Virus record (IMG/VR): IMGVR_UViG_3300017707_001960
Span: 1 to 39,099 of that record
Direction: 5' to 3' (one strand)
Origin: a virus
Lineage: Duplodnaviria; Caudoviricetes
DNA: 39,099 nucleotides
The notes below the pieces were generated by a model. That model saw nothing but the letters and a program-made list of their open reading frames with translations, was not told where the DNA came from and did no database searches. The translations under genes were made by a program, and so were the position numbers. This document shows positions 1 through 39,099 of the stretch, one piece after another; positions within the stretch are counted from its first letter, which is position 1; every line of letters begins with the position of its first letter.

Positions 1-123
1 GTTCTCATTCCTTCGGACGCGCCTTGGCCTTCGTGAGTCGAGCCAATGCACCTTCCTGCGTGATCTTGATGGGCGTGCGAATCTCTCGTTCCGCTTTGTC
101 CACCCATGAGGCAGATACCTCCA
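1..123. repeat. Terminal direct repeat (copy 1), most likely circular assembly overlap
   Basis: 1-123 is identical to 38977-39099. Confidence 0.95.
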
Positions 124-196
124 GCAAATCAGCGGCCTCGGACTGAGTGAGTCCGAGGCGCTGGCGATGGCTTTTGAGTTGTTCAGCGAAGTTCAT
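5..196 (-). CDS. XRE-family HTH protein (cassette B4)
   Basis: LKSHRQRLGLTQSEAADLLEVS is a typical HTH_3/XRE pattern; paralog of 37593-37847. Confidence 0.85.
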   Translation of the reverse strand: MNFAEQLKSHRQRLGLTQSEAADLLEVSASWVDKAEREIRTPIKITQEGALARLTKAKARPKE

Positions 197-198
197 GC

Positions 199-462
199 TT
201 AGCCGCGAAAATTGAAGTTGTGGTTTTTTTCGGCTTCGCGCTCGTCTGCTTTGAGGGTTGCGACTGCAACTCCTGCTTCAATTTCATAACCAAAGCGGGA
301 GCCAAGGTCTGAGCACGAGACTTCAAAAGCGACGAGCAATGCTTCTTGAGCAGCGGAGCGTGGCGCCTTTTGGAAGCGGTCTGGAATTTCAATCACTTCG
401 TCCGTTGGAAGGCTGGCGAGATACTGAGTAGCTGCTTTTGGTGAGGTAAGGTCGATTTTCAT
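199..462 (-). CDS. Small hypothetical protein upstream of HTH (cassette B4)
   Basis: 87-aa ORF ending 2 nt before the HTH start, preceded by an AT-rich promoter/operator region. Confidence 0.75.
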   Translation of the reverse strand: MKIDLTSPKAATQYLASLPTDEVIEIPDRFQKAPRSAAQEALLVAFEVSCSDLGSRFGYEIEAGVAVATLKADEREAEKNHNFNFRG

Positions 463-494
463 ATTTGTGTTTGGTTCGTTGTTTCTGACTACCC

Positions 495-550
495 CTTATA
501 TTCGCACAATGTCCGAATGATGCAAATACTATTTTCGGACTTTGTGCGAT
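495..550 (-). promoter_or_regulatory. Promoter with twin palindromic operators (cassette B4)
   Basis: TTCGCACAATGTCCGAA (501-517) and TTCGGACTTTGTGCGAT (534-550); TTGCAT -35-like hexamer between them on the minus strand. Confidence 0.65.
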
Positions 551-578
551 TTATTTTCGAGGGATTTAGACCACGGAA

Positions 579-640
579 TGAGAACCATGAGATGCAGCAC
601 AACGGGGCTAAGGCCCCGTTGCTGATCTCAAACGTTCTCC
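579..640 (+). other. attC site B4
   Basis: R'' TGAGAAC, CATGA, L'' GATGCAGC, hairpin AACGGGGC/GCCCCGTT, L' GCTGATC, TCAAAC, R' GTTCTCC; extra base in L''. Confidence 0.92.
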
Positions 641-879
641 GAAAGCTCGCACGCCACAGCGAGCACCATCACGCTTGCCATAGGCTGACCGTCCTTGCTG
701 GCTTTCTTCGCGATCTGGATGGCCGCGCTGAGGATTGAGGTGTTGCCCTCCTTGGCTACCCCTCGAATGATGGGGCTGATTTCGTTGATCTTCTGGGGCC
801 AGTTGTCCCCATGCAGTCGGCGCATAGTGTCGCGTGCATCGTAGAGCTTGGCAGTAGTGCGGATTAGTTTTTCGGTCAT
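628..879 (-). CDS. Hypothetical protein (cassette B5)
   Basis: ORF MTEKLIR...ELSENV fills the interval between attC B4 and B5; start could extend to 915. Confidence 0.7.
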   Translation of the reverse strand: MTEKLIRTTAKLYDARDTMRRLHGDNWPQKINEISPIIRGVAKEGNTSILSAAIQIAKKASKDGQPMASVMVLAVACELSENV

Positions 880-902
880 AAGGTTGTCGTGGGTAAATCG
901 TC

Positions 903-995
903 GGAGAACCATCACATGCAGGCAACGGCTCGTAGCTCATCTGTCATGTCCGCGGGCGTCCATCGCTCGCCGTCGCCTGATCCGGGACGTTCTCC
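903..995 (+). other. attC site B5
   Basis: R'' GGAGAAC, CATCA, L'' CATGCAGG ... L' CCTGATC, CGGGAC, R' GTTCTCC. Confidence 0.88.
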
Positions 996-1246
996 GAGAA
1001 AAGCAGATGCGGTGCGTAAGCCCGAAGCCACTTTTCAGCCTCGTCTTGAGCGTTCACTTCATCCCGCATGATTTCTGCCAGCAGTTCAGCGGCATTGTCA
1101 CGCTGCTCTGCGCATCGTGTGCCGTTGCGTTTCCCTTCTGCCACCCATCCTTCGAGTTCCGTGATTCGATCTCGTAGCCTTGCGGATGATTCGTGAGCAT
1201 CATGCAGCCTGCGTTGCAGTTCATTCAGTTCGGTGTTTTCGGCCAT
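944..1246 (-). CDS. Hypothetical coiled-coil protein (cassette B6)
   Basis: ORF MAENTELNELQRRL...; helical charged sequence; stop lies in the attC B5 loop. Confidence 0.7.
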   Translation of the reverse strand: MAENTELNELQRRLHDAHESSARLRDRITELEGWVAEGKRNGTRCAEQRDNAAELLAEIMRDEVNAQDEAEKWLRAYAPHLLFSENVPDQATASDGRPRT

Positions 1247-1268
1247 AGTATGTCTTGGGTAGTTCGCC

Positions 1269-1361
1269 GGAGAACCCGGCAGTGCTGGCAACGGCGGGGA
1301 GTTGCCTGTTTATGGTTTCGGAAGTGCAGCGCCCGCCGTCGCCAGACTTGAGGCGTTCGAC
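1269..1361 (+). other. attC site B6
   Basis: R'' GGAGAAC, CCGGC, L'' AGTGCTGG ... L' CCAGACT, TGAGGC, R' GTTCGAC. Confidence 0.9.
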
Positions 1362-1606
1362 AAAGCATCGCGGGCGATTCCCTTGAGGTATTCCGCTGAA
1401 TCCGAAAGCGCGACGGCCATTCCGCCGCTGATTCCATTGATGCTCCCCGTCTTCCGCTTCTGGTCTTCCTGCATCCACCAGACGGGGCGGGCGATGCGGT
1501 CTAGTGCCTCGCGGAGTCTTGAGTTTTCACGCTCCACATCCTCGAAGATGCCCAGCGGGAGCCATTCCCTTCCTTGGGCTTTGTATTTTTCAGTTCGTGG
1601 TGTCAT
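1310..1606 (-). CDS. Hypothetical protein (cassette B7)
   Basis: ORF MTPRTEKY...; stop lies in the attC B6 loop. Confidence 0.7.
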   Translation of the reverse strand: MTPRTEKYKAQGREWLPLGIFEDVERENSRLREALDRIARPVWWMQEDQKRKTGSINGISGGMAVALSDSAEYLKGIARDALSNASSLATAGAALPKP

Positions 1607-1615
1607 AAAAAAGAG

Positions 1616-1674
1616 GTCGAACAAGGCGGTGGACTCAACCGCGAGGACGCGGCGAGTCACCTTGTTCGTTCGAG
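1616..1674 (+). other. attC site B7 (59 bp)
   Basis: R'' GTCGAAC, AAGGC, L'' GGTGGACT, CCGCG/CGCGG stem, L' AGTCACC, TTGTTC, R' GTTCGAG. Confidence 0.92.
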
Positions 1675-1933
1675 TGAAAGTGCGCGGTGATTTGCCGCCC
1701 TCTCTTCCGGCGTCGGAACTGGAACAAGGTCGTCGCATGCACAGCCGGTAACGTTGCTTCTTGGATTCGGGTTTTGATCGTCAAAGTGCATGCTCAATGG
1801 TTCAAATTTGCCACTCCAGCTCGTGCCGGTGGCGGGGCAAAAGGGCGTGCTGGTGGAAATGGAAAAGGTAGGTGGCGAGGCGTTGGGCTTGGGGCCGGGT
1901 GAGCGTGAGGTGGCGGGTGCAGCGGGTGGGTGG

Positions 1934-2266
1934 TCATGGGCTGGCGTCGGGCTGCTCGGCTTCGAGTTGTTTTTTGATCGCCGATTGAATCCACTCGTTG
2001 ACCGTGATGTTTTCCCCGTTGGCAGCCTGCTGGATGCGGGAATAATCGTTGAGTGTGATCTGCGGATTGATGACCATTCGCTCATTCATGAGCGTGCTGA
2101 TGATGCGCAGGCAGGGCGCTGGAATGGCTCGCTGAGCGTTTTCGGCCAGCCAGCCGTCAACGGTGCTTTTGCTGACGCCGCAATGGTTCGCAAGCCAGGC
2201 CCGGTTTTGGTCGATTCGTTTCAGCCAGCGTTTAATGATGGCTGGTGTTGTTGTGGGGTTATGCAT
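1934..2266 (-). CDS. HTH transcriptional regulator, probable repressor
   Basis: RAWLANHCGVSKSTVDGWL HTH motif; divergent from the rightward early operon. Confidence 0.7.
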   Translation of the reverse strand: MHNPTTTPAIIKRWLKRIDQNRAWLANHCGVSKSTVDGWLAENAQRAIPAPCLRIISTLMNERMVINPQITLNDYSRIQQAANGENITVNEWIQSAIKKQLEAEQPDASP

Positions 2267-2360
2267 GGGGATAAATAACTCTTTTTAGCACTATGCCAAA
2301 ATATTATTTGCATAATTAGCGATATGCGGGCATTTGTTCGGCGTTCTGCTAAACTATGCA
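2267..2360. promoter_or_regulatory. Divergent promoter/operator region (genetic switch)
   Basis: AT-rich gap with related motifs TAGCACTATGC, TGCATAATTAGC and GCTAAACTATGCA. Confidence 0.55.
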
Positions 2361-2535
2361 AGTTATCACTCTTTCCCTGTCGCCAAGTCCCAGCATGCCC
2401 ATAGAGGTGTTGGATCAGGTTTTTGAACGAGCCGAGGCTGAAGGTGTCACCCCCGAGGCGTGGGTGTATTCCCGATTGCAGGAGGCTTTGACCAAAGCGG
2501 AGGGCGCTGACCGCGAGGCGGCGAACCCGCAGTGA
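2356..2535 (+). CDS. Small putative Cro/RHH-like regulator (59 aa, not in ORF track)
   Basis: Hand translation MQVITLSLSPSPSMPIEVLDQVFERAEAEGVTPEAWVYSRLQEAL...; first ORF after the switch. Confidence 0.45.
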   Translation: MQVITLSLSPSPSMPIEVLDQVFERAEAEGVTPEAWVYSRLQEALTKAEGADREAANPQ

Positions 2536-2662
2536 TTGCGTTCGCTTTGTTTTTTGCCCTGGCTGCCTGCGGGCTGGCTGCGTGGAATGTGATTCTCCCA
2601 CCGCGTGATTATCGGGCGGAAGATTTCGAGCTGCCGAACCTGCGCACGAAGGAGGACCGGCC

Positions 2663-2857
2663 ATGAGCATGTCCGCCGAGGGCTTGAGGATTTCCCGCCT
2701 GCTGATGAGGACGGCAGGTGAGGCCGTGGTGGTCCGTCGCAGCGCCTTGGTTGGGAACGCTGCGGCGGACCTGGCCGGCTGCGTGCAGGTGCGCCGTGTG
2801 TCCCGTGATCGCCAGGGACGACGCATTGTGGAGCGATGGACGGAAGCGGCACGATGA
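2663..2857 (+). CDS. Hypothetical protein
   Basis: ATG preceded by AGGAGG. Confidence 0.5.
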   Translation: MSMSAEGLRISRLLMRTAGEAVVVRRSALVGNAAADLAGCVQVRRVSRDRQGRRIVERWTEAAR

Positions 2858-2913
2858 CGTGACCGGACCTGCTGCGTGCGGCGGCGGCCCTTTTTCTTTT
2901 TTTGAACGAACCG

Positions 2914-3306
2914 ATGAGAAAGCAGGCACAATTTACCCAAGACGCGGCTGCGGTGCTCCAGAAGGGGCGCTGGGCTGCGTCTGAGGTCGCCGCGCTGCTC
3001 GATGTGCCGGAGGTGATCGTGACGCGGTGGGCGCAGACGGGTTTGATTCCTGGGGCGGCTGTGGCAAACGGGCGCTGGATGCTGCCCGGGCGCGGCCTTT
3101 TCTTTTTTTTGGGCAGGAGGGTCGAAGCTCATTACTCTGTCGCCACGGTGGCGGCGATACTGGACCGGCCTGCGGCCACCGTGCGCGATTGGATCGCGTC
3201 AGGACGGCTGCGTGTGGTGAAGCTGGGCACGGCCCGGAGCGCGGCGACGCTGATCCCGGAAAGCTCGGTGCTGGACCTGCTGCAACCGGAAAGGAGGCGG
3301 GCATGA
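2914..3306 (+). CDS. Tandem HTH (excisionase/MerR-like) DNA-binding protein
   Basis: Two HTH_17-like repeats: ASEVAALLDVPEVIVTRWAQTG and SVATVAAILDRPAATVRDWIASGRL. Confidence 0.7.
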   Translation: MRKQAQFTQDAAAVLQKGRWAASEVAALLDVPEVIVTRWAQTGLIPGAAVANGRWMLPGRGLFFFLGRRVEAHYSVATVAAILDRPAATVRDWIASGRLRVVKLGTARSAATLIPESSVLDLLQPERRRA

Positions 3307-3953
3307 CCACGCTCACAAATGTGGTGCAACCCGTAGCTGGGAATGTGGGTGCTGGCCTGGCTGCCGCCCAGATGGATTTGAGGACGGGGGAAGTTTCCGC
3401 AATGGCGGCCGGCCTCGACTTGGTTGCGGGCGGTGCTGGTAGCCGGACCCATAGCACGCCAGCGGATATTGAATCCGCTGTTTTAGCTCCGCTTTCCATT
3501 GATATTCAACGGCTTATGAATGCGTGTCCCATTTCATGCCACATTTCAGCCGATGAGGGCGAGCAAGATCGAGTGGCGGCTGGTGAAATTCAAGAGGGGG
3601 GGAGGGGGTCGGGCGAGCGCGGCGCGTGCGTCTCCTCAATCGGGTTTCAGGTCACAGAAAATTTTGCCAATGGCTCGCTGCTCGTGCATGCGGCGGCGTT
3701 GACCGATGAGGGCGCGTTGCTGGTCCGCGTGGTGAGCACGGGGGCGCTGGCTCTGGTAGAGGTGCAGGGCGTGGATGCTACGCGGCTTTCTCTGCCTGCT
3801 TTGCTGCCGGTCCAAAAAAAGAAGGGCGGGCGGCTGGTGTTTGCGGGGCCGTTGCCTGCGCCTCGGTGTCCGCAGTGTCTCATCGCGTCTCCCATCGACT
3901 GCCAGGAGCAGCCGTGTGGATGGCCGGAAAAAAAGAAGGGGGGCGCAGCATGA
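3303..3953 (+). CDS. Hypothetical protein
   Basis: ATGA overlap with upstream gene and AGGAGG RBS; C-terminal CxxC. Confidence 0.5.
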   Translation: MTTLTNVVQPVAGNVGAGLAAAQMDLRTGEVSAMAAGLDLVAGGAGSRTHSTPADIESAVLAPLSIDIQRLMNACPISCHISADEGEQDRVAAGEIQEGGRGSGERGACVSSIGFQVTENFANGSLLVHAAALTDEGALLVRVVSTGALALVEVQGVDATRLSLPALLPVQKKKGGRLVFAGPLPAPRCPQCLIASPIDCQEQPCGWPEKKKGGAA

Positions 3954-4252
3954 GCGCGGCGAAGCTCGAGCTTTGGCAGACGGCGCCCGCGACGGCGGCG
4001 GTGCGGGAGCGTCCGGTGCATGAGCTGCTGCACTGCCAGCGGGAGATGGACGCGCTGAGCGAGCAGATCCGCGTCATTGATGACCTGCTGCGTGATCCTG
4101 AAGTTTGCGAACTCGACCGCCTGGCGCTGGCGATGGAAAAGGCGGTGGCGAAATGCCGGCTGCTGGCCTGCGCAAACATCATTACGGCCTGCGAGGAAAC
4201 CATGCGCAGGCAGGCGGCACGGATGCAGGCGCGTCACGGATTCCTCCTTTAA
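3950..4252 (+). CDS. Hypothetical protein
   Basis: ATGA overlap; helical ORF in operon. Confidence 0.6.
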   Translation: MSAAKLELWQTAPATAAVRERPVHELLHCQREMDALSEQIRVIDDLLRDPEVCELDRLALAMEKAVAKCRLLACANIITACEETMRRQAARMQARHGFLL

Positions 4253-4268
4253 CACTTTCTCTCAACCT

Positions 4269-4541
4269 ATGAACGACCTCGAATCAAAACCCATGCCGCT
4301 CGCTTCCGCCGTCCAGGTGGTGAAGTGGCGGGCCAACTCCACCACGGGCGCAATGGAGCCGTGGCCGGTGGCAACCATTGAAATCGACATCGCGGGCAAA
4401 GTCACCTTCAAGGGCGACGCCAGCAAAGCTTACGAAACGCTGCTGCGGGCCACCCGCAAGGCGGCCTCCCGGCTGGTGGATCAAAGCATCCGCGAGGCGA
4501 TGCACGAAGCGCAACAACTCAAAGCTGACTCCGACTTGTGA
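4269..4541 (+). CDS. Hypothetical protein
   Basis: ORF fits operon spacing. Confidence 0.6.
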   Translation: MNDLESKPMPLASAVQVVKWRANSTTGAMEPWPVATIEIDIAGKVTFKGDASKAYETLLRATRKAASRLVDQSIREAMHEAQQLKADSDL

Positions 4542-5020
4542 AAACCTCCCCTTCCCGACCCCAAAAACCTGCCACGAAAAAACACGGCGGCGGCCATGAA
4601 TACGTTTTGGCTGTTGAAAAGCTGCTGCCAGCCGAGCGCGTCATCGCCGGGCCTTATCTGGTCACGCATCGCCATCAATACCTCCGCAATGAGGAACAAG
4701 GGCTGGCGGCCAAGGCACTCAAAGTTCAAACGCAGAACGGCCAAAAGGCGCGGATCGTGATGCACCAGGGGCGGGCGTTTGTCGTCCGGCCGCGTGAAGG
4801 CTGGGTGTCGGCTGGCAAACACAAGCAACCGCGCACGGCCACGGCGGTGCCGATGGTGGGTCAGGTCTGGGTAAGCAAGGAGCACGTCAAGGCCCGGGTC
4901 ACGAACCTGACCCGCGACAGCATCGACTACCAGATCGAAGACGCCAAGCAGGGCCACCGCAACAAGGTTTCCCCGTTGAGCTGGTTTGTGAAGCATTTCA
5001 AGCAGGAGGCCAAGGCATGA
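4538..5020 (+). CDS. Hypothetical protein
   Basis: GTGA/ATGA overlaps at both ends. Confidence 0.65.
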   Translation: MKTSPSRPQKPATKKHGGGHEYVLAVEKLLPAERVIAGPYLVTHRHQYLRNEEQGLAAKALKVQTQNGQKARIVMHQGRAFVVRPREGWVSAGKHKQPRTATAVPMVGQVWVSKEHVKARVTNLTRDSIDYQIEDAKQGHRNKVSPLSWFVKHFKQEAKA

Positions 5021-5961
5021 ATTACCTCAACTTGGAAACCAATACCATGCGTGATGTGGCGTTCATGTCCGCCTCGCCAGTGCAACGCGGCGTGTGGCTT
5101 TCGCTCATGCTTCACTGTGTTGCAGTGGAGAATGGCGGGCTGATTTCTGGCTGCGCAGAGTGGAAAAGTGATCAGTGGTTGCTCATTTGCAGCCTGAAAT
5201 TCGCAGATTTTAAGAAAGCATCGCCCTGCGGACTGTGGCAGTGGAGCGGTCAAGACCTGCAAGTTTGGGGTTTTCCTCACAAAAGTTTGAAGAAAGTGCA
5301 GGCCAATCGCTTGAATGGCCCCAAAGGAAACCCCGCTTTGAGGCAAACGATGGGTAATGACATGCCTAACCACATGGGGGGGCATATGCCCCCCCCCATG
5401 GGAGAGCGTAATGTAAAGGAAGGTAATGGAAAGGTAAAGGAAGATAAGGTAATGGAAGGGAAGGAAGCGGCTGCTGTCGCAGCGACGCGCCCACCTCCCG
5501 ACCAGACTTCGATTTCATCGACTGGACTCCCCCCAGAAAAAAAAGAAAGGGGCGCGGGCGTGCCTGCAAATGTCGATGAGGCGCTGTCGTATGCGGCGAG
5601 CTATTCCAAGGGCAACGCGGAAATGCTGGTGATCGAGGATGCCAGCGTGCGGAACTGGTTCGATGATCGCAGCACATGCAACTGGGAGCCGGTGCGCAGC
5701 GGTGTGCAGGTGCCGATCACCGACTGGAAGGCCGACTTGCGGAAGTGGGCACGCGAGGACATGCGGCGCAACGGCCATGCTGGCACGGCGGCGGTGAAAA
5801 AAGAAAAGCCGCTGGCCGTGGTGGAGGAGCAGGAACCGCAGAGCTGGTGGGATGCGTGGGTTTTGTGCTGGCCGGATGTGCCGGTGCCTGCGAGCTGGCA
5901 TGCCATCCCTGAAAGCCTGAAAACGGAACTGAGAATCAAGCTGGAGGACATGAGCCGATGA
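5017..5961 (+). CDS. Phage replication initiator-like protein
   Basis: Directly upstream of DnaB; N-terminal helical domain, central repeats and low-complexity K/E/G linker, C-terminal DWKA..RKW motif. Confidence 0.65.
   Translation: MNYLNLETNTMRDVAFMSASPVQRGVWLSLMLHCVAVENGGLISGCAEWKSDQWLLICSLKFADFKKASPCGLWQWSGQDLQVWGFPHKSLKKVQANRLNGPKGNPALRQTMGNDMPNHMGGHMPPPMGERNVKEGNGKVKEDKVMEGKEAAAVAATRPPPDQTSISSTGLPPEKKERGAGVPANVDEALSYAASYSKGNAEMLVIEDASVRNWFDDRSTCNWEPVRSGVQVPITDWKADLRKWAREDMRRNGHAGTAAVKKEKPLAVVEEQEPQSWWDAWVLCWPDVPVPASWHAIPESLKTELRIKLEDMSR
5345..5470. repeat. Putative replication origin (iteron-like repeats in the initiator gene)
   Basis: ATG every 12 bp, near-palindrome CATG7CATATGC9ATG, then a purine-rich tract. 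Confidence 0.45.
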
Positions 5962-7541
5962 GTGACCAAAACCATCCTGCGGAGCGCAAACTTGCCGCAC
6001 TGAATCAAACGATGCCGTTCAGCGATGAGGCGGAAAAAGGGCTGCTGTCCTGCCTGCTGCAAGATCCTGAGCGCGTGATGGAATGCCAGCGTGATTTGCT
6101 GCCGGAGGCGTTTTACCACACGCAGAACCGCACCGTTTACGAGCTGCTGCTGGACATGGCGGCAAAGAACGAGCCGATTGATCCGCCCGCAGCGACGCAC
6201 CGGCTGCGTGACATGGGCAAGCTGGAGGATGTCGGCGGCGCGGCGGCCCTGACCGAGCTGTTTGCCTTTGTGCCGATTGCCGCGCATTATCCGTTCTACA
6301 AAAAAACCATCACGGACAAGTGGCTCATGCGTCAGTTGGTGGATGCCAGCGCGGACAACATGCAGGAAGGGTTTGCGCATGGGAGCACGGCGGACTTGGA
6401 GGATGCCAGCCAGGTGGTAGCACGGGCGGAGGAACGCATTTTCAAAGTGCTGGAAGCAGCCAGCGCGAACAAGGGCGGGCCGGAATGCCAGGTGTTGAAC
6501 TCGCAAAGCATGACGCATGAATGGCTGGATGCGTTTCAGCGCATCTGCGACAATCGCGGCAAGGTCATGGGCATTCAAACGGGATGGGCGGACGTTGACC
6601 GCACATTTCACGGACTGGCCCCGGACGGTGATGGCGATCTGCTCATGATCGGCGCGTTCCCTGGCATGGGAAAAACGGTGGGCGCGGTGTCGTTGATTGA
6701 GCACATCGCGGTGGAGTGCAAGGTGCCCACGCTGGTCTTTCCGTTGGAAATGGGCCGCACCGGCATGTGCCATCGGCTTTATCTTGGGCGCAGCGGCGTG
6801 AATGTGAATGTGTCCCGCAATGGCATGATGAAGCGCGATGACGTGGGCGCGGTATCGCGTGCAGCGCAGGAAATCTCAATGGCACCGATTTACTGGGACC
6901 ACAAAAGCAGCATCACGACGGCGGAGCTGCGGGCCAAGGTGCAACTGCATGTGCGCAGGCATGGGGTGAAGGTGGTGGTGATCGACCACTTCGGCCAGCT
7001 CAAGCCAAGCAGCGATCATGGGCGCAAGGACGAGCGCATCGGGCAGAAGGAAATCATGGAGTGCCTGCATGAAATCCGCCGCAATCTGGGCGTGCTGGTG
7101 GTGCTGTTTGTGCAGCTCGACAAAAAGGCCCGCGAGAAGCAGGACCGCAACCGGCCGCCTTCCCCTGGAGACATTCGCGGAGCCTCGGAGATGGTGGAAT
7201 ATCCCACGCACATCGCGTTCATTCACCGGCCGCCTGAAGTGCGGCCGTGGGCCGCTCTGGATGACAAGGAGAAAGAGCGGTGGCAGTCACTCACGCACGG
7301 ATTCCGCATCGACTGCCCGGAGCGCTGGCACGACGGGCGCGGACTGCCGGCACACATCGAAGTCTGCCAGGCTGACTACAACGAGCACGCCCGTTTCATC
7401 ATCGCCAAGAACCGATGGGGAGCAACGACGGATGAAATCTGCCTGCGCTTCAAACCCGCGCTGCAACGCTTTGAGGGCCGCACCACGCACCTTTACAGCA
7501 CCAACGACAAAAACCGGCAAGTGGTGCTGCCGGGCTTTTGA
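5958..7541 (+). CDS. dnaB: Replicative DnaB-like helicase
   Basis: N-terminal P.S.EAEK.LL domain, Walker A GAFPGMGKT, LEM, VVIDH, QL, IIAKNRWG. Confidence 0.93.
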   Translation: MSDQNHPAERKLAALNQTMPFSDEAEKGLLSCLLQDPERVMECQRDLLPEAFYHTQNRTVYELLLDMAAKNEPIDPPAATHRLRDMGKLEDVGGAAALTELFAFVPIAAHYPFYKKTITDKWLMRQLVDASADNMQEGFAHGSTADLEDASQVVARAEERIFKVLEAASANKGGPECQVLNSQSMTHEWLDAFQRICDNRGKVMGIQTGWADVDRTFHGLAPDGDGDLLMIGAFPGMGKTVGAVSLIEHIAVECKVPTLVFPLEMGRTGMCHRLYLGRSGVNVNVSRNGMMKRDDVGAVSRAAQEISMAPIYWDHKSSITTAELRAKVQLHVRRHGVKVVVIDHFGQLKPSSDHGRKDERIGQKEIMECLHEIRRNLGVLVVLFVQLDKKAREKQDRNRPPSPGDIRGASEMVEYPTHIAFIHRPPEVRPWAALDDKEKERWQSLTHGFRIDCPERWHDGRGLPAHIEVCQADYNEHARFIIAKNRWGATTDEICLRFKPALQRFEGRTTHLYSTNDKNRQVVLPGF

Positions 7542-7563
7542 ATCACGAACCAAGAACGAAACT

Positions 7564-7830
7564 ATGACCGCCTCCGAAATCCAACACCGTTTTACCAACA
7601 TCGTGGTCGAGCAGTTATGCTGTGATCCTGACGATGTGGTGGCTGATGCGACCCTGCGCGATTTGGGCGCGGATTCGCTCGATGAGATCGAAATCATCAT
7701 TTTCTGCGAGGAGGATTTTGAGATCAACATCCCGGATGACGATGCGGCCAAACTCAAAACCGTGCTCGATTGCGTGAACTATCTGCATGCCGAGCTGAAC
7801 CGCAATCCGCTGCTCATGCGCAACTCATAA
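7564..7830 (+). CDS. acpP: Acyl carrier protein
   Basis: IVVEQL...DLGADSLDEIEIII..EEDFEINIPDDDAAKLKTV with the phosphopantetheine Ser in DSL. Confidence 0.88.
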   Translation: MTASEIQHRFTNIVVEQLCCDPDDVVADATLRDLGADSLDEIEIIIFCEEDFEINIPDDDAAKLKTVLDCVNYLHAELNRNPLLMRNS

Positions 7831-7863
7831 CCCGTAACCCATAACTCAAAACACATACCCACC

Positions 7864-8274
7864 ATGCCCAACAAACTGAACGCCTACATCGACCCGCTCA
7901 AACTTCAGGGCGCGGTTTTGATGACTCTCAAAGACAAGACTGGAGCACCGACGGAGTGCCTGGTGATCCAGTTGAAAAACTCGCGGATTCGCCGGACAGA
8001 ACGATCTGGCAAGCTCGGGTTGTCCATCGACCTGGTGCCGAATCGCGATGGCAAGGACGAGTTTGGCAACACGCACTGGATCAAGGAGAGCACGACGAAG
8101 GCCGAACGCGAAAGCGCCACGCCGCCGAATCTGCCGTTTCTGGGCAATGCCCGCGAGTATGACGCGGCAACAGGCGGCCAGCGAACGGCACGGCCTGCGG
8201 GCGGTGTGCCGGTGACGGGCGGCGACTCCTCGCCGATGGCGGAGGGGATGGAGGACGATGACATACCGTTTTGA
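7864..8274 (+). CDS. SSB-like protein
   Basis: G/P-rich linker and acidic tail EDDDIPF; replication module context. Confidence 0.6.
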   Translation: MPNKLNAYIDPLKLQGAVLMTLKDKTGAPTECLVIQLKNSRIRRTERSGKLGLSIDLVPNRDGKDEFGNTHWIKESTTKAERESATPPNLPFLGNAREYDAATGGQRTARPAGGVPVTGGDSSPMAEGMEDDDIPF

Positions 8275-8360
8275 ACGTCTCGGATCAGTGACCGCGAACC
8301 CATGATCACGAATACACGACAGCCAGCCCAGAGCGGTTCACTTCATCCGATTTGTTCGGT
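8270..8360 (-). other. attC site A2
   Basis: Minus strand: R'' ACCGAAC, L'' GATGAAGT, GAACCGC/GCGGTC stem, L' ACTGATC, CGAGAC, R' GTTCAAA. Confidence 0.8.
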
Positions 8361-8595
8361 TTGTGGCGAGCCTGTGTGGGGCGGAACGAAGCGCCACCCA
8401 GCAACAAAGTGCTTGTTTCACTTTAGCTGCATTTGCGCGGAATGCGGTCATGAGGCGTTCTGGCTGACAACTAGGAAAAACCCAGAAGGCCGCTGGGTCT
8501 GCTTCTCGCTTCAATGCGGCTGGGTAAGCACTGAATACACCAAGCCATTTCATCAACCGAACGTCAAAACGCAGCAACCCCGAAACGAAGCCTAA
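8302..8595 (+). CDS. Cys-rich (Zn-finger-like) hypothetical protein (cassette A2)
   Basis: CSVC, CAEC and C..LQC motifs; starts in the attC A2 loop and ends in the attC A1 loop. Confidence 0.65.
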   Translation: MITNTRQPAQSGSLHPICSVCGEPVWGGTKRHPATKCLFHFSCICAECGHEAFWLTTRKNPEGRWVCFSLQCGWVSTEYTKPFHQPNVKTQQPRNEA

Positions 8596-8652
8596 GATAT
8601 GAGCCTGCCTGATGCCAACTCGAAGTCACAAGACCATCAACCCTTGTTCGGC
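8556..8652 (-). other. attC site A1 (degenerate L'' arm)
   Basis: Minus strand: R'' GCCGAAC and R' GTTCGGT with L' GCTGCGT; the L'' position (TTGATGGT) does not pair. Confidence 0.6.
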
Positions 8653-8862
8653 ACGGGGGATGAGATGGAGTTTCGCCGCCAGTTTGCCATTCAATTCTTG
8701 GCGAGCTATGCGGCTACTAACTTCAACGACTTATGCGCCAATGGACGCCAAGGCTCCCTTGAGCGGCTACCTGTCGAAGATGCTGAATATCTCAGCGGCA
8801 CAGCATGGCGTCACTGGTGCTACACGATGCCGATGAAGCCGAACAAGAATTATCCAGACTGA
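8599..8862 (+). CDS. Hypothetical protein (cassette A1)
   Basis: 87-aa ORF bounded by GTTCGGC (8646) and GCCGAAC (8838); ends inside attI-A. Confidence 0.7.
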   Translation: MSLPDANSKSQDHQPLFGTGDEMEFRRQFAIQFLASYAATNFNDLCANGRQGSLERLPVEDAEYLSGTAWRHWCYTMPMKPNKNYPD

Positions 8863-8910
8863 CTTTTCCTCTCAACACCTGCAAAACCGGAAACATTCTA
8901 AAACTTATGA
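8838..8910 (-). other. attI-like site A plus intI leader
   Basis: Minus-strand GTCTGGATAATTCTT-GTTCGGC just upstream of intI, non-palindromic; its core matches R'' of the first cassette. Confidence 0.82.
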
Positions 8911-9911
8911 ACCTGCGTGATACACTGGAACAAGTTCGGCTGACGTGCCGCATGCGGCGGTTGTCGAGGCACACGGAGGAGTCTTATGCGGGGTGGATCG
9001 TGCGGTTTGCCAGGCATGTGGCACGCAGGGTGGAAGAGTCACGGGAGGAACGGGTGCGGAGTTTTCTGGAGCAGATGGCCCCGCGTTGCTCGGCATCGAC
9101 GCAAAACCAGGCTTTCAATGCCATCGTGTTCTTTTACCGCGATGTGCTGCGTCAGCCGTTGGGTGATCTGGGGAAATGGACCCGTGCGAAACGGCCGGCA
9201 CGGCTGCCGTCGTGGCTGAGTCCTGATGAGATGCGGCGTTTGTTTGATGCGATGACACCGGGGCCGCTACTCATGGCGCAGGTGGCGTATGGCAGCGGCG
9301 TGCGACTGGCGGAACTGCTGGCGCTGCGGGTGAAGGACATCGACCTGGATGCGTGCCTCATCACGGTGCGCGGCGGCAAGGGTGACAAGGACCGCGTGAC
9401 ATGCCTGCCTCGCTCGCTGGTGTTCACGCTGCGGGCGCATTTGGACCGCATTCGGCTGCTGTATGATGCCGACCGTCAGGCGGGCGCGATGCCGGTGTAT
9501 CTGCCGGACCAACTGGAGCGCAAATATCCGAACGCTGGCCGCGAGTGGCCGTGGTTCTGGCTGTGGCCTGCGGCAAATCAAAGCACCGATCCACGCAGCG
9601 GCATCGTGCGCAGGCATCACATTCATGAGGACACGCTGGGCAAGGCGCTGAAGAATGCCCGCCGTCGCTGCGGACTGAGCAAACGAGTGACGGCGCACAC
9701 GCTGCGTCATAGCTTTGCCACGAACTTGCTGGCGAACGGAGCCAGCATCACGCAGGTGCAGGAATTGCTCGGGCACAGCAGCGTGGAAACGACGCAGATT
9801 TACACGCACTGCATTCCGCAGTTTGCCCGCAGCATCACGAGTCCGATGGACACGCTGCCGCAACCTGCCAACGTGGTGCCGTTTGAAACGCACACAAGGA
9901 GGGCGGCGTGA
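8907..9911 (+). CDS. intI: Integron integrase (IntI family tyrosine recombinase)
   Basis: N-terminal LSRHTEESY..W, ASTQNQAFNAIVFFYR; catalytic R, K (GKGDKDR), HTLRH, LGH, TQIY; IntI-specific insertion VYLPDQLERKYPNAGREWPWFWLWP...DPRSGIVRRHH. Confidence 0.95.
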   Translation: MNLRDTLEQVRLTCRMRRLSRHTEESYAGWIVRFARHVARRVEESREERVRSFLEQMAPRCSASTQNQAFNAIVFFYRDVLRQPLGDLGKWTRAKRPARLPSWLSPDEMRRLFDAMTPGPLLMAQVAYGSGVRLAELLALRVKDIDLDACLITVRGGKGDKDRVTCLPRSLVFTLRAHLDRIRLLYDADRQAGAMPVYLPDQLERKYPNAGREWPWFWLWPAANQSTDPRSGIVRRHHIHEDTLGKALKNARRRCGLSKRVTAHTLRHSFATNLLANGASITQVQELLGHSSVETTQIYTHCIPQFARSITSPMDTLPQPANVVPFETHTRRAA

Positions 9912-11884
9912 TGGAGGTGGATGCGGACAGCCGGATGGTCATCGAAGCCTTGCATGCGGGGCAGGAGGCGCATCCGGTGATTGAGCCGTGGGCGCTGGAG
10001 GATCTGCTGGCGCTGGGCGAGGTGGGGGCGGCGGAGGCGGTGGCGGCGCGGGCGGATGCGATGCGTGAGATGGCCGAGCAGCCGCTCGATCACGGGTGGA
10101 TTCCGCAGGACTGGTGGTTGTTCCTGCTGGAGCTGTGTCGCAAACGGCTGGAGCATCCGGGGCGCGTGCTGGAGGTGCTGGTGAGCGGCGGCATCCGTGC
10201 GGGCAAAACGCATGTGGCGGCATCGCTCGCGGTGCAGCATTGGAAACACGCGAAGAAGGCGACGGTGTTCTGCATGTCCCGCCGCGAGGAGGATTCGCAG
10301 AACTTGCAGCAGAAGCCCATCGAGTCGTTCTTGCCGGTGGAGGCGCTGGGTGGCGCGGCGGGGAAGATCAAGCAGGACAAGCACCAGAAAGCGAAGTTCA
10401 GCGGCGGCAAGTTCACCGACAACCAGTTTTCCCGCTACCTCATCGTGACCGGCGCGGACGGGCAACGCTACACGGGCGGCGGCATGGTGCAGTTTCGTTT
10501 CTTCACGCAGGAACTTGAGTCATTTCGAGGCTATGCGTTGACGTTTGTGTGGAGCGATGAAGGCATTCCGGTGGATCATGTGAAGGCGCTGAAGGATCGT
10601 CTCGCATCGCGGGCCATCGAAACGCAATCGGACGAGCACCGGAAGCAAATGCTGGCGCTGCAAGGCTACCTGGAGCCGCTGGCGGAGGGACGGCCCGGAG
10701 CACGACGGCCGCATGGCGAGCTGATCGGGGCGCTGATGCACGGCGTGCATCTCATCACCTACACGCCCGAAGAGGGATTCACGCCGACCGTGCGCTACTT
10801 CATGCAGGGCGCGGTGAAGCCCGACAAGTTCAAGGTCATCGCGCCCGAGCTGGCAAACAAAGGCGGCTGCAAAGATCCGCGTGTGCCGAAGATTGCCTAT
10901 CCGCAGGAGCCGACGCGGCTGGTGTGCTACCTGCACACGGCAGCCAACAAGTATGTTAACGTGTATCCGCAGTTGTCGAAGGACTACGCGGGCGCGGACG
11001 AGAAGACGATCCGTATCAAACTCTACGGCGACGCCGAGGCGGCGAGCCGGACGGAGTTCGAGGCGGTGTGGCGGCCGGAGCAGCATCTTTGCGATTGGAA
11101 AGACCTGCCGCGTGACGGCACGCTGTATGAGATCATCGACGGCGCGGAGGCAAAACCGTTCTTCATCGGCTGGTTCATTGTTGATCCGATGGGTCGCTAC
11201 TGGCAGGCGCAGGAATGGCCGTGTGAGAGCATCGCCATTGACGACATGCTTCCCGGCCCGTGGGCGACACTCAGCGAGAAGGACCGCATCAATGGCGATG
11301 AAGGCCCGGCGCAGCGTTTGCGGCTGGGGTGGAACTTTGAGCAGTATGCCGATCTGGTGTGGCAGATGCGCCGCCGTTTGCTGGTGAAGATGGCGGAGAC
11401 GGGCGGGGAGTGGCAAGGCAAGACGGTGGCCGCGCCGCAGGCGCGGAATGACGAAACCAGAATGGCAAATGCCGAAGGCATGCTGTGTGCGGAGCCGTAT
11501 GAGACGTATGGTGATCCGCGCTGGAGTCAGTGGAAGTCTGGGGCGACGGGGGCGACGATTCAGCAGGAGTTTTTCGATTTGCCGAATGGATTCACCATCC
11601 TGGTGCCGGAAGGCGTGCGGGTGCAGGAGGGGCTGGCGCTGGTGCGGGATGCGCTGGCGACGACGATCCTGGTGCAGCCGAAGGTGCGGGTGAACCGCGA
11701 ATGCACCAACACGATCTTCGGCCTGCAAAACTTCACGATTCCCGATTTCAGCGAAAACACGAAGCGCAAGGACGAAGCCTGCAAAGACCCGGTGGATGTG
11801 TGGCGGTATTTCTGCCTCGCGGGGCCGCGTTATTTGGACCGCGAGCGGTTCAAAAGAAGGCCCGAGCAGGAGTTTGGGTATTGA
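9911..11884 (+). CDS. terL: Terminase large subunit
   Basis: Walker A GGIRAGKT, Walker B FVWSDE, TYTP coupling motif, C-terminal nuclease KDPVDVWRY; GTG at 9908 is an alternative start. Confidence 0.85.
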   Translation: MEVDADSRMVIEALHAGQEAHPVIEPWALEDLLALGEVGAAEAVAARADAMREMAEQPLDHGWIPQDWWLFLLELCRKRLEHPGRVLEVLVSGGIRAGKTHVAASLAVQHWKHAKKATVFCMSRREEDSQNLQQKPIESFLPVEALGGAAGKIKQDKHQKAKFSGGKFTDNQFSRYLIVTGADGQRYTGGGMVQFRFFTQELESFRGYALTFVWSDEGIPVDHVKALKDRLASRAIETQSDEHRKQMLALQGYLEPLAEGRPGARRPHGELIGALMHGVHLITYTPEEGFTPTVRYFMQGAVKPDKFKVIAPELANKGGCKDPRVPKIAYPQEPTRLVCYLHTAANKYVNVYPQLSKDYAGADEKTIRIKLYGDAEAASRTEFEAVWRPEQHLCDWKDLPRDGTLYEIIDGAEAKPFFIGWFIVDPMGRYWQAQEWPCESIAIDDMLPGPWATLSEKDRINGDEGPAQRLRLGWNFEQYADLVWQMRRRLLVKMAETGGEWQGKTVAAPQARNDETRMANAEGMLCAEPYETYGDPRWSQWKSGATGATIQQEFFDLPNGFTILVPEGVRVQEGLALVRDALATTILVQPKVRVNRECTNTIFGLQNFTIPDFSENTKRKDEACKDPVDVWRYFCLAGPRYLDRERFKRRPEQEFGY

Positions 11885-11910
11885 GAGGCAGACAATCAGA
11901 CAATCAGACC

Positions 11911-12342
11911 ATGAGCAACACAGCAACAACACCAACAACCACACCGGAAGCCGTGCTGGCAGCGCGGTTGAATGTGCCGCGTGAGAGTTTCAAACGCTGG
12001 CGCGAGAGCGGAGACTTGAAGAAGTTTCTGCATTACTTGAAGGAAGGGCATGCGTTCCACATCACGCCGGAGGGCGAGGCGGAGGTGCTGCGGCTGATCG
12101 GCATTCGCGACGCACCGCCGCCGCCGTCGAAGGTCGCCATGATCGCCCAGGCGGCGGGGGTGATGCCGCGTGTGCTGCGCTGCAAGCCGCTGGCCGGGGG
12201 CGCGATGGTGAGCGTGCGCCTGACCGCGCCACGCGTGTTTGCCAGCCAGTTCCGGCGCGGGGATCGCATCGAGGTGATGCCCACGGAGACGGAAGGTGTT
12301 TACGAGTATGATGGCGCGGTGCCGAGGAGGACGAGGATTTAG
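11911..12342 (+). CDS. Hypothetical protein, possible DNA-binding N-terminus
   Basis: EAVLAARLNVPRESFKRWR is HTH-like. Confidence 0.6.
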   Translation: MSNTATTPTTTPEAVLAARLNVPRESFKRWRESGDLKKFLHYLKEGHAFHITPEGEAEVLRLIGIRDAPPPPSKVAMIAQAAGVMPRVLRCKPLAGGAMVSVRLTAPRVFASQFRRGDRIEVMPTETEGVYEYDGAVPRRTRI

Positions 12343-12419
12343 GCCGCGCTTGGCGCGGAATGATGAAACCCGAATGAGGAATGCAGAAACAAAGAACCAA
12401 GAACGACGAACCAATAACG

Positions 12420-13034
12420 ATGAAAAACGACAAACCAATTTTTTACCCCATTATCGACAATGGCATGGGGCTTTCAGTGACAGGGTGGGCGGTGAGCATG
12501 CTGGGGGCTCTACGGGGAGAGAGCGTGTTTTGCCATCTCTCCACGCCTTACCCCGGCTATGCGATGGATGTGGCGACGAAGCAGTTTCTTGAGAGCGACT
12601 GTGACGAGATGGTGGTGATCGACACTGATCTCGTGTTCAAGCCGCAAGACCTGGAGCATCTGATGGAGCATGACGAGCCGCTGGTGTTCGGGATGTATGG
12701 CAAACGGAAGGTGAAGTTTGAAGCGCCGCTGGTGCCGCTGGCGGGGCAGGAGAACCCGGCGATGACGGAAGGCGTGCTGTGGGAGGTGGCAAAGACGGCG
12801 CGGGGATTCATGCGGGTGCATCGCTCCGTGTTCGAGAAGATGAAGCCGCATGTGACGCTGCTGCACGGCACGGAGTTTGGGGATCTGCATCGCTTCTGGC
12901 CGCCGCAGCCGGACGGCACGAGCGAGGATTTCGTTTTCTGCGCCCGCTGGCGCGAGCTGGGCGGGCGGGTGCTCATCGACAAGAGGATTTTTGTCGGGCA
13001 TGTCGGCCAGGCGCGGTTTCCGATTATGAAGTAA
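12420..13034 (+). CDS. GT-A fold glycosyltransferase-like protein
   Basis: VVIDTDLVF (DxD), GFMRVHRSVFEKM, SEDFVFCARW...GGRVLID...VGHVG. Confidence 0.75.
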   Translation: MKNDKPIFYPIIDNGMGLSVTGWAVSMLGALRGESVFCHLSTPYPGYAMDVATKQFLESDCDEMVVIDTDLVFKPQDLEHLMEHDEPLVFGMYGKRKVKFEAPLVPLAGQENPAMTEGVLWEVAKTARGFMRVHRSVFEKMKPHVTLLHGTEFGDLHRFWPPQPDGTSEDFVFCARWRELGGRVLIDKRIFVGHVGQARFPIMK

Positions 13035-13051
13035 TTCAACCCTGAATCACA

Positions 13052-13318
13052 ATGAAAGAGGCGAAAAAAATTGAACTTATTTGCACAACCTTGACCCGCA
13101 GGGGATCAGGGAACGATCGCACTAGCCCGGTGCGGATCATCACCGAATACTGGACACCGGAAGGTGAAAAAGTGGCGGAGGTTGATCCGGTTGCCATTAG
13201 CCTCACCCCTGAAATGCTGGACGCTATTTGTCAAAATCTCAAGGCGCGCATTGAGGGTGATGGCTGGATGAGAGCTTACGATGCAGTGCTGGAAAGTGCT
13301 TACATCGCGCGGACATGA
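13052..13318 (+). CDS. Hypothetical protein
   Basis: ORF with PVRIITEYWTPEGEKVAEVDP motif. Confidence 0.65.
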   Translation: MKEAKKIELICTTLTRRGSGNDRTSPVRIITEYWTPEGEKVAEVDPVAISLTPEMLDAICQNLKARIEGDGWMRAYDAVLESAYIART

Positions 13319-13370
13319 ACCATCAAAACAATGATGAATTCTGGCCGGAGAAAATCAACTTACCACAAAC

Positions 13371-13394
13371 AGCGGGCAGGTGTGTCCGCGCTCC
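13371..13394 (+). repeat. REP-like palindrome, copy 1
   Basis: AGCGGGCAGGTGTGTCCGCGCTCC. Confidence 0.7.
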
Positions 13395-13406
13395 TTTTAA
13401 AACATC

Positions 13407-13790
13407 ATGAGTGCTGATCTAGGAACTTATCACCTCCGCGTCAATTTTGACGATGGCTCGGGCTATTTCCAACGCATTGACACCGGACGCCGTTACACGG
13501 ACGGCAAAGGGTCTTGCCATCCGTTGACAGCGCAAGTCATTGAGCCGCTGTGGGACAATGAAACCGAGATGATTGATTCATTGCTGTATTTATATCTCAA
13601 AGGTCATTATTCCTGTGATTGCAATCGCGCCGCCTTTTTAGCGGCGGCCCATGGAAAAACTGATCCTGACGTTCCATGCGGTGAAACGCTGCGGTTAAAC
13701 TGCCTGACACTGATCCGCCCGGATGGCACGGAATGCGTCATTTACCCTAAAGCGGGCAGGAGTGCCCGCGCTGCTCTCGAAACACCATGA
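13407..13790 (+). CDS. Hypothetical protein with CDCNR motif, repeat-flanked
   Basis: 127-aa, visibly more AT-rich ORF with GHYSCDCNR; repeat copies at 13371 and 13751. Confidence 0.65.
   Translation: MSADLGTYHLRVNFDDGSGYFQRIDTGRRYTDGKGSCHPLTAQVIEPLWDNETEMIDSLLYLYLKGHYSCDCNRAAFLAAAHGKTDPDVPCGETLRLNCLTLIRPDGTECVIYPKAGRSARAALETP
13751..13772 (+). repeat. REP-like palindrome, copy 2
   Basis: AGCGGGCAGGAGTGCCCGCGCT. Confidence 0.75.
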
Positions 13791-14020
13791 CTCTGTTGAT
13801 TTCATTTTCCCAAGTGCGTGATTTGATGATGCAAAGCGGGCTGCGGAAGCGGGAGGCGGAGGCGCTGCTGCAACGGCAGATGCCGCCCCCGGTGCCGCAT
13901 GGGCTGCACTCGCGGCGGCGGTGGTCGCGGCAGGTGGTGCTTGACTTTTGCCAGCAGGTGCAGCAGCGTGGCATCGCCCTTGGGGAAGGGTGCGCCGGAA
14001 GCGGTTCACGCAAAACGTGA
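13787..14020 (+). CDS. Small hypothetical protein
   Basis: ATGA overlap; fills the gap before the portal gene. Confidence 0.5.
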   Translation: MTLLISFSQVRDLMMQSGLRKREAEALLQRQMPPPVPHGLHSRRRWSRQVVLDFCQQVQQRGIALGEGCAGSGSRKT

Positions 14021-14035
14021 ATCCACTCCGCCGCC

Positions 14036-16315
14036 ATGTCCGTCCCTGCTGAACTCCCCTCCGTCATCGACCCGGAGAAGCCGCTTGCGGACTGGAAGGT
14101 GACAGATGCGCTGGACGAAATGGAGGCCGCCTGCCGCGATGCGAGCGGATTCCTCAAGCAGATGGCGACCAATGAGCAGACGCGCAAATGCTGGTGGCAG
14201 AACAAGACCGGCACGGGCAAGAAGGCCAACACGAAAACCGCCGACGCCAAGCCTTTCAACGGCGCGGCCGATCATGAGGTGCATCTGACGCAGGCCGTGA
14301 TGAACCGCCGCAACGCGGCCCGCATCGCGGCGCTGATGGCCGGCAATCTCAACGTGACGCCGATGGAGAGCACGGACGCGAAGCGGGCCGGACTCATGCG
14401 CCAGGTGCTCCGCTACTACCTGAACGGCCCCATGCGGACGGAGTTTGTCACCCAAGGACTGCGGGCGGGCAGCTATGCCGACCGTTTCCGCGCCGGGGTG
14501 ATGTATGTGGGATGGAAGGAAGAGCGCGGCGTCGAGCCGATCCAACTCACGCGGGCTATGGTGGCGGAGATGCTGCAAATGCAGTTTGCCGCCGAGGCGC
14601 AGGACATGACGCTGATCGAGGGCATCGACTTCGAGGCGCTGGTGCTGGACGAAAGCCGCGAGGCTGAAATAATCGCACTGGTGCTGCGGAATCTGCCCGG
14701 TGCCGCCGAGCGCCGGAAGATTGGCGAAGCCTCCGTGAAACGGGCGCTGGCCCGCCTGCGAGCCGGGGATGACACCGCCGTGGTGCATGCCGCCTATGTG
14801 AAGCGTTCAAGTCCCTGCTGGGAAGCATTGCAGCCGTTTGTCGATGTCTTTTTCCCCTACGAGACGCTGATGGAAGATAATCTGGAAAGCTGCCGCTGGA
14901 TCGCCCGCGTGCGGTGGCGTTCCGCGCAGTGGATCAAGGAGCAGGCCGCTTTGCATGGCTGGGACAAGGCATGGGTGAAGGAGGTGCTGGAGAAGCACAA
15001 GGGGCGCAGCAATCTCTTCAGCAACAGCATGGCGTCCTACCCGTGGGCGCTCAGCGGTGCCGGGGTGAACTGGAGCGCCCGCACGAATGGCGAGGCGCAA
15101 AATCATTTGTATCAAATCATCGAGCTGTGGGATCGCGCTGTCACGGTGGACGGCCTGACGGGAACGTATCACACCATCCTGCATGCGGATGTGAAGGACA
15201 AGGTGGCGAAGCGCCAGCTCCGCATGGACTGGGATGGCTGTTATCCGTTCGTGCCGTTCACCTTCAGCCAGGACGAGCGATTGATTCTCGACGGCTTCAG
15301 TGTGCCGGAGATCACCATGACGAAGGAGCAGGCGGTGAAGGCGCAGTGGGACAGCCGCACGGATGCCGCCAGCCTGACCACCTTTCCCACCTGGACCGGC
15401 GACCCGGAGCTGGAGGGCTTGCGGCCCGCGCCCGGCGTCTTCCTGCCGTCCATCCGTGGCAAGGTGCCGCAAGCCTTGCAGATCCCGCCGCCTGACGGGC
15501 GCAGCATCGAGATTGAGCGCACGCTGCGGGAGAGCATCAACGAGTTTTTTGGCTTCCCCAGCCGCACGCTGCCGGACAGCGTGGCGATGATGATGGGCCA
15601 GGCTGATCTGGACTGGTTCATGCTCGCCATCTCGCAGTGCATCGCCCGCACGGCCAAGCTGATCCAGCAATACATGCCGCCGTTGCAAGGTGCCCGCATC
15701 ACCGGCACGAACGAACTCGTGACCGCCACCGCCAACGACGTGCGCGGCGGCTTTGACTTCCAGGCGAAGTTCAACGTGAAGAGTCTCGACGTGGAGTGGA
15801 CGAGCAAGCATCTGGGCTTCATCAAGGATATGATCGTGCCGCTGGACAATCGCGGCCAGATCAACACGCTGCCCATTCTGGAAGCGGGCTTCAACATGCT
15901 CGACCCGGGACTTGCGGCGCAATGTCTGCCGAAGGATGCCGACACGGCGCAGCGCCAGACGCTCGACATGGCCCGCATGCACCTGGCTGAAATCTTCACC
16001 GGAGGAGCGCCGGACGTGACCGAGGGCATGGACTTTGGCGGGCTGGCGCAAGCCGTGACAGATGAGATCACCCGCAGCCCGCTGCGGCAGCAGAGCATCA
16101 TCGGCGGCCAGCAGATCCATGTCGTGCTGACCAGCTACCTCGCGGGACTGGTGAACAACCAGAAGCAGCACGGCGGGGAAAATGCCCGCATCGGCCGCAC
16201 GCTCACGGACGACCCGCTGGCGCAACCGAGCGCGGCGGAAGGCTTGCTGCAAACGCTGCAAGGACTGCCGGAGGGCGTGAGTCTGGCGCAAGTGATGGGG
16301 GGAGTGAGTTCTTAG
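14036..16315 (+). CDS. Portal protein
   Basis: 759 aa, between terL and scaffold/capsid; YPFVPF and related podovirus-portal-like segments. Confidence 0.75.
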   Translation: MSVPAELPSVIDPEKPLADWKVTDALDEMEAACRDASGFLKQMATNEQTRKCWWQNKTGTGKKANTKTADAKPFNGAADHEVHLTQAVMNRRNAARIAALMAGNLNVTPMESTDAKRAGLMRQVLRYYLNGPMRTEFVTQGLRAGSYADRFRAGVMYVGWKEERGVEPIQLTRAMVAEMLQMQFAAEAQDMTLIEGIDFEALVLDESREAEIIALVLRNLPGAAERRKIGEASVKRALARLRAGDDTAVVHAAYVKRSSPCWEALQPFVDVFFPYETLMEDNLESCRWIARVRWRSAQWIKEQAALHGWDKAWVKEVLEKHKGRSNLFSNSMASYPWALSGAGVNWSARTNGEAQNHLYQIIELWDRAVTVDGLTGTYHTILHADVKDKVAKRQLRMDWDGCYPFVPFTFSQDERLILDGFSVPEITMTKEQAVKAQWDSRTDAASLTTFPTWTGDPELEGLRPAPGVFLPSIRGKVPQALQIPPPDGRSIEIERTLRESINEFFGFPSRTLPDSVAMMMGQADLDWFMLAISQCIARTAKLIQQYMPPLQGARITGTNELVTATANDVRGGFDFQAKFNVKSLDVEWTSKHLGFIKDMIVPLDNRGQINTLPILEAGFNMLDPGLAAQCLPKDADTAQRQTLDMARMHLAEIFTGGAPDVTEGMDFGGLAQAVTDEITRSPLRQQSIIGGQQIHVVLTSYLAGLVNNQKQHGGENARIGRTLTDDPLAQPSAAEGLLQTLQGLPEGVSLAQVMGGVSS

Positions 16316-16361
16316 TTATGGGTTATTGGTTAAGGGTTATTGGTTAGGACTTATTTGTTTT

Positions 16362-16643
16362 ATGAGTGCTGTTGTCATTTGTTCGCCGTTGTTCGGGCAG
16401 TCGTTTCATCTGACGCCGGAGGACCGGGTGAAATCTCGGAAGCTGGTGCATGAGAACCGGCATGATCCGGCGGTGAAGGCGCTGTTTAATTTGATCGAGC
16501 GCAAGGCGTTCGACATGCAGCGGGCGGGCATCGAGGCCGGGGCCACGGCGCACGATCAAGGGCAGGCATGCGGTGCGCTGTATTTGTATCAGGTGGCGCG
16601 GGCGTGGCTGGAGTCGCCGCCGCAGGTGACGGAGAGCGAATGA
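16362..16643 (+). CDS. Small hypothetical protein after portal
   Basis: ORF with HDQGQ..AL motif at the usual post-portal position. Confidence 0.55.
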   Translation: MSAVVICSPLFGQSFHLTPEDRVKSRKLVHENRHDPAVKALFNLIERKAFDMQRAGIEAGATAHDQGQACGALYLYQVARAWLESPPQVTESE

Positions 16644-16732
16644 CGGCGCGGATTGTCAAACATCATCCCGTTTCATCCCGCATCGTTCCCAAGGCTTGAG
16701 AGAGACGGGGTGGGACAGTTAATGTCTGACCC

Positions 16733-17971
16733 ATGTCCGCATCTGAAACGTCCGCACCTGCCGCGACCGCCGAAGCCTCCGCCGCTCCGGTGGAGATCAT
16801 CACGCCGCAGGATGCCACCGCCGAGCACATCGCCCGTGGGCTGAGTCCCGAGCAGGCGAAAGCGTTCCGCGCTTTGCGCAAGGAGAAGAAGGCCAAGGCG
16901 GCGGCCGCGAAGGTGGAGGCGCCCGCCGCGACGGACAAGGAGACAATCGGACAATCGGACAATCGGACCGCGCCGGAGCAAGCCAAGGTGGAACCGGCGA
17001 CGGAGACGATCACGTTCAATGCGGATGAGGAAACGCCTGCCGCTGCCGTGGTGGATGAAATCGCGCCGGAGTTGAGCGAGGAAGAACTCGCCAAGCTGGA
17101 CGAGAAAGCCCGCAAGCGGGTGACGGAAGCCAGCAAGGAAGCGGCCAAGGTGCGCAAACGTGCGCAGGAAGCCGAGGCGAAGCTGAAGGAGCACGAGGCC
17201 AAGGTGAGCGAGCTGGAAAGCAAACTCGCCGAGATCGAGAAGCAGGGCGGTGATGCCGCCGTGCGTTCCGCTGGACTGGCTGGCAATGCCTTTGTGCATT
17301 TCAAGGACGCGCATGCCGTGGCCGCCTGGGCGGAGAACGCCAAAGACGCGCTCGCGCTGCTGTCCTACCACGAGCGCGAAGTGAAAGCGGGCCGCCGTGC
17401 CGAGGACGAGCCGGTGACGCACACGCTGCCAAACGGCCAGGAGATCGAACTCCGCGCCACCGATTTGCCGGTTTACCAGCAGCGTGTCAGCGACGCGCAG
17501 CAGTGGTTCACCCATGACGCGAAGATCGGCCAGGTGCGTGAATCCGCCACGAAGCTGGCGGAGAAGCACGCCGCCACGAAGGGCTACAAGGAAGCCCGCG
17601 AAACCTACCTCAAGGACGCCAGCCTGCCCACGCGGCTGGAGGAGTTGGTGGCAAAAGCCGCCCTCTACGACGTGCTGCAAAGCCGTCGCGCCATCATCAC
17701 TTTCCCGGACACAGCGGGCGCTGCGAACAAAGCGCCCTCCGCCACGGTGCAGGAGTCCAAAGCCACCGAACGCAAAGACCCGCCGAGCGAGTCCCGTGCC
17801 AGCACTCCACGCCTGGCAGCGGTGAACGACCCCGGCTCTGACCTCGCGGCACGCAAGAGCCTTCTCATGGAGAAGGCGAGGACGGCGAAGACCGACGACG
17901 AGCGCCAGAAATTTCTCAAGGAAGCCATCAAGCTCGGCCCCGTGCAGCGCACGGCGCACCGGGCGGCCTGA
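16733..17971 (+). CDS. Capsid scaffolding protein
   Basis: A/E/K-rich coiled coil directly upstream of the capsid gene. Confidence 0.65.
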   Translation: MSASETSAPAATAEASAAPVEIITPQDATAEHIARGLSPEQAKAFRALRKEKKAKAAAAKVEAPAATDKETIGQSDNRTAPEQAKVEPATETITFNADEETPAAAVVDEIAPELSEEELAKLDEKARKRVTEASKEAAKVRKRAQEAEAKLKEHEAKVSELESKLAEIEKQGGDAAVRSAGLAGNAFVHFKDAHAVAAWAENAKDALALLSYHEREVKAGRRAEDEPVTHTLPNGQEIELRATDLPVYQQRVSDAQQWFTHDAKIGQVRESATKLAEKHAATKGYKEARETYLKDASLPTRLEELVAKAALYDVLQSRRAIITFPDTAGAANKAPSATVQESKATERKDPPSESRASTPRLAAVNDPGSDLAARKSLLMEKARTAKTDDERQKFLKEAIKLGPVQRTAHRAA

Positions 17972-18017
17972 GCTTCAACGCCGCGTGGAACCTCCAACAT
18001 CCAACTTTTAAAACATC

Positions 18018-19247
18018 ATGGCCCAAGCCCTTTCATCTACCGTCACCGCGATCCATGAGGATCTGGCCGACGAAATCGCCCTTCTCGACAACGAGAACAC
18101 CATCTTCAGCTCCACCGTGCAGAGCGGCGGCAAGGCTGAAAACTCCGTTTATTCCCGCGTCGCGGACAAGCACCTGACCGGCCGCCTTGGCGGTGTCGAG
18201 GAAGGGGATGCCGTCACCCGCGCCGATGTGGCAAACCACTTCATCAACCGCAAGAAAATCTCCGGCGCTGTGCAGCAGAAGCGCGAGAGCTACGGCGTGT
18301 CGAAACGCGTCGAGAAGGTGGAGAACACCGCTGGCGTCGCCAACGAAGTGGGCGAGTCCCGCTTCCGCGCCCTGGAACGCTACAAGCAGGGCGTCGAACT
18401 CACCTACCTGTCCGCGCAGGTGGCGAATGACAACGCCTACGCCTACGACGACGAGAACCGTCTCGGCCAGATGCACCTCACGATGGGCGCGTCCGCCTAT
18501 GTGGAAAGCTCCGCGCAGGGCACGGATTCGCAATTCCAGGTGGACAGCAATTACCGCCCCGGCGCTTCCCAGCTCATCAACGTGGCCTCCGCGTCCGCCT
18601 TCACGGAAACGCAGATGCGCACGCTCCTGCTCGAATGCCGCCAGGCCAAGCGCAAGAACGTGAAGCTGACCGCCTTCTGCACGACGGACTTCGCCAACCA
18701 CCTCGCCACGTTCTTCGACGCTGGCACGCTGACGAACACCGCCACGCCGATCCGCAGCTACAACCAGGATCTGAGCAACACGGAGATCTCCGCGATGCTC
18801 ACCGGCTACAAGACCGCGATGGGTTCTCTCATGGTGGTCCCGACCGAGCACCTGAACGGTGTCCGCAACGCGGGCAGCCTCGCAGGCGCGAGCACCACGA
18901 ACACCAGCACGAACGTGGACGTGACCAGCACCGTGGGCCTTCAGCAAGGCATGAAGATCGGCGGCACCGGCATCCCTGCGGGCGCTTACATCGCCAGCAT
19001 CACGAACAGCACGCGCATCGTGATCTCCGCCGCCGCCACCGCCACCGGATCGCCGACGCTCACGCTGGGCGACCAGGACCACATGCTGGCGCTGGAGATG
19101 GAATACTTCTACGAGCTGCTGAACGGCCTCGAAGAAGTGGACCTGTCCAGTGATGGCAGCGGCACGCAGGGCTATGTTGAAGGTTTCTTCAGCCTGTTCT
19201 GCTCCATGCCTGCTGTTCACGGCAAGGTTTACACCGCCGTGGCCTGA
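18018..19247 (+). CDS. Major capsid protein (DUF5309/SU10-like) with inserted beta domain
   Basis: N-terminal HEDLADEIALLD.ENTIF, strongly biased codons, position after scaffold. Confidence 0.75.
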   Translation: MAQALSSTVTAIHEDLADEIALLDNENTIFSSTVQSGGKAENSVYSRVADKHLTGRLGGVEEGDAVTRADVANHFINRKKISGAVQQKRESYGVSKRVEKVENTAGVANEVGESRFRALERYKQGVELTYLSAQVANDNAYAYDDENRLGQMHLTMGASAYVESSAQGTDSQFQVDSNYRPGASQLINVASASAFTETQMRTLLLECRQAKRKNVKLTAFCTTDFANHLATFFDAGTLTNTATPIRSYNQDLSNTEISAMLTGYKTAMGSLMVVPTEHLNGVRNAGSLAGASTTNTSTNVDVTSTVGLQQGMKIGGTGIPAGAYIASITNSTRIVISAAATATGSPTLTLGDQDHMLALEMEYFYELLNGLEEVDLSSDGSGTQGYVEGFFSLFCSMPAVHGKVYTAVA

Positions 19248-19364
19248 TCCCTCACCGTCTGGCAGGCGGGCGCAGGTTGTCTTCTGTGTTGTGTTCTCGT
19301 GACCGCACCGACGCACCCTTCCCCGGAGCCTCCGCCCCCTGCCAGGCGGCCTTTCATGCTTTGA

Positions 19365-19390
19365 AGCGGGCAGAAGTGCCCGCGCTCCCC
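19365..19390 (+). repeat. REP-like palindrome, copy 3
   Basis: AGCGGGCAGAAGTGCCCGCGCTCCCC. Confidence 0.75.
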
Positions 19391-19400
19391 TCTTGAATTT

Positions 19401-19901
19401 ATGTGGAATCCAGATCGAGCGCCCGTGTTAGGTTTTGACAAGCTGGCCCGCCGTGTGGGCCTTGCCAAAGCCCGCGCCATCTTCGCGGCCTACCGCGAGA
19501 AGCTGCGCATCGACAACGCCAAAGCCGCCGAGCAGGAGAAACGCGCCGCCGAACTGCGCCGTGCGCGTGGTCCCGTGGTGGTGCGCAATGACTTCGATTT
19601 CATGCCGGCCTATCACATCACGCCGCTCACTTACAAGCAGCTTTACCGCAGCACCCTTGGGGAGCGCGGCTGCCGGGGTGGCGAGATCTTCGATGACGAG
19701 AGCATGATGAAGGATTTCTTGAAACGGAATCCTGACTGCGCTCCGCAGAAAGTCGTCACGGGTGACATTCGCGGCGGCTGGACACCCGCGCTGGAGCAGG
19801 CGGCCAAGGAAGGCCGCATGCACCGCGCTCTGCAACACGCGCAAGTCAGCCTGAAACTCCAAAAAGCGGCAGAGGAGGGCCGCGCCGCCCTCGTGGCCTG
19901 A
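19401..19901 (+). CDS. Hypothetical virion-module protein
   Basis: ORF after MCP; FDDESMMKDFLKRNPDC motif. Confidence 0.65.
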   Translation: MWNPDRAPVLGFDKLARRVGLAKARAIFAAYREKLRIDNAKAAEQEKRAAELRRARGPVVVRNDFDFMPAYHITPLTYKQLYRSTLGERGCRGGEIFDDESMMKDFLKRNPDCAPQKVVTGDIRGGWTPALEQAAKEGRMHRALQHAQVSLKLQKAAEEGRAALVA

Positions 19902-19906
19902 CGGTC

Positions 19907-20614
19907 ATGGCCGTGCGCGAACACATCGCCTTCAACACGGCCTTCGAGGATGCCGTGCGCCCCACCGGCCACCTGGCCGCGATGAATGCAATCGCCGATC
20001 TGAAGGCGCAGTTTCTCGCGCAGTTCAACCGCAGTTACAAAATCGGCTACGAACTGCCCTTCGCCAGCAATGTGTTCTGGGAGGACGCCCGCACTTGGGC
20101 GGAGATCACGCCAAGCAGCGGCCTCATCTCCTGGGATGTGCTGGGTGATGCCCGCAATCTCGAAATCTACACGCTCGACCCCCGCGAGACGCGGATGGCG
20201 AAGAGCGTGACTTTCTTCACCGACAAGACCGGCATTCTCGTCAATGACGAACTGCCCACCGTCTGGGTGAGCTGGACGCCGCGCATCTACAAGTTCAGCA
20301 CCACCGCCTGGGTGACGGCCACGGCCTACGTCGTGGGCGATGTCCGCATGGTGAGCAGCACGGGCGAGTGCTACCGCTGCATTGTCGCTCACACCAGCGG
20401 CACCTTTGCCACCGATCTGGCCGCCGCCAAGTGGGTGCTCATGCCGGTGCTGGAGGTGCTGCACGAGTTCACGATCCGCCACCTGCATGCCTCCTGGCTG
20501 CGGGAAAACGGGCAGGTGCAGACCGGCGTGAGCCTGCAAAACGCCGCGCTTGCCGAACTTCTCGAAATCCACCGCGCCGAACTGCGGCGCAACCGCGAAA
20601 CCCCCAAACCTTGA
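19907..20614 (+). CDS. Putative head-tail adaptor with carbohydrate-binding-module-like insert
   Basis: Position; AWVTATAYVVGD...YRCIVAHTSG...W resembles CBM5/12-type motifs. Confidence 0.55.
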   Translation: MAVREHIAFNTAFEDAVRPTGHLAAMNAIADLKAQFLAQFNRSYKIGYELPFASNVFWEDARTWAEITPSSGLISWDVLGDARNLEIYTLDPRETRMAKSVTFFTDKTGILVNDELPTVWVSWTPRIYKFSTTAWVTATAYVVGDVRMVSSTGECYRCIVAHTSGTFATDLAAAKWVLMPVLEVLHEFTIRHLHASWLRENGQVQTGVSLQNAALAELLEIHRAELRRNRETPKP

Positions 20615-20624
20615 TTTTCTTCCT

Positions 20625-20864
20625 ATGGCAACGCCAGTCAACATTATCAACGGCTACAACGGCAGCAAGCGAGTGGCGGACACCACCACGCAGACCGGCA
20701 CGTTTGGAGCCATCTATTGCAACGCTGACACGGTGTTTGACACCCTGACCGGCAGCTATGCCGGCACCGTCACCGGCATCACGCACGCCGCAGGCAAGTG
20801 GATCTACGGCGTATTTCAAACCGTCAAGCTCACCTCGGGCGACATTGACCTTTACAACCTCTGA
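20625..20864 (+). CDS. Small structural protein
   Basis: T/G-rich, ending IYGVFQTVKLTSGDIDLY. Confidence 0.6.
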   Translation: MATPVNIINGYNGSKRVADTTTQTGTFGAIYCNADTVFDTLTGSYAGTVTGITHAAGKWIYGVFQTVKLTSGDIDLYNL

Positions 20865-20867
20865 CCC

Positions 20868-21011
20868 ATGCCCCTCGCCGGTCCAGCTCTCAGCATCATG
20901 TTCCCACGTCCCGCAGGCGATTCCACGCCGGGGGGCGCGAGTGACGTGTGGCTGTGGGAGGCCGGCATCGGCCTGCAATGGGAAACAGGCATCTTCATGC
21001 TAACCGAATAA
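20868..21011 (+). CDS. Small hypothetical protein (47 aa, not in ORF track)
   Basis: Hand translation MPLAGPALSIMFPRP...WLWEAGIGLQWETGIFMLTE exactly fills the gap. Confidence 0.5.
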   Translation: MPLAGPALSIMFPRPAGDSTPGGASDVWLWEAGIGLQWETGIFMLTE

Positions 21012-21015
21012 TTTT

Positions 21016-21978
21016 ATGGCTGACCTCACCATTTCCGCCGCTGCCACACTCACCGGGGCCAACACGGCCAGTGGTGACTTGTTTCCTTTGCTAGACATCT
21101 CCGCCGCCGCAGGCAGCCAGGGCAGCAAGATCACCCGCGACGAGCTGCGCATTGCGATGGGCCTGACGGGCAACGGCACGATTGCCACGGGGGGTTACAC
21201 CCTGACCGTCCCTGCCACGGGGACCGCTGCGCTTTTGGGGGCGAATGTGTTCACAACGCTGCAAACGATCACGCAGGCGAATGCGAATACGGGCATCCTT
21301 GCCTCCACTGGCTACTCGCTCACAGGTTCAAATGCCACAAGCATGATCGACCTTGCGGGAACGTGGAATACCAGCGGGACGCCGACACTCATCAAGGCCA
21401 ATGTCACCAACACAGCCAGTAACGGATCGAGCCTGTTGATTGATTTGCAAGTAGGAGGAAGTTCAAGGTTCAAGGTTGCCGCCACAACGGGCCACGTCAC
21501 CTCAAGCGGCGGTTTTTTCGCGTCAGGTTCGTTTGACTTGGCTTCGACGTGGGGAGTAAACGGATCGACAGGCAACCAGGTTATGTATGTGACGGGCACC
21601 TTCGGCTGGTCGGCTGGTAACGGAGGGCAGGGCGCAACAGCAGATGCTTTGCTTGCTCGAAAAACCACTGCCAGCATTGGTTTGGGGGTAACGCATGCAA
21701 CAACTCCAACAGCTCAATACCTTTCTGCTCACAATGTCACCACGGGAACGGGAGCGTCACTGACGCTTTCCGGTGGCACTGGCAGCGTGGCAGGCGGGGC
21801 TTGCCACTTGGCGGCCTCAGTCACAACAGGCGCTCCCGTGCCCCGTGTGACAGCAGACGCCGTTGGCCTGGGGTTCTACAACGTCACACCCGTTGCTCGT
21901 CAGGTCGTCCCTACGGGCAGCTCTACGGATACCCTTATTACAGCATTGCAAACACTCGGACTTATTTCTCAATCTTAA
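21016..21978 (+). CDS. Tail fibre/spike-like protein
   Basis: N-terminal MADLTISAA..LT...GDLFPLLD.S....SKIT motif; G/T/S/A-rich; C-terminal LGFYNVTPV...LITALQTLGLI. Confidence 0.7.
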   Translation: MADLTISAAATLTGANTASGDLFPLLDISAAAGSQGSKITRDELRIAMGLTGNGTIATGGYTLTVPATGTAALLGANVFTTLQTITQANANTGILASTGYSLTGSNATSMIDLAGTWNTSGTPTLIKANVTNTASNGSSLLIDLQVGGSSRFKVAATTGHVTSSGGFFASGSFDLASTWGVNGSTGNQVMYVTGTFGWSAGNGGQGATADALLARKTTASIGLGVTHATTPTAQYLSAHNVTTGTGASLTLSGGTGSVAGGACHLAASVTTGAPVPRVTADAVGLGFYNVTPVARQVVPTGSSTDTLITALQTLGLISQS

Positions 21979-21982
21979 TTTT

Positions 21983-22249
21983 ATGCCCCTCTCCTCATCC
22001 CAACAAGCGGCGCTTGAACGACTGGCACAGCGCTATAATATCTCTGCCGGAAGTCAGCTAACCCCAACGGAGTATGCGGATTTGCTGTTAAGCAACATTC
22101 TTGATGAAGAGGTTCGGGCGACGGAGGCTCGACTACTTGAACTCATGAAACCAGTTGGTGCTGAAATCGCCGCTGCAGCCGGGGGTGATCCTGTGAAGAT
22201 CGCCGCCGCTCTTGAGGCTGGCAAAGCCGCCGCGCTCGCAACTCTCTAA
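21983..22249 (+). CDS. Hypothetical protein
   Basis: ORF following the fibre gene. Confidence 0.55.
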   Translation: MPLSSSQQAALERLAQRYNISAGSQLTPTEYADLLLSNILDEEVRATEARLLELMKPVGAEIAAAAGGDPVKIAAALEAGKAAALATL

Positions 22250-22258
22250 TCCGACACT

Positions 22259-22633
22259 ATGACCAACCTTCAAGCCAACCGCCTCTACGCTGCAATCGCT
22301 GAACTGTCGAAGCCCATCACCGTTTCCAAGGAGGGCAAGCCCACAGAAGTTCGTTTGTCGTTCAGCGGCAAAACCTGCCTCGCCCTTGCCAGAATGAAGA
22401 GCAAGCTCGCACCCCATGTGACCGCGTGTGAGGAGGCCGTGAACGCCGTCATCGCCGCGCACGGTGGGCGTGTGCCGCCTGACCATCCGGCTTTTGCGGA
22501 GGTGGTGAAGAAGATCACGGAGATTCAACAATCCCCCTGCGATGTCGGCGACCTTGGCACCCTGCCGCTCGCAGAGTTCGAGGCTCAGGAAACGCTTCCC
22601 GATTTGGAACCTTTGCTCCCCTACTTGCAGTAA
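22259..22633 (+). CDS. Hypothetical protein, possible fibre chaperone
   Basis: 124-aa helical ORF downstream of the fibre gene. Confidence 0.55.
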   Translation: MTNLQANRLYAAIAELSKPITVSKEGKPTEVRLSFSGKTCLALARMKSKLAPHVTACEEAVNAVIAAHGGRVPPDHPAFAEVVKKITEIQQSPCDVGDLGTLPLAEFEAQETLPDLEPLLPYLQ

Positions 22634-22664
22634 ACCTCACCACGGCTGGACGCCGCAACGCACC

Positions 22665-22976
22665 ATGAGCCACGACGAAAGCTCCGCAATTGAAGCTCTA
22701 CGCCAGACAATCCGCTGGCTGATCGGCGGCATCGCCAGTTTGCTGGTCGGCGCAGCAACCGTGGGCGGATGGGTGGCGACGCAGGAGAGCCGGATCGGCA
22801 GCTTGGTCGAAGCGGACAAAACCAGCATGGCTGAACGCTCCGAACTGCGCGGCCAGATCAAGGCGCACTCCGAAAGCATTTCCGTGCTCAGGCAGGACAC
22901 CGCCTTGCAAAACCGCGACCTGCAATACATCCGCGAGTCCGTGACGAAGATCGAGCGGGTCTTGACGACAAAATGA
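22665..22976 (+). CDS. Membrane protein with coiled coil (holin/lysis-associated candidate)
   Basis: One TM segment WLIGGIASLLVGAATVGGWV followed by a coiled coil. Confidence 0.55.
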   Translation: MSHDESSAIEALRQTIRWLIGGIASLLVGAATVGGWVATQESRIGSLVEADKTSMAERSELRGQIKAHSESISVLRQDTALQNRDLQYIRESVTKIERVLTTK

Positions 22977-22977
22977 C

Positions 22978-23478
22978 ATGGACATCCTCGCTTACACCGT
23001 AGAACAGGCCACGATTCCAGTCTCGATCAAACCGGCGAGGGTGATGGAACTGACGCGGCGGGCGGCAAGCGAGTGGAACCAGTGCATGAAGCGGCTGGTT
23101 TACCTCATGGAGCGGCGACTGAACGAGGCTGACATCTTCATCGGCTTTGGCGCTGTGGATCGCAGCGAACAGCCAACACGCATTGCGCAATGCACGCGCT
23201 ACAAGCGTGGCGGGCAGGTCTATTGGCGCATCGTGCTGGCAAGCGATGTCTCCTGGGACGCGGCGCCGTGGTGGCAATTCTGGGCGCGGGGCGAGCACAG
23301 CCTGCTGGCCGCTCTCACCCACGAGTTCGGCCATGTTTTTCTTGATGACAACGACCATTGGCATTCACCGGTGGTTGGCGACGTCATGCAGCCGGACCTG
23401 CTAAATCACCTCATCGCCGAGGACGAGGCGAAGCGATACCGCGCCCGGTTCAAAGCCATCACCAACCCCGAGTCATGA
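22978..23478 (+). CDS. Matrixin-like zinc metallopeptidase
   Basis: ADIFIGFG, HEFGHVFLDDNDHWHS, Met-turn DVMQP. Confidence 0.7.
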   Translation: MDILAYTVEQATIPVSIKPARVMELTRRAASEWNQCMKRLVYLMERRLNEADIFIGFGAVDRSEQPTRIAQCTRYKRGGQVYWRIVLASDVSWDAAPWWQFWARGEHSLLAALTHEFGHVFLDDNDHWHSPVVGDVMQPDLLNHLIAEDEAKRYRARFKAITNPES

Positions 23479-24167
23479 CAACTTCGTTCACATCACCTTC
23501 GTGGGACTTTCTGCTCATGCCGGACATCACGCCCTTGAGGGATGCACACATTGGCTTTGGCCTGTGGCCGTGGAGCAAAGGGCCGGAATGGCGGCTGGAT
23601 GAAGAGTATGGGTTTTGGGTCAAAGTCCGCGAGGGACTGTGGATCAAGATGCGCATTCCCAAAGGCTACAAATTCGACAAGGCCAGCGTGCCGCCTGTTT
23701 TTTGGGGATTCCCATTCAACTACACGCCTGACGGGCTATGCACTGTCCCGGCCCTGGAGCATGATTTCCTTTGCGACATCTTCGCAGGTGGCTCCGAGTG
23801 GCTGCGCGAGCAGCTCGGCGACGACTATCCCGACAAACTGCCCGCCGAAGTCATTCACCGCCACTTTTTTGACCGGCTCAACACCTGGGGCGTCCGGCCC
23901 AGCAAAGCCAAGACCATGTATGCCGGAGTGCGCAATTTTGGACCTGGGGGCCGTGCGCGGCCTTCAAGCTGGTTCAAGAAATCCGTGGTTTTATCCTTCC
24001 TCATTCTGGTTTCGTCATTCCTTGTATCCTGCGGCACCACACGCGGCGAGCGGCTGCAACTTTACGGTGCAGCCGCCCAAATTGCCGGACACCCTGAAAT
24101 TGGCCGCCCGCTGGCTGCCATCGGCAGGCGTCTGGAGGCCAAACAACCCAAGGAGGTGCTACCATGA
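23475..24167 (+). CDS. DUF1353-like protein with hydrophobic lipoprotein-like C-terminal segment
   Basis: IPKGYKFDKASVP...ALEHDFLC...MYAGVRNFG; then VVLSFLILVSSFLVSC. Confidence 0.65.
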   Translation: MTTSFTSPSWDFLLMPDITPLRDAHIGFGLWPWSKGPEWRLDEEYGFWVKVREGLWIKMRIPKGYKFDKASVPPVFWGFPFNYTPDGLCTVPALEHDFLCDIFAGGSEWLREQLGDDYPDKLPAEVIHRHFFDRLNTWGVRPSKAKTMYAGVRNFGPGGRARPSSWFKKSVVLSFLILVSSFLVSCGTTRGERLQLYGAAAQIAGHPEIGRPLAAIGRRLEAKQPKEVLP

Positions 24168-24250
24168 GCGGCCTCGTACTGGCATTGGCTTACATCGTGG
24201 GCTTCGCGCTCGTGGTGTTCGGCGTGTTTTACCTCATCAACAAAACTTGA
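24164..24250 (+). CDS. 28-aa single-TM peptide (not in ORF track)
   Basis: MSGLVLALAYIVGFALVVFGVFYLINKT; AAGGAGG RBS; ATGA overlap. Confidence 0.5.
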   Translation: MSGLVLALAYIVGFALVVFGVFYLINKT

Positions 24251-24256
24251 ACCTGA

Positions 24257-24280
24257 AGCGGGCAGGAGTGCCCGCGCTCC
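24257..24280 (+). repeat. REP-like palindrome, copy 4
   Basis: AGCGGGCAGGAGTGCCCGCGCTCC. Confidence 0.75.
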
Positions 24281-24285
24281 CCTCC

Positions 24286-24852
24286 ATGAACATCTTCCTC
24301 GATCCCGGACATGGTATGTCCAACCGCAAGCCCGGCATTTACGATCCCGGCGCCACGGTGCGCGTGGGCAAGGAGGACATCACCGAGGCTGGCATTGTCA
24401 TGACCTGGGCGAATGAACTCCGCGCCCTGCTCATGGCGCAGGGCCACACGGTCATACGCAGTCGCAAAGACATGCTCGATCCCTCTCCGCTCGGCGACCG
24501 CGTGGAGGACGCGCATCATTTCAAATGCGACGTGCTCGTGAGCCTGCACTGCAACGCGGCGAATGGCAAGGCGAACGGCACCGAGACGTTCTTTCGGGGC
24601 GAGCGCAACCGCACGCTGGCGCAGCGGTGCAATGATGCCGTGGTAAACGCACTGGGCACGCGCAACCGTGGCGTCAAGACCGAAAGCGCCAGCCAGCATG
24701 CCCGCCTCGCCGTGCTGGACTTCCCCCGCGCCGTGCTCATCGAGCTGGGCTTCATCGACCACCCCGGCGACCGCGCCCTGCTGCTCGATCCCAAGAAGAT
24801 GCTGCAAGCCTGTGACGCGCTCTGCGATGCCATCACCGGCACCACCTCTTAA
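24286..24852 (+). CDS. N-acetylmuramoyl-L-alanine amidase (Amidase_3) endolysin
   Basis: IFLDPGHG, E, VSLHCNA, GTETF, AVLIELGFID. Confidence 0.92.
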   Translation: MNIFLDPGHGMSNRKPGIYDPGATVRVGKEDITEAGIVMTWANELRALLMAQGHTVIRSRKDMLDPSPLGDRVEDAHHFKCDVLVSLHCNAANGKANGTETFFRGERNRTLAQRCNDAVVNALGTRNRGVKTESASQHARLAVLDFPRAVLIELGFIDHPGDRALLLDPKKMLQACDALCDAITGTTS

Positions 24853-24889
24853 CTCATCACCTCTAACTCCTAACTTCTAACCCATCCCC

Positions 24890-25960
24890 ATGCCCCGCGA
24901 CCCGCGAGAAACCACCCCCTTTGAAACTGTGGCGACCGTCAAGCCGGGCGAAGTCGCCGCTTTGCTGTGGGTGCCGGAGAATCAGATCCGCGGGGATTTC
25001 TCGCTCACGGTGGGCACGACGCTGCAAGCGGCGCTGCCGCTGGTGTCGAAGGGTGACGGCTTGGGCCGAGGCTTTGAAAACTACGTCTTCACCGACAACG
25101 GCCCCGTCGATGCGGGATGGCATGGGTTCTACTTTGCGCGACCGTTCAGCAGCGGGGAGAAGACGACGGCCTTCCGCACGGTGACGGAGATTCGGGGCGG
25201 CATCTACTGGCCGCCCGTCATGGCCGGGCTAAACGTGCGCAACTTCAAAGCCTACGACGCGGACGGGGTGGAATACACGGCAGATGTGATTTGGGACTTC
25301 AACCTGCGGGACGCCTACGACGGCCCCACCAAAGTGGTGATCGAATACTTCGCCAGCCATGAGCCGCACACCATTGCCACGCCGACGACGATGCAGCCGG
25401 AAGGCGGCACGTTCTTTTATGGCGTGGGGCAGGTGAGCATCCCTCGCTGCCTGCATCCTTCGCTGGAACTCATTTACAGCACCGGCAGCGCCAGCACGCG
25501 CTACCCGTTGCAGACGTTTGTGAAGGCATTCCCGAATACCAATCTGACAAGCTGGCCGGCCACGCTGGTGATTGACGACGGGGAGAAATTCGACAACGGC
25601 CTTTACATCCGGCGCAAGGTCACGGCGTATCGTCCTGGCGACTACGCCACCGCGCCGATCATCTCGACGCCGACGAAGGCCAGCATCGGCAGCACGACGG
25701 TGACGCTGGGCGGCAATGCCAGCAACGACGGCGGCAGCACGATCACCGAGCGCGGCGTGGTGGTGAGCGCCACCGCGACGAATGCCGATCCCGTCATTGG
25801 CGGCACCGGCGTGACGAAAACCACCACCACCGGCACCACAGGTGTGTTCACCGTGGCCGTCACCGGACTCACCAGCGCCACCGGCTACACGTTCAAAGCC
25901 TATGCGACCAACGCACGCGGCACCAGCTACACCGCACTCGACACCTTCACCACCAGCTAA
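24890..25960 (+). CDS. Virion protein with C-terminal fibronectin type III-like domain
   Basis: GGNASNDGGSTITERGVV...TGLTSATGYTFKAYATNARGTSY. Confidence 0.7.
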   Translation: MPRDPRETTPFETVATVKPGEVAALLWVPENQIRGDFSLTVGTTLQAALPLVSKGDGLGRGFENYVFTDNGPVDAGWHGFYFARPFSSGEKTTAFRTVTEIRGGIYWPPVMAGLNVRNFKAYDADGVEYTADVIWDFNLRDAYDGPTKVVIEYFASHEPHTIATPTTMQPEGGTFFYGVGQVSIPRCLHPSLELIYSTGSASTRYPLQTFVKAFPNTNLTSWPATLVIDDGEKFDNGLYIRRKVTAYRPGDYATAPIISTPTKASIGSTTVTLGGNASNDGGSTITERGVVVSATATNADPVIGGTGVTKTTTTGTTGVFTVAVTGLTSATGYTFKAYATNARGTSYTALDTFTTS

Positions 25961-26012
25961 CGCATAACTCTTAACTCATCACCCCTAACTCCTAACCCCT
26001 AACCCATCACCC

Positions 26013-26555
26013 ATGGACCGACTGACAGAACTCTTCGCTGACAAGCCCATCTCCTATGCGGGGGCCGGATTGTCGTATGCGGGAGATGCGTCCGGCAATG
26101 CGGTGCTGGTGCCGGAAAGCCCGCTGCGCATCCAGCGGAATGTGGTGGACAGTGACGCGACCAGCGGCGGCAGTCATCCCTTCAAATGCCCGGCCGCCGC
26201 CTCGACCTCCAGCGTGGTGTCAGGCGGCAGCGTGAACGGGCAGAGCGCCACGAACCTGACGCTGAACATCAGCAGCAGCGGCACGCGCTATGTGTATCTC
26301 GATGTCACCATGACGCAGGATGTGTCCAGCGATGGCTATGTGCTGGGCTTTTCTGGGGGCCATACCAACATCACCGCCGCGCTCGCCACCGGCAGCAGCG
26401 TGCCAGCGGACAGCAGCACGCACCTTTACCGTCAAGTCGCCAAGTATGTGGACGGCGTGAAGACCGAGCAGAACATCATCAGCAGCATGGAGGTGGTCAT
26501 CCGCGACGACGGCAGCGGCTCCAGCACCGCCAATGCCATTTGGGGGCAAAGTTAA
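26013..26555 (+). CDS. Putative tail protein
   Basis: S/G/T-rich beta ORF with HPFK motif. Confidence 0.6.
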   Translation: MDRLTELFADKPISYAGAGLSYAGDASGNAVLVPESPLRIQRNVVDSDATSGGSHPFKCPAAASTSSVVSGGSVNGQSATNLTLNISSSGTRYVYLDVTMTQDVSSDGYVLGFSGGHTNITAALATGSSVPADSSTHLYRQVAKYVDGVKTEQNIISSMEVVIRDDGSGSSTANAIWGQS

Positions 26556-26558
26556 ACC

Positions 26559-26984
26559 ATGAGCACGCTGACCGATCCTGTTTCTGACATTGTGCTCATG
26601 GCACGCATCGACTGCCCTGTGGAGTGGAAATGGGAAATCCTGAAGAACGGCAGCGTGGACCAGACCTACACCGAGGCGGACAATTATTACGACTACGGCG
26701 ACACGCTGTTCTTCGGGCCGGGAGATCACTGGTATCTCGACAACGACGGCACGGATGTGTGGGAGACGCGCATCACGCTGAAGCACCTGGGCCATGAGGT
26801 GCCCATGAAAGTGGAGTGGGATTACACCATTCATGATCGCGGCGGCGGGCCGGACACGACGGCCAGCGGCAGCCTGGTGCTGGTGAGCGGCACCGTGACG
26901 CAGACCTTTAGCCCGCCCGGTGTCGATCAGTATTCGATCGGCGGCTTCGACATCAGCAACGTGACTTTCACCGCGCCGACGTGA
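26559..26984 (+). CDS. Hypothetical acidic beta-rich protein
   Basis: ORF in operon. Confidence 0.6.
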   Translation: MSTLTDPVSDIVLMARIDCPVEWKWEILKNGSVDQTYTEADNYYDYGDTLFFGPGDHWYLDNDGTDVWETRITLKHLGHEVPMKVEWDYTIHDRGGGPDTTASGSLVLVSGTVTQTFSPPGVDQYSIGGFDISNVTFTAPT

Positions 26985-27044
26985 TCCCGCTTTGCAACGC
27001 ATCATTTCTTGTTATCTTGAACCTCAACAGCATCACTTCTTCTT

Positions 27045-27986
27045 ATGGCGACTCCCTCCATCTTCAATCGCGGTTATTCGGGCGGCATCGCGGCTCGTGG
27101 TCCTGTGCCGGTGGGGCGTGGGGCGTATGACCTGAACCGGGCCGCCGAGCAGACCTTCCGCCGCACGGGGAACCCGGCCATGCTCATGTCGATGGACTTC
27201 CGCAATCGCCTGGATGAGCGGCGCATGATGCCGATGATGCCGCCGAGCCTGCCGCCGACCATGCAGGCAGGAATGCCCGCATCACCCTCCGCGCCTGCGG
27301 AGCCGAAGGGGAACTGGGTGCCGGGGTTTGGTGGCTCGCAGATTTTTGTCAGGGACCAGCCCGCCGCGCCTGCGACCGCGCCGATGATGCCGGCCATGCC
27401 GGAGCCGCCCGCGCTGAATCCTCCCGCCGCCCGTGCGCAGTCGCAGGGCATGCAGGCGATGCCGCCGCCCATGCCGGTGATGCCGTGGCAGGGCATTTCC
27501 GCGCCCGGAGCGCCGGGCATGGATCGCGCTTTTGGTGGCAGTGTGCCGTTTCAACCGCTGCCGCCTTCGACGCTGGGCGGTGCCACGGGTGTGCCGCCGC
27601 CGCCTGCGCTGGACTTCCGCGCTTTGCCAGGGAATCCGAACTACGGCGTGCCGGTGGTGAATGGCGAGGTGCAAAAGCAATTCCTGCCCATGCCGCCCGC
27701 GCCTTCGCGCAACGCTCCGCTTTCCGCCGAGGAGATGGGCCGCATCACCGCCGCAGGCTTTGAGCCTTACGAAGTCGGCGGCCAGTTCTTCGACGCGAAC
27801 GGCCTGCCCTACCTGCGCCGCATTGCGGCCCCGATGGAAACCGTGCGGATCAACGACGACGGCACGCAGCCCATCACCCGCAAGCAGCCCGTGGGCACCA
27901 CGCCTGCACCTGCGGCGATGCCGAAGCCTGCCGCCCCCGGCATGCAGACCGCGAAGAGCGGTTTCACCTGGAAACCTGTGCAGTGA
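27045..27986 (+). CDS. Pro/Met-rich protein, possible ejection protein
   Basis: Low-complexity ORF upstream of the giant protein. Confidence 0.6.
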   Translation: MATPSIFNRGYSGGIAARGPVPVGRGAYDLNRAAEQTFRRTGNPAMLMSMDFRNRLDERRMMPMMPPSLPPTMQAGMPASPSAPAEPKGNWVPGFGGSQIFVRDQPAAPATAPMMPAMPEPPALNPPAARAQSQGMQAMPPPMPVMPWQGISAPGAPGMDRAFGGSVPFQPLPPSTLGGATGVPPPPALDFRALPGNPNYGVPVVNGEVQKQFLPMPPAPSRNAPLSAEEMGRITAAGFEPYEVGGQFFDANGLPYLRRIAAPMETVRINDDGTQPITRKQPVGTTPAPAAMPKPAAPGMQTAKSGFTWKPVQ

Positions 27987-27995
27987 TCCATCCTC

Positions 27996-30900
27996 ATGCC
28001 ACGCTACGAACTCACCTCCGCCCACACGGGCAAGACCTACGTCATCGAAGGCGAGGGCCAGCCGACCGACGACGACATGATCGACATCGGCCGGCAGCTC
28101 GATGAGCAGACGGCGCGGCAGGCGGGGATTGATCCCGCGCTGCTTCAGCAGACACCTGCGGGCACGGTGGCAAACACGGTGCGGAACATCGGGCCGGAGT
28201 TTGTCGATATGGCCGTGGGCGGACTGGCGAAGCTGAACGAGACGCTGGGCCGCTCCCCGCTGGGCATCGTCTCCCCGCTGGCGCTGGCAAACCGGGCCAC
28301 GGAAATGGTGACGGGCATCAACCCGCTGGCACGCACCGCCGAGGCCACGCAGGTGATCCGCGAAACGGGCGAGGACATGCGCCCCGTGAACCCGTTCAAC
28401 CCGACTGCCCGGACCATCGGCAGCGCGATCAATCAAGTCGGCGGCATGGTGGCGACGGGCGGACTTGCTACCGCCGCAGGCATGGCCCCGGCCACCGCGA
28501 TGACAGCCATCCCTGGCGGCATCGGCTTCGCCGCAGGCGCAGGCCAGGGCATCGACACCGCCCGTCAAATGGGCATCACCGACCCGACCGCGCAGGCGGG
28601 CATGGGCATGGCCTTTGGCGGTGTGGAGATGGCGACCGAGCGACTGGGCGGTATCGGCGGCGACGTCGTGAACCGTTTCATCCGGCCGCAATCCCTGCTG
28701 GGCCGTGCCGCGCTGAATGTGGCGAGCGAATCCGTAGAAGAAAATGTGGCGGGCCGTGCGCAGGATGCAGTCACGGTAGGGGCAGGTCAATTCGTGTCGG
28801 ACCCCAACCGCCCCGGCTTCACCCGCAGCGGCTTCGAGTTGCCGAGCCTGAACCCGCTGAATCCGCAGACCCTTGAGCGCATGAAGCAGGAGGCCATCGG
28901 CGGCGCTGCTGGCGGCGTCGTGTTCAGCGGACTGCAAGCCCTTTCCCCTTCTGCCAGCGTAACCAAGGAATCCGGTCCGACTGCCGATCAAACCGTGCAG
29001 CAAGCCGCCGGTGCGGGTTTGAGTCCCGCCGCTGGCTCCCCTTCCCCTTCCCCGCTCGGCGGCATCGCCCGCAGGGCCGGAACGGTGGATGTGGCGCCGC
29101 TGGTGCCGGGGCTGGAGGAGGACACGGGGGCGCTGACGATGGCGGAGGTGGCGGGGCTGGAGCCAGTTTCAAGTTCCACGTTTCAAGTTTCAAGTCCGGA
29201 GACCGGCAGCCAGCGGCAGGCGATTTTGACGAATGTGCCGGACGCGGTGACGCAGCCGGACAACGGACCCGCGCAAACCATCACTGGCTCCAATGTGCAA
29301 ACGGGCACTGAAATGCCAGTGCCGCCCCCGACTGCGGACGCAGGTGCCGGGGCGGGCGCAACCGTGCCGGGTGCGCAGGGGGTAGGACAAGCAATGTCCG
29401 ACACCGCGCCCGACTCGCAGCTTGACGGACTGCGCACGCAGGAGGTGCCGGTGGGCAGTCTGCGTTTGTCCAAGGACGTGCCGCAGTTCAAGAGCGACGC
29501 GGACGAGGAAACCGGTGTGGTGGAACCGCTGGCGGGCAAGTATCAACGGCTCGGCACGGGGCCGATCCTTGTCTGGGAACGGCTGGACGGCCGCCGCGAG
29601 GTCATTAGCGGGCGGCATCGTTTTGATCTTGCCAAACGCACCGGAGAGCAGACAATCCCGGCGCAGGTCGTGCGCGAGGCGGACGGCTTCACCGTTCAAA
29701 TGGCGGTGACGGCGGACGCAGAACTTAACATTCGAGACGGTCATGGAAAAACCAAGGACTTTGCCAACTACTTCCGCGCCAGCGGCACCACGGACACCGA
29801 AGCAGAAAGCCGAGGCTTACTCGCACGCGCTGCGGGCAAGGCTGGGTGGAGCATCGGCACTCAGGGAAGCCAGGAACTCTTTGATCTACACCAGAACGGC
29901 CGGCTGACGGATGCGCAGGCCGCTGCGGTGGCCCGCACGGCTCCCGGCAACGAGGCGCTGCAACGCGCTGGCATCGCCGCGCTGAACCGTGGCACGCCCA
30001 TTGATGTCACGGTCAATCTGATGCGGGCGCTGGAGCTGCAAACCGGCCCGGCTCCGACCGCCGACCAGCTCGACCTCTTTGGCGCGGATGATTCGATGAT
30101 GCTGCGCATGGAGGAGCAGGCGAAGAAGGCGACCGAGATCCAGCGCGGACTGAAGGAGCAGGTGGCCGCCGTGCAAGGCGCGGCCAAACGCCCGGAGCAG
30201 GCCCGCAAGCTGGGCGTGAATGTGAAAGACCCGGACGGCGTGCGCAAGCGGGTGGAAGAACTCAAGGCGCTGCTCTACCGCTGGGAATCCTGGCCGCTGC
30301 ATGCGGACCTGCGAGCGCAAGTCACAGGCGAAACGCAGGCGCCTGCGATGCAACTGGAAAGCGTGAGCGCGGAACAACTGGCCGAGGAGCAACGCCAGCG
30401 CGAGCAACGCGCCCGACTCGATGCCGGCCAGGCCGCGCCCCTCACCGGCACCGCAGGCGAATACGGCACGCCTGACATGCTCGACAATACGGCTGGAGAC
30501 ATGGCGCTGTTCAATCAATCGCCGACTCTTCTCCTTCCCGCTCGGAACTTCACGGGCGGGCTGGCGCAGCAGCTCGAAGGGAGCGCGGCCACTCTTGGCC
30601 GCAATGCAGCGCGAAGCACCAGGAACCCAGAACCCATCACCCCTAACTCTTCACTTTCGTCTGCCTACGCCCAAGCCTCACGCGGCAGCAGCAGCGCGAT
30701 GGTGCCGATCTCCCGCGTCTATGAGCAGGTGAAGGCGCAGAACCCGGCGCTGACGGTGCCGCAGTTTCTGGCCGAGGTGCAGGCGGCGGACCAGCGCGGC
30801 GAGGTGCTGCTGGAGCCGTTCGATTCCCCGCAGGGCTTGCAAGCGGCGGGCGAGTTCACCGTGCGCAATGCCAGCGGGGTGCCGTCGATCAACATGGCGG

Positions 30901-33900
30901 TGACATCTCCAAGTCTCCCCGTCTCCCCATCTCCAAGTCTGGCATCCCCCGCCGAACTCAAAGCGGCGCAGAAGTCCAACGAATCCAAGCTCGCCGCGCT
31001 CGGGCTGCCGGTGAAGCCGGGAACGCGGATCTGGGCGGCGGCGAAGATGCGGGCGGCGCTGGGGAAAATCGCCAAGGATGGCAGTTATCCGGCGACGATG
31101 CGGGCGATGGCCGATTTGCTCACCCGGGTGAATCTGGACAACCTGCTGCTAAAAGTCGAAGCCGATGCGCGGCTGAACTTTGCCGGGAAGTATCAGCCTT
31201 ACAACGACGGGCGCGGCGAGATCAGCCTGAACACCCGCGTGACGGGACGGGGAGACACGGACATCGTGCAAAGCCTGGTGCATGAGTTGCTGCATCATGC
31301 GACCTACCGCGCCCTGCGCAGTCCGAAGAACGCCACGCAGAAGGGGGCTATCGCCGACCTCGAAGCCCTGCGCAAACGTGCCCTGGCCGCGCTGAGTGCG
31401 CAGGAGCAGGGACGCCAGTTTGACTACGAGCTGAGCAACACGGACGAGTTCATCGCGGCGCTGTTTACCCGTGCTGATTTCCAGACCGCGCTGGCCGGCA
31501 TCCCGGCCGACTCCGCGCCGAAGTCCCTCACCCAGCGCGTGCGCAGCGTGCTCGATGAAATTTTCCGCGTGCTCGGCGAACTCGTGACCGGCAGGAAGGT
31601 GGAACCCGGCAGCGTGCTGGAGGCCAGTTTCTCCGCGACGCTGAGGCTGATGGGACAGACCGCCGCCGCTGGCGGAATGACAAATGGCGAAGGACGAATG
31701 ACGAATGACGCGGCGCTGCTGAATCCGGCCGCGCCTGCACCGAATGAAACACGCTCCCGTTTTGCATCGCCGAACGCGGCGGATCGTGTGATCAACGGGC
31801 CGCGCACGGATGCGCAGGTGGCGGACGAGGCGCGGGCCTGGCTGGGCAGCGTGGACCAGCAGACGGCGATCGAAGCCTTCGCGTCGCAAGCCGTGCCGCT
31901 GCCGCTGGATGCGCAGGAGCACGCGGCGGCGGTGCTCATCAAGGATCTGAGCGAGCAGGCCGCGAAGGGCGGCACGGAGGTGCAGCGGATGTGGGCGCAT
32001 GTGCAGGGCCAGCGCATGGCGCGGATCTGGACCAAGGAATTTCTCTCCGCCGATCCAGCCCGTGCCCTGCGCCAGCGCGGCGTGGTGAATAACACGATCC
32101 TGCAACCTATCGCGCCGATTCTGGCAGCGCAGGAAACGCTCATCGACCGGGCCGAGGCGGTGGGCAAGACGCGCTTTGACGGTGGCTGGGAGGGACTGGT
32201 GCAGAAGATCAATGACCTACTGAAGCGCATCGAAAATCTCGTGGCCGGCACGGCGGCGGAGAAGATCGCCAAGGGTGACAGCACGCCGTCCCTCAAAACG
32301 CTGCTCAACAACCTGCGCCGGAAGATGTATCCGGGCATGGACTGGACCGAAATCTTCACCGATCTGCCGAGCTCACAGAAGCAGCGGCAGTTTGCCATTT
32401 ATGAGCGTCTGATGAAGGACGAGCGGCTGCAAGGGCTGACGCCGCAGGAGCGTCTAGATTTGACGAACGAACTCGACAAGGCATGGCAGCGTGAGCGGCG
32501 CGAGGTTTTCAAACGGGAGCTGCGCAAGGCGGGCATTCTGGGCGAGAAGGACGCGGGCGACCGCGTGAAGGTGACGAATGCGATGCCGAAGCTGCTGCGG
32601 TTGGTGAACCTGGGCATGTTTAACTCGGCGATGTTCCGCGAGGTGATCGCGCCCCAGTATGGCCTGAAGGTGATCGACTCGACCACGGCGGCACGCCTGC
32701 GCGGGATGGCCGAGGCAGCTTATGCGCAGCCGGAAGGCGTGCTGCGGAATCGCAAGCTGGGCGAACTGCTGAACGCGATGCAATCCGCCACGGGCAGCAC
32801 GCTGGCGGAGCTGGTGAATAGCTACTGGACGGCGGCGGTGCTGAGCGGCACGCGGACGCAGTGGGACACCTGGATGGCTTTCACCAACGGCATGGGCACG
32901 AACCTGCTGCAAGCGGCCGGGCTGCTGGCACGCGGTCGTGGCAAGGACGCGGTGGCGGCGCATGCGGCGTGGTGGCGCGGGCTGCTGGACGGCATGCGCG
33001 AGAGCCTGCAAATCCTGGCGAAAGGCGATTACTCGGTGCTTAAACGCTTTGGCACGGATCTGAACAAGGCGCTGCAAGGGGAGAGCGGATTCCGCCCGGT
33101 GCCGCTGGGTGAAAGCCTGTGGCAGAACGGGAACACCTGGCAGAAATACTTCATGGCTCCCGTGATGATCTGGACGGGCCGCCTGATGGCCGCCGCCGAC
33201 CATGTGAACAACACCGCGACGACGGCGGGAGCGATGGCCGTGGCGCGGGCGCTGCATCCTGAGTTTTACGGCCGGACGACGTTTAGCGCCACTGACCGGG
33301 CCAATGCACGGGCGCAGGCTTTGCGCGAGGTGACGGGCGGTGCCGAGCCGGTGACGGCGGCGGACAAGGCGACGGTGAGCGTGCGTGTGCGTGAACTGCT
33401 CTACGGCAGCATGCGCGAGCCGGAACGGCTGGAGGCGAACGAGATCGGCGACATGGCCGCCTTCCAGAATGATCCCACGGGCATTTTCGGCACCATCTAC
33501 GCGGCGATGAAAGCCGGGCTGGGCACGGTGCAGCGCGGCCTGGAGGACTATGCGCAGGACATGCAGGCGAGCCAATGGACACGGGCCGCCGCGGGCCTGA
33601 TGGCGGGCAGTTTGCACGGGCTGACGGGCACGCGGTTCATGCGCTTCGGCTTTAACTTTGGCGCGGAGCTGACGCGCTATGTGCCGGGCACGGCGCTGCT
33701 GGACAAGACTTTCAAGGGCGCGGTGTATGGCCGCGACGCAGGACCGATGCAGCGCGAGCTGCTGCTCGGCAAGAACGTGATCGGTCTGATGCTGGGCAGC
33801 ACGCTGGCGGCGCTGTTCCTGAACAGGGACGACGATGACGAGGGCTGGCAGATTGAGGGCGACTGGAGCGGGCTGACACCGCAGCAGGTGAAGGAGCGCA

Positions 33901-34715
33901 TGAGCGCCGGGCTGGAGCGCATGACGATGTGGAAGCGTGACGGTGACACGGTGCGCCGGGTGTCCTACAAGCAATGGCCGACGATGGGCCTTTTTGCCGT
34001 GGTGGGCGGCATGCTGGACGAGAAGCGCCACAAGCCTGCGCAATGGGCACAGCACGGCCCGGCGGGCCACCTGGGCCGCGCCCTGGGCACGGGCATGCTG
34101 CAAATCAAGAACGTGTCCGCGATGCGCAATCTGGTGGAGTTGTTCGGGGGCACTCGCTTTGCGGGTGATCCGAGCACGGGCATCATTGACGACGTGGTGA
34201 AGACGGCGACGAACTTTGCCGGGGGCTTTGTGCCCACGGCGCTGAAGGACGCGGAGATCTGGCAAGCCCCGCGCAATTTCAAAGCCGAGGGCTGGCTGGA
34301 GGAACTGCAACGCAGCACGCCGATTGCCCGCCGCTTTGTGAACGACGGCCGCCCCCAGCTCAATCTGCTGGGCGAGGAAGTGAAACTGCAACGCGCCCCC
34401 TGGAGCCGGACGATCACAAGCGTGGAAAGCAGCGAGGCCAGCCGCGTGCTGGGCGCCTTGCTGGGCCGTGGCCTGAACCTGCCGCAGCCGAGCGATGCCG
34501 TGCATGTGGTGCAGAACGGCGTGAAGGTGCCGCTGGAGACGCTGGGCCGCGAGAAGGTGTGGCAATACGAGAAGGCCGTGGGCACCGCCTACAAGCAATG
34601 GCTGGCCGCCGAGGGCACGACGCTGCTGCAAATGCCCGTGAAGCAGGCCGCCAAGGTGATCGAGCAACGGGCGGCAAGCATCAAGCGGCAGGCATTGGCG
34701 CGGGTGGTGCGGTGA
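27996..34715 (+). CDS. Giant (2239 aa) internal virion/polyvalent protein with ParB-like and zincin domains
   Basis: G/A-rich N-terminus; GPILVWERLDGRREVISGRHRF (ParB-like); HELLHH...DEFIA (zincin). Confidence 0.75.
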   Translation: MPRYELTSAHTGKTYVIEGEGQPTDDDMIDIGRQLDEQTARQAGIDPALLQQTPAGTVANTVRNIGPEFVDMAVGGLAKLNETLGRSPLGIVSPLALANRATEMVTGINPLARTAEATQVIRETGEDMRPVNPFNPTARTIGSAINQVGGMVATGGLATAAGMAPATAMTAIPGGIGFAAGAGQGIDTARQMGITDPTAQAGMGMAFGGVEMATERLGGIGGDVVNRFIRPQSLLGRAALNVASESVEENVAGRAQDAVTVGAGQFVSDPNRPGFTRSGFELPSLNPLNPQTLERMKQEAIGGAAGGVVFSGLQALSPSASVTKESGPTADQTVQQAAGAGLSPAAGSPSPSPLGGIARRAGTVDVAPLVPGLEEDTGALTMAEVAGLEPVSSSTFQVSSPETGSQRQAILTNVPDAVTQPDNGPAQTITGSNVQTGTEMPVPPPTADAGAGAGATVPGAQGVGQAMSDTAPDSQLDGLRTQEVPVGSLRLSKDVPQFKSDADEETGVVEPLAGKYQRLGTGPILVWERLDGRREVISGRHRFDLAKRTGEQTIPAQVVREADGFTVQMAVTADAELNIRDGHGKTKDFANYFRASGTTDTEAESRGLLARAAGKAGWSIGTQGSQELFDLHQNGRLTDAQAAAVARTAPGNEALQRAGIAALNRGTPIDVTVNLMRALELQTGPAPTADQLDLFGADDSMMLRMEEQAKKATEIQRGLKEQVAAVQGAAKRPEQARKLGVNVKDPDGVRKRVEELKALLYRWESWPLHADLRAQVTGETQAPAMQLESVSAEQLAEEQRQREQRARLDAGQAAPLTGTAGEYGTPDMLDNTAGDMALFNQSPTLLLPARNFTGGLAQQLEGSAATLGRNAARSTRNPEPITPNSSLSSAYAQASRGSSSAMVPISRVYEQVKAQNPALTVPQFLAEVQAADQRGEVLLEPFDSPQGLQAAGEFTVRNASGVPSINMAVTSPSLPVSPSPSLASPAELKAAQKSNESKLAALGLPVKPGTRIWAAAKMRAALGKIAKDGSYPATMRAMADLLTRVNLDNLLLKVEADARLNFAGKYQPYNDGRGEISLNTRVTGRGDTDIVQSLVHELLHHATYRALRSPKNATQKGAIADLEALRKRALAALSAQEQGRQFDYELSNTDEFIAALFTRADFQTALAGIPADSAPKSLTQRVRSVLDEIFRVLGELVTGRKVEPGSVLEASFSATLRLMGQTAAAGGMTNGEGRMTNDAALLNPAAPAPNETRSRFASPNAADRVINGPRTDAQVADEARAWLGSVDQQTAIEAFASQAVPLPLDAQEHAAAVLIKDLSEQAAKGGTEVQRMWAHVQGQRMARIWTKEFLSADPARALRQRGVVNNTILQPIAPILAAQETLIDRAEAVGKTRFDGGWEGLVQKINDLLKRIENLVAGTAAEKIAKGDSTPSLKTLLNNLRRKMYPGMDWTEIFTDLPSSQKQRQFAIYERLMKDERLQGLTPQERLDLTNELDKAWQRERREVFKRELRKAGILGEKDAGDRVKVTNAMPKLLRLVNLGMFNSAMFREVIAPQYGLKVIDSTTAARLRGMAEAAYAQPEGVLRNRKLGELLNAMQSATGSTLAELVNSYWTAAVLSGTRTQWDTWMAFTNGMGTNLLQAAGLLARGRGKDAVAAHAAWWRGLLDGMRESLQILAKGDYSVLKRFGTDLNKALQGESGFRPVPLGESLWQNGNTWQKYFMAPVMIWTGRLMAAADHVNNTATTAGAMAVARALHPEFYGRTTFSATDRANARAQALREVTGGAEPVTAADKATVSVRVRELLYGSMREPERLEANEIGDMAAFQNDPTGIFGTIYAAMKAGLGTVQRGLEDYAQDMQASQWTRAAAGLMAGSLHGLTGTRFMRFGFNFGAELTRYVPGTALLDKTFKGAVYGRDAGPMQRELLLGKNVIGLMLGSTLAALFLNRDDDDEGWQIEGDWSGLTPQQVKERMSAGLERMTMWKRDGDTVRRVSYKQWPTMGLFAVVGGMLDEKRHKPAQWAQHGPAGHLGRALGTGMLQIKNVSAMRNLVELFGGTRFAGDPSTGIIDDVVKTATNFAGGFVPTALKDAEIWQAPRNFKAEGWLEELQRSTPIARRFVNDGRPQLNLLGEEVKLQRAPWSRTITSVESSEASRVLGALLGRGLNLPQPSDAVHVVQNGVKVPLETLGREKVWQYEKAVGTAYKQWLAAEGTTLLQMPVKQAAKVIEQRAASIKRQALARVVR

Positions 34716-34742
34716 GTTGACAGACGTGTTAGGGTGGAGGCC

Positions 34743-34982
34743 ATGAAACGCTTCACCCTCTCTATCATTGTGCTTGCATCGCTGGCGCTGCATGCCAACA
34801 CGCCCCCGAGTACCGACGCGGCGCAGGTGATGCGTTACCAGTGCGTGGCCGGCACCGTTCACGGCCTGACGAAAGCCGAGGACCGGCCCGCCACCTTCCG
34901 CATCGACACAGCGACCTGGATCGAGGTGCATGAGGTCAATGGCGAGCTTTACCGGGCGGCGATGCAGAGCATGAACAAGTAG
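34743..34982 (+). CDS. Small exported protein
   Basis: Signal peptide MKRFTLSIIVLASLALHA; GGAGG RBS; upstream TTGACA. Confidence 0.55.
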   Translation: MKRFTLSIIVLASLALHANTPPSTDAAQVMRYQCVAGTVHGLTKAEDRPATFRIDTATWIEVHEVNGELYRAAMQSMNK

Positions 34983-34993
34983 TCCTGCTAAAC

Positions 34994-35269
34994 TGTGGCA
35001 AAACGTGTGACATGGCGTGTTTTCAGGTGACGCAATGCGTTTATCTTCAAAGTATTGCATCAAATGGCACATCGGTCTTAAAATCCGCTGCCGTGAAAAC
35101 GGCTTGAGGGTTCGAGTCCCTTCATCGGCATCGTGATTTGAGGCGCTGCGTAGGGGGAATGGGGTAGGGTGCGGGGTGTGGAGGGTAGTTAAGAGGCTGG
35201 CGTGATGTGGTATATTGCGGCATATGTTGCTTGCGTGGTGTGACATGGAGTGTTACAAAGTGTGACATG
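34994..35269. repeat. Integrase arm-type repeats flanking attP
   Basis: TGTGGCA (34994), GTGTGACATGG (35005, 35238), GTGTTACA (35250), GTGTGACATG (35260). Confidence 0.65.
35077..35130 (+). other. attP core: 3' half of tRNA-Leu(TAA)
   Basis: CTTAAAA anticodon loop, TCCGC, variable arm GCCGT-GAAA-ACGGC, T arm GAGGG-TTCGAGT-CCCTT, CATCGGC-A; no 5' half; integrase adjacent. Confidence 0.85.
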
Positions 35270-35491
35270 AAGCTGAAACCTTTTTGGACTTTGGAGATGC
35301 AAGCGAGGCTGGATGGCCTGCGGGCATGGAATCTATGGGCGGCGCAAGGCGGGCTGCGGGGCAAGCCGTCGCGGCTGGCTTTGCGGGCCAGGGAGATCGC
35401 GGAGGCGCGGAGGGCGCTGGCGGAGGTGTATGCGGCGCTGGACCGGGTGTTTCCGCTGGGTTTGACTTGGGTGAAGGAGGGTGCAGTATGA
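35267..35491 (+). CDS. Small hypothetical protein
   Basis: ATGA overlap with the integrase gene. Confidence 0.4.
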   Translation: MKLKPFWTLEMQARLDGLRAWNLWAAQGGLRGKPSRLALRAREIAEARRALAEVYAALDRVFPLGLTWVKEGAV

Positions 35492-36648
35492 GTGCGCTGA
35501 AGCGCAAGATCGCGGGGGTGAAGGTGCGGTTTTACAAGCGCACGGCGGGATCAAATCTGAGCATGGATTTTGAGATCGACGGGGAGCGGTTTCAGGAATC
35601 GACGGGCTGGCCGCACATCGCGGACGCGGAGCGGGTGGCGTTGGATCGCATCAACAAGATCAACGAGGCTCGGCGTGCGTTTGGAGCGGGGGCACTGGTG
35701 CGTGGATCTATGGCGACGGTGGGCGAGGTGTGCGAGGCGCTGCGTGTAGGCGACAAGGTGATGGATGAGAAGACGCTGACGCGATACATGGCGGCGCTGG
35801 TGTGTCTGGCGCGGGTGGTGGATGAGGCGCGGCCTCTCGATGTGACGCTGGACAAGGTGATTGATCGCGTGACGCTGGAGCGGTATGTGAGTCTGGCGCA
35901 GGGCAATCAGGGGCGCGGCGTGAACTGGCACGATCAACTGCCGATGAACGGCGCGATCAATTCGACGCTGCGGAATGCGGCGAGTTTGTTCCAAGAGAGG
36001 CTGGTGGGAAGGCACTTGAGCGCGCTGCGGCTGCCGCCGCTGGAGCCGCTGCGGAAGTTCACGGCGCTGCCGACTCTGCCGACTCATTTTATCCCGTGGC
36101 CGACTGAGAATGTGACGGCGATGGACGCGGCAGCGCGGGCGCTGAAGACGGAGCAGCCGGAGCTGTGGCTGTGCCATGTGATGCTGCGCAGGCTGGGGCT
36201 GCGTGATGCGGAGCTGCTGGGCGCGCGGGCGGCCTGGGTGCAGTGGGGGCAGGATGGCAAGGCGTGGTTGGATCTGCGCACACGCACGGCGGAGGGTGGC
36301 GAGCCTGCTTTCCGACTGCTGAAGGGTGGCAAGCCGCGCCGTCTGGCGCTGGATGCGGAGATTCAAGAGGCTTTGCGGGGGCGCCCGGGCTGGCTGATCG
36401 GTGACGGCTGGGGCGAGTCAAAACGCTACGATTTTGTGTATCGTGAGCATTGCGACTGGTTGCGGCCGTTTGTGCCGGAGGGGCGCATGAAGGTGAATCA
36501 CGAGCTGCGGAAGCTGGCGGCGAGCCGGGTTTACACGCAGCACGGGATCGCCGCGGCGGCGTATTTCCTGGGCGACTCGGTGACGACGACGGAGCGCTAT
36601 TATGCGGCTTGGACGGCGGAGGCTCCGGTGGTGGCGTGGGAGGTGTGA
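35488..36648 (+). CDS. int: Phage tyrosine integrase
   Basis: N-terminal arm-binding-like domain, LGLRDAEL, HELRK, YFLGDS..TTERYY; next to attP. Confidence 0.82.
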   Translation: MSALKRKIAGVKVRFYKRTAGSNLSMDFEIDGERFQESTGWPHIADAERVALDRINKINEARRAFGAGALVRGSMATVGEVCEALRVGDKVMDEKTLTRYMAALVCLARVVDEARPLDVTLDKVIDRVTLERYVSLAQGNQGRGVNWHDQLPMNGAINSTLRNAASLFQERLVGRHLSALRLPPLEPLRKFTALPTLPTHFIPWPTENVTAMDAAARALKTEQPELWLCHVMLRRLGLRDAELLGARAAWVQWGQDGKAWLDLRTRTAEGGEPAFRLLKGGKPRRLALDAEIQEALRGRPGWLIGDGWGESKRYDFVYREHCDWLRPFVPEGRMKVNHELRKLAASRVYTQHGIAAAAYFLGDSVTTTERYYAAWTAEAPVVAWEV

Positions 36649-36676
36649 CCGGGAAACCGTTCTTTGTTCGTGGTGC

Positions 36677-37234
36677 TTAGTTCTTGGTCGCACTAGCAAG
36701 GCCGGGCACGAGTTCGGCCTCGATGACGGTGGCGCTTTGCTGTTCCAAGGCGGCGCGGCGTTCGGCGGCGGCTTTGCGGGCGGCTTCGAGTCGGTCTTGA
36801 GCGGAGACGGTGACGACGGCTTTAATTTCCGTGGGCATGCCGTGCAGGCTGCGCTCGATGTCGTGGGCCATTTTGGTGCTCATGGACACGGCCATGAGGT
36901 CGGACTTTTTCGCGTCGGGTATCAACTCGACCATCTTTTCCGTGCCTTGGAGGACGGCGAGCTGCGCATTTTTGGCGGCGAGTTCGGCGAGTTGTTCAAC
37001 GGTGAACTCGGTTCGCATGAGGGCGGCGATGGTTTGCCGGGACTTTCCCACGCCTAGCTTGCCGAGTTCGCGTTCGAGTGCGGAGATGTTGGTGATGCCG
37101 TGCTCGCGGATCATCTCGACGCAAATGGCGTAGCTTTCGGGATCGCTGCTTTTCCAATTCTTCGCCGTGTGCTCGCGCCACAAGTCGATGGGATGCGGAG
37201 GCAGATCGGCGAGGGGAAGCGGCGGGGTGGTCAT
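36677..37234 (-). CDS. HTH/helical protein, terminase small subunit-like
   Basis: HTH-like NISALERELG...SRQTIAAL, helical core, G.PTEI motif, C-terminal VIEAELV; assignment is inference. Confidence 0.45.
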   Translation of the reverse strand: MTTPPLPLADLPPHPIDLWREHTAKNWKSSDPESYAICVEMIREHGITNISALERELGKLGVGKSRQTIAALMRTEFTVEQLAELAAKNAQLAVLQGTEKMVELIPDAKKSDLMAVSMSTKMAHDIERSLHGMPTEIKAVVTVSAQDRLEAARKAAAERRAALEQQSATVIEAELVPGLASATKN

Positions 37235-37302
37235 AGGTTTTAGAATGTTTCCGGTTTTGCGGGTGCTACCCAGAAATATTGTCTGGATAGTTCTTGTTAG
37301 CT
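37231..37302 (+). other. attI-like site B (second copy of attI plus intI leader)
   Basis: Reverse complement matches 8838-8910 in two blocks; core GTTAGCT at 37296 matches R'' at 37521. Confidence 0.82.
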
Positions 37303-37589
37303 GACTTCCAAAGGCGCGCCCACATCGACGGGCGGCGGAGTTTCTGGTTCTCAAATTCTAGTCGGTCGGCGCGGGCTTTTTCAGCGCGATACCATACACA
37401 CAGCCATGTGCGCCAACGGTTAATTGTGTATTGACTGCTCTGCCATTTATTAATCCGCCGTTCAAGCTTCTGACAGCGACGATTCAGGCGTCGGTTCGTC
37501 TCGCGGGCGATAGCCAAGTCAGCTAACAAGGCGCTGGACTCCGACAGAATGGGCTTCTGTGTCGTATCGATGGGGTGATTCTGTTCCAT
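37266..37589 (-). CDS. Hypothetical coiled-coil protein (cassette B1)
   Basis: Starts in the attC B1 loop and ends in attI-B (ANKNYPD). Confidence 0.7.
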   Translation of the reverse strand: MEQNHPIDTTQKPILSESSALLADLAIARETNRRLNRRCQKLERRINKWQSSQYTINRWRTWLCVWYRAEKARADRLEFENQKLRRPSMWARLWKSANKNYPDNISG

Positions 37590-37650
37590 ATTCTATTGTT
37601 CCATGGCAGGTTTCCGCCGCCCATTCTGCGGGTCAGCTTGATCGTTCGTC
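37521..37650 (+). other. attC site B1 (130 bp)
   Basis: R'' AGCTAAC, AAGGC, L'' GCTGGACT, CAGAATGGGC/GCCCATTCTG stem, L' GGTCAGC, TTGATC, R' GTTCGTC. Confidence 0.88.
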
Positions 37651-37847
37651 CCCTGAGTGCGTCGCTTGGCCTTCGCGAGCCTCGCAAGCGCCCCTTCCTG
37701 CGTTAGGACGTGCGGAAGCGTGCCTTTCTCCCACTGCCACACGGCACGCGGGGAAACGTCCAGGAATGCGGCAAGCTCGGCCTGTGTCAGGCCGAGCCGC
37801 TCGCGTTGGTCTTTGAGTTGTTCAGGGAAGCTCACAGGATTTTGCAT
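37593..37847 (-). CDS. XRE-family HTH protein (cassette B2)
   Basis: LKDQRERLGLTQAELAAFLDVSPRAVWQWEKG. Confidence 0.88.
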   Translation of the reverse strand: MQNPVSFPEQLKDQRERLGLTQAELAAFLDVSPRAVWQWEKGTLPHVLTQEGALARLAKAKRRTQGTNDQADPQNGRRKPAMEQ

Positions 37848-38014
37848 CCGATTTCGTTTCCGGTGACGAAGCTTGAGACGTATTCCACGTCTCCGTCTTC
37901 CGTCGTGACCTCATAGGAGGTTCCTACTTTGTCGCTGATTTGGCCGAGGACCGAGCGGCCCATTCCAAAGTTGATCTTGACTGCGGTGCCGTTTTTGATG
38001 TCGAGTGTTTTCAT
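37832..38014 (-). CDS. Small beta-rich hypothetical protein upstream of HTH (cassette B2)
   Basis: 60-aa ORF overlapping the HTH start; preceded by a promoter/operator region. Confidence 0.7.
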   Translation of the reverse strand: MKTLDIKNGTAVKINFGMGRSVLGQISDKVGTSYEVTTEDGDVEYVSSFVTGNEIGCKIL

Positions 38015-38039
38015 GGTGTGTTCGGTTTGGTTACGTTTC

Positions 38040-38093
38040 TAGTTTCGCACATTATGCGAACAGAACAAGTAATATTTTCGCATATTGTGCGAT
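38040..38093 (-). promoter_or_regulatory. Promoter with twin palindromic operators (cassette B2)
   Basis: TTCGCACATTATGCGAA (38044-38060) and TTCGCATATTGTGCGAT (38077-38093); same 33-bp offset as in B4. Confidence 0.7.
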
Positions 38094-38315
38094 TTATTTC
38101 TCAGAGCACTCTGAGCATAGAGGAGCATTCCCGAACGCCCCGCCTCGGCTGTCCATGCCGTCGCGGCGCATCCAGTTTGATGCTGGTAGGAACTTCCCGC
38201 AGCCGATACCAGAGCCAACCATGCCCGTCGTGCTCATACCGCACTGCGTAAGCCATTCGTGACGGGGACGAACCATGCGCTGCTGACCAACTGGCGGGGC
38301 GGATGAGTCTTTCAT
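38094..38315 (-). CDS. Possible Cys-containing small protein (cassette B2)
   Basis: ATG in the attC B2 loop overlaps the upstream stop (ATGA); CG..GCGKF..CSEC. Confidence 0.4.
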   Translation of the reverse strand: MKDSSAPPVGQQRMVRPRHEWLTQCGMSTTGMVGSGIGCGKFLPASNWMRRDGMDSRGGAFGNAPLCSECSEK

Positions 38316-38366
38316 GGTGGCGATGCTGGTAGCGCCCCGCCAGTGGCAGAGCTTGAAGCGTTCTCC
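38267..38366 (+). other. attC site B2
   Basis: R'' GACGAAC, CATGC, L'' GCTGCTGA, ACTGGCGGGGCG/CGCCCCGCCAGT stem, L' GCAGAGC, R' GTTCTCC. Confidence 0.88.
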
Positions 38367-38551
38367 CCCTTGCGGGAGCGCTTCGGACTGCGGAGTGCAA
38401 GAAGCTCTAGCGCCATCGCTGCCTCTTGCGTGATAGTGCCGCCTTGCTCGCGCTGGTTGATTGCTTTGCGGCTTACTCCCAGCGCAACGGCCAGAGCGGC
38501 CTGGGTCATCCCCAGCCGCTCCCGTGTGGCTTTGTATTCGTCGGAGGTCAT
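38312..38551 (-). CDS. XRE-family HTH protein (cassette B3)
   Basis: MTSDEYKATRERLGMTQAALAVALGVSRKAINQREQG. Confidence 0.85.
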   Translation of the reverse strand: MTSDEYKATRERLGMTQAALAVALGVSRKAINQREQGGTITQEAAMALELLALRSPKRSRKGENASSSATGGALPASPP

Positions 38552-38799
38552 GCTACTGCTTTTTCCCATCCGCGAAAGTTGCCGGACTCAAACTCATTGA
38601 TCATGTAAAGCTTCGTTCCGTTGCCGCGAGTCGCTACGATTTCGCGCTTGATCTTGTTTTCCTTCATCACCCGAGCGGTGTTTTCACGACCGCGAGCGGC
38701 GACTTGCTCTGGAGTGAAGGATTGCAGGACATTGAATGTGAGACCGTTGATTTCGATCTTTTCGATTGCGATGTGAGGGGCGATTGATGTTGTGTTCAT
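38548..38799 (-). CDS. Small hypothetical protein upstream of HTH (cassette B3)
   Basis: 83-aa ORF with ATGA overlap to the HTH gene. Confidence 0.72.
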   Translation of the reverse strand: MNTTSIAPHIAIEKIEINGLTFNVLQSFTPEQVAARGRENTARVMKENKIKREIVATRGNGTKLYMINEFESGNFRGWEKAVA

Positions 38800-38807
38800 G
38801 GTGAGAG

Positions 38808-38859
38808 ATAGTAACCCAAGGTTACAGCCAGTCAAACGCTAAATGTAACTTTTCGTAAC
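38808..38859 (-). promoter_or_regulatory. Sigma70-like promoter with twin operators (cassette B3)
   Basis: Minus strand TTGACT-N16-TACTAT; GTAACCCAAGGTTAC (38811-38825) in the spacer and GTAACTTTTCGTAAC (38845-38859). Confidence 0.7.
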
Positions 38860-38884
38860 TTTATTCAACGTCTGGCAGAACGGG

Positions 38885-38983
38885 GGAGAACAAGCCCACT
38901 GGAGCTAACCTGATGGGCGAGGTTGCACCATCGGCTAGCCACGCTTTGCCCGCCCATCAGGTAGCTCACTGGAGATGTTCTCA
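38885..38983 (+). other. attC site B3
   Basis: R'' GGAGAAC, L'' ACTGGAGC, ACCTGATGGGCG/CGCCCATCAGGT stem, L' GCTCACT, GGAGAT, R' GTTCTCA. Confidence 0.85.
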
Positions 38984-39099
38984 TTCCTTCGGACGCGCCT
39001 TGGCCTTCGTGAGTCGAGCCAATGCACCTTCCTGCGTGATCTTGATGGGCGTGCGAATCTCTCGTTCCGCTTTGTCCACCCATGAGGCAGATACCTCCA
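38977..39099. repeat. Terminal direct repeat (copy 2)
   Basis: Identical to 1-123. Confidence 0.95.

Follow-up and report, generated by a model that had tools for sequence, protein, structure and literature searches.

Introduction

In textbook integrons, the promoterless cassette genes point away from attI and do not contain the crossover. In the window, the whole stretch of 39,099 nucleotides analysed here (IMG/VR record IMGVR_UViG_3300017707_001960; Duplodnaviria, Caudoviricetes), the cassette genes instead point to attI and intI, and the crossover is part of the coding sequence. This raises the question of how genes that are recombined within their last codons are terminated, and whether their reading frame at that point is fixed. 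A first-pass annotation had noticed that the open reading frames (ORFs) reading through a crossover all use the AAC of the core, the complement of GTT, as an asparagine codon. The observation is real, was correctly seen and is general across viral integrons.

A phage genome with two cassette arrays

The 123 bases at either end of the window are identical and the record carries direct terminal repeats, which marks it as a complete phage genome. Apart from the integron integrase (Table 1), it encodes a capsid protein, a DnaB helicase, an amidase, a terminase and a second integrase-like protein. In IntI, residues R133, K158, H264, R267, H290 and Y299 are invariant across 15 homologs, and we take these to be the catalytic residues. 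The closest bacterial IntI in the tree belongs to a Verrucomicrobiota genome, at weak support (81/73), and none of the nine IntI records of cultured phages reaches 60% identity to the IntI of the window. Another freshwater sequencing run contains 81% of the sampled window words.

The genome carries two cassette arrays, of which array A adjoins intI and array B spans the circular origin; within each array the attC sites are in direct orientation. Eleven crossovers were located, at 8844, 8562 and, distally, 8276 in array A, and at 37296, 37644, 38360, 38977, 634, 989, 1355 and, distally, 1668 in array B, giving two and seven complete cassettes, respectively. The attC sites show R''/L''/L'/R' boxes plus an extra base on the L'' arm, and attC A1, from which the QP-N-VKT crossing takes its tail, has a decayed hairpin (dG -5.1, z +0.9). 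The attI-like site 1, 65 nt upstream of the intI ATG, is constant in relatives whose first cassettes vary. An Rfam search of the window gave zero matches. The arrays are not attC clusters without intI and attI (CALINs), since the genome encodes IntI and array B has an attI copy. This second copy (37231-37302) includes the sequence as far as the intI start codon and is joined to an unrelated gene at 36677-37234.

Table 1. Position, strand and main properties of the integron features in the window.
Feature	Position	Strand	Remarks
intI, integron integrase	8907..9911	+	TIGR02249 354.7 bits (cut-off 265); start codon from sequence
attI-like site 1	8838..8906	-	crossover G|TT at 8844|8843; gives tail NKNYPD*; non-palindromic, upstream of intI
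Cassette A1 ORF, 87 aa	8599..8862	+	begins within own attC, ends in attI
attC A1	8556..8652	-	contains A2 stop, then A1 start 3 nt on
Cassette A2 ORF, 97 aa, Cys-rich	8302..8595	+	reads QP-N-VKT
attC A2, distal site of array A	8270..8360	-	
Backbone gene, not a cassette	7864..8274	+	its TGA overlaps distal core of array A
attI-like site 2	37231..37302	+	inverted copy of site 1, no adjacent intI; G|TT at 37296|37297; tail NKNYPDNISG*
Cassette B1 ORF, 107 aa	37266..37589	-	
attC B1	37521..37650	+	B2 stop, then B1 start 3 nt further
Cassette B2 HTH gene	37593..37847	-	reads GT-N-DQA
attC B2	38267..38366	+	B3 stop overlaps ATG of ORF 38094-38315 (ATGA)
Cassette B3 HTH gene	38312..38569	-	reads GE-N-ASS
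attC B3	38885..38983	+	dG -30.4, z -5.9
Cassette B4 HTH gene	5..196	-	own TGA directly before core, no read-through
attC B4	579..640	+	gives tail NV*; dG -22.1, z -7.9
Cassette B5 ORF	628..912	-	start 879 or 912; reads SE-N-V*
attC B5	903..995	+	B6 stop overlaps 11-codon ORF, whose stop overlaps ATG at 912
Cassette B6 ORF, 100 aa	944..1246	-	reads SE-N-VPDQ
attC B6	1269..1361	+	
Cassette B7 ORF, 98 aa	1310..1606	-	reads LS-N-ASS
attC B7, distal site of array B	1616..1674	+	dG -19.8, z -5.4
44-codon candidate ORF	1657..1791	-	crosses distal crossover (1670) off-frame; no homolog found; possible exception
Crossing SE-N-V*	AAC 636-634	-	
Crossing SE-N-VPDQ	AAC 991-989	-	
Crossing LS-N-ASS	AAC 1357-1355	-	
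Crossing GE-N-ASS	AAC 38362-38360	-	
Crossing GT-N-DQA	AAC 37646-37644	-	
Crossing SA-N-KNYPD	AAC 37298-37296	-	
Crossing KP-N-KNYPD	AAC 8842-8844	+	
Crossing QP-N-VKT	AAC 8560-8562	+	

The eight read-through crossings

All eight crossing peptides quoted in the first-pass annotation are present in the frames given, each with AAC as Asn. They had been assigned to positions 628-1361, which holds for three of them; the other five lie in the same array across the origin or in the second array near intI. The claim that AAC is in frame at every crossing stands for eight of the nine complete cassettes, the exception being the HTH gene of B4, which has its own TGA, and the tally of in-frame read-throughs becomes eight of nine if the 44-codon ORF at 1657-1791 is real. 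At all eight crossings the gene has no stop of its own and takes its tail from the attC or attI next to it, and tails vary according to the neighbour.

The probability of (1/3)^7 (about 0.0005) proposed for the agreement rests on the wrong null. In 16 backbone genes, AAC occurs in the three frames at 178:89:57, that is, as a codon in 178 of 324 occurrences (55%). Because AAC is already in frame this often, the codon-usage null gives p = 0.008 for eight of eight, and p = 0.021 for GAAC cores.

The called frames as coding frames

The reading also depends on whether the called frames are the coding ones, and this was upheld by domains, homology and third-position variation. Pfam HTH domains support the frames of the B2 and B3 proteins, and the B4 gene likewise encodes an HTH protein. 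Mismatches to homologs, counted by codon position, fall mainly at third positions in B6 (3:2:25), B3 (8:10:21) and B2 (13:13:32), and weakly so in B7 (25:17:34); among the variant letters listed, 24 of 29 in B6 and four of six in A2 are at third positions. Protein homologs were found for A1 (13), B1 (7) and B5 (one, E 4e-10). A rival frame of 110 codons at 608-940 was rejected as the coding frame, with zero homologs against the one for B5, as were forward-strand ORFs after comparison of ORFs and homology. Beyond the window, PHROG matches were obtained for 23 of 96 in-frame proteins and for one of 32 other-frame controls, and that one control match sits past the crossover. A count of stops made independently of ORF calls, over the 40 codons that precede the core in 133 families, gave 60, 167 and 210 for the three frames.

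These data bear on the suspicion that open frames were simply chosen because they give Asn. GC-rich DNA has many open frames, the 110-codon rival is one of them, and the null for the eight cases was too lenient; nevertheless, homology, third-position variation and the ORF-free stop counts all favour the AAC frame. An ascertainment artefact is thereby largely refuted, and we give it next to no credence.

Polarity of the cassettes

All cassette genes of the window lie on the bottom strand of attC, often starting inside their own attC, and not on the top strand as in canonical cassettes. It is because of this placement that the crossover falls inside the last codons of the gene. The position of the extra L'' base, scored with our own and partly circular heuristic, favours the called polarity at seven of nine window sites, with a tie at B3 and a decayed site at A1. 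Since a test of core complementarity is symmetric and cannot decide polarity, pairs of related cassette boundaries were examined. Among 42 near-identical cassette pairs, ten have a different upstream gene, and all ten have kept the hairpin before the gene; these ten comprise five independent cases from reverse arrays, three duplicates and two from forward arrays. Likewise, ten of the 42 pairs diverge directly after AAC, six of them independent once duplicates and forward arrays are dropped. When 23 pairs were instead selected for a shared hairpin, six share only the downstream gene, one (borderline) only the upstream gene and 14 neither, with two ambiguous. The hairpin thus moves together with the gene downstream of it, and cassettes are bounded by the G|TT crossovers. 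The opposite polarity, in which the tail would come from the gene's own attC, was rejected on the position of attI and on the boundary pairs.

Contigs of other sequencing runs break off at crossovers (8559, 8563, 636 and 1671), and a clean joint skipping exactly one cassette was absent from the contigs compared, which covered the window outside 36600-39099. From differences between strains, we infer that IntI catalyses recombination at the sites of the window. Three sequencing runs contain the A2/attC A1 region (8344-8642) a second time, with slight differences and in a changed arrangement.

Reversed arrays in other viral integrons

The first-pass annotation had proposed that frames be tabulated over many phage cassettes. 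The loci comprised 25 viral ones with IntI, the best 80 of 446 viral IntI hits, five found by attI motif, and 80 of the bacterial loci. Our own heuristic attC finder, which orients the sites of phage Rctr41k correctly only if a 7-nt spacer is allowed, yielded 285 linked cassettes. From these we removed 27, namely those of the window and of a copy identical to it, and calls lying on the strand of intI. What remained was 215 viral cassettes, which group into 161 families at 60 loci, and 43 bacterial cassettes, in 42 families at 19 loci. The longest ORF is reversed in 124 of the 161 viral families and forward in 33; for the 42 bacterial families the counts are 5 and 37.

Among the 128 reverse-dominant viral families, 85 read through in the AAC frame and seven in other frames, while 16 stop on a core TAA, 19 stop shortly before it and one behaves otherwise; a stop of its own hence lets a family escape the frame rule in 35 of the 128. 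The frames are therefore not random: AAC is in frame in 85 of 92 read-through families (p = 3e-15 against the 55% codon-usage null, a value that is too small because families share ancestry). The AAC frame holds the majority in 42 of 46 loci and in each of five integrase groups (30:0, 18:2, 12:0, 4:0 and 25:3 against other frames), and the reversed type requires at least three forced changes on the IntI tree. Four of the seven families that read best in another frame also hold an in-frame ORF of 50 or more codons. At the 5' crossing, in the cassette's own R'', a frame lock is absent (21:22:23). Read-through of the cassette's own R'' is rare among forward cassettes (12 of 55 families), with the frames at 6:2:4. 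The reversed cassettes of L002, L009, L017, L020, L038, L093, L006 and L056 encode DNA methyltransferases, PAPS-reductase-like proteins, an RNA ligase and an exonuclease.

Stops and starts inside attC and attI

Of 165 distinct attC sites in reversed arrays, 145 contain a stop in the AAC frame; the other two frames have one in 97 and 80, and shuffled sequences in 97 +/- 6. Bacterial attC contain it in 29 of 55 and show no preference among the frames (29, 36 and 33 of 55). Tails of more than 30 codons would arise at seven of the 165 sites in the AAC frame but at 63 and 71 in the others. The stop is present at 21 of 23 sites of forward viral arrays as well, which places part of the bias before the reversal of the layout. 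In the AAC frame, each of the 29 distinct viral attI reaches a stop within 17 codons, and 23 of them do so in the second frame; seven of the 29 leave another frame open for more than 250 codons. Since the second frame also stops inside 97 of 165 attC and 23 of 29 attI, termination alone does not explain the 85:3 ratio between the frames.

Non-standard frames that stay open for more than 250 codons through attI were seen in the window (8805-8906) and in L002, L018, L024, L025, L065, L075 and L082. In the window this frame is continuous with intI, and a cassette arriving in it would be fused to IntI. At L023, the stop of the standard frame and the apparent start of intI overlap.

The stop frequently lies at the next start. 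Among 66 cassettes with an ATG in attC, the AAC-frame stop lies within -10 to +15 nt of that ATG in 45, including 23 exact overlaps; the other two frames reach 13 and 14. Of 112 junctions, 58 have a start codon of any kind near the stop, and at 26 attC contains no start. At 39 of 165 sites the stop comes after two codons, well away from the loop. In the window, three of six used attC tails are coupled directly, one via the 11-codon ORF and two not at all. Judged from such positions, the proposed stop-start coupling is partial and fits about half of the junctions.

Swapped C-terminal tails

A second comparison proposed in the first-pass annotation, of C-termini among homologs with different neighbours, found tails that diverge directly after AAC. 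The B6 protein ends in LLFSE-NVPDQATASDGRPRT in the window and in LLFSE-NDQIQP in L009, and seven further near-identical gene ends diverge at the same point. Relatives of the B3 HTH protein continue after RKSE with six different tails, and homologs of A1 and B1 bear different tails that begin with N. The median tail is 11 residues long (at most 25 in 91 of 96; natural range 2 to over 20). In five distant B1 homologs, the protein terminates close to the crossover position at a stop of its own; four of the five also lack the attC-coded N-terminal extension. The tails are probably dispensable, neutral appendages. The proposal that reshuffling swaps the tail while keeping termination intact accordingly survives as a description, as tails do swap at AAC, but the swapping looks like a by-product and not a purpose.

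Why the frame is shared

Reversed viral arrays combine inverted genes, a locked 3' frame, an unlocked 5' frame, an enrichment of in-frame stops and the swapping of tails at AAC. The explanation that we favour, and hold to be somewhat better than even, is that the shared AAC frame acts as an interface standard, which would give a nearby stop at any junction and a hand-over to the next start at about half of them. Phage operon transcription would read the arrays towards attI without a Pc promoter, as suggested by cassette genes pointing the same way as the flanking phage genes; a Pc promoter at intI/attI would face against them. IntI would shuffle the cassettes at G|TT. A gene arriving off-frame would often receive a long tail that overlaps the next gene, and would miss the start of that gene; most neighbours of a site lacking a stop in the common frame would fare likewise. 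With off-frame genes and stopless sites both penalised, the commonest frame would reinforce itself. AAC as a codon probably won because it was already the commonest register and because TAAC cores stop the second frame.

The same pattern could be an inherited convention without present selection, if new cassettes replaced the gene body and kept the attC, its leader and the in-frame 3' end. Consistent with this, 14 pairs have one hairpin in front of unrelated genes, frequently together with a short leader in common, and a B1 homolog, P0016, starts with the attC-coded N-terminus of the A1 protein of the window. However, the lock recurs in the five integrase groups with the repeated changes to the reversed type, the one hairpin-sharing pair inspected has only four to five core bases in common at the 3' end, and copying alone would let the stop-start overlap decay, which is instead enriched in the AAC frame. 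We regard inheritance alone as unlikely, though as a serious competitor. Still less probable is that the frame merely follows from the sequence of attC, whose arms would be open or stop early in the AAC frame while TAAC or TGAAC cores end the others. The motif AAC-NNN-TGA in 15 of 23 forward viral attC and the families that end on a core TAA agree with this idea, but bacterial attC have no such preference, the frame bias extends upstream into the gene body, and seven of the eight cores in the window are GAAC, leaving all frames free. A similarly small chance, if anything slightly smaller, is given to functional tail swapping, in which the position in the array would set a tail that alters protein stability or activity, as in a shufflon with PilV. 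The tails do vary over the range given above, and 20 of 96 end in Ala (a raw count); against a function speak the tailless distant B1 homologs, the absence of a common motif among the tails beyond what the hairpin imposes, and the same tails behind unrelated proteins.

Beyond the interface standard, a wider proposal is possible but doubtful: that phage integrons with an inverted cassette code form a widespread class, in which attC sites serve as one-frame stop-start connectors, IntI builds coupled operons, and cassettes are born when an ordinary phage gene is placed after an existing attC leader and cut back to an AAC in frame. If this were true, the arrays would be a visible factory for cassette genesis. 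The formation of cassettes becomes testable, with one attC before unrelated genes and untailed homologs for comparison. Shared attC hairpins before unrelated genes, which bear on how cassettes are made, were seen at 8556-8652 of the window and in P0016, L014, L009, L055-L057 and L084.

Relation to known systems

Shufflon recombination exchanges the C-terminus of a protein. The shufflons of IncI plasmids resemble the present arrays in that site-specific recombination takes place inside a reading frame (PMC5430464, in part). A shufflon inverts segments at fixed repeats and varies one protein, whereas here whole genes are excised and inserted and the tails are short; accordingly, the window has sites in direct orientation, many genes and short tails.

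The window shares with canonical integrons a TIGR02249 integrase, attI at the 5' end of intI, attC sites with R''/L''/L'/R' boxes and extra base, and the G|TT crossover; in bacterial integrons, the choice of the bottom strand orients genes for expression from Pc (parts of PMC8946536 and PMC8352920). It has been described that ORF-11 of attI1 in forward integrons takes its stop from the inserted cassette and couples translation (PMC8876359, in part). ORF-11, ORF-17, ORF-18 and short ORFs in attC likewise cross the crossover, use a neighbour's stop and are coupled, but ORF-11 is a leader peptide encoded on the top strand at attI1 (same portion of PMC8876359). Here the crossing ORF is the cassette gene, encoded on the bottom strand, at most junctions. 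In one forward cassette, translation into attC raises downstream expression (PMC11511950, in part). Synthetic attC placed in coding sequence remain able to recombine while encoding peptide (Nivina et al. 2020, PMC7439510, in part); those sites were engineered, whereas the attC of the window are natural, with stop and start within the site.

In phages, intI, attI and attC arrays with DNA methyltransferase cassettes, and the recombination of phage attC by IntI1, have been reported (Qi et al. 2023, PMC9892861, in part); such arrays are found here too, and methyltransferase cassettes also occur among the reversed ones. The accessible portion of that text has no description of reversed genes or a frame rule (zero occurrences of 'reverse' and of 'opposite'), and a reversed cassette class was not found in the accessible portions of PMC8618304, PMC8352920 and PMC8946536. 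In the literature searched, in which subscription journals are thinly covered, no description of the reversed, frame-locked layout was found. The array of phage TJE1 is forward, with three sites found that have the coding strand as top strand, one of which matches attC2 of PMC9892861; the array of phage Rctr41k is also forward. In TJE1 (L177, 77-1515), two of the three genes read the AAC of their own R'' as Asn and stop in the loop, and one stops on TAA. Dozens of viral integrons from several integrase groups have a reversed layout in which the recombination site is coding under a shared frame rule. This layout would let phages shuffle accessory genes (methyltransferases, HTH regulators and genes for proteins of unknown function) within their own operons.

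Further observations in the window

In three cassettes a small ORF is followed by an HTH gene (199-556 with 5-196; 37832-38099 with 37593-37847; 38548-38870 with 38312-38569). A palindromic or promoter-like stretch lies upstream of these pairs: 501-556 is repeated at 38044-38099, and a sigma-70-like site is found at 38835-38808. The pairs may be autoregulated, such as toxin-antitoxin modules. Promoter scans were close to chance (two found against 0.9 expected, and one against 1.2), and the non-HTH cassette proteins of the window matched no PHROG family.

At 8270-8276, array A ends at a GTT that overlaps the stop of the backbone gene at 7864-8274, which suggests a harmless insertion at a secondary site. 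The protein of this gene ends in DDDIPF, presumably an SSB-like tail. At 1794-1937, a protein-like stretch, RHLTLTRPQAQRLATYLFHF, was recognised by eye without an evident in-frame start, possibly owing to a frameshift or an assembly error. Short intergenic repeats of the type TAAC(T/C)C(A/T) are scattered at 7817-7865, 16295-16338, 24844-24889, 25952-26011 and 30624-30654, and a 38-nt repeat, AAGCGGGCAGGAGTGCCCGCGCT, occurs at 13361, 13741, 19355 and 24247.

Follow-up and report, generated by a model that had tools for sequence, protein, structure and literature searches.

A likely phage-adapted integron with reversed cassette genes in a complete 39-kb viral genome

Results

The genome and the integron locus

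The window, meaning the whole stretch of DNA that we analyzed, is 39,099 nucleotides long and is a complete viral record with direct terminal repeats of 123 bp; the circular length is 38,976 bp. The genome encodes DnaB, an acyl carrier protein, the large terminase subunit (TerL), a major capsid protein and an endolysin. Two sequencing runs contain over half of the words of the region, and both are freshwater metagenomes. Within the window, ARAGORN finds no whole tRNA and Rfam yields no meaningful match. The acyl carrier protein gene (7567-7830) is located between dnaB and an ssb-like gene, and its presence varies among close relatives. A contig in run X4 skips this gene, joining 7557 to 7862.

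An integron integrase gene (intI) lies directly upstream of terL, and a first array of two cassettes (array A) runs from it along the minus strand, away from intI (Table 1). A second attI followed by seven cassettes (array B) extends from 37,297 across the origin to 1,674, and was missed in the original prediction.

Table 1 Features of the integron and of neighboring genes (positions in the window)
Feature	Position	Strand	Details
Cassette B4	1..634	+	starts at terminal repeat (38978 = 2); attC 579-640 (z -8.3); small gene and HTH gene on - strand
Cassette B5	635..989	+	attC 903-995; gene 628-915 on - strand
Cassette B6	990..1355	+	attC 1269-1361; gene on - strand
Cassette B7	1356..1674	+	attC 1616-1674 (z -4.8); gene on - strand
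attC of A2	8270..8360	-	arms pair; two extra bases; z about -1.5
Cassette A2	8276..8561	-	286 bp; complementary ends
Gene A2	8302-8595	+	97 aa, Cys-rich; no family match
attC of A1	8556..8652	-	degenerate or chimeric; R boxes present, arms unpaired, z +0.8
Cassette A1	8562..8843	-	282 bp; complementary ends
Gene A1	8599-8862	+	87 aa; no family match
attI-A and leader	8838..8906	-	crossover G/TT between 8844 and 8843
intI	8907..9911	+	integron integrase, 334 aa; TIGR02249 profile, alignment to VchIntIA, residue conservation
terL	9911..11884	+	large terminase subunit, directly downstream of intI; PHROG phrog_2, E 9.5e-8
Tyrosine-recombinase-like gene	35488..36648	+	divergent; likely prophage integrase; PHROG E 2.6e-4; Pfam arm domain below cut-off
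Gene downstream of attI-B	36677..37234	-	likely small terminase subunit; position and weak feature lead
attI-B and leader	37232..37302	+	second copy of attI-A; crossover after G37296
Cassette B1	37297..37644	+	attC 37521-37650; gene 37266-37589 on - strand
Cassette B2	37645..38360	+	attC 38267-38366; small gene and HTH gene on - strand
Cassette B3	38361..38977	+	attC 38885-38983 (z -7.4); small gene and HTH gene on - strand

The integron integrase

The predicted protein scores 355 bits against the NCBIfam model TIGR02249, which exceeds the cut-off of 265, whereas its scores on the XerC model (150 bits) and the XerD model (137 bits) each fall below that model's own cut-off. Its alignment to VchIntIA (2A3V) is a single stretch that continues through the IntI insertion (E 3e-65), while the alignments to XerA and XerD break into two. 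The protein is thus a tyrosine recombinase with the integron-specific insertion, and not an Xer protein or ordinary phage integrase, which would score best to Xer models and lack the insertion. Residues R133, K158, H264, R267, H290 and Y299, which we take to be the catalytic set of IntI, are unchanged across 22 aligned relatives. These results agree with the original prediction that the recombinase is intact and carries the IntI-specific insertion. In comparison with its 96% identical relative (L140), intI has 39 synonymous and 12 non-synonymous codon differences.

The stop codon of intI overlaps the TerL ATG (9911). Control of intI by the SOS response (LexA) is common, although not universal. 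Allowing one mismatch, we found no match at intI to a candidate Verrucomicrobia LexA motif. No sigma-70-type promoter was found in 7400-10100, which says little for the host group concerned.

The second recombinase and the terminase-like gene

The original prediction included a separate prophage integrase with an attP at 35-36.6 kb. An integrase-like gene is indeed present there, with weak matches only, and it adjoins a fragment of tRNA-Leu(TAA) at approximately 35068-35130; we infer that the site of this fragment acts as the attP. The fragment is 84% identical to the same tRNA of the family to which locus L059 (see below) belongs, which is compatible with a host of that family, but is not an identification. 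The host is likely a Verrucomicrobiaceae bacterium. We noticed a 16-bp word that is common to the start of cassette A1 (8822-8837, minus strand) and the end of the tRNA fragment (35121-35136, plus strand). Based on a rough estimate, we regard this match as chance.

Downstream of attI-B, the likely small terminase gene has no Pfam match and no match in GenBank phages. One of its Atlas neighbors bears Terminase_5 at 0.91, which is a lead only. Its homologues stand immediately before terL in some relatives (L054, L055, L058 and L140); here, and in several other phages, the gene has moved, along with an attI, to a place beside the prophage integrase.

Array A

The original prediction placed an attI-like GTT site about 60 bp upstream of the intI start codon, and the crossover point we located is 63 bp from this ATG. 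The stop codon of cassette gene A1 lies in attI-A. In three related loci (L003, L004 and L005), the attI-A site is followed by other first cassettes.

Both cassettes have the complementary ends that had been predicted, and their four heptamers are present (at 8354, 8556, 8646 and 8838). These words are barely enriched in themselves (16 versus 10 expected, and 28 versus 23), so the evidence for them is their position. The extra bases of the A2 attC are on one of its arms, which indicates that the minus strand is the top strand. The R' box of this attC overlaps the stop codon of the upstream ssb-like gene, and the A1 attC contains both the stop codon of gene A2 and the start codon of gene A1. 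Both genes have the same direction as ssb, intI and terL, and neither belongs to a family in NCBIfam, PHROGs or Pfam. The description of the integron as complete therefore applies to IntI, attI, the cassettes and the distal attC, which is a proper site, but not to the attC of the first cassette, which is degenerate.

The A1 body is 81% identical over 196 nt to L304, a 92-kb viral contig. At positions 2990-3205 of this contig is the A1 gene body, with limits near both R boxes, and no attC is obvious by eye around it. The L304 copy is either a source gene or a decayed A1 cassette. The A2 body is 84% identical over 209 nt to L306, in a match that spans the crossover to the R'' box, while the A2 attC is 91% identical to two attCs in L302 that have other bodies.

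In three runs, contigs connect 8642 back to 8344, a pattern that would result if another replicon had an A2-like body behind the degenerate attC. We rejected an excision circle of array A as the source of this joint, because the joint is not at the crossover, and belongs to a deeper, slightly different contig in two of the three runs. No joint at the G/TT crossover was found in the contigs of 4 runs, and contigs drop rare forms.

Array B

The attI-B leads into the ATG at 37234, and the repeat that it forms with attI-A covers the attI and the leader as far as the start codon. The genes of array B point to its attI. All seven cassettes have matched ends, and the arms of their attCs pair and have extra bases, with folding z-scores between -1.6 and -8.3. 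Cassette B6 recurs whole in L143 next to other neighbors (91% identity across 361 of 367 nt), and a contig in run X4 covers only 989-1349. Two runs have contigs that share the B4 attC alone, with other flanks.

Three adjacent cassettes (37645-38977 and 1-634) each contain a small unknown gene and an XRE-type HTH gene. Similar inverted repeats that resemble a promoter or operator of their own precede these modules, and related modules occur in L143, L009 and L170. PADLOC gave only weak HTH or coiled-coil matches for the array B genes.

Beyond array B, positions 1675-1740 match the DNA after the terminase-like small gene in L165, L300 and L301, which hints at a possible rearrangement that placed array B. 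Elsewhere, a strong inverted repeat at 15159-15253 within a large gene (14036-16315) has an attC-like score on the minus strand. This repeat is isolated and probably unrelated.

Properties of the attC and attI sites

We called attC sites with a purpose-made heuristic, not the IntegronFinder model; it finds a few matches of 11-14 points per shuffled genome. The scan needed to allow a longer right spacer, as most sites are otherwise missed.

Based on arm alignment and folding, eight of the nine attC sites form the expected hairpin of paired arms with an unpaired spacer and extra bases; the exception is the A1 site. The R'' box is complementary to the start of its own cassette in all nine (two of two in array A, seven of seven in array B). 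An attI is present at the 5' end of intI, and cassettes are joined to it at G/TT, as seen in L003-L005 and in a pair of empty and filled sites (L048/L042).

In a typical integron, the top strand carries the cassette genes, which precede their attC and are expressed from Pc. By contrast, the genes of all nine cassettes here are on the opposite strand. This reversal is a variation in expression rather than in the recombination platform.

Polarity and reading frame of cassette genes

We studied polarity in cassettes that lie between two called attCs and whose ends match exactly over 7 nt. The reverse frame in which the junction AAC encodes Asn is open over the entire body in 14 of 21 cassettes of the viral clade, 6 of 11 of the metagenome clade and 25 of 48 other viral cassettes, versus 0 of 20 chromosomal cassettes and 1 of 17 from the host family. 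For 14 of the 17 host-family cassettes, the top strand holds the longer open frame. Phage cassettes are also shorter, with a median body of 294 nt versus 614 nt in bacteria.

Among 114 distinct cassettes, a reverse frame is open to the junction in 72, and in 69 of these it is the frame just described. An ATG is located inside the cassette's own attC in 56 of the 69, and the median borrowed tail is 11 residues. Most cassette genes thus begin in their own attC, read over the junction in the same fixed frame and end at a stop codon that the neighboring site supplies. The remaining 42 of the 114 have no frame open across the body; these are either cassettes with two genes, cases in which the gene has its own stop, or cassettes whose boundaries were miscalled.

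A stop in that frame occurs within all 43 attCs of the clade and 25 of 29 host-family attCs. We considered whether this in-frame stop is a phage adaptation, and rejected the idea: the signal is strong against mixed chromosomes (39, 40 and 43 of 58), but weak against the host family (25, 9 and 13 of 29). Since most host-family attCs also offer the stop, the phage cassette genes appear to use a pre-existing attC feature.

Cassette cargo and shared attC sites

Of the cassette proteins in relatives, 15 of 100 match Pfam. The matches comprise five DNA methylases, two Acb2/Tad1 proteins and one each of RNA ligase, PAPS reductase, RMF, Clp_N, DnaG zinc ribbon, DUF5131, WDGH and HTH. The window's own cassette genes have no Pfam match except for HTH and one weak match below the cut-off.

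Within the set of 114 cassettes, there are 15 pairs whose attCs are at least 85% identical but whose bodies are unrelated. In 10 of these pairs the similarity breaks within 10 nt of the R'' end, and in the other five, which belong to one attC family, it breaks 18-23 nt before. A crossover at R'' would explain such re-paired attCs, with short-homology recombination as an alternative.

Related phages

A search with terL found 32 loci, of which one is a copy of this genome; 23 of the other 31 span ssb to terL. None of these 23 has intI between ssb and terL, while the slot contains between zero and four cassettes. The attI of L048 is empty, and an almost identical attI in L042 is followed by a single cassette at G/TT. 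In L028, L032 and L035, respectively one, two and three cassettes lie behind one attI. L055 and L058 have no cassette, and the terminase-like small gene directly follows ssb. In L048 (7457-8400) and at a contig end in L049, another attI platform follows the putative portal gene; it has cassettes in L048 and the start of intI in L049.

Ten whole records were searched. A full IntI is encoded elsewhere in two of them, which are near-identical; two others contain fragments, and the remaining six lack it, although only one of these six (G003) is at least 90% complete. Truncated copies of intI occur in G002 and G005.

Some phages have an intI that is 96% identical and an ssb that is 94% identical to those studied here, while their terL is just 27-28% identical and their slot contains 4-6 other cassettes. 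Among these phages, the cassettes closest to attI differ and those farther away are shared, which is the pattern that insertion at attI should give. One cassette (cassette 28) has three different upstream neighbors. The position of intI itself varies by phage: it precedes either terL or the small terminase-like gene that lies close to the prophage integrase.

On these comparisons, intI is, it would seem, a dispensable accessory gene that changes position among relatives. The earlier description of an integron built into the phage's core genome was therefore too strong, given that intI is missing from the slot in all 23 loci, that the complete G003 lacks it altogether and that other phages have it at another slot. 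The content at this slot is not invariant: related phages have 0-6 cassettes, with junctions at G/TT. Such variable arrays support the original idea that the phage probably captures and shuffles genes using IntI.

Distribution and phylogeny of the phage IntI

The closest IntIs (58-96% identity) are in viral or short metagenome contigs, plus one prophage-like contig end, and at least 120 homologues have an identity of 61% or more. No chromosomal IntI of the host family exceeds 52% identity. Relatives are encoded by 340 stretches of the genome collection, and among the best 80 only L059 exceeds 50% (73%). This contig end consists of intI, reversed cassettes, a DUF5131 gene and an HTH gene, ahead of ordinary chromosomal genes. 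Searches of G006 yielded neither terL nor the putative portal, so L059 is rated only as prophage-like. A second, separate IntI in the genome of L059, at 46%, is accompanied by a canonical cassette. Within 145 genomes of its family, 59 match IntI at E 1e-40 or better, and none besides L059 exceeds 52%.

Trees were inferred from de-duplicated or sampled sets of 188 (of 257), 100 and 75 IntI sequences, with XerC as the outgroup by our choice of rooting. The phage protein nests among IntIs, in accord with its profile scores, and does not group with Xer proteins. In the 75-sequence tree it belongs to a group of 15 tips that consists of viral loci and L059 (SH-aLRT 94). This group is nested in one of 28 tips (99.6), which also includes two family IntIs that lie on phage contigs, as well as three chromosomal IntIs of Verrucomicrobiae. 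Support for separating the wider phage group from the latter three is not robust (0.994, 70.9 and 0 across the three trees). Other viral IntIs with reversed cassettes are placed elsewhere, with weak deep branches, which suggests that phage IntIs with reversed cassettes may have several origins. One viral record (L212) has canonical cassettes and a host-like look.

In GenBank, only 9 of 50,697 phage records match the IntI studied here at E 1e-30 or better, all at less than 60% identity. The GenBank virus Rctr41k has an IntI-like gene, but the heuristic scan found no attC upstream of it.

Discussion

Possible explanations

We consider it probable that the integron belongs to the phage lineage, whose own IntI works the cassettes at two attI sites, with reversed genes that are read from phage operons. 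According to this explanation, the phage IntI would insert and excise cassettes at both attI sites. Recombination would follow the known attC bottom-strand pathway, with chemistry taken by analogy from established integron work. The arrays would be transcribed toward attI and onward into intI or the terminase genes, so that a new cassette would land farthest from the promoter and no Pc would be needed. With the fixed frame, whichever site adjoins a gene would supply the stop codon and roughly 11 residues of tail, so that a cassette would be translated in any position. The intI gene would be a dispensable helper for both arrays, and could also act in trans on the arrays of phages without intI during co-infection or lysogeny. 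The cassette cargo would be accessory, and in part counter-defence. As the A1 attC does not fold, cassette A1 may be immobile. Among the points against this explanation, many relatives vary in content without an intI at the slot, and the variable cassettes of the L028 series are distal, not at attI.

In another reading, the arrays are real and mobile, but a chromosomal IntI of the host does most of the recombination and the phage intI is an occasional passenger. The host-family genomes could recombine phage attCs, as 59 of 145 have an IntI and their attCs have the same build. Moreover, none of the 23 terL relatives has intI at the slot, G003 has none at all, and a bacterial IntI1 was reported to recombine phage attCs (Qi et al. 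2023, PMC9892861). On the other hand, the phage intI has more synonymous than non-synonymous change, has at least 120 homologues at 61% or more and stays attached to attI, which, according to the relevant part of PMC2095811, is recognized by its cognate integrase only. We therefore regard the host integrase as an unlikely main agent.

It is very improbable that the locus is a captured piece of a host chromosomal integron that is now decaying, as in the Vibrio and Shewanella cases. The nearest outside relatives of the phage IntI are indeed chromosomal Verrucomicrobiae proteins, one attC is degenerate and intI is truncated in G002 and G005. However, host cassette genes use the canonical strand (14 of 17) and are longer than the phage ones, and this polarity contrast largely contradicts the idea. 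In addition, host IntIs are at most 52% identical, and close phages differ in their arrays at exact junctions.

Turnover by homologous or short-homology recombination between similar hairpins, with no site-specific enzyme, would account for the recurrence of similar attCs across phages and for the 5 of 15 shared-attC pairs in which similarity starts 18-23 nt before the R'' end, but is just as hard to believe, because shared cassettes stop at G/TT against unrelated neighbors and empty and filled attI sites differ by exactly one cassette.

If the integron does belong to the phage lineage, a more far-reaching version can be proposed, although only tentatively. Phages might run a mirror-image integron system with IntI lineages of their own and a pool that is rich in counter-defence genes and separated from that of hosts by polarity, in which new cassettes arise by a second crossover at R''. 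This crossover would link a new gene body to an attC that is already present and that brings along its ribosome site and start codon, thereby making a new cassette. A possible trace of this process is seen in the attC-sharing pairs, the majority of which break close to the R'' end, and in the different left flank of the A2 body in L306.

Comparison with known integrons

The phage integron shares much with bacterial integrons such as class 1 (IntI1/attI1), VchIntIA (2A3V) and the chromosomal integrons of Verrucomicrobiota. It has an IntI with the insertion, an attI just upstream of intI and an array leading away from it, as well as attC hairpins with R'', L'', L' and R' boxes, an unpaired spacer, extra bases and a G/TT crossover. 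For the definitions of attC architecture and the recombination chemistry, we relied on the corresponding parts of PMC8946536 and PMC2727003. Unlike in bacterial integrons, the phage cassette genes are on the opposite strand, start in their own attC and end in the next site. There are also two attI platforms per intI, the arrays lie inside phage operons, the cassettes are short and intI is gained, lost and moved among relatives.

Qi et al. screened 10,705 phage genomes, and their account lists 17 CALINs and three complete integrons, all of host types: a Vibrio chromosomal fragment, a class 1 integron in P1 and one with a Shewanella IntI that is 95% identical to the host kind (PMC9892861). As in that study, we see complete integrons in temperate phages, attC clusters without an integrase and methylase cargo. 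By contrast, a phage-specific IntI lineage, reversed genes and borrowed stops are not described in the part of PMC9892861 that we drew on. A polarity variant is also known in the form of integrons with inverted integrases (Cury et al. 2016, PMC4889954). However, as presented there, intI is flipped relative to the attCs, whereas here intI and the attCs have the usual arrangement and the cassette genes are flipped.

We found no description of a phage-specific IntI lineage with reversed cassettes in the literature covered, whose scope was freely available text exclusive of subscription journals and bioRxiv supplements. Term searches of PMC4889954, PMC13366799, PMC11054128 and PMC13323075 returned nothing on this subject in the text that they reached.

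Conclusions

As judged from sequence comparisons, the integron is real and of a probable phage-adapted kind with reversed cassettes, and the capture-and-shuffle idea of the original prediction is likely correct. Beyond that prediction, there is a second attI with seven cassettes, and the cassette genes are reversed. The genome should be a good test case, as it is complete at 39 kb and contains one integrase together with two docking sites and nine cassettes.

If true, the phage integron would account for the strings of tiny variable genes in these phages. The creation of cassettes is, to our knowledge, an open question in integron biology. The phage arrays offer compact substrates for studying how cassettes arise and whether polarity separates the phage and host pools. 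The proposed R'' crossover, if correct, would be a testable route to cassette creation.

Integrons are regarded as bacterial devices, and recent work indicates that they store anti-phage defences. The cargo of the relatives, which includes methylases and Acb2/Tad1 proteins, bears on the conflict between phages and hosts. A phage lineage with its own IntI, attI sites and cassette pool would, if true, represent the same machine on the other side of this conflict.

Follow-up and report, generated by a model that had tools for sequence, protein, structure and literature searches.

Introduction

Phage integrons have already been published, including a prophage with a second attI (Qi 2023, PMC9892861). 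This prophage, M16-3, is cryptic and has annotated genes that face the normal way; its IntI shares 95% identity with one encoded on a Shewanella chromosome. Virulent phages such as TJE1 carry CALINs (attC clusters without a nearby integrase gene), whose attC sites have been shown to be substrates of IntI1 (PMC9892861). At least in part of the recent literature, integrons are viewed as bacterial devices and, lately, as stores of anti-phage genes. The forward orientation of cassette genes is treated as essential for their expression from Pc (Nivina et al. 2016, PMC5027507).

The window (the whole stretch of DNA analysed, 39,099 nucleotides) is the circular 38,976-bp genome of a freshwater phage, with a 123-nt terminal repeat on the contig. 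In our study, its seven-cassette array B is read as the second cassette array of a phage-owned integron, whose cassettes are likely moved in trans by the phage's own intact IntI; this reading is given a probability of about 0.72.

Results

The genome is complete with terminal repeats and encodes a major capsid protein (PF17236), large terminase (phrog_2), DnaB and an amidase. The terminal repeat (38977..39099, plus strand) equals the first 123 bp of cassette B4, and the contig start coincides exactly with a cassette crossover point. Because this repeat closes the 38,976-bp circle, array B is continuous across the contig junction. A second recombinase candidate gave a weak match only (E 1.6e-4), and the tRNA-like piece adjoining it matches tRNAs of the candidate host family at up to 84%; over the window ARAGORN found no tRNA and Rfam gave no match at gathering level.

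The original prediction had placed seven attC sites of 59-130 nt across the junction (37296 to 1674), and all were confirmed in position and length, with cassettes and sites on the plus strand and every cassette ORF on the minus strand. Cassette B1 (37296..37643, 348 bp; attC1 37521..37650, 130 nt, 40.3 bits in the covariance model) holds an ORF (37589-37266) that has its start in the attC of the same cassette and its stop in attI. B2 (37644..38359, 716 bp; attC2 38267..38366, 100 nt, 32.6 bits) carries a 60-aa gene (38014-37832) and an HTH gene (37847-37593), with operator-like repeats upstream. The same pairing is seen in B3 (38360..38976, 617 bp; attC3 38885..38983, the last position equalling 7, 99 nt, 18.3 bits, folding z -6.3), with an 83-aa gene (38799-38548) and an HTH gene (38551-38312), and in B4 (1..633, 633 bp; attC4 579..640, 62 nt, 33.0 bits), with an 87-aa gene (462-199) and an HTH gene (196-5). 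Single ORFs occupy B5 (634..988, 355 bp; 83 aa, 879-628; attC5 903..995, 93 nt, 26.4 bits), B6 (989..1354, 366 bp; 100 aa, 1246-944; attC6 1269..1361, 93 nt, 25.8 bits) and B7 (1355..1667, 313 bp; 98 aa, 1606-1310), the last site of the array being attC7 (1616..1674, 59 nt, 45.1 bits). The further claim that nearly the whole leftward arm consists of cassettes holds for most of it, the actual share being 3,348 of ~4,570 bp (~73%) when the arm is measured from the repressor-like gene to the small-terminase-like gene.

Failure of a covariance model to recognise the sites had been named beforehand as evidence against the array. The model, trained on 48 bacterial chromosomal attC sites only, recognised all seven among its top 8 matches in the window, at 18.3-45.1 bits and a rough E of 4e-8 to 0.03. 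The other one of the eight is an attC from the intI-linked array, and below these the score drops to 7.9 bits. The heuristic attC scanner alone was unspecific, giving 1.8 matches with a score of at least 12 per shuffled genome. An R''-L''-L'-R' hairpin with extrahelical bases is present at all seven sites. Further, the start of each cassette is complementary to its own end by 12, 10, 10, 11, 9, 8 and 7 nt in B1-B7, as had been claimed, amounting to 46 matched bases with the shared GTT excluded, and this supports the reading of a circle-integration signature of integron cassettes. In the 7x7 matrix of starts against ends, the diagonal is the row maximum in 6/7 rows. B6 is the exception, as its start matches the B5 end by 9 nt and its own end by 8, because B5 and B6 both begin GTTCTCCG.

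Diverse origins had been suggested for the sites; their lengths do vary, but all seven are of one type with an extra G in the top-strand L'' box, which is also common in Verrucomicrobiota chromosomal arrays. Folding of the bottom strands, proposed as a check, gave stems in which a C of the L'' box is unpaired and further bulges occur (z -1.7 to -7.7), but the top strands fold about equally well, and therefore folding energy alone does not assign the attC strand. The textbook first extrahelical base of the attC bottom strand is G, whereas in array B it is C.

The integron integrase gene intI (8907..9911, plus strand, 334 aa) has an open frame with the catalytic motifs and the IntI-specific insertion. 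Its product scores 355 bits against TIGR02249 (cut-off 265) and aligns to VchIntIA (2A3V) through the insertion and catalytic motifs (E 3e-65). The gene is not adjacent to array B, lying 7.2 kb from its nearer end (attC7), and array B therefore falls within the definition of a CALIN; most CALINs, however, lack what array B retains, an attI and an integrase gene on the same replicon. The attI-like platform A (8844..8910, minus strand) faces away from intI; 63 bp separate its crossover (8844) from the start codon of that gene. Platform B (37231..37298, plus strand; crossover G|TT at 37296) shares 66 bp at 80% identity with the attI and leader before intI (blastn 37231-37295 vs 8910-8845). In relatives, both platforms are conserved up to GTT and variable beyond. 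Array B thus begins at a duplicated attI-like platform and is more than an attC cluster; the second, remote array is borne out, with a start of its own that copies the intI-linked platform. The intI-linked array A (8270..8844, minus strand) holds two cassettes (282 + 286 bp), whose ORFs are on the plus strand and so are inverted too, and has minus-strand attC sites at 8270-8360 (24.7 bits) and 8556-8652 (7.9 bits, poorly folding).

The small-terminase-like gene (36677..37234, minus strand), named from position only, has its start codon placed relative to platform B as that of intI is to attI. Homologs of this gene immediately precede the large terminase in L035-L037, and in L002-L005 they follow intI. 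In a quick tree, the clade that contains the window IntI is made up of 19 viral rows and one Verrucomicrobiaceae contig (support 95) and is sister to Verrucomicrobiota chromosomal IntIs (support 97); IntIs of the candidate host family are 42-49% identical to the phage IntI, that contig excepted. An 18-nt attI pattern occurred in 48 metagenome stretches, only 7 of them from this phage group (L144, L151, L162, L165, L172, L173, L180) and two of these seven being the window's own record; the other stretches look like chance matches and were rejected as true sites.

In array B, each of the 10 ORFs points towards attI, i.e. is inverted relative to attC, where integron genes are expected to point away from attI and to be expressed from Pc. 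This inversion, the unusual part of array B, was absent from the original prediction. No Pc promoter was identified at the array, promoter and terminator scans of the window gave chance level only, and the sequencing runs listed for the window sequence include no RNA run. When orientation was anchored on intI, taking the longest ATG ORF per cassette and only cassettes of at most 1,500 bp that lie upstream of intI and on the strand opposite to it, with wrong-strand duplicates removed, viral cassettes were 40 inverted, 3 forward and 3 ties (n = 46) and bacterial ones 14 inverted, 70 forward and 1 tie (n = 85), cassettes within one locus not being independent. Counted by locus, mostly inverted arrays make up 14/17 of the viral and 0/16 of the bacterial set. 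The terminal genes end inside the neighbouring site in 6/7 cases. A reading-frame bias at the crossover was found in 51/52 and 20/22 viral ORFs; the same bias appeared in 19/21 mostly spurious reverse ORFs of bacterial cassettes, and after this control the frame-0 bias was downgraded from proof of design to weak evidence.

Both attI sites are present in four of the five close relatives, the fifth being a 40% fragment. A gene order that is always the same in relatives had also been named as counter-evidence, but the relatives carry other cassettes at the same site: platform B of the four holds none of the seven window cassettes, the first cassette included. Two types of B array occur among them, c3-c6-c7-c2 and c4-c11-c2, rather than four, as those of G001/G003 and of G002/G005 are identical or near-identical. 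The distal cassette is kept at each platform (c1 in A, c2 in B) and the proximal ones change. Moreover, c4 recurs in the intI-linked array of L009, c3 in an L028 array flanked by the small-terminase-like and phage integrase genes, and in L042 one cassette is present twice at 100% identity at the attI-proximal slot. A catalogue of 86 cassettes (59 distinct) shows start/end complementarity of at least 7 nt in 76. With regard to intI, position B is graded in relatives, from a whole gene (L031-L033) through a divergent one (L027/L029) and 5' remnants (L026, L028/L030) to none in the window.

Some contigs of public runs depart from the window sequence at their ends, 0-4 nt away from crossovers (37642, 38363, 38973, 636, 1671), and what is joined on at 38363 opens a genuine cassette of L195. 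These loose ends are matched over ~30 bases and could stem from other phages; run X1, possibly the window's own source, is not independent support. In a search for alternative junctions in public-run contigs, from which rare forms are dropped, no listed joint skips a whole array B cassette. The listed joints were rejected as excisions, as they trace to B2/B4 paralogy, array A or short matches.

HTH is the only recognised function among the array B genes. PADLOC gave generic HTH matches only, which is no ground for classing B2-B4 as defence or toxin-antitoxin modules. The 60-aa gene of B2 has atlas matches at 0.90 in unnamed viral clusters only. B6 is the only one of the seven found whole elsewhere: the array linked to intI in L009 contains the entire cassette at ~90% identity. 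The homologs of B6 diverge just after the Asn matching the crossover AAC (27/40 scored). B7 has homologous segments in two other phages. For B1, the viral contig search gave no relative, and for B5 it found the same phage and one weak match only. In the cassettes of relatives, DNA methyltransferases and Acb2/Tad1-hairpin proteins are encoded, the latter in L009 and L027.

Discussion

The sites, boundaries, duplicated platform, intact integrase gene, inverted genes and differing cassette sets of relatives are established; what we say of the host, of expression and of cassette movement by the phage IntI is inferred. The phage IntI probably fills both platforms, excising and inserting the array B cassettes in trans, from 7.2 kb away, with new cassettes probably entering at attI and pushing older ones outwards. 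Platform B may be a former intI-bearing integron whose integrase gene was lost in the window phage. The inversion would let the leftward transcript of the phage, running towards attI, read promoterless cassettes in place of Pc, while each attC would give a stop codon to the upstream gene and often a start codon to its own. The cargo probably consists of accessory genes of the phage, which in relatives encode methyltransferases and anti-defence-like proteins among others.

Array B and its platform could be just as described and yet have a host chromosomal IntI as chief mover during lysogeny or infection, the phage IntI being dispensable for array B. This is unlikely, though an IntI-like gene occurs in 48/145 genomes of the family of the best bacterial match (the likely host family), L035-L037 have cassettes or the same slot without an adjoining intI, host attC sites are of the phage type and IntI1 recombines phage attC sites (PMC9892861). 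Platform B, on the other hand, copies the attI beside the phage IntI, and the phage IntI clade stays intact in many contigs at 63-97% identity. Moreover, integron integrases usually favour their cognate attI. It is very improbable that the attC hairpins are mere homology or microhomology linkers for ordinary phage (RecT-like) recombination, the integron signature being a relic. The B3 cassette and one of L008/L009 are alike at the HTH end (81%) and promoter end (87%) while the other gene does not align, so recombination inside cassettes occurs, and similarity between the attC sites of relatives is 78-95% in places; however, the changes fall at G|TT, cassette starts match their own ends, and the polarity of variable proximal and conserved distal cassettes fits insertion at attI, as does the exact duplicate at the attI-proximal slot.

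One-time capture of a piece of bacterial chromosomal array, passively carried since, is largely refuted and keeps hardly any probability: bacterial arrays face forward, phage cassettes found no match among the sampled bacterial ones, the core of the B7 gene is present in a phage without attC nearby, and cassette content differs between phages with 95% identical IntI. Its supports are the low cassette GC (0.51-0.58 vs 0.615 for the genome) and such captures described in Vibrio and Shewanella prophages (Qi et al., PMC9892861). Equally remote is a misassigned strand, by which array B would comprise ordinary forward cassettes read from the right; the two strands fold about equally and for attC3 the heuristic slightly favoured the opposite strand, whereas the covariance model chose the same strand for 7/7 sites, all seven carry the extra L'' base on their left arm, the array is bounded on the left by attI, past which no attC lies, and array A combines canonical intI/attI geometry with the same inversion.

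With array B included, the integron appears to belong to the phage itself; it has two loading sites and a reversed layout suiting phage operons, and would let the phage reshuffle its own small accessory genes. The methyltransferase and Acb2/Tad1-hairpin cargo of relatives points to integron use on the phage side of the arms race. One integrase, two attI and nine cassettes make a defined testable system, and attC-encoded tails would explain the variable N- and C-termini of many small phage proteins. The locus also bears on cassette origin, because another phage has one of the cargo genes with no attC, and a Verrucomicrobiota chromosomal array contains an inverted DUF4326 cassette. More tentatively, several phage lineages might have independently domesticated IntI and run a cassette economy of their own, with inverted frame-compatible phage-gene cassettes, more than one attI per genome, reading by early transcripts, a counter-defence stock and occasional passage into host chromosomal integrons; this is possible rather than probable, and if true, phages would be one missing factory of integron cassettes.

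In comparison to integrons in general, the window shares the R/L boxes, extrahelical bases, variable terminal structure and insertion polarity (Nivina et al. 2016, PMC5027507). M16-3 is comparable in that this phage genome, too, has intI, attI and cassettes along with a second, distant array starting from an attI copy (PMC9892861), but the window IntI belongs to a phage clade with at most 50% identity to chromosomal IntIs, all its cassette genes are inverted and relatives show turnover at both sites. The CALINs of virulent phages such as TJE1 resemble array B in their attC-separated small genes, including methyltransferases (PMC9892861), whereas TJE1 has no integron integrase among the matches listed and its genes are in standard orientation. 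The sedentary chromosomal integrons of Verrucomicrobiota (L043, L056, L059) have the sister IntI clade, the same attC type and the same intI/array geometry; their genes are mostly forward and their cassettes start GTTA in 77/93, as against GTTC in 45/56 phage cassettes. Isolated reverse ORFs with their own promoter are known in integrons, e.g. in toxin-antitoxin cassettes, but what is isolated there is the rule in array B. Both published phage arrays checked, M16-3 and TJE1, face the normal way, and it is the inverted layout which sets the window apart.

Attachment sites of the remote array

The original prediction placed seven attC sites of 59-130 nt at 37521, 38267, 38885, 579, 903, 1269 and 1616, forming a remote array (array B, cassettes B1-B7) from 37296 to 1674 across the contig junction, and these coordinates were borne out. 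Each cassette start is, as claimed, complementary to its own end, over 12, 10, 10, 11, 9, 8 and 7 nt (B1 to B7). A covariance model trained on 48 attC sites, all from bacterial chromosomal integrons, and run unfiltered over the window recognised all seven, with scores of 18.3-45.1 bits, and took the minus strand to be the bottom strand in each case. One further attC, at 8270-8360 and on the opposite strand, was returned in the two-cassette array beside intI (array A, 8270-8844); the next match scored 7.9 bits. When folded, the array B sites gave stems of the expected kind, in which a C in L'' is left unpaired and other bulges occur, and their top strands were found to fold about equally well.

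Platform B and the integrase gene

A 66-bp stretch precedes the start of array B at 37296; it shares 80% identity with 8910-8845, which lies before the intact integron integrase gene (8907-9911). The latter region heads array A, in which the geometry is canonical, both cassettes pointing away from intI. At platform B, the attI-like site of array B, a small-terminase-like gene occupies the place of intI, its start codon lying 62 bp from the crossover. Between the cassettes and this gene, a whole intI is found in relatives L031-L033, a divergent intI in L027/L029, only 5' intI remnants in L026 and L028/L030, and none in the window. Because of this graded series, we infer that platform B is an integron which has lost its former integrase gene and is served in trans. 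The platform B leader is followed by a GC-rich inverted repeat in the close relatives G001, G002, G003 and G005; in G005 (L039), no intI or small-terminase-like homolog was found after the leader.

L026-L030, which make up a second set of relatives, carry one more array headed by an attI, placed between the small-terminase-like gene and the phage integrase; two arrays per genome therefore recur, though elsewhere in the genome. Within array A, the first attC (8556-8652) folds poorly, scores 7.9 bits and may be chimeric, made of two attC halves. Also in array A, 8642 is joined back to 8344 in contigs of three runs.

Cassette turnover

Among five close relatives (IntI identity 96-97%), both attI sites are present in four, the fifth being a fragment. 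The cassette catalogue, with the window's nine included, comprises 86 cassettes in 25 array segments; 59 are distinct and 76 of the 86 have start/end complementarity of at least 7 nt. The predicted cassette character also held against the relatives, in which the order is not fixed: their platform B lacks all seven of the window's cassettes and holds the catalogued series c3-c6-c7-c2 or c4-c11-c2. In these relatives each platform keeps its distal cassette and varies in its proximal cassettes, as insertion at attI would be expected to produce. In L009, the intI-linked array contains B6 at 90% identity, immediately following c4, which is the first array B cassette in G002 and G005, and L042 holds one cassette twice (100% identical). 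Public contigs part from the window sequence 0-4 nt from five crossover points, and the sequence joined at 38363 is the start of an L195 cassette. The matches behind these loose ends are short and none of the alternative joints listed skips a whole cassette, which leaves no more than a hint of activity in this particular population.

Inverted gene orientation

All 10 ORFs of array B face attI and lie on the strand complementary to the attC top strand. Of the seven terminal ORFs, six extend past the crossover and end 6-51 nt into the attC or attI next to it, and the B1 ORF begins within its own attC. Anchored on intI, viral arrays gave 40 inverted, 3 forward and 3 tied cassettes against 14, 70 and 1 in bacterial arrays (Fisher p 1e-17, cassettes not being independent); by locus, 14/17 viral and 0/16 bacterial are mostly inverted. 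The AT skew of the top strand agrees with this split (-0.19 vs +0.02). Many bacterial calls of inversion resemble shadow ORFs; a real one is the DUF4326 cassette (L043 5585-5947, 88.5 bits) in a Verrucomicrobiota chromosomal integron with mostly forward cassettes, possibly a phage-to-host cassette transfer.

The IntIs of the distant viral loci group in a second clade (9 rows), and 8 of the 9 loci scanned have PHROG matches to replication, recombination, tail or packaging genes, or methyltransferases (L016 weak matches only); inversion thus accompanies at least two phage IntI lineages. The junction AAC is read as Asn by 51/52 and 20/22 viral ORFs, the next stop lies no more than 20 codons on at 94% and 93% of viral sites vs 57% of bacterial, and B6 homologs diverge directly past the junction Asn in 27/40. 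The frame bias is treated as weak, because it also appears in 19/21 bacterial reverse ORFs.

Cargo genes

B2, B3 and B4 each carry an unknown small gene and an HTH gene, preceded by a non-coding stretch that contains inverted repeats (stretch and HTH being common to B2 and B4), and are likely self-regulated modules. The B7 core is found in phage L188, with no attC nearby, and just upstream of another intI in L189. Pfam matches were obtained for 12/54 cassette ORFs of relatives: four DNA methyltransferases, three HTH, one RNA ligase, one CHC2 zinc finger, one ribosome modulation factor and two Acb2/Tad1 hairpins (30.7 and 28.7 bits, cut-off 27); a thirteenth, to a PAPS-reductase domain, is marginal. 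Distant viral loci add two methyltransferase cassette ORFs. The hairpin ORFs (L009 6807-7190; L027 8069-8380) are candidate anti-CBASS or anti-Thoeris sponges.

Phage genome and probable host

The virus record is complete, with a terminal repeat of 123 nt and hence a circle of 38,976 bp, and encodes major capsid protein, large terminase, DnaB helicase and amidase; a phage-type recombinase is matched weakly. The public runs holding at least half of the sampled words are both freshwater metagenomes, and one may be the window's source. The clade that contains the window's IntI in a quick tree of 109 integrases has support 95 and consists of 19 viral rows plus one Verrucomicrobiaceae contig, whose cassettes are inverted; it is sister to four Verrucomicrobiota chromosomal IntIs (support 97). 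IntI-like genes occur in 48/145 genomes of that contig's family at 42-49% identity, the clade's contig having 72%. The host is likely a member of Verrucomicrobiota.

A tRNA-like 3' piece before the phage recombinase (35068-35131; Leu-like anticodon loop by eye) is a candidate attP, its best match in the family being 84%. AC-rich repeats of 7-nt period lie directly before start codons at 7822-7860, 24844-24889, 25952-26011 and 30624-30654, and a GC-rich hairpin motif is common to 13361, 13741, 19355 and 24247. A protein of 2,239 aa (27996-34715), kept in relatives, had no Pfam or PHROG match; a small ORF after dnaB (7566-7805) resembles acyl carrier protein by eye.

Proposed mechanism and comparison with known integrons

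Beside the observed sites, platform, integrase gene, turnover among relatives and inversion stands our reading, with a probability of about 0.7, that the phage IntI would release cassettes as circles through attC x attC recombination and insert them at either attI, and that the phage's own transcripts would read them in the attI direction, so that no Pc would be needed. The main rival is that the cassettes are served by a host IntI instead. Forward orientation is described as essential for expression from Pc by Nivina et al. (2016, PMC5027507).

The literature, by title and abstract start and with most subscription journals outside coverage, gave no phage-owned integrons with systematically inverted genes. 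Among 10,705 phages, Qi et al. (2023, PMC9892861) report 3 complete integrons, 1 In0 and 17 CALINs, and a second attI-headed array in prophage M16-3. In M16-3 and TJE1, the two arrays compared, genes are forward, whereas those of the window are inverted; other arrays of that study may show inverted genes in the Dryad annotation. In the published genome of virus Rctr41k (L193, KX853513, 4680-9434), an IntI-like gene annotated xerD with about five attC downstream on the same strand is an unrecognised phage integron of different layout. The second array of the window is real and is a variation on integrons already known; to these the window adds a single integrase that would serve two platforms, traffic between arrays and a graded loss of intI.

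What the first reader, a model, noticed from the sequence alone, without database searches (positions are those of the whole stretch)
37231..37302. Duplicated attI: one integrase, two attI sites in inverted orientation
Seen: the reverse complement of 37231-37302 (CTAACAAGAACTATCCAGAC...CACCCGCAAAACCGGAAACATTCTAAAACCTATGA) matches 8838-8910 (CGAACAAGAATTATCCAGAC...CACCTGCAAAACCGGAAACATTCTAAAACTTATGA). Spacing is the same, but the middle ~17 bp have diverged, which suggests selection on two blocks. In copy B the ATG that would start intI starts a terS-like gene. Inference: both early arms end in a capture site. Recombination between the inverted arrays could swap cassettes, or invert the ~10.5-kb early region relative to intI-terL and the terS-like gene.
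Basis: partly seen in the sequence, partly recalled or inferred. Interest (0 to 1): 0.88.

Follow-up and report, generated by a model that had tools for sequence, protein, structure and literature searches.

The report
Phage integron with two docking sites
This freshwater phage has one gene-capturing integron enzyme but two docking sites, each at the end of a row of swappable gene cassettes, and the second site, whose neighbouring cassette differs between related phages, is likely served by the same enzyme from a distance, a layout that recurs in other phages.

Summary
Observation confirmed with small corrections: the blocks match 17/18 and 33/35 nt, and the middles are 16 and 15 nt, not equal. 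The window is a complete circular, probably temperate phage. Its integrase is an intact integron IntI (TIGR02249, 355 bits against a 265 cut-off).

Copy A heads a 2-cassette attC array and copy B a 7-cassette array on the opposite strand. Copy B is conserved in four related contigs (49/52 nt), with three different first cassettes joined exactly at G|TT. The window's first B cassette starts with a 12-nt complement of its own attC end, the footprint of circle integration. All cassette ORFs point toward attI.

Extra attI sites occur in 11 of 20 distinct family phages and in 2 of 18 distant IntI phages.

The inversion idea has no support. DnaB and TerL are co-oriented in 20 of 20 contigs, and run contigs cross both sites unbroken (a weak negative, since contigs drop rare variants).

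Best reading: one IntI serves satellite attI docks in trans. No biochemical test has been done. New variant of a known kind.

The parts
8842..8906 (-). attI-A, next to intI; top strand is minus; crossover G|TT at 8844|8843
   Evidence: Conserved in L002-L004, L014 and L075, with different sequence left of the AAC
8907..9911 (+). intI, integron integrase, 334 aa; R-K-H-R-H-Y residues and the IntI insertion are present
   Evidence: TIGR02249 355 bits over cut-off 265; full-length match to VchIntIA 2a3v, E 3e-65; residues invariant or nearly so in 16 phage IntIs
37235..37298 (+). attI-B, orphan site with no adjacent intI; top strand is plus; crossover G|TT at 37296|37297
   Evidence: 49/52 identical to the orphan site of G001-G004 and 41/53 to attI-A; three different first cassettes; 12-nt junction complement
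36677..37234 (-). terS-like gene whose ATG stands where the intI ATG stands in copy A
   Evidence: Homologs lie directly before terL in relatives; no family hit
37297..37644 (+). cassette B1 (ORF 37266-37589 on minus; attC 37521-37650)
   Evidence: Start/end complement 12 nt; bottom-strand fold z -1.75
37645..38360 (+). cassette B2 (small ORF plus HTH gene on minus; attC 38267-38366)
   Evidence: Complement 10 nt; z -2.2; a variant in runs X2/X3 ends at 37642
38361..38983 (+). cassette B3 (small ORF plus HTH gene on minus; attC 38885-38983, running into the terminal overlap)
   Evidence: Complement 10 nt; z -6.3; 81% and 73% matches to a G006 cassette
2..634 (+). cassette B4 (small ORF plus HTH gene on minus; attC 579-640)
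   Evidence: Complement 11 nt; z -7.7
635..989 (+). cassette B5 (attC 903-995)
   Evidence: Complement 9 nt; z -1.7
990..1355 (+). cassette B6 (ORF 944-1246 on minus; attC 1269-1361)
   Evidence: Complement 8 nt; whole cassette 90.5% identical to one in the intI array of G006
1356..1668 (+). cassette B7 (ORF 1310-1606 on minus; attC 1616-1674), innermost cassette of the left array
   Evidence: Complement 7 nt; z -5.6
8562..8843 (-). cassette A1 (ORF 8599-8862 on plus); its attC (about 8556-8652) does not fold
   Evidence: Complement 7 nt; z +0.37; possible collapsed duplication in the assembly
8276..8561 (-). cassette A2 (ORF 8302-8595 on plus; attC 8270-8360, abutting the stop of the SSB-like gene)
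   Evidence: Complement 8 nt; scan hit; z -1.5
2267..2355 (.). AT-rich gap where gene direction diverges; likely the early control region for both arms
   Evidence: Read from the sequence; the sigma-70 scan found nothing above chance
9908..11884 (+). terL, overlapping the intI stop codon
   Evidence: phrog_2, E 9.5e-8
35488..36648 (+). second tyrosine recombinase converging on terS; likely the lysogeny integrase, not part of the integron
   Evidence: Weak phrog_216 hit, E 2.6e-4; a tRNA-like piece lies upstream at about 35070-35131 (read by eye)

Best explanation
Copy B is a second, integrase-less attI that heads its own attC cassette array and is likely used in trans by the phage's single IntI, so that new gene cassettes would be added at the far end of each of the two divergent early arms. 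SHOWN: intact IntI; two attI sites facing inward; attC arrays on opposite strands; cassettes that begin with the complement of their own attC end; first cassettes that differ at G|TT between relatives; ORFs pointing toward attI. INFERRED: cassettes excise as circles (attC x attC) and reinsert at either site (attI x attC). They are read from the phage's divergent early promoters rather than from a Pc, with the transcript running on through attI into intI-terL (right arm) or terS (left arm). Copy B is probably the left-arm attI whose own intI was lost. The second conserved block is an accessory part of the site, not a leader for the next gene. attI x attI inversion is at most a rare side reaction.
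For: (1) IntI passes TIGR02249 and aligns full length to VchIntIA. (2) B is conserved in G001-G004 although a terminator, not a gene, follows it there; the sequence changes exactly at the AAC, giving three first cassettes. (3) G003 and G002 share an identical 1364-nt intI-less B flank (L076 vs G002) but only the innermost cassette of the B array, so the array most simply changed after intI was lost. (4) Junction test: 9 of 10 orphan sites and 12 of 15 intI-linked sites have at least 7 nt of complement to their own first attC, against 13 of 240 cross pairs for orphans; 0 of 20000 permutations reach the observed sum. (5) All 7 B cassettes pass the test with 7-12 nt. (6) The layout recurs: extra sites in 11 of 20 distinct family phages, 0 control hits in 1.53 Mb of reversed sequence, and near-identical copies in distant phages G062 (33/34, inverted, on the other early arm) and G016 (38/38, after terL). 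(7) L086-L088 have attI-intI-terS at the left-arm position, and L083/L085 carry an internally deleted intI there. G006 has intI before the same kind of terminator that follows B in G002. (8) IntI works in trans in standard assays (PMC9892861 methods).
Against: There is no binding or recombination assay. Array differences at B could also come from homologous recombination between phages. No cassette circle or skipped cassette was seen in four runs (contigs only). No whole cassette is shared between A and B arrays within the window's clade. Four of 25 junctions failed the automatic test, among them the window's own A site. Several attC folds are only weakly better than shuffles (z -1.5 to -2.3) and one does not fold. 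The 14-core library was built from these same contigs, so some hits are there by construction. G021-G024 share 50-100% of their sequence and are not independent. B shares about 14 extra bases with A up to the ATG that the B sites of G001-G004 lack, which the simple loss story does not explain. Promoters were not located.
Confidence: 0.83

Rival explanations
1. Copy B is a relic. It captured its cassettes while it still had its own intI and is now idle; differences between relatives come from homologous recombination.
For: Left-arm attI-intI-terS exists in L086-L088 and decays in L083/L085 and G021. No excision or insertion isoform was seen in runs. G023's extra left site has lost its AAC.
Against: The core and R/L boxes are intact and 49/52 conserved while the flanks are unrelated. 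First cassettes differ on an identical intI-less flank. Orphan sites pass the junction test at least as often as intI-linked ones. G016, G039 and G062 hold near-identical copies with cassettes and no second intI.
Confidence: 0.1
2. The pair is an invertible switch: IntI recombines attI-A with attI-B and flips the 10.5-kb early region relative to intI-terL and terS.
For: IntI1 inverts DNA between inverted attI1 sites (72-fold over background; PMC4792948 passages). By analogy with the attI1 cut positions (section 8), the 6-nt overlap is identical in A and B (my inference). intI and terS occur on either arm across the family.
Against: DnaB is co-oriented with terL in 20 of 20 contigs. Single contigs span site A in X1 and X2 and site B in X1, X2 and X3, with no strand-change joint. 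The same paper puts attI x attI 3-4 orders of magnitude below attC reactions. Extra sites also occur in direct orientation (G005, G016, G039), where no inversion is possible. The intI/terS placements cannot come from one inversion at attI.
Confidence: 0.05
3. The repeat is a duplicated promoter or translation leader that co-regulates intI and terS, not a recombination site.
For: In the window the match runs exactly to the ATG of both genes.
Against: In G001-G004, G021/G022 (second left site), G038 and G039 the site is followed by a terminator-like or non-coding stretch. It always abuts a cassette at G|TT. The promoter scan found nothing there.
Confidence: 0.02

Closest known systems
Classical integrons (IntI, attI, attC cassettes; class 1, VchIntIA)
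   Same: IntI with its insertion and catalytic residues; attI beside a divergent intI; G|TT crossover; attC hairpins with R''/L''/L'/R' layout; accessory sequence beyond the attI core (DR1/DR2 in attI1, PMC8946536 passage)
   Different: One IntI has two attI sites (three in some relatives), each with its own array. All cassette ORFs face toward attI, with start codons often inside attC. No Pc was found. The arrays sit inside the phage's own early operons, upstream of terminase genes.
Phage-borne integrons and CALINs of Qi et al. 2023 (PMC9892861), above all Shewanella prophage M16-3
   Same: A phage carrying intI, attI and attC. M16-3 has a complete integron plus a CALIN, each starting with an attI: a direct precedent for one integrase and two attI sites.
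   Different: Those cases are single, mostly captured bacterial integron pieces, and M16-3 is cryptic. Here the layout is family-wide, tied to the two divergent arms, variable between close relatives, and repeated in unrelated phages.
Delta-attI-type cassettes of class 1/2 integrons (PMC12901181, abstract only)
   Same: Extra or shortened attI copies act as IntI substrates; G006 has a shortened attI before terL
   Different: There the extra sites lie inside one array. Here they are separate docks up to 10 kb away, often inverted.
Phage DNA inversion systems such as Mu Gin/gix and P1 Cin/cix (recalled, not from a call)
   Same: Two inverted recombination sites around a genome segment
   Different: No serine invertase, no mixed orientation observed, and the sites show insertion footprints.

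Membership tests
Integron | Tyrosine recombinase with the IntI-specific insertion and catalytic residues | tested here: met
   TIGR02249 355 > 265; alignment to 2a3v
Integron | attI beside intI with a G|TT insertion point | tested here: met
   Relatives diverge exactly at the AAC
Integron | Cassettes bounded by attC hairpins whose R'' complements the cassette start | tested here: met
   8 of 9 window attC fold (z -1.5 to -7.7), 1 does not
Integron | Pc promoter driving ORFs that point away from attI | tested here: not met
   ORFs point toward attI: antisense ORF cover exceeds sense in 21 of 23 arrays, and PHROG matches lie on the antisense ORFs (sense ORFs were not scanned). No Pc found.
Integron | IntI-catalysed excision and insertion | not testable with these tools
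   Only comparative footprints
attI site (copy B) | Core matching the cognate attI, with intact R and L boxes | tested here: met
   17/18 in block 1; alignment of 21 sites
attI site (copy B) | Variable cassettes joined at G|TT | tested here: met
   Three first cassettes with complements of 12, 8 and 10 nt
attI site (copy B) | Bound and recombined by this IntI | not testable with these tools
   Needs EMSA or a recombination assay
Invertible segment (phase-variation switch) | Both orientations present in populations or relatives | tested here: not met
   20 of 20 contigs in one orientation; no strand-change joints in 4 runs, contigs only
Terminase small subunit (gene after copy B) | Family match or position before terL | tested here: inconclusive
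   Position met in relatives; no profile hit; weak Atlas lead

The most novel reading that the evidence does not exclude
Many temperate phages have domesticated a true IntI into a genome-wide multi-dock system. attI copies are seeded at operon joints (ends of both early arms, after terS, after terL), so that one enzyme edits several accessory-gene slots from a cassette pool shared with the host, and even the intI and terS genes change docks. This would be an enzymatic cause for part of the small-gene mosaicism of lambdoid early regions.
Probability: 0.4. Interest if true: 0.82.

Novelty: new variant of a known kind. Interest (0 to 1): 0.67.

Why it matters
The integron is usually drawn as one intI, one attI and one array read from Pc, and phage integrons are reported as rare captured fragments (3 complete ones in 10,705 genomes; PMC9892861). 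One scan of viral contigs gave 262 IntI-like matches. In this family the integron is part of the phage's own architecture, with satellite attI docks and reversed cassettes.

If right, arrays that pipelines label as integrase-less CALINs can be live arrays with their own dock. Phages would also have a site-specific route to gain genes such as DNA methyltransferases (4 of 81 array ORFs scanned, plus PAPS-reductase-like and RNA ligase matches).

The sites and the enzyme are short and can be tested directly in standard E. coli assays.

Tried and rejected
Inversion isoforms: none in orientation tables (15 of 15, then 20 of 20) or in laid contigs. The loose ends at 37231/37265 in X1 are the copy-A contig aligning to B, not an isoform. 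Contigs drop rare variants, and X1 may be the window's source. No RNA holder was listed, so expression is untested.

Whole cassette shared between A and B in the window's clade: an early note said so. One search showed that only the 112-nt attC is shared, and I withdrew it.

G001's right array was first read across the ends of a linear contig. That join was dropped and the two pieces treated apart.

Cumulative GC skew showed no origin between the arms. The idea that both arrays put the attC bottom strand on the lagging template therefore stays untested.

The sigma-70 scan found nothing above chance. ARAGORN found no tRNA, and the tRNA-like piece had no convincing match in the Verrucomicrobiaceae MAG (best E 0.03).

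The own-copy scan is conservative. It missed the window's own B site and found no passing intI-linked attI in 10 of 28 distant contigs.

Literature searches found no description of a family-wide two-arm attI layout. The library lacks most subscription papers, and I did not read the supplements of PMC9892861, which list more phage arrays.

Our own index held nothing on this genome or on look-alike stretches; the look-up by IntI sequence gave two unrelated chromosomal integrons.

Full report
OBSERVATION. The window is a complete circular phage record with a 123-nt terminal overlap. The two sites are a true inverted repeat: block 1 matches 17/18 nt and block 2 33/35 nt, with middles of 16 and 15 nt. 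Chance is excluded by BLAST E 3.3e-13 within the genome and by 0 of 200 shuffles. The crossover points lie 10.5 kb apart across the join.

THE ENZYME. ORF 8907-9911 scores 355 bits on TIGR02249 against a cut-off of 265. It aligns over its length to VchIntIA (2a3v, E 3e-65), including the integron-specific insertion. The catalytic residues are invariant or nearly so in 16 phage IntIs. A second tyrosine recombinase at 35488-36648, with a tRNA-like piece upstream, is the likely lysogeny integrase (inference).

BOTH SITES HEAD ARRAYS. A hairpin scan found five attC-like sites at score 11 or more, against one hit in ten shuffles. Chaining cassette starts to ends gave 7 cassettes after copy B (top strand plus) and 2 after copy A (top strand minus). 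Every B cassette begins with 7-12 nt complementary to its own attC end, as expected if it entered as a circle; the first has 12. Eight of nine attC bottom strands fold, three strongly (z -5.6 to -7.7) and five weakly (z -1.5 to -2.3); A1's does not. ORFs point toward attI. Antisense ORF cover exceeds sense in 21 of 23 arrays, and PHROG matches among 81 antisense ORFs include HTH regulators, 4 DNA methyltransferases, 2 PAPS-reductase-like and 2 RNA ligase proteins. Gene direction diverges near 2267-2355, so each early arm ends in an attI.

COPY B IN RELATIVES. Four contigs with 96% identical IntI (G001-G004; two lineages) keep both sites inverted. Copy B is 49/52 identical to theirs and 41/53 to copy A. 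There it is followed by a terminator-like hairpin, not a gene, and the sequence changes exactly at the AAC, giving three first cassettes. G003 and G002 have an identical 1364-nt flank without intI but share only the innermost B cassette. In a test with attC ends called independently of the junction, 9 of 10 orphan sites and 12 of 15 intI-linked sites reached 7 nt or more. Only 13 of 240 cross pairs did so for orphans, and 0 of 20000 permutations reached the observed sum. The four failures were G000_A, G002_A, G003_A and G022_L2.

A RECURRING LAYOUT. A library scan of 25 family contigs found two or more sites in 14; G028 and G029, with one site each, are one phage. After merging near-identical contigs, 11 of 20 phages have extra sites, and 10 of these have an inverted pair. 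One of the ten (G006) rests on a shortened site. G021, G022/G024 and G039 have three sites. Seven phages showed one site and two showed none; many are fragments. The library came from these contigs, so the junction test is the independent check; reversed sequence gave 0 hits in 1.53 Mb. Among 28 distant IntI contigs, 18 had a passing attI and 2 of these had a copy: G062 (33/34, inverted, at the end of its other early arm) and G016 (38/38, direct, after terL). One cassette lies, GTT to GTT, in the right array of G021 and the left array of G022 at 98% identity, so the arms can draw on one pool. No whole cassette was shared between A and B arrays in the window's own clade.

ORIGIN OF COPY B (inferred). 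L086-L088 have attI-intI-terS facing the second recombinase, which is the window's left arm with intI still in place. L083/L085 carry an internally deleted intI there. G006 has intI before the terminator type that follows B in G002. B is therefore most simply an attI that outlived its intI. The extra 14 bases shared with A up to the ATG are unexplained and may reflect a later exchange.

INVERSION. IntI1 can invert DNA between inverted attI1 sites (72-fold over background). The authors put attI x attI 3-4 orders below attC reactions, and inverted attC x attC was unproductive (PMC4792948; passages and section 8 read). By analogy the 6-nt overlap is the same in A and B, so inversion is not barred. 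But DnaB and terL are co-oriented in 20 of 20 contigs, and unbroken contigs cross site A in two runs and site B in three, with no strand-change joint. This is a weak negative for rare events and a fair one against a regular switch.

MECHANISM. Most likely (0.83) IntI, made at the end of the right early transcript, excises cassettes as circles and inserts them at either attI. The cassettes would be read from the divergent early promoters, newest last, and the transcript would continue into intI-terL or terS. The recombination, transcription and in-trans steps are inferred; the anatomy and the variation are shown. Rivals: idle relic (0.10), invertible switch (0.05), duplicated leader (0.02).

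WHAT IS KNOWN. It is an integron by enzyme, attI and attC, but it fails the Pc-and-forward-ORF feature. PMC9892861 (parts 1-3 of 7 read) found 3 complete integrons in 10,705 phage genomes. [quoted passage not shown] PMC12901181 (abstract) shows extra attI copies inside arrays are substrates. PMC9668308 (one passage) notes that CALINs can be used in trans. PMC8946536 and PMC8876359 were seen as passages only. Eight searches found no account of two-arm phage integrons; supplements were not read. Earlier scan notes describe backward-facing or multi-array phage systems, mostly run by Xer-type enzymes; they are unchecked leads, and this case differs in having a true IntI. The likely host group is Verrucomicrobiaceae (73% IntI and shared cassettes in L113; inference).

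VERDICT. Real feature; second attI well supported; inversion unsupported. New variant of a known kind, interest 0.67.

Noticed in passing
window 8344-8653: The attC of cassette A1 does not fold (z +0.37). In run X1 no exact contig is listed over 8374-8565, depth doubles, and a joint goes back from 8642 to 8344. The assembly may have collapsed a duplicated or variant cassette.
   Followed up: partly
window 1-560, 37640-38100 and 38312-38850: Cassettes B2, B3 and B4 are look-alike two-gene units (small ORF plus HTH gene). B2 and B4 share three direct repeats, including an AT-rich leader (D7, D8, D20). Possibly self-regulated or toxin-antitoxin-like units.
   Followed up: no
window 35070-35131: Looks like the 3' part of a tRNA-Leu (my reading, no tool hit) just upstream of the second tyrosine recombinase; likely attP. 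G002 has a different tRNA-like piece and a different recombinase at this place.
   Followed up: partly
G001-G004, G006, G008, G009, G021-G024, G029: intI and terS occur in all four left/right arm combinations while DnaB and terL stay fixed.
   Followed up: partly
cassette ORFs of all arrays: Many ORFs start inside the attC read backwards, so about 25 N-terminal residues come from attC; PHROG matches begin near residue 25-30.
   Followed up: partly
L113 6369-10855: A Verrucomicrobiaceae MAG has a 73% identical IntI with a 7-attC array and cassettes 81-83% like those of G001's B array. Points to the host group and a shared cassette pool.
   Followed up: partly
G006 5080-5420: A cassette between terS and terL joined to a shortened attI that seems to use the AAC of the L box.
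   Followed up: no
G009 about 12460-12520: An attI-like stretch directly after the SSB stop and before terL with no cassette; possibly an empty dock. The library scan did not flag it.
   Followed up: no
G033 11517; G032 421-1740: G033 (98% complete) has an attI with a cassette but no IntI match. G032 has five attC between SSB and terS with no recognised attI.
   Followed up: no
G001 contig ends: The two ends of this linear contig carry different versions of the right array, suggesting array variants within one assembly.
   Followed up: no
window 7817-7860, 24844-24889, 25952-26011, 30624-30654: Short 7-nt TAAC-containing tandem repeats at gene boundaries (D2, D4).
   Followed up: no
window 7565-7830: Acyl carrier protein gene between DnaB and the SSB-like gene.
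   Followed up: no

Follow-up and report, generated by a model that had tools for sequence, protein, structure and literature searches.

The 39,099-nucleotide stretch of viral DNA analysed here (the window) is a circular phage genome, with a 123-nt terminal repeat at the two window ends, and it probably bears an integron whose mirror-image cassettes are locked in frame, a gene taking its tail and stop codon from the neighbour and the next start codon often lying in the same recombination site. The mirror design is widespread, and in this phage it is found together with an integrase, attI-like sites and a reading-frame rule. Judged from sequence comparison, the placement of the genes and the frame lock likely keep genes intact after reshuffling; the closeness of stop and start codons is most readily explained by the compact packing usual in phage operons, accommodated where the site is under least constraint, and not by a dedicated signal.

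Genes for DnaB, a terminase-like protein and an endolysin are present in the window, and the three sequencing runs with the greatest share of this sequence were all freshwater metagenomes, any one of which may be where it came from. The element comprises one integron integrase, two attI-like sites and nine attC-type junctions in two arrays. The integrase gene (intI, 8907–9911, plus strand) encodes a full-length IntI of 334 aa (TIGR02249, 355.1 bits, cut-off 265), the IntI-family tyrosine recombinase that marks a complete integron. Array B (sites B7 to B1, minus strand) spans the origin and terminates in an attI-like site at 37298, and array A (A2 and A1, plus strand) terminates in an attI-like site ahead of intI. 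The latter site (attI1, 8842–8909, plus strand) has its AAC at 8842 and an in-frame TGA at 8860; the former (attI2, 37232–37298, minus strand) has its AAC at 37298 and an in-frame stop at 37268, and it precedes a gene starting at 37234. A 35-nt stretch is common to both and 94% alike, and the boundary of attI2 is complementary to the GTT side of B1. In the window and in most of the relatives listed, the AAC junction of the attI-like site complements the end of the last cassette, and an Asn-frame stop also lies inside the site. As intI is situated approximately 7 kb from B7 and adjoins array A, the element falls outside the definition of a CALIN (an attC cluster without a nearby integrase).

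The attI2 of array B is fused straight to a 185-aa gene (site and gene together, 36677–37298, minus strand), with no integrase next to it there. A 75%-identical relative of this gene sits after an intact intI in two phage loci (L030 and L182), and in the relatives with a 96% identical IntI a 32% homologue directly follows intI, a position from which it is missing in the window; among the relatives examined (L030, L182, L184 and L185), L185 carries a gene of this type after a seemingly internally deleted intI. Array B may have come in from elsewhere as a module and have lost its integrase, and the position of the 185-aa gene before the terminase-like gene in relatives suggests that it may encode a small terminase subunit. 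A second tyrosine-recombinase-like gene, highly divergent and with a weak match to phrog_216 (35284–36648, plus strand), is convergent with array B. Low-complexity repeats of short TAAC-containing units lie in the intergenic space before several genes (7822–7860, 24844–24889, 25952–26011 and 30624–30654), with an inverted copy at 16295–16338, and in L182 a similar tandem heptamer precedes a start codon. Four intergenic copies of a GC-rich 38-nt repeat are present (13361, 13741, 19355 and 24247), which may represent a small hairpin element. A small acidic ORF (7564–7830, plus strand), flanked by dnaB on one side and on the other by the gene that precedes array A, resembles by eye an acyl carrier protein and is skipped by some of the run contigs.

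Orientation was determined with a purpose-written, orientation-aware attC scanner, which at a score of at least 15 gave 97 hits in 557 kb (every fourth locus) versus 6 in shuffled sequence. After de-duplication, 212 viral and 52 bacterial sites were obtained, the former from a set of viral loci that had been cleared of 14 duplicates and the latter from 80 bacterial loci. Enough flank was available for 206 viral sites and for 45 bacterial sites from mixed phyla, which served as the control; seven of the viral sites came from the window (A1 and A2 scored below the threshold), and the viral set contains a few chromosomal-looking arrays (L090 and L093) that dilute the signal. All parts are given in window positions, and 'coding strand' refers to the bottom strand of attC. 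At seven of the eight folding sites the extra bases lay in the 3′ arm as read on the coding strand, B3 being ambiguous; by the rules given in PMC5027507, this identifies the coding strand as the bottom strand, the one that recombines. The best coding frame lay on this strand at 177 of 207 viral sites. The attC top strand was opposite to intI at 186 of 187 upstream sites in viruses and at 51 of 51 in bacteria, and likewise in array A, which separates the element from reverse integrons, in which by definition intI is turned round with respect to that strand. On the bacterial sites the same scanner returned classical top-strand genes that end in the TAA of R′′. With a classical intI geometry, and with bacteria appearing classical to the same scanner, it is the genes that are inverted and not the integrase: the cassette genes face attI, as the mirror image of classical cassettes, and the attI-like site is located at their 3′ end. 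The classical gene cassette, with a top-strand gene that ends at or before R′′ and is expressed from a Pc near attI, is not the arrangement seen in the window. An initial annotation of this DNA had followed the coding strand without recognising it as the attC bottom strand, and had missed the inversion. Long phage arrays of up to 10 sites (L009, L023, L024 and L025) were also encountered, some with long open top-strand frames, suggesting uptake of classical cassettes into mirror arrays.

The frame lock became apparent when frames open for at least 50 codons before the AAC were counted by phase: 144/67/24 on the bottom strand of the 206 viral sites, 74/65/71 on the viral top strand and 6/7/10 in the 45 bacterial sites. 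The AAC was read as an Asn codon by 129 of the 139 viral read-through genes, 121 of which stop inside the site (best frame per site); at the rest of the 206 sites, 32 genes stop in the R box and 35 sites lack a long incoming frame. In the window, all eight read-through genes were in the Asn phase, the genes at A2 and B3 stopped at or before the box and B7, with an ambiguous upstream frame, was outside the count; a stop in the Asn frame was no more than 18 codons away at any of the 11 junctions. The inverted genes thus have their crossover in an Asn codon and receive tail and stop from the neighbour. Because the sites share descent, counts were repeated with one site per cluster and with 33 held-out sites (30 with flank) that had been located by arm motifs.

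In the picture that emerges, a bottom-strand gene crosses the AAC as an Asn codon, the neighbouring site gives it a tail and a stop, and the next gene often starts inside the same site, an arrangement by which ribosomes would be handed on after a reshuffle. Any cassette would then be likely to end cleanly in any neighbour, which would select for the common phase. The swaps would be carried out by the IntI of this phage, transcription from promoters of the phage or of cassettes would traverse the array in the direction of attI, and a ribosome ending the upstream gene would open the 5′ arm of the mRNA hairpin and re-initiate at a nearby ATG.

Eight of the nine sites were detected and fold as DNA (z from −1.5 to −7.7), and seven of the eight form stable RNA hairpins at −26 to −54 kcal/mol; A1 does not fold (z +0.85). 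The initial annotation had described stop/start signals in five attC loops, and all five motifs were confirmed (B1, 37595/37589; B2, 38315–38312; B3, 38937/38931; B5, 946/940; A1, 8593/8599), with the reservation that A1, cited among the loops, has no hairpin. As for their proposed role as gene junctions, those of B1, B2 and A1 do join two real genes, and their ATGs open frames with 7, 3 and 110 homologues besides the proteins themselves, in agreement with the idea that cassette proteins start in the loop; those of B3 and B5 do not join two real genes. At B1 (37525–37646, minus strand), the in-frame TAG at 37595 closes an HTH gene (37593–37847, minus strand) that reads the AAC as Asn, and the ATG at 37589 opens a 107-aa cassette gene (37266–37589, minus strand) that terminates in attI2. 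Origin of the B1 motif by local tandem duplication was considered and dropped, as the L194 homologue retains the motif without the first copy. At B2 (38271–38362, minus strand), an HTH gene that reads the AAC as Asn (38312–38551, minus strand) overlaps at ATGA with a 73-aa ORF (38094–38315, minus strand) beginning in the loop; one homologue of the latter (76% identity) has a different N-terminal head. The orientation of B3 (38889–38979, minus strand) was scored the opposite way by the scanner and was assigned by hand from homology. Its stop and ATG are both outside real genes: the TAG at 38937 is in the AAC frame but unused, the incoming HTH gene having already stopped at 38983–38981, ahead of the site, and the ATG at 38931 opens 8 codons.

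The short site B4 (583–636, minus strand) has a stop two codons past the AAC and no loop start. At B5 (907–991, minus strand), the TGA at 946 is the genuine end of the upstream gene, and the ATG at 940 is off-frame, opening a 110-codon frame distinct from the conserved cassette ORF downstream (628–879, minus strand, with its start at 879 or 912), the homologues of which differ in their tails past the Asn. Since only 2 of 14 homologues of this conserved protein have an in-frame loop-type head, the B5 head appears unstable in frame. A further ATG at 947, within an ATGA, opens an 11-codon frame that terminates on the ATG at 912, and similar chains were seen in some sites of the B5 family. B6 (1273–1357, minus strand) has an in-frame TAA in the loop and, like the outermost array B site, B7 (1620–1670, minus strand), no loop ATG. 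In array A, the loop ATG of A2 (8274–8356, plus strand) at 8302 opens a 97-aa ORF 10 nt past the in-frame stop. The A1 junction (8560–8648, plus strand) has matching cassette boundary boxes, the TAA at 8593 and the ATG at 8599, and from its lack of a hairpin we infer that it is a decayed or chimeric attC; an 87-aa ORF (8599–8862, plus strand; 110 relatives at E≤0.001) begins in it and terminates in attI1. Pattern scans with the B3 arm returned no viral contigs, and those with the A1 arm returned the phage's own record and three unrelated matches.

Cassette proteins other than those of the three HTH genes had no NCBIfam or PHROG family match. An AT-rich stretch resembling a promoter is found in each of three cassettes (5–560, 38312–38860 and 37593–38100, all minus strand), together with a small ORF and an overlapping HTH gene. 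The HTH genes have weak antitoxin/repressor matches, and two of the promoter-like stretches are 77% alike; the cassettes resemble two-gene regulatory or toxin–antitoxin-like modules.

Coupling was defined as a gene-opening ATG within −4 to +8 of the Asn-frame stop. It was found at 75 of the 206 viral sites (100 loop shuffles: mean 22.6, maximum 30), at none of the 45 bacterial sites and at 3 of 188 on the viral top strand, and the excess was repeated in the held-out sites (18 of 30, null 3.9) and in the cluster representatives (80 of 187, null 23.5). The enrichment over shuffled loops and the phage-versus-bacterial difference anticipated in the initial annotation were therefore both observed for coupling in general, whereas the stop-N3-ATG form that it had singled out is rare (5 of 206) and ATGA is the common form (40 of 206). 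Within the window, stop-N3-ATG was present in four of nine loops (0.33 in dinucleotide shuffles, p=0.0005) and either stop-N3-ATG or ATGA in six of nine (null 3.3, p=0.0045), both p values being post hoc for motifs picked by eye. Ordinary gene junctions were collected from 74 de-duplicated viral loci with a simple codon-score gene caller, the crudeness of which makes this baseline approximate; among 674 junctions, 273 were tight, 167 were ATGA and 12 were stop-N3-ATG. No difference between attC sites and these junctions was detected (tight, p=0.33, Fisher; ATGA, p=0.13; stop-N3-ATG, p=0.57), and the attC sites with genes on both sides (62 of 131 coupled) did not differ either (p=0.15). Stop-N3-ATG was accordingly rejected as a specific signal. 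The coupling rate being that of ordinary phage junctions, what is special is the placement and the frame lock and not the coupling signal; of the suggestion that attC is a portable junction that couples translation, the portability holds (Asn-codon crossover and swapped tails) and the coupling does not rise above the ordinary.

This baseline also makes it doubtful that the loops have been selected for stop and start codons so that ribosomes melt the hairpin, beyond ordinary packing. Loop ATGs are in excess (56 of 206 sites versus 7.4 in shuffles), and another phage, L194, keeps the B1 stop/start at its homologous site with a different sequence ahead of it; the spacer varies, however, and one contig variant has an extra base at 8593. 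The short ORFs within classical attC sites (PMC8876359, in the part cited) offer a precedent, but mini-ORF relays are not enriched here (5 of 206 versus 5.7 in shuffles; held-out sites, 3 versus 1.8) and were rejected as a general design; direct gene-to-gene junctions dominate, in place of short leader ORFs of the ORF-11 type relaying across the site. Loop starts are A-rich with few SD-like motifs (14 of 76), a composition that, together with the stable RNA hairpins, fits re-initiation, yet about half of the sites have no coupled start: no ATG is near the stop at 96 of 206 sites, and 76 gene starts lie in the loop versus 72 only after the GTT. A ribosome would not reach the loop where the Asn-frame stop is in the 5′ arm (72 of 212 sites) or where the tail has two codons (32 of 121).

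The preferred reading of a frame-locked, portable cassette was examined further by comparison of loci. The GTT side of a site complemented the AAC side of the next site in 132 of 166 viral pairs and its own AAC side in 18. Eight pairs of loci with a common cassette end diverge 1–5 bases past the AAC, seven of them with the Asn frame open in both members; one pair consists of the 944–1246 cassette of this phage (minus strand) and its counterpart in L009, which has another tail. All 15 hits of the 628–912 protein (one being the protein itself) carry different tails, and 13 of these start with N. In sequence comparison, cassettes thus behave as units that move with their crossover in the AAC. Heads were exchanged as well, although no head swap was found in any pair among the fetched loci: exchanges were seen in protein homologues, in L194 and in run contigs, with the joins mapping at the GTT where DNA was seen. 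The B1 gene bears three different heads, one of which is that of A1 (P0005, and also contigs of runs X1–X3), and the B1 head fronts an unrelated 306-aa ORF in L194 (near 1501) with the same stop/start motif retained. A strict rule that a start travels with its gene is contradicted over longer times, N-terminal heads not being fixed to genes; the GTT joins could stem from top-strand recombination or from cassette birth. In runs X1–X3 an element that combines the A1 head with the B1 gene body beside the A2 cassette co-occurs (depths 87, 33 and 11); this element (window 8344–8642 and 37296–37528) has one base added at 8593.

Cassette birth might also account for the phase bias itself, if phage genes had been captured at an in-frame AAC and the phase inherited in attC families, with no ongoing selection for portability. 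Homologues of the B1 gene outside cassettes have native ends and the cassette forms have replaced heads and tails, and attC arms do group into families; this explanation is nevertheless unlikely, as the bias persisted with one site per cluster (127/61/22 in 187) and an AAC could be captured in any phase. The outgoing phase at the GTT was free (77/60/67), as it should be if the constraint acts on the exchanged end alone.

Still less probable is that the arrays are frozen relics, built once by recombination, with codons left over that have no present role. Decay is visible in A1, which no longer folds, in the unused B3 and off-frame B5 motifs and in the attI-like site of array B, which no integrase follows; yet relatives with a 96% identical IntI possess different arrays, IntI is full length, and differences concentrate at third codon positions (5 of the 6 listed strain differences for the 107-aa B1 gene; 3/2/25 by codon position for the 944–1246 ORF). 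Run contigs moreover leave the window sequence at or near the AAC of B4, B5, B7 and A1 (636, 995, 1671 and 8563). A clean excision joint mapping to two crossovers was absent from all contigs of four runs, which would agree with relics but is not evidence of absence because contigs drop rare forms; a joint from 8642 to 8344 was dropped as an excision candidate and is accounted for by the same cassettes in a different arrangement.

That the orientation was miscalled, and that ordinary cassettes lie beside an inverted integrase, is very improbable, for, near-palindromic as the sites are, home-made as the detector is and although B3 scored the other way, the same detector yields the classical layout in bacteria, the swaps map to the AAC of the coding strand, the bottom strand and thus the one that recombines (PMC5027507), and the attI-like site is at the 3′ end of the genes.

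The integron of this phage and classical integrons have in common the IntI family and folded attC sites with extra bases near L′′, and next to the 5′ end of intI this phage has a putative attI in the position of the classical one. The general view is that an integron cassette functions only if its gene is on the top strand and faces away from the attI promoter. In reverse integrons, intI is flipped and the cassettes are classical; intI is on the same strand as the cassette genes both there and here, but here the intI–attI–attC geometry is classical and the genes are flipped. Crossover in the AAC of the bottom strand and complementary cassette ends are likewise shared with classical integrons (PMC5027507, in the part cited). 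Unlike them, this phage has bottom-strand genes facing attI and the crossover inside coding sequence, the stop usually being the neighbour's and the start often lying in the site of the cassette itself. Promoter-facing cassettes were treated by Nivina et al. (2016), in the passages cited, as unexpressed and absent from sequenced integrons (PMC5027507). Arrays of attC in phage genomes were reported by Qi et al. (2023), who found five of six tested phage attC sites to recombine with IntI1 and complete phage integrons to resemble captured bacterial ones (PMC9892861, in the part cited). The attC arrays of those phage integrons and CALINs correspond to the present ones; gene inversion, frame lock and loop starts are not described in the main text, in which the terms 'start codon' and 'opposite' do not occur. 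No description of the mirror layout was found in the literature searched, which covered few subscription papers, and the supplements of PMC9892861 (ORF and attC positions) may show it implicitly.

Passage of ribosomes through the hairpin is an idea already in print for classical attC sites (PMC8876359, section 3.2): for short ORFs in classical attC and for ORF-11 of attI1 (Jacquier et al., as reviewed there), translation across the site relieves the hairpin and promotes re-initiation. The stop of ORF-11 is provided by the adjacent cassette, a feature found again in the phage cassettes; in the classical attC and attI described in that section, a short leader peptide is encoded on the top strand, whereas in this phage full genes end and begin in the site on the bottom strand. 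The synthetic attC sites of Nivina et al. (2020) are translated in frame within a protein, as here; as presented in the cited part of PMC7439510 they are engineered and placed mid-protein, whereas the phage sites are natural, at gene ends and in a fixed phase.

The frame rule makes specific predictions, and the mirror design is a natural counterpart of in-frame attC sites that otherwise had to be engineered. What this window contributes is an integrase accompanied by two attI-like sites, evidence of swaps involving its own cassettes and the control with ordinary junctions; the coupling signal alone would matter less, tight junctions being normal in phages. Placed in bacterial integrons, mirror cassettes would not be expressed from Pc, which suggests a separate phage gene pool. 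It is conceivable, if no more than a tentative extension, that phages run their own cassette pool with a fixed grammar, in which an Asn codon serves as the crossover, attC provides a portable stop-plus-start module required for translation through the mRNA hairpin that it forms, reshuffling rewrites C-termini, and exchange at the other box replaces N-termini, existing phage genes becoming cassettes by way of attC-encoded heads and tails. Homologues with native and with attC-encoded ends bear on how cassettes arise, and if the reading of heads and tails as fitted to phage genes is true, a route of cassette birth would be visible.
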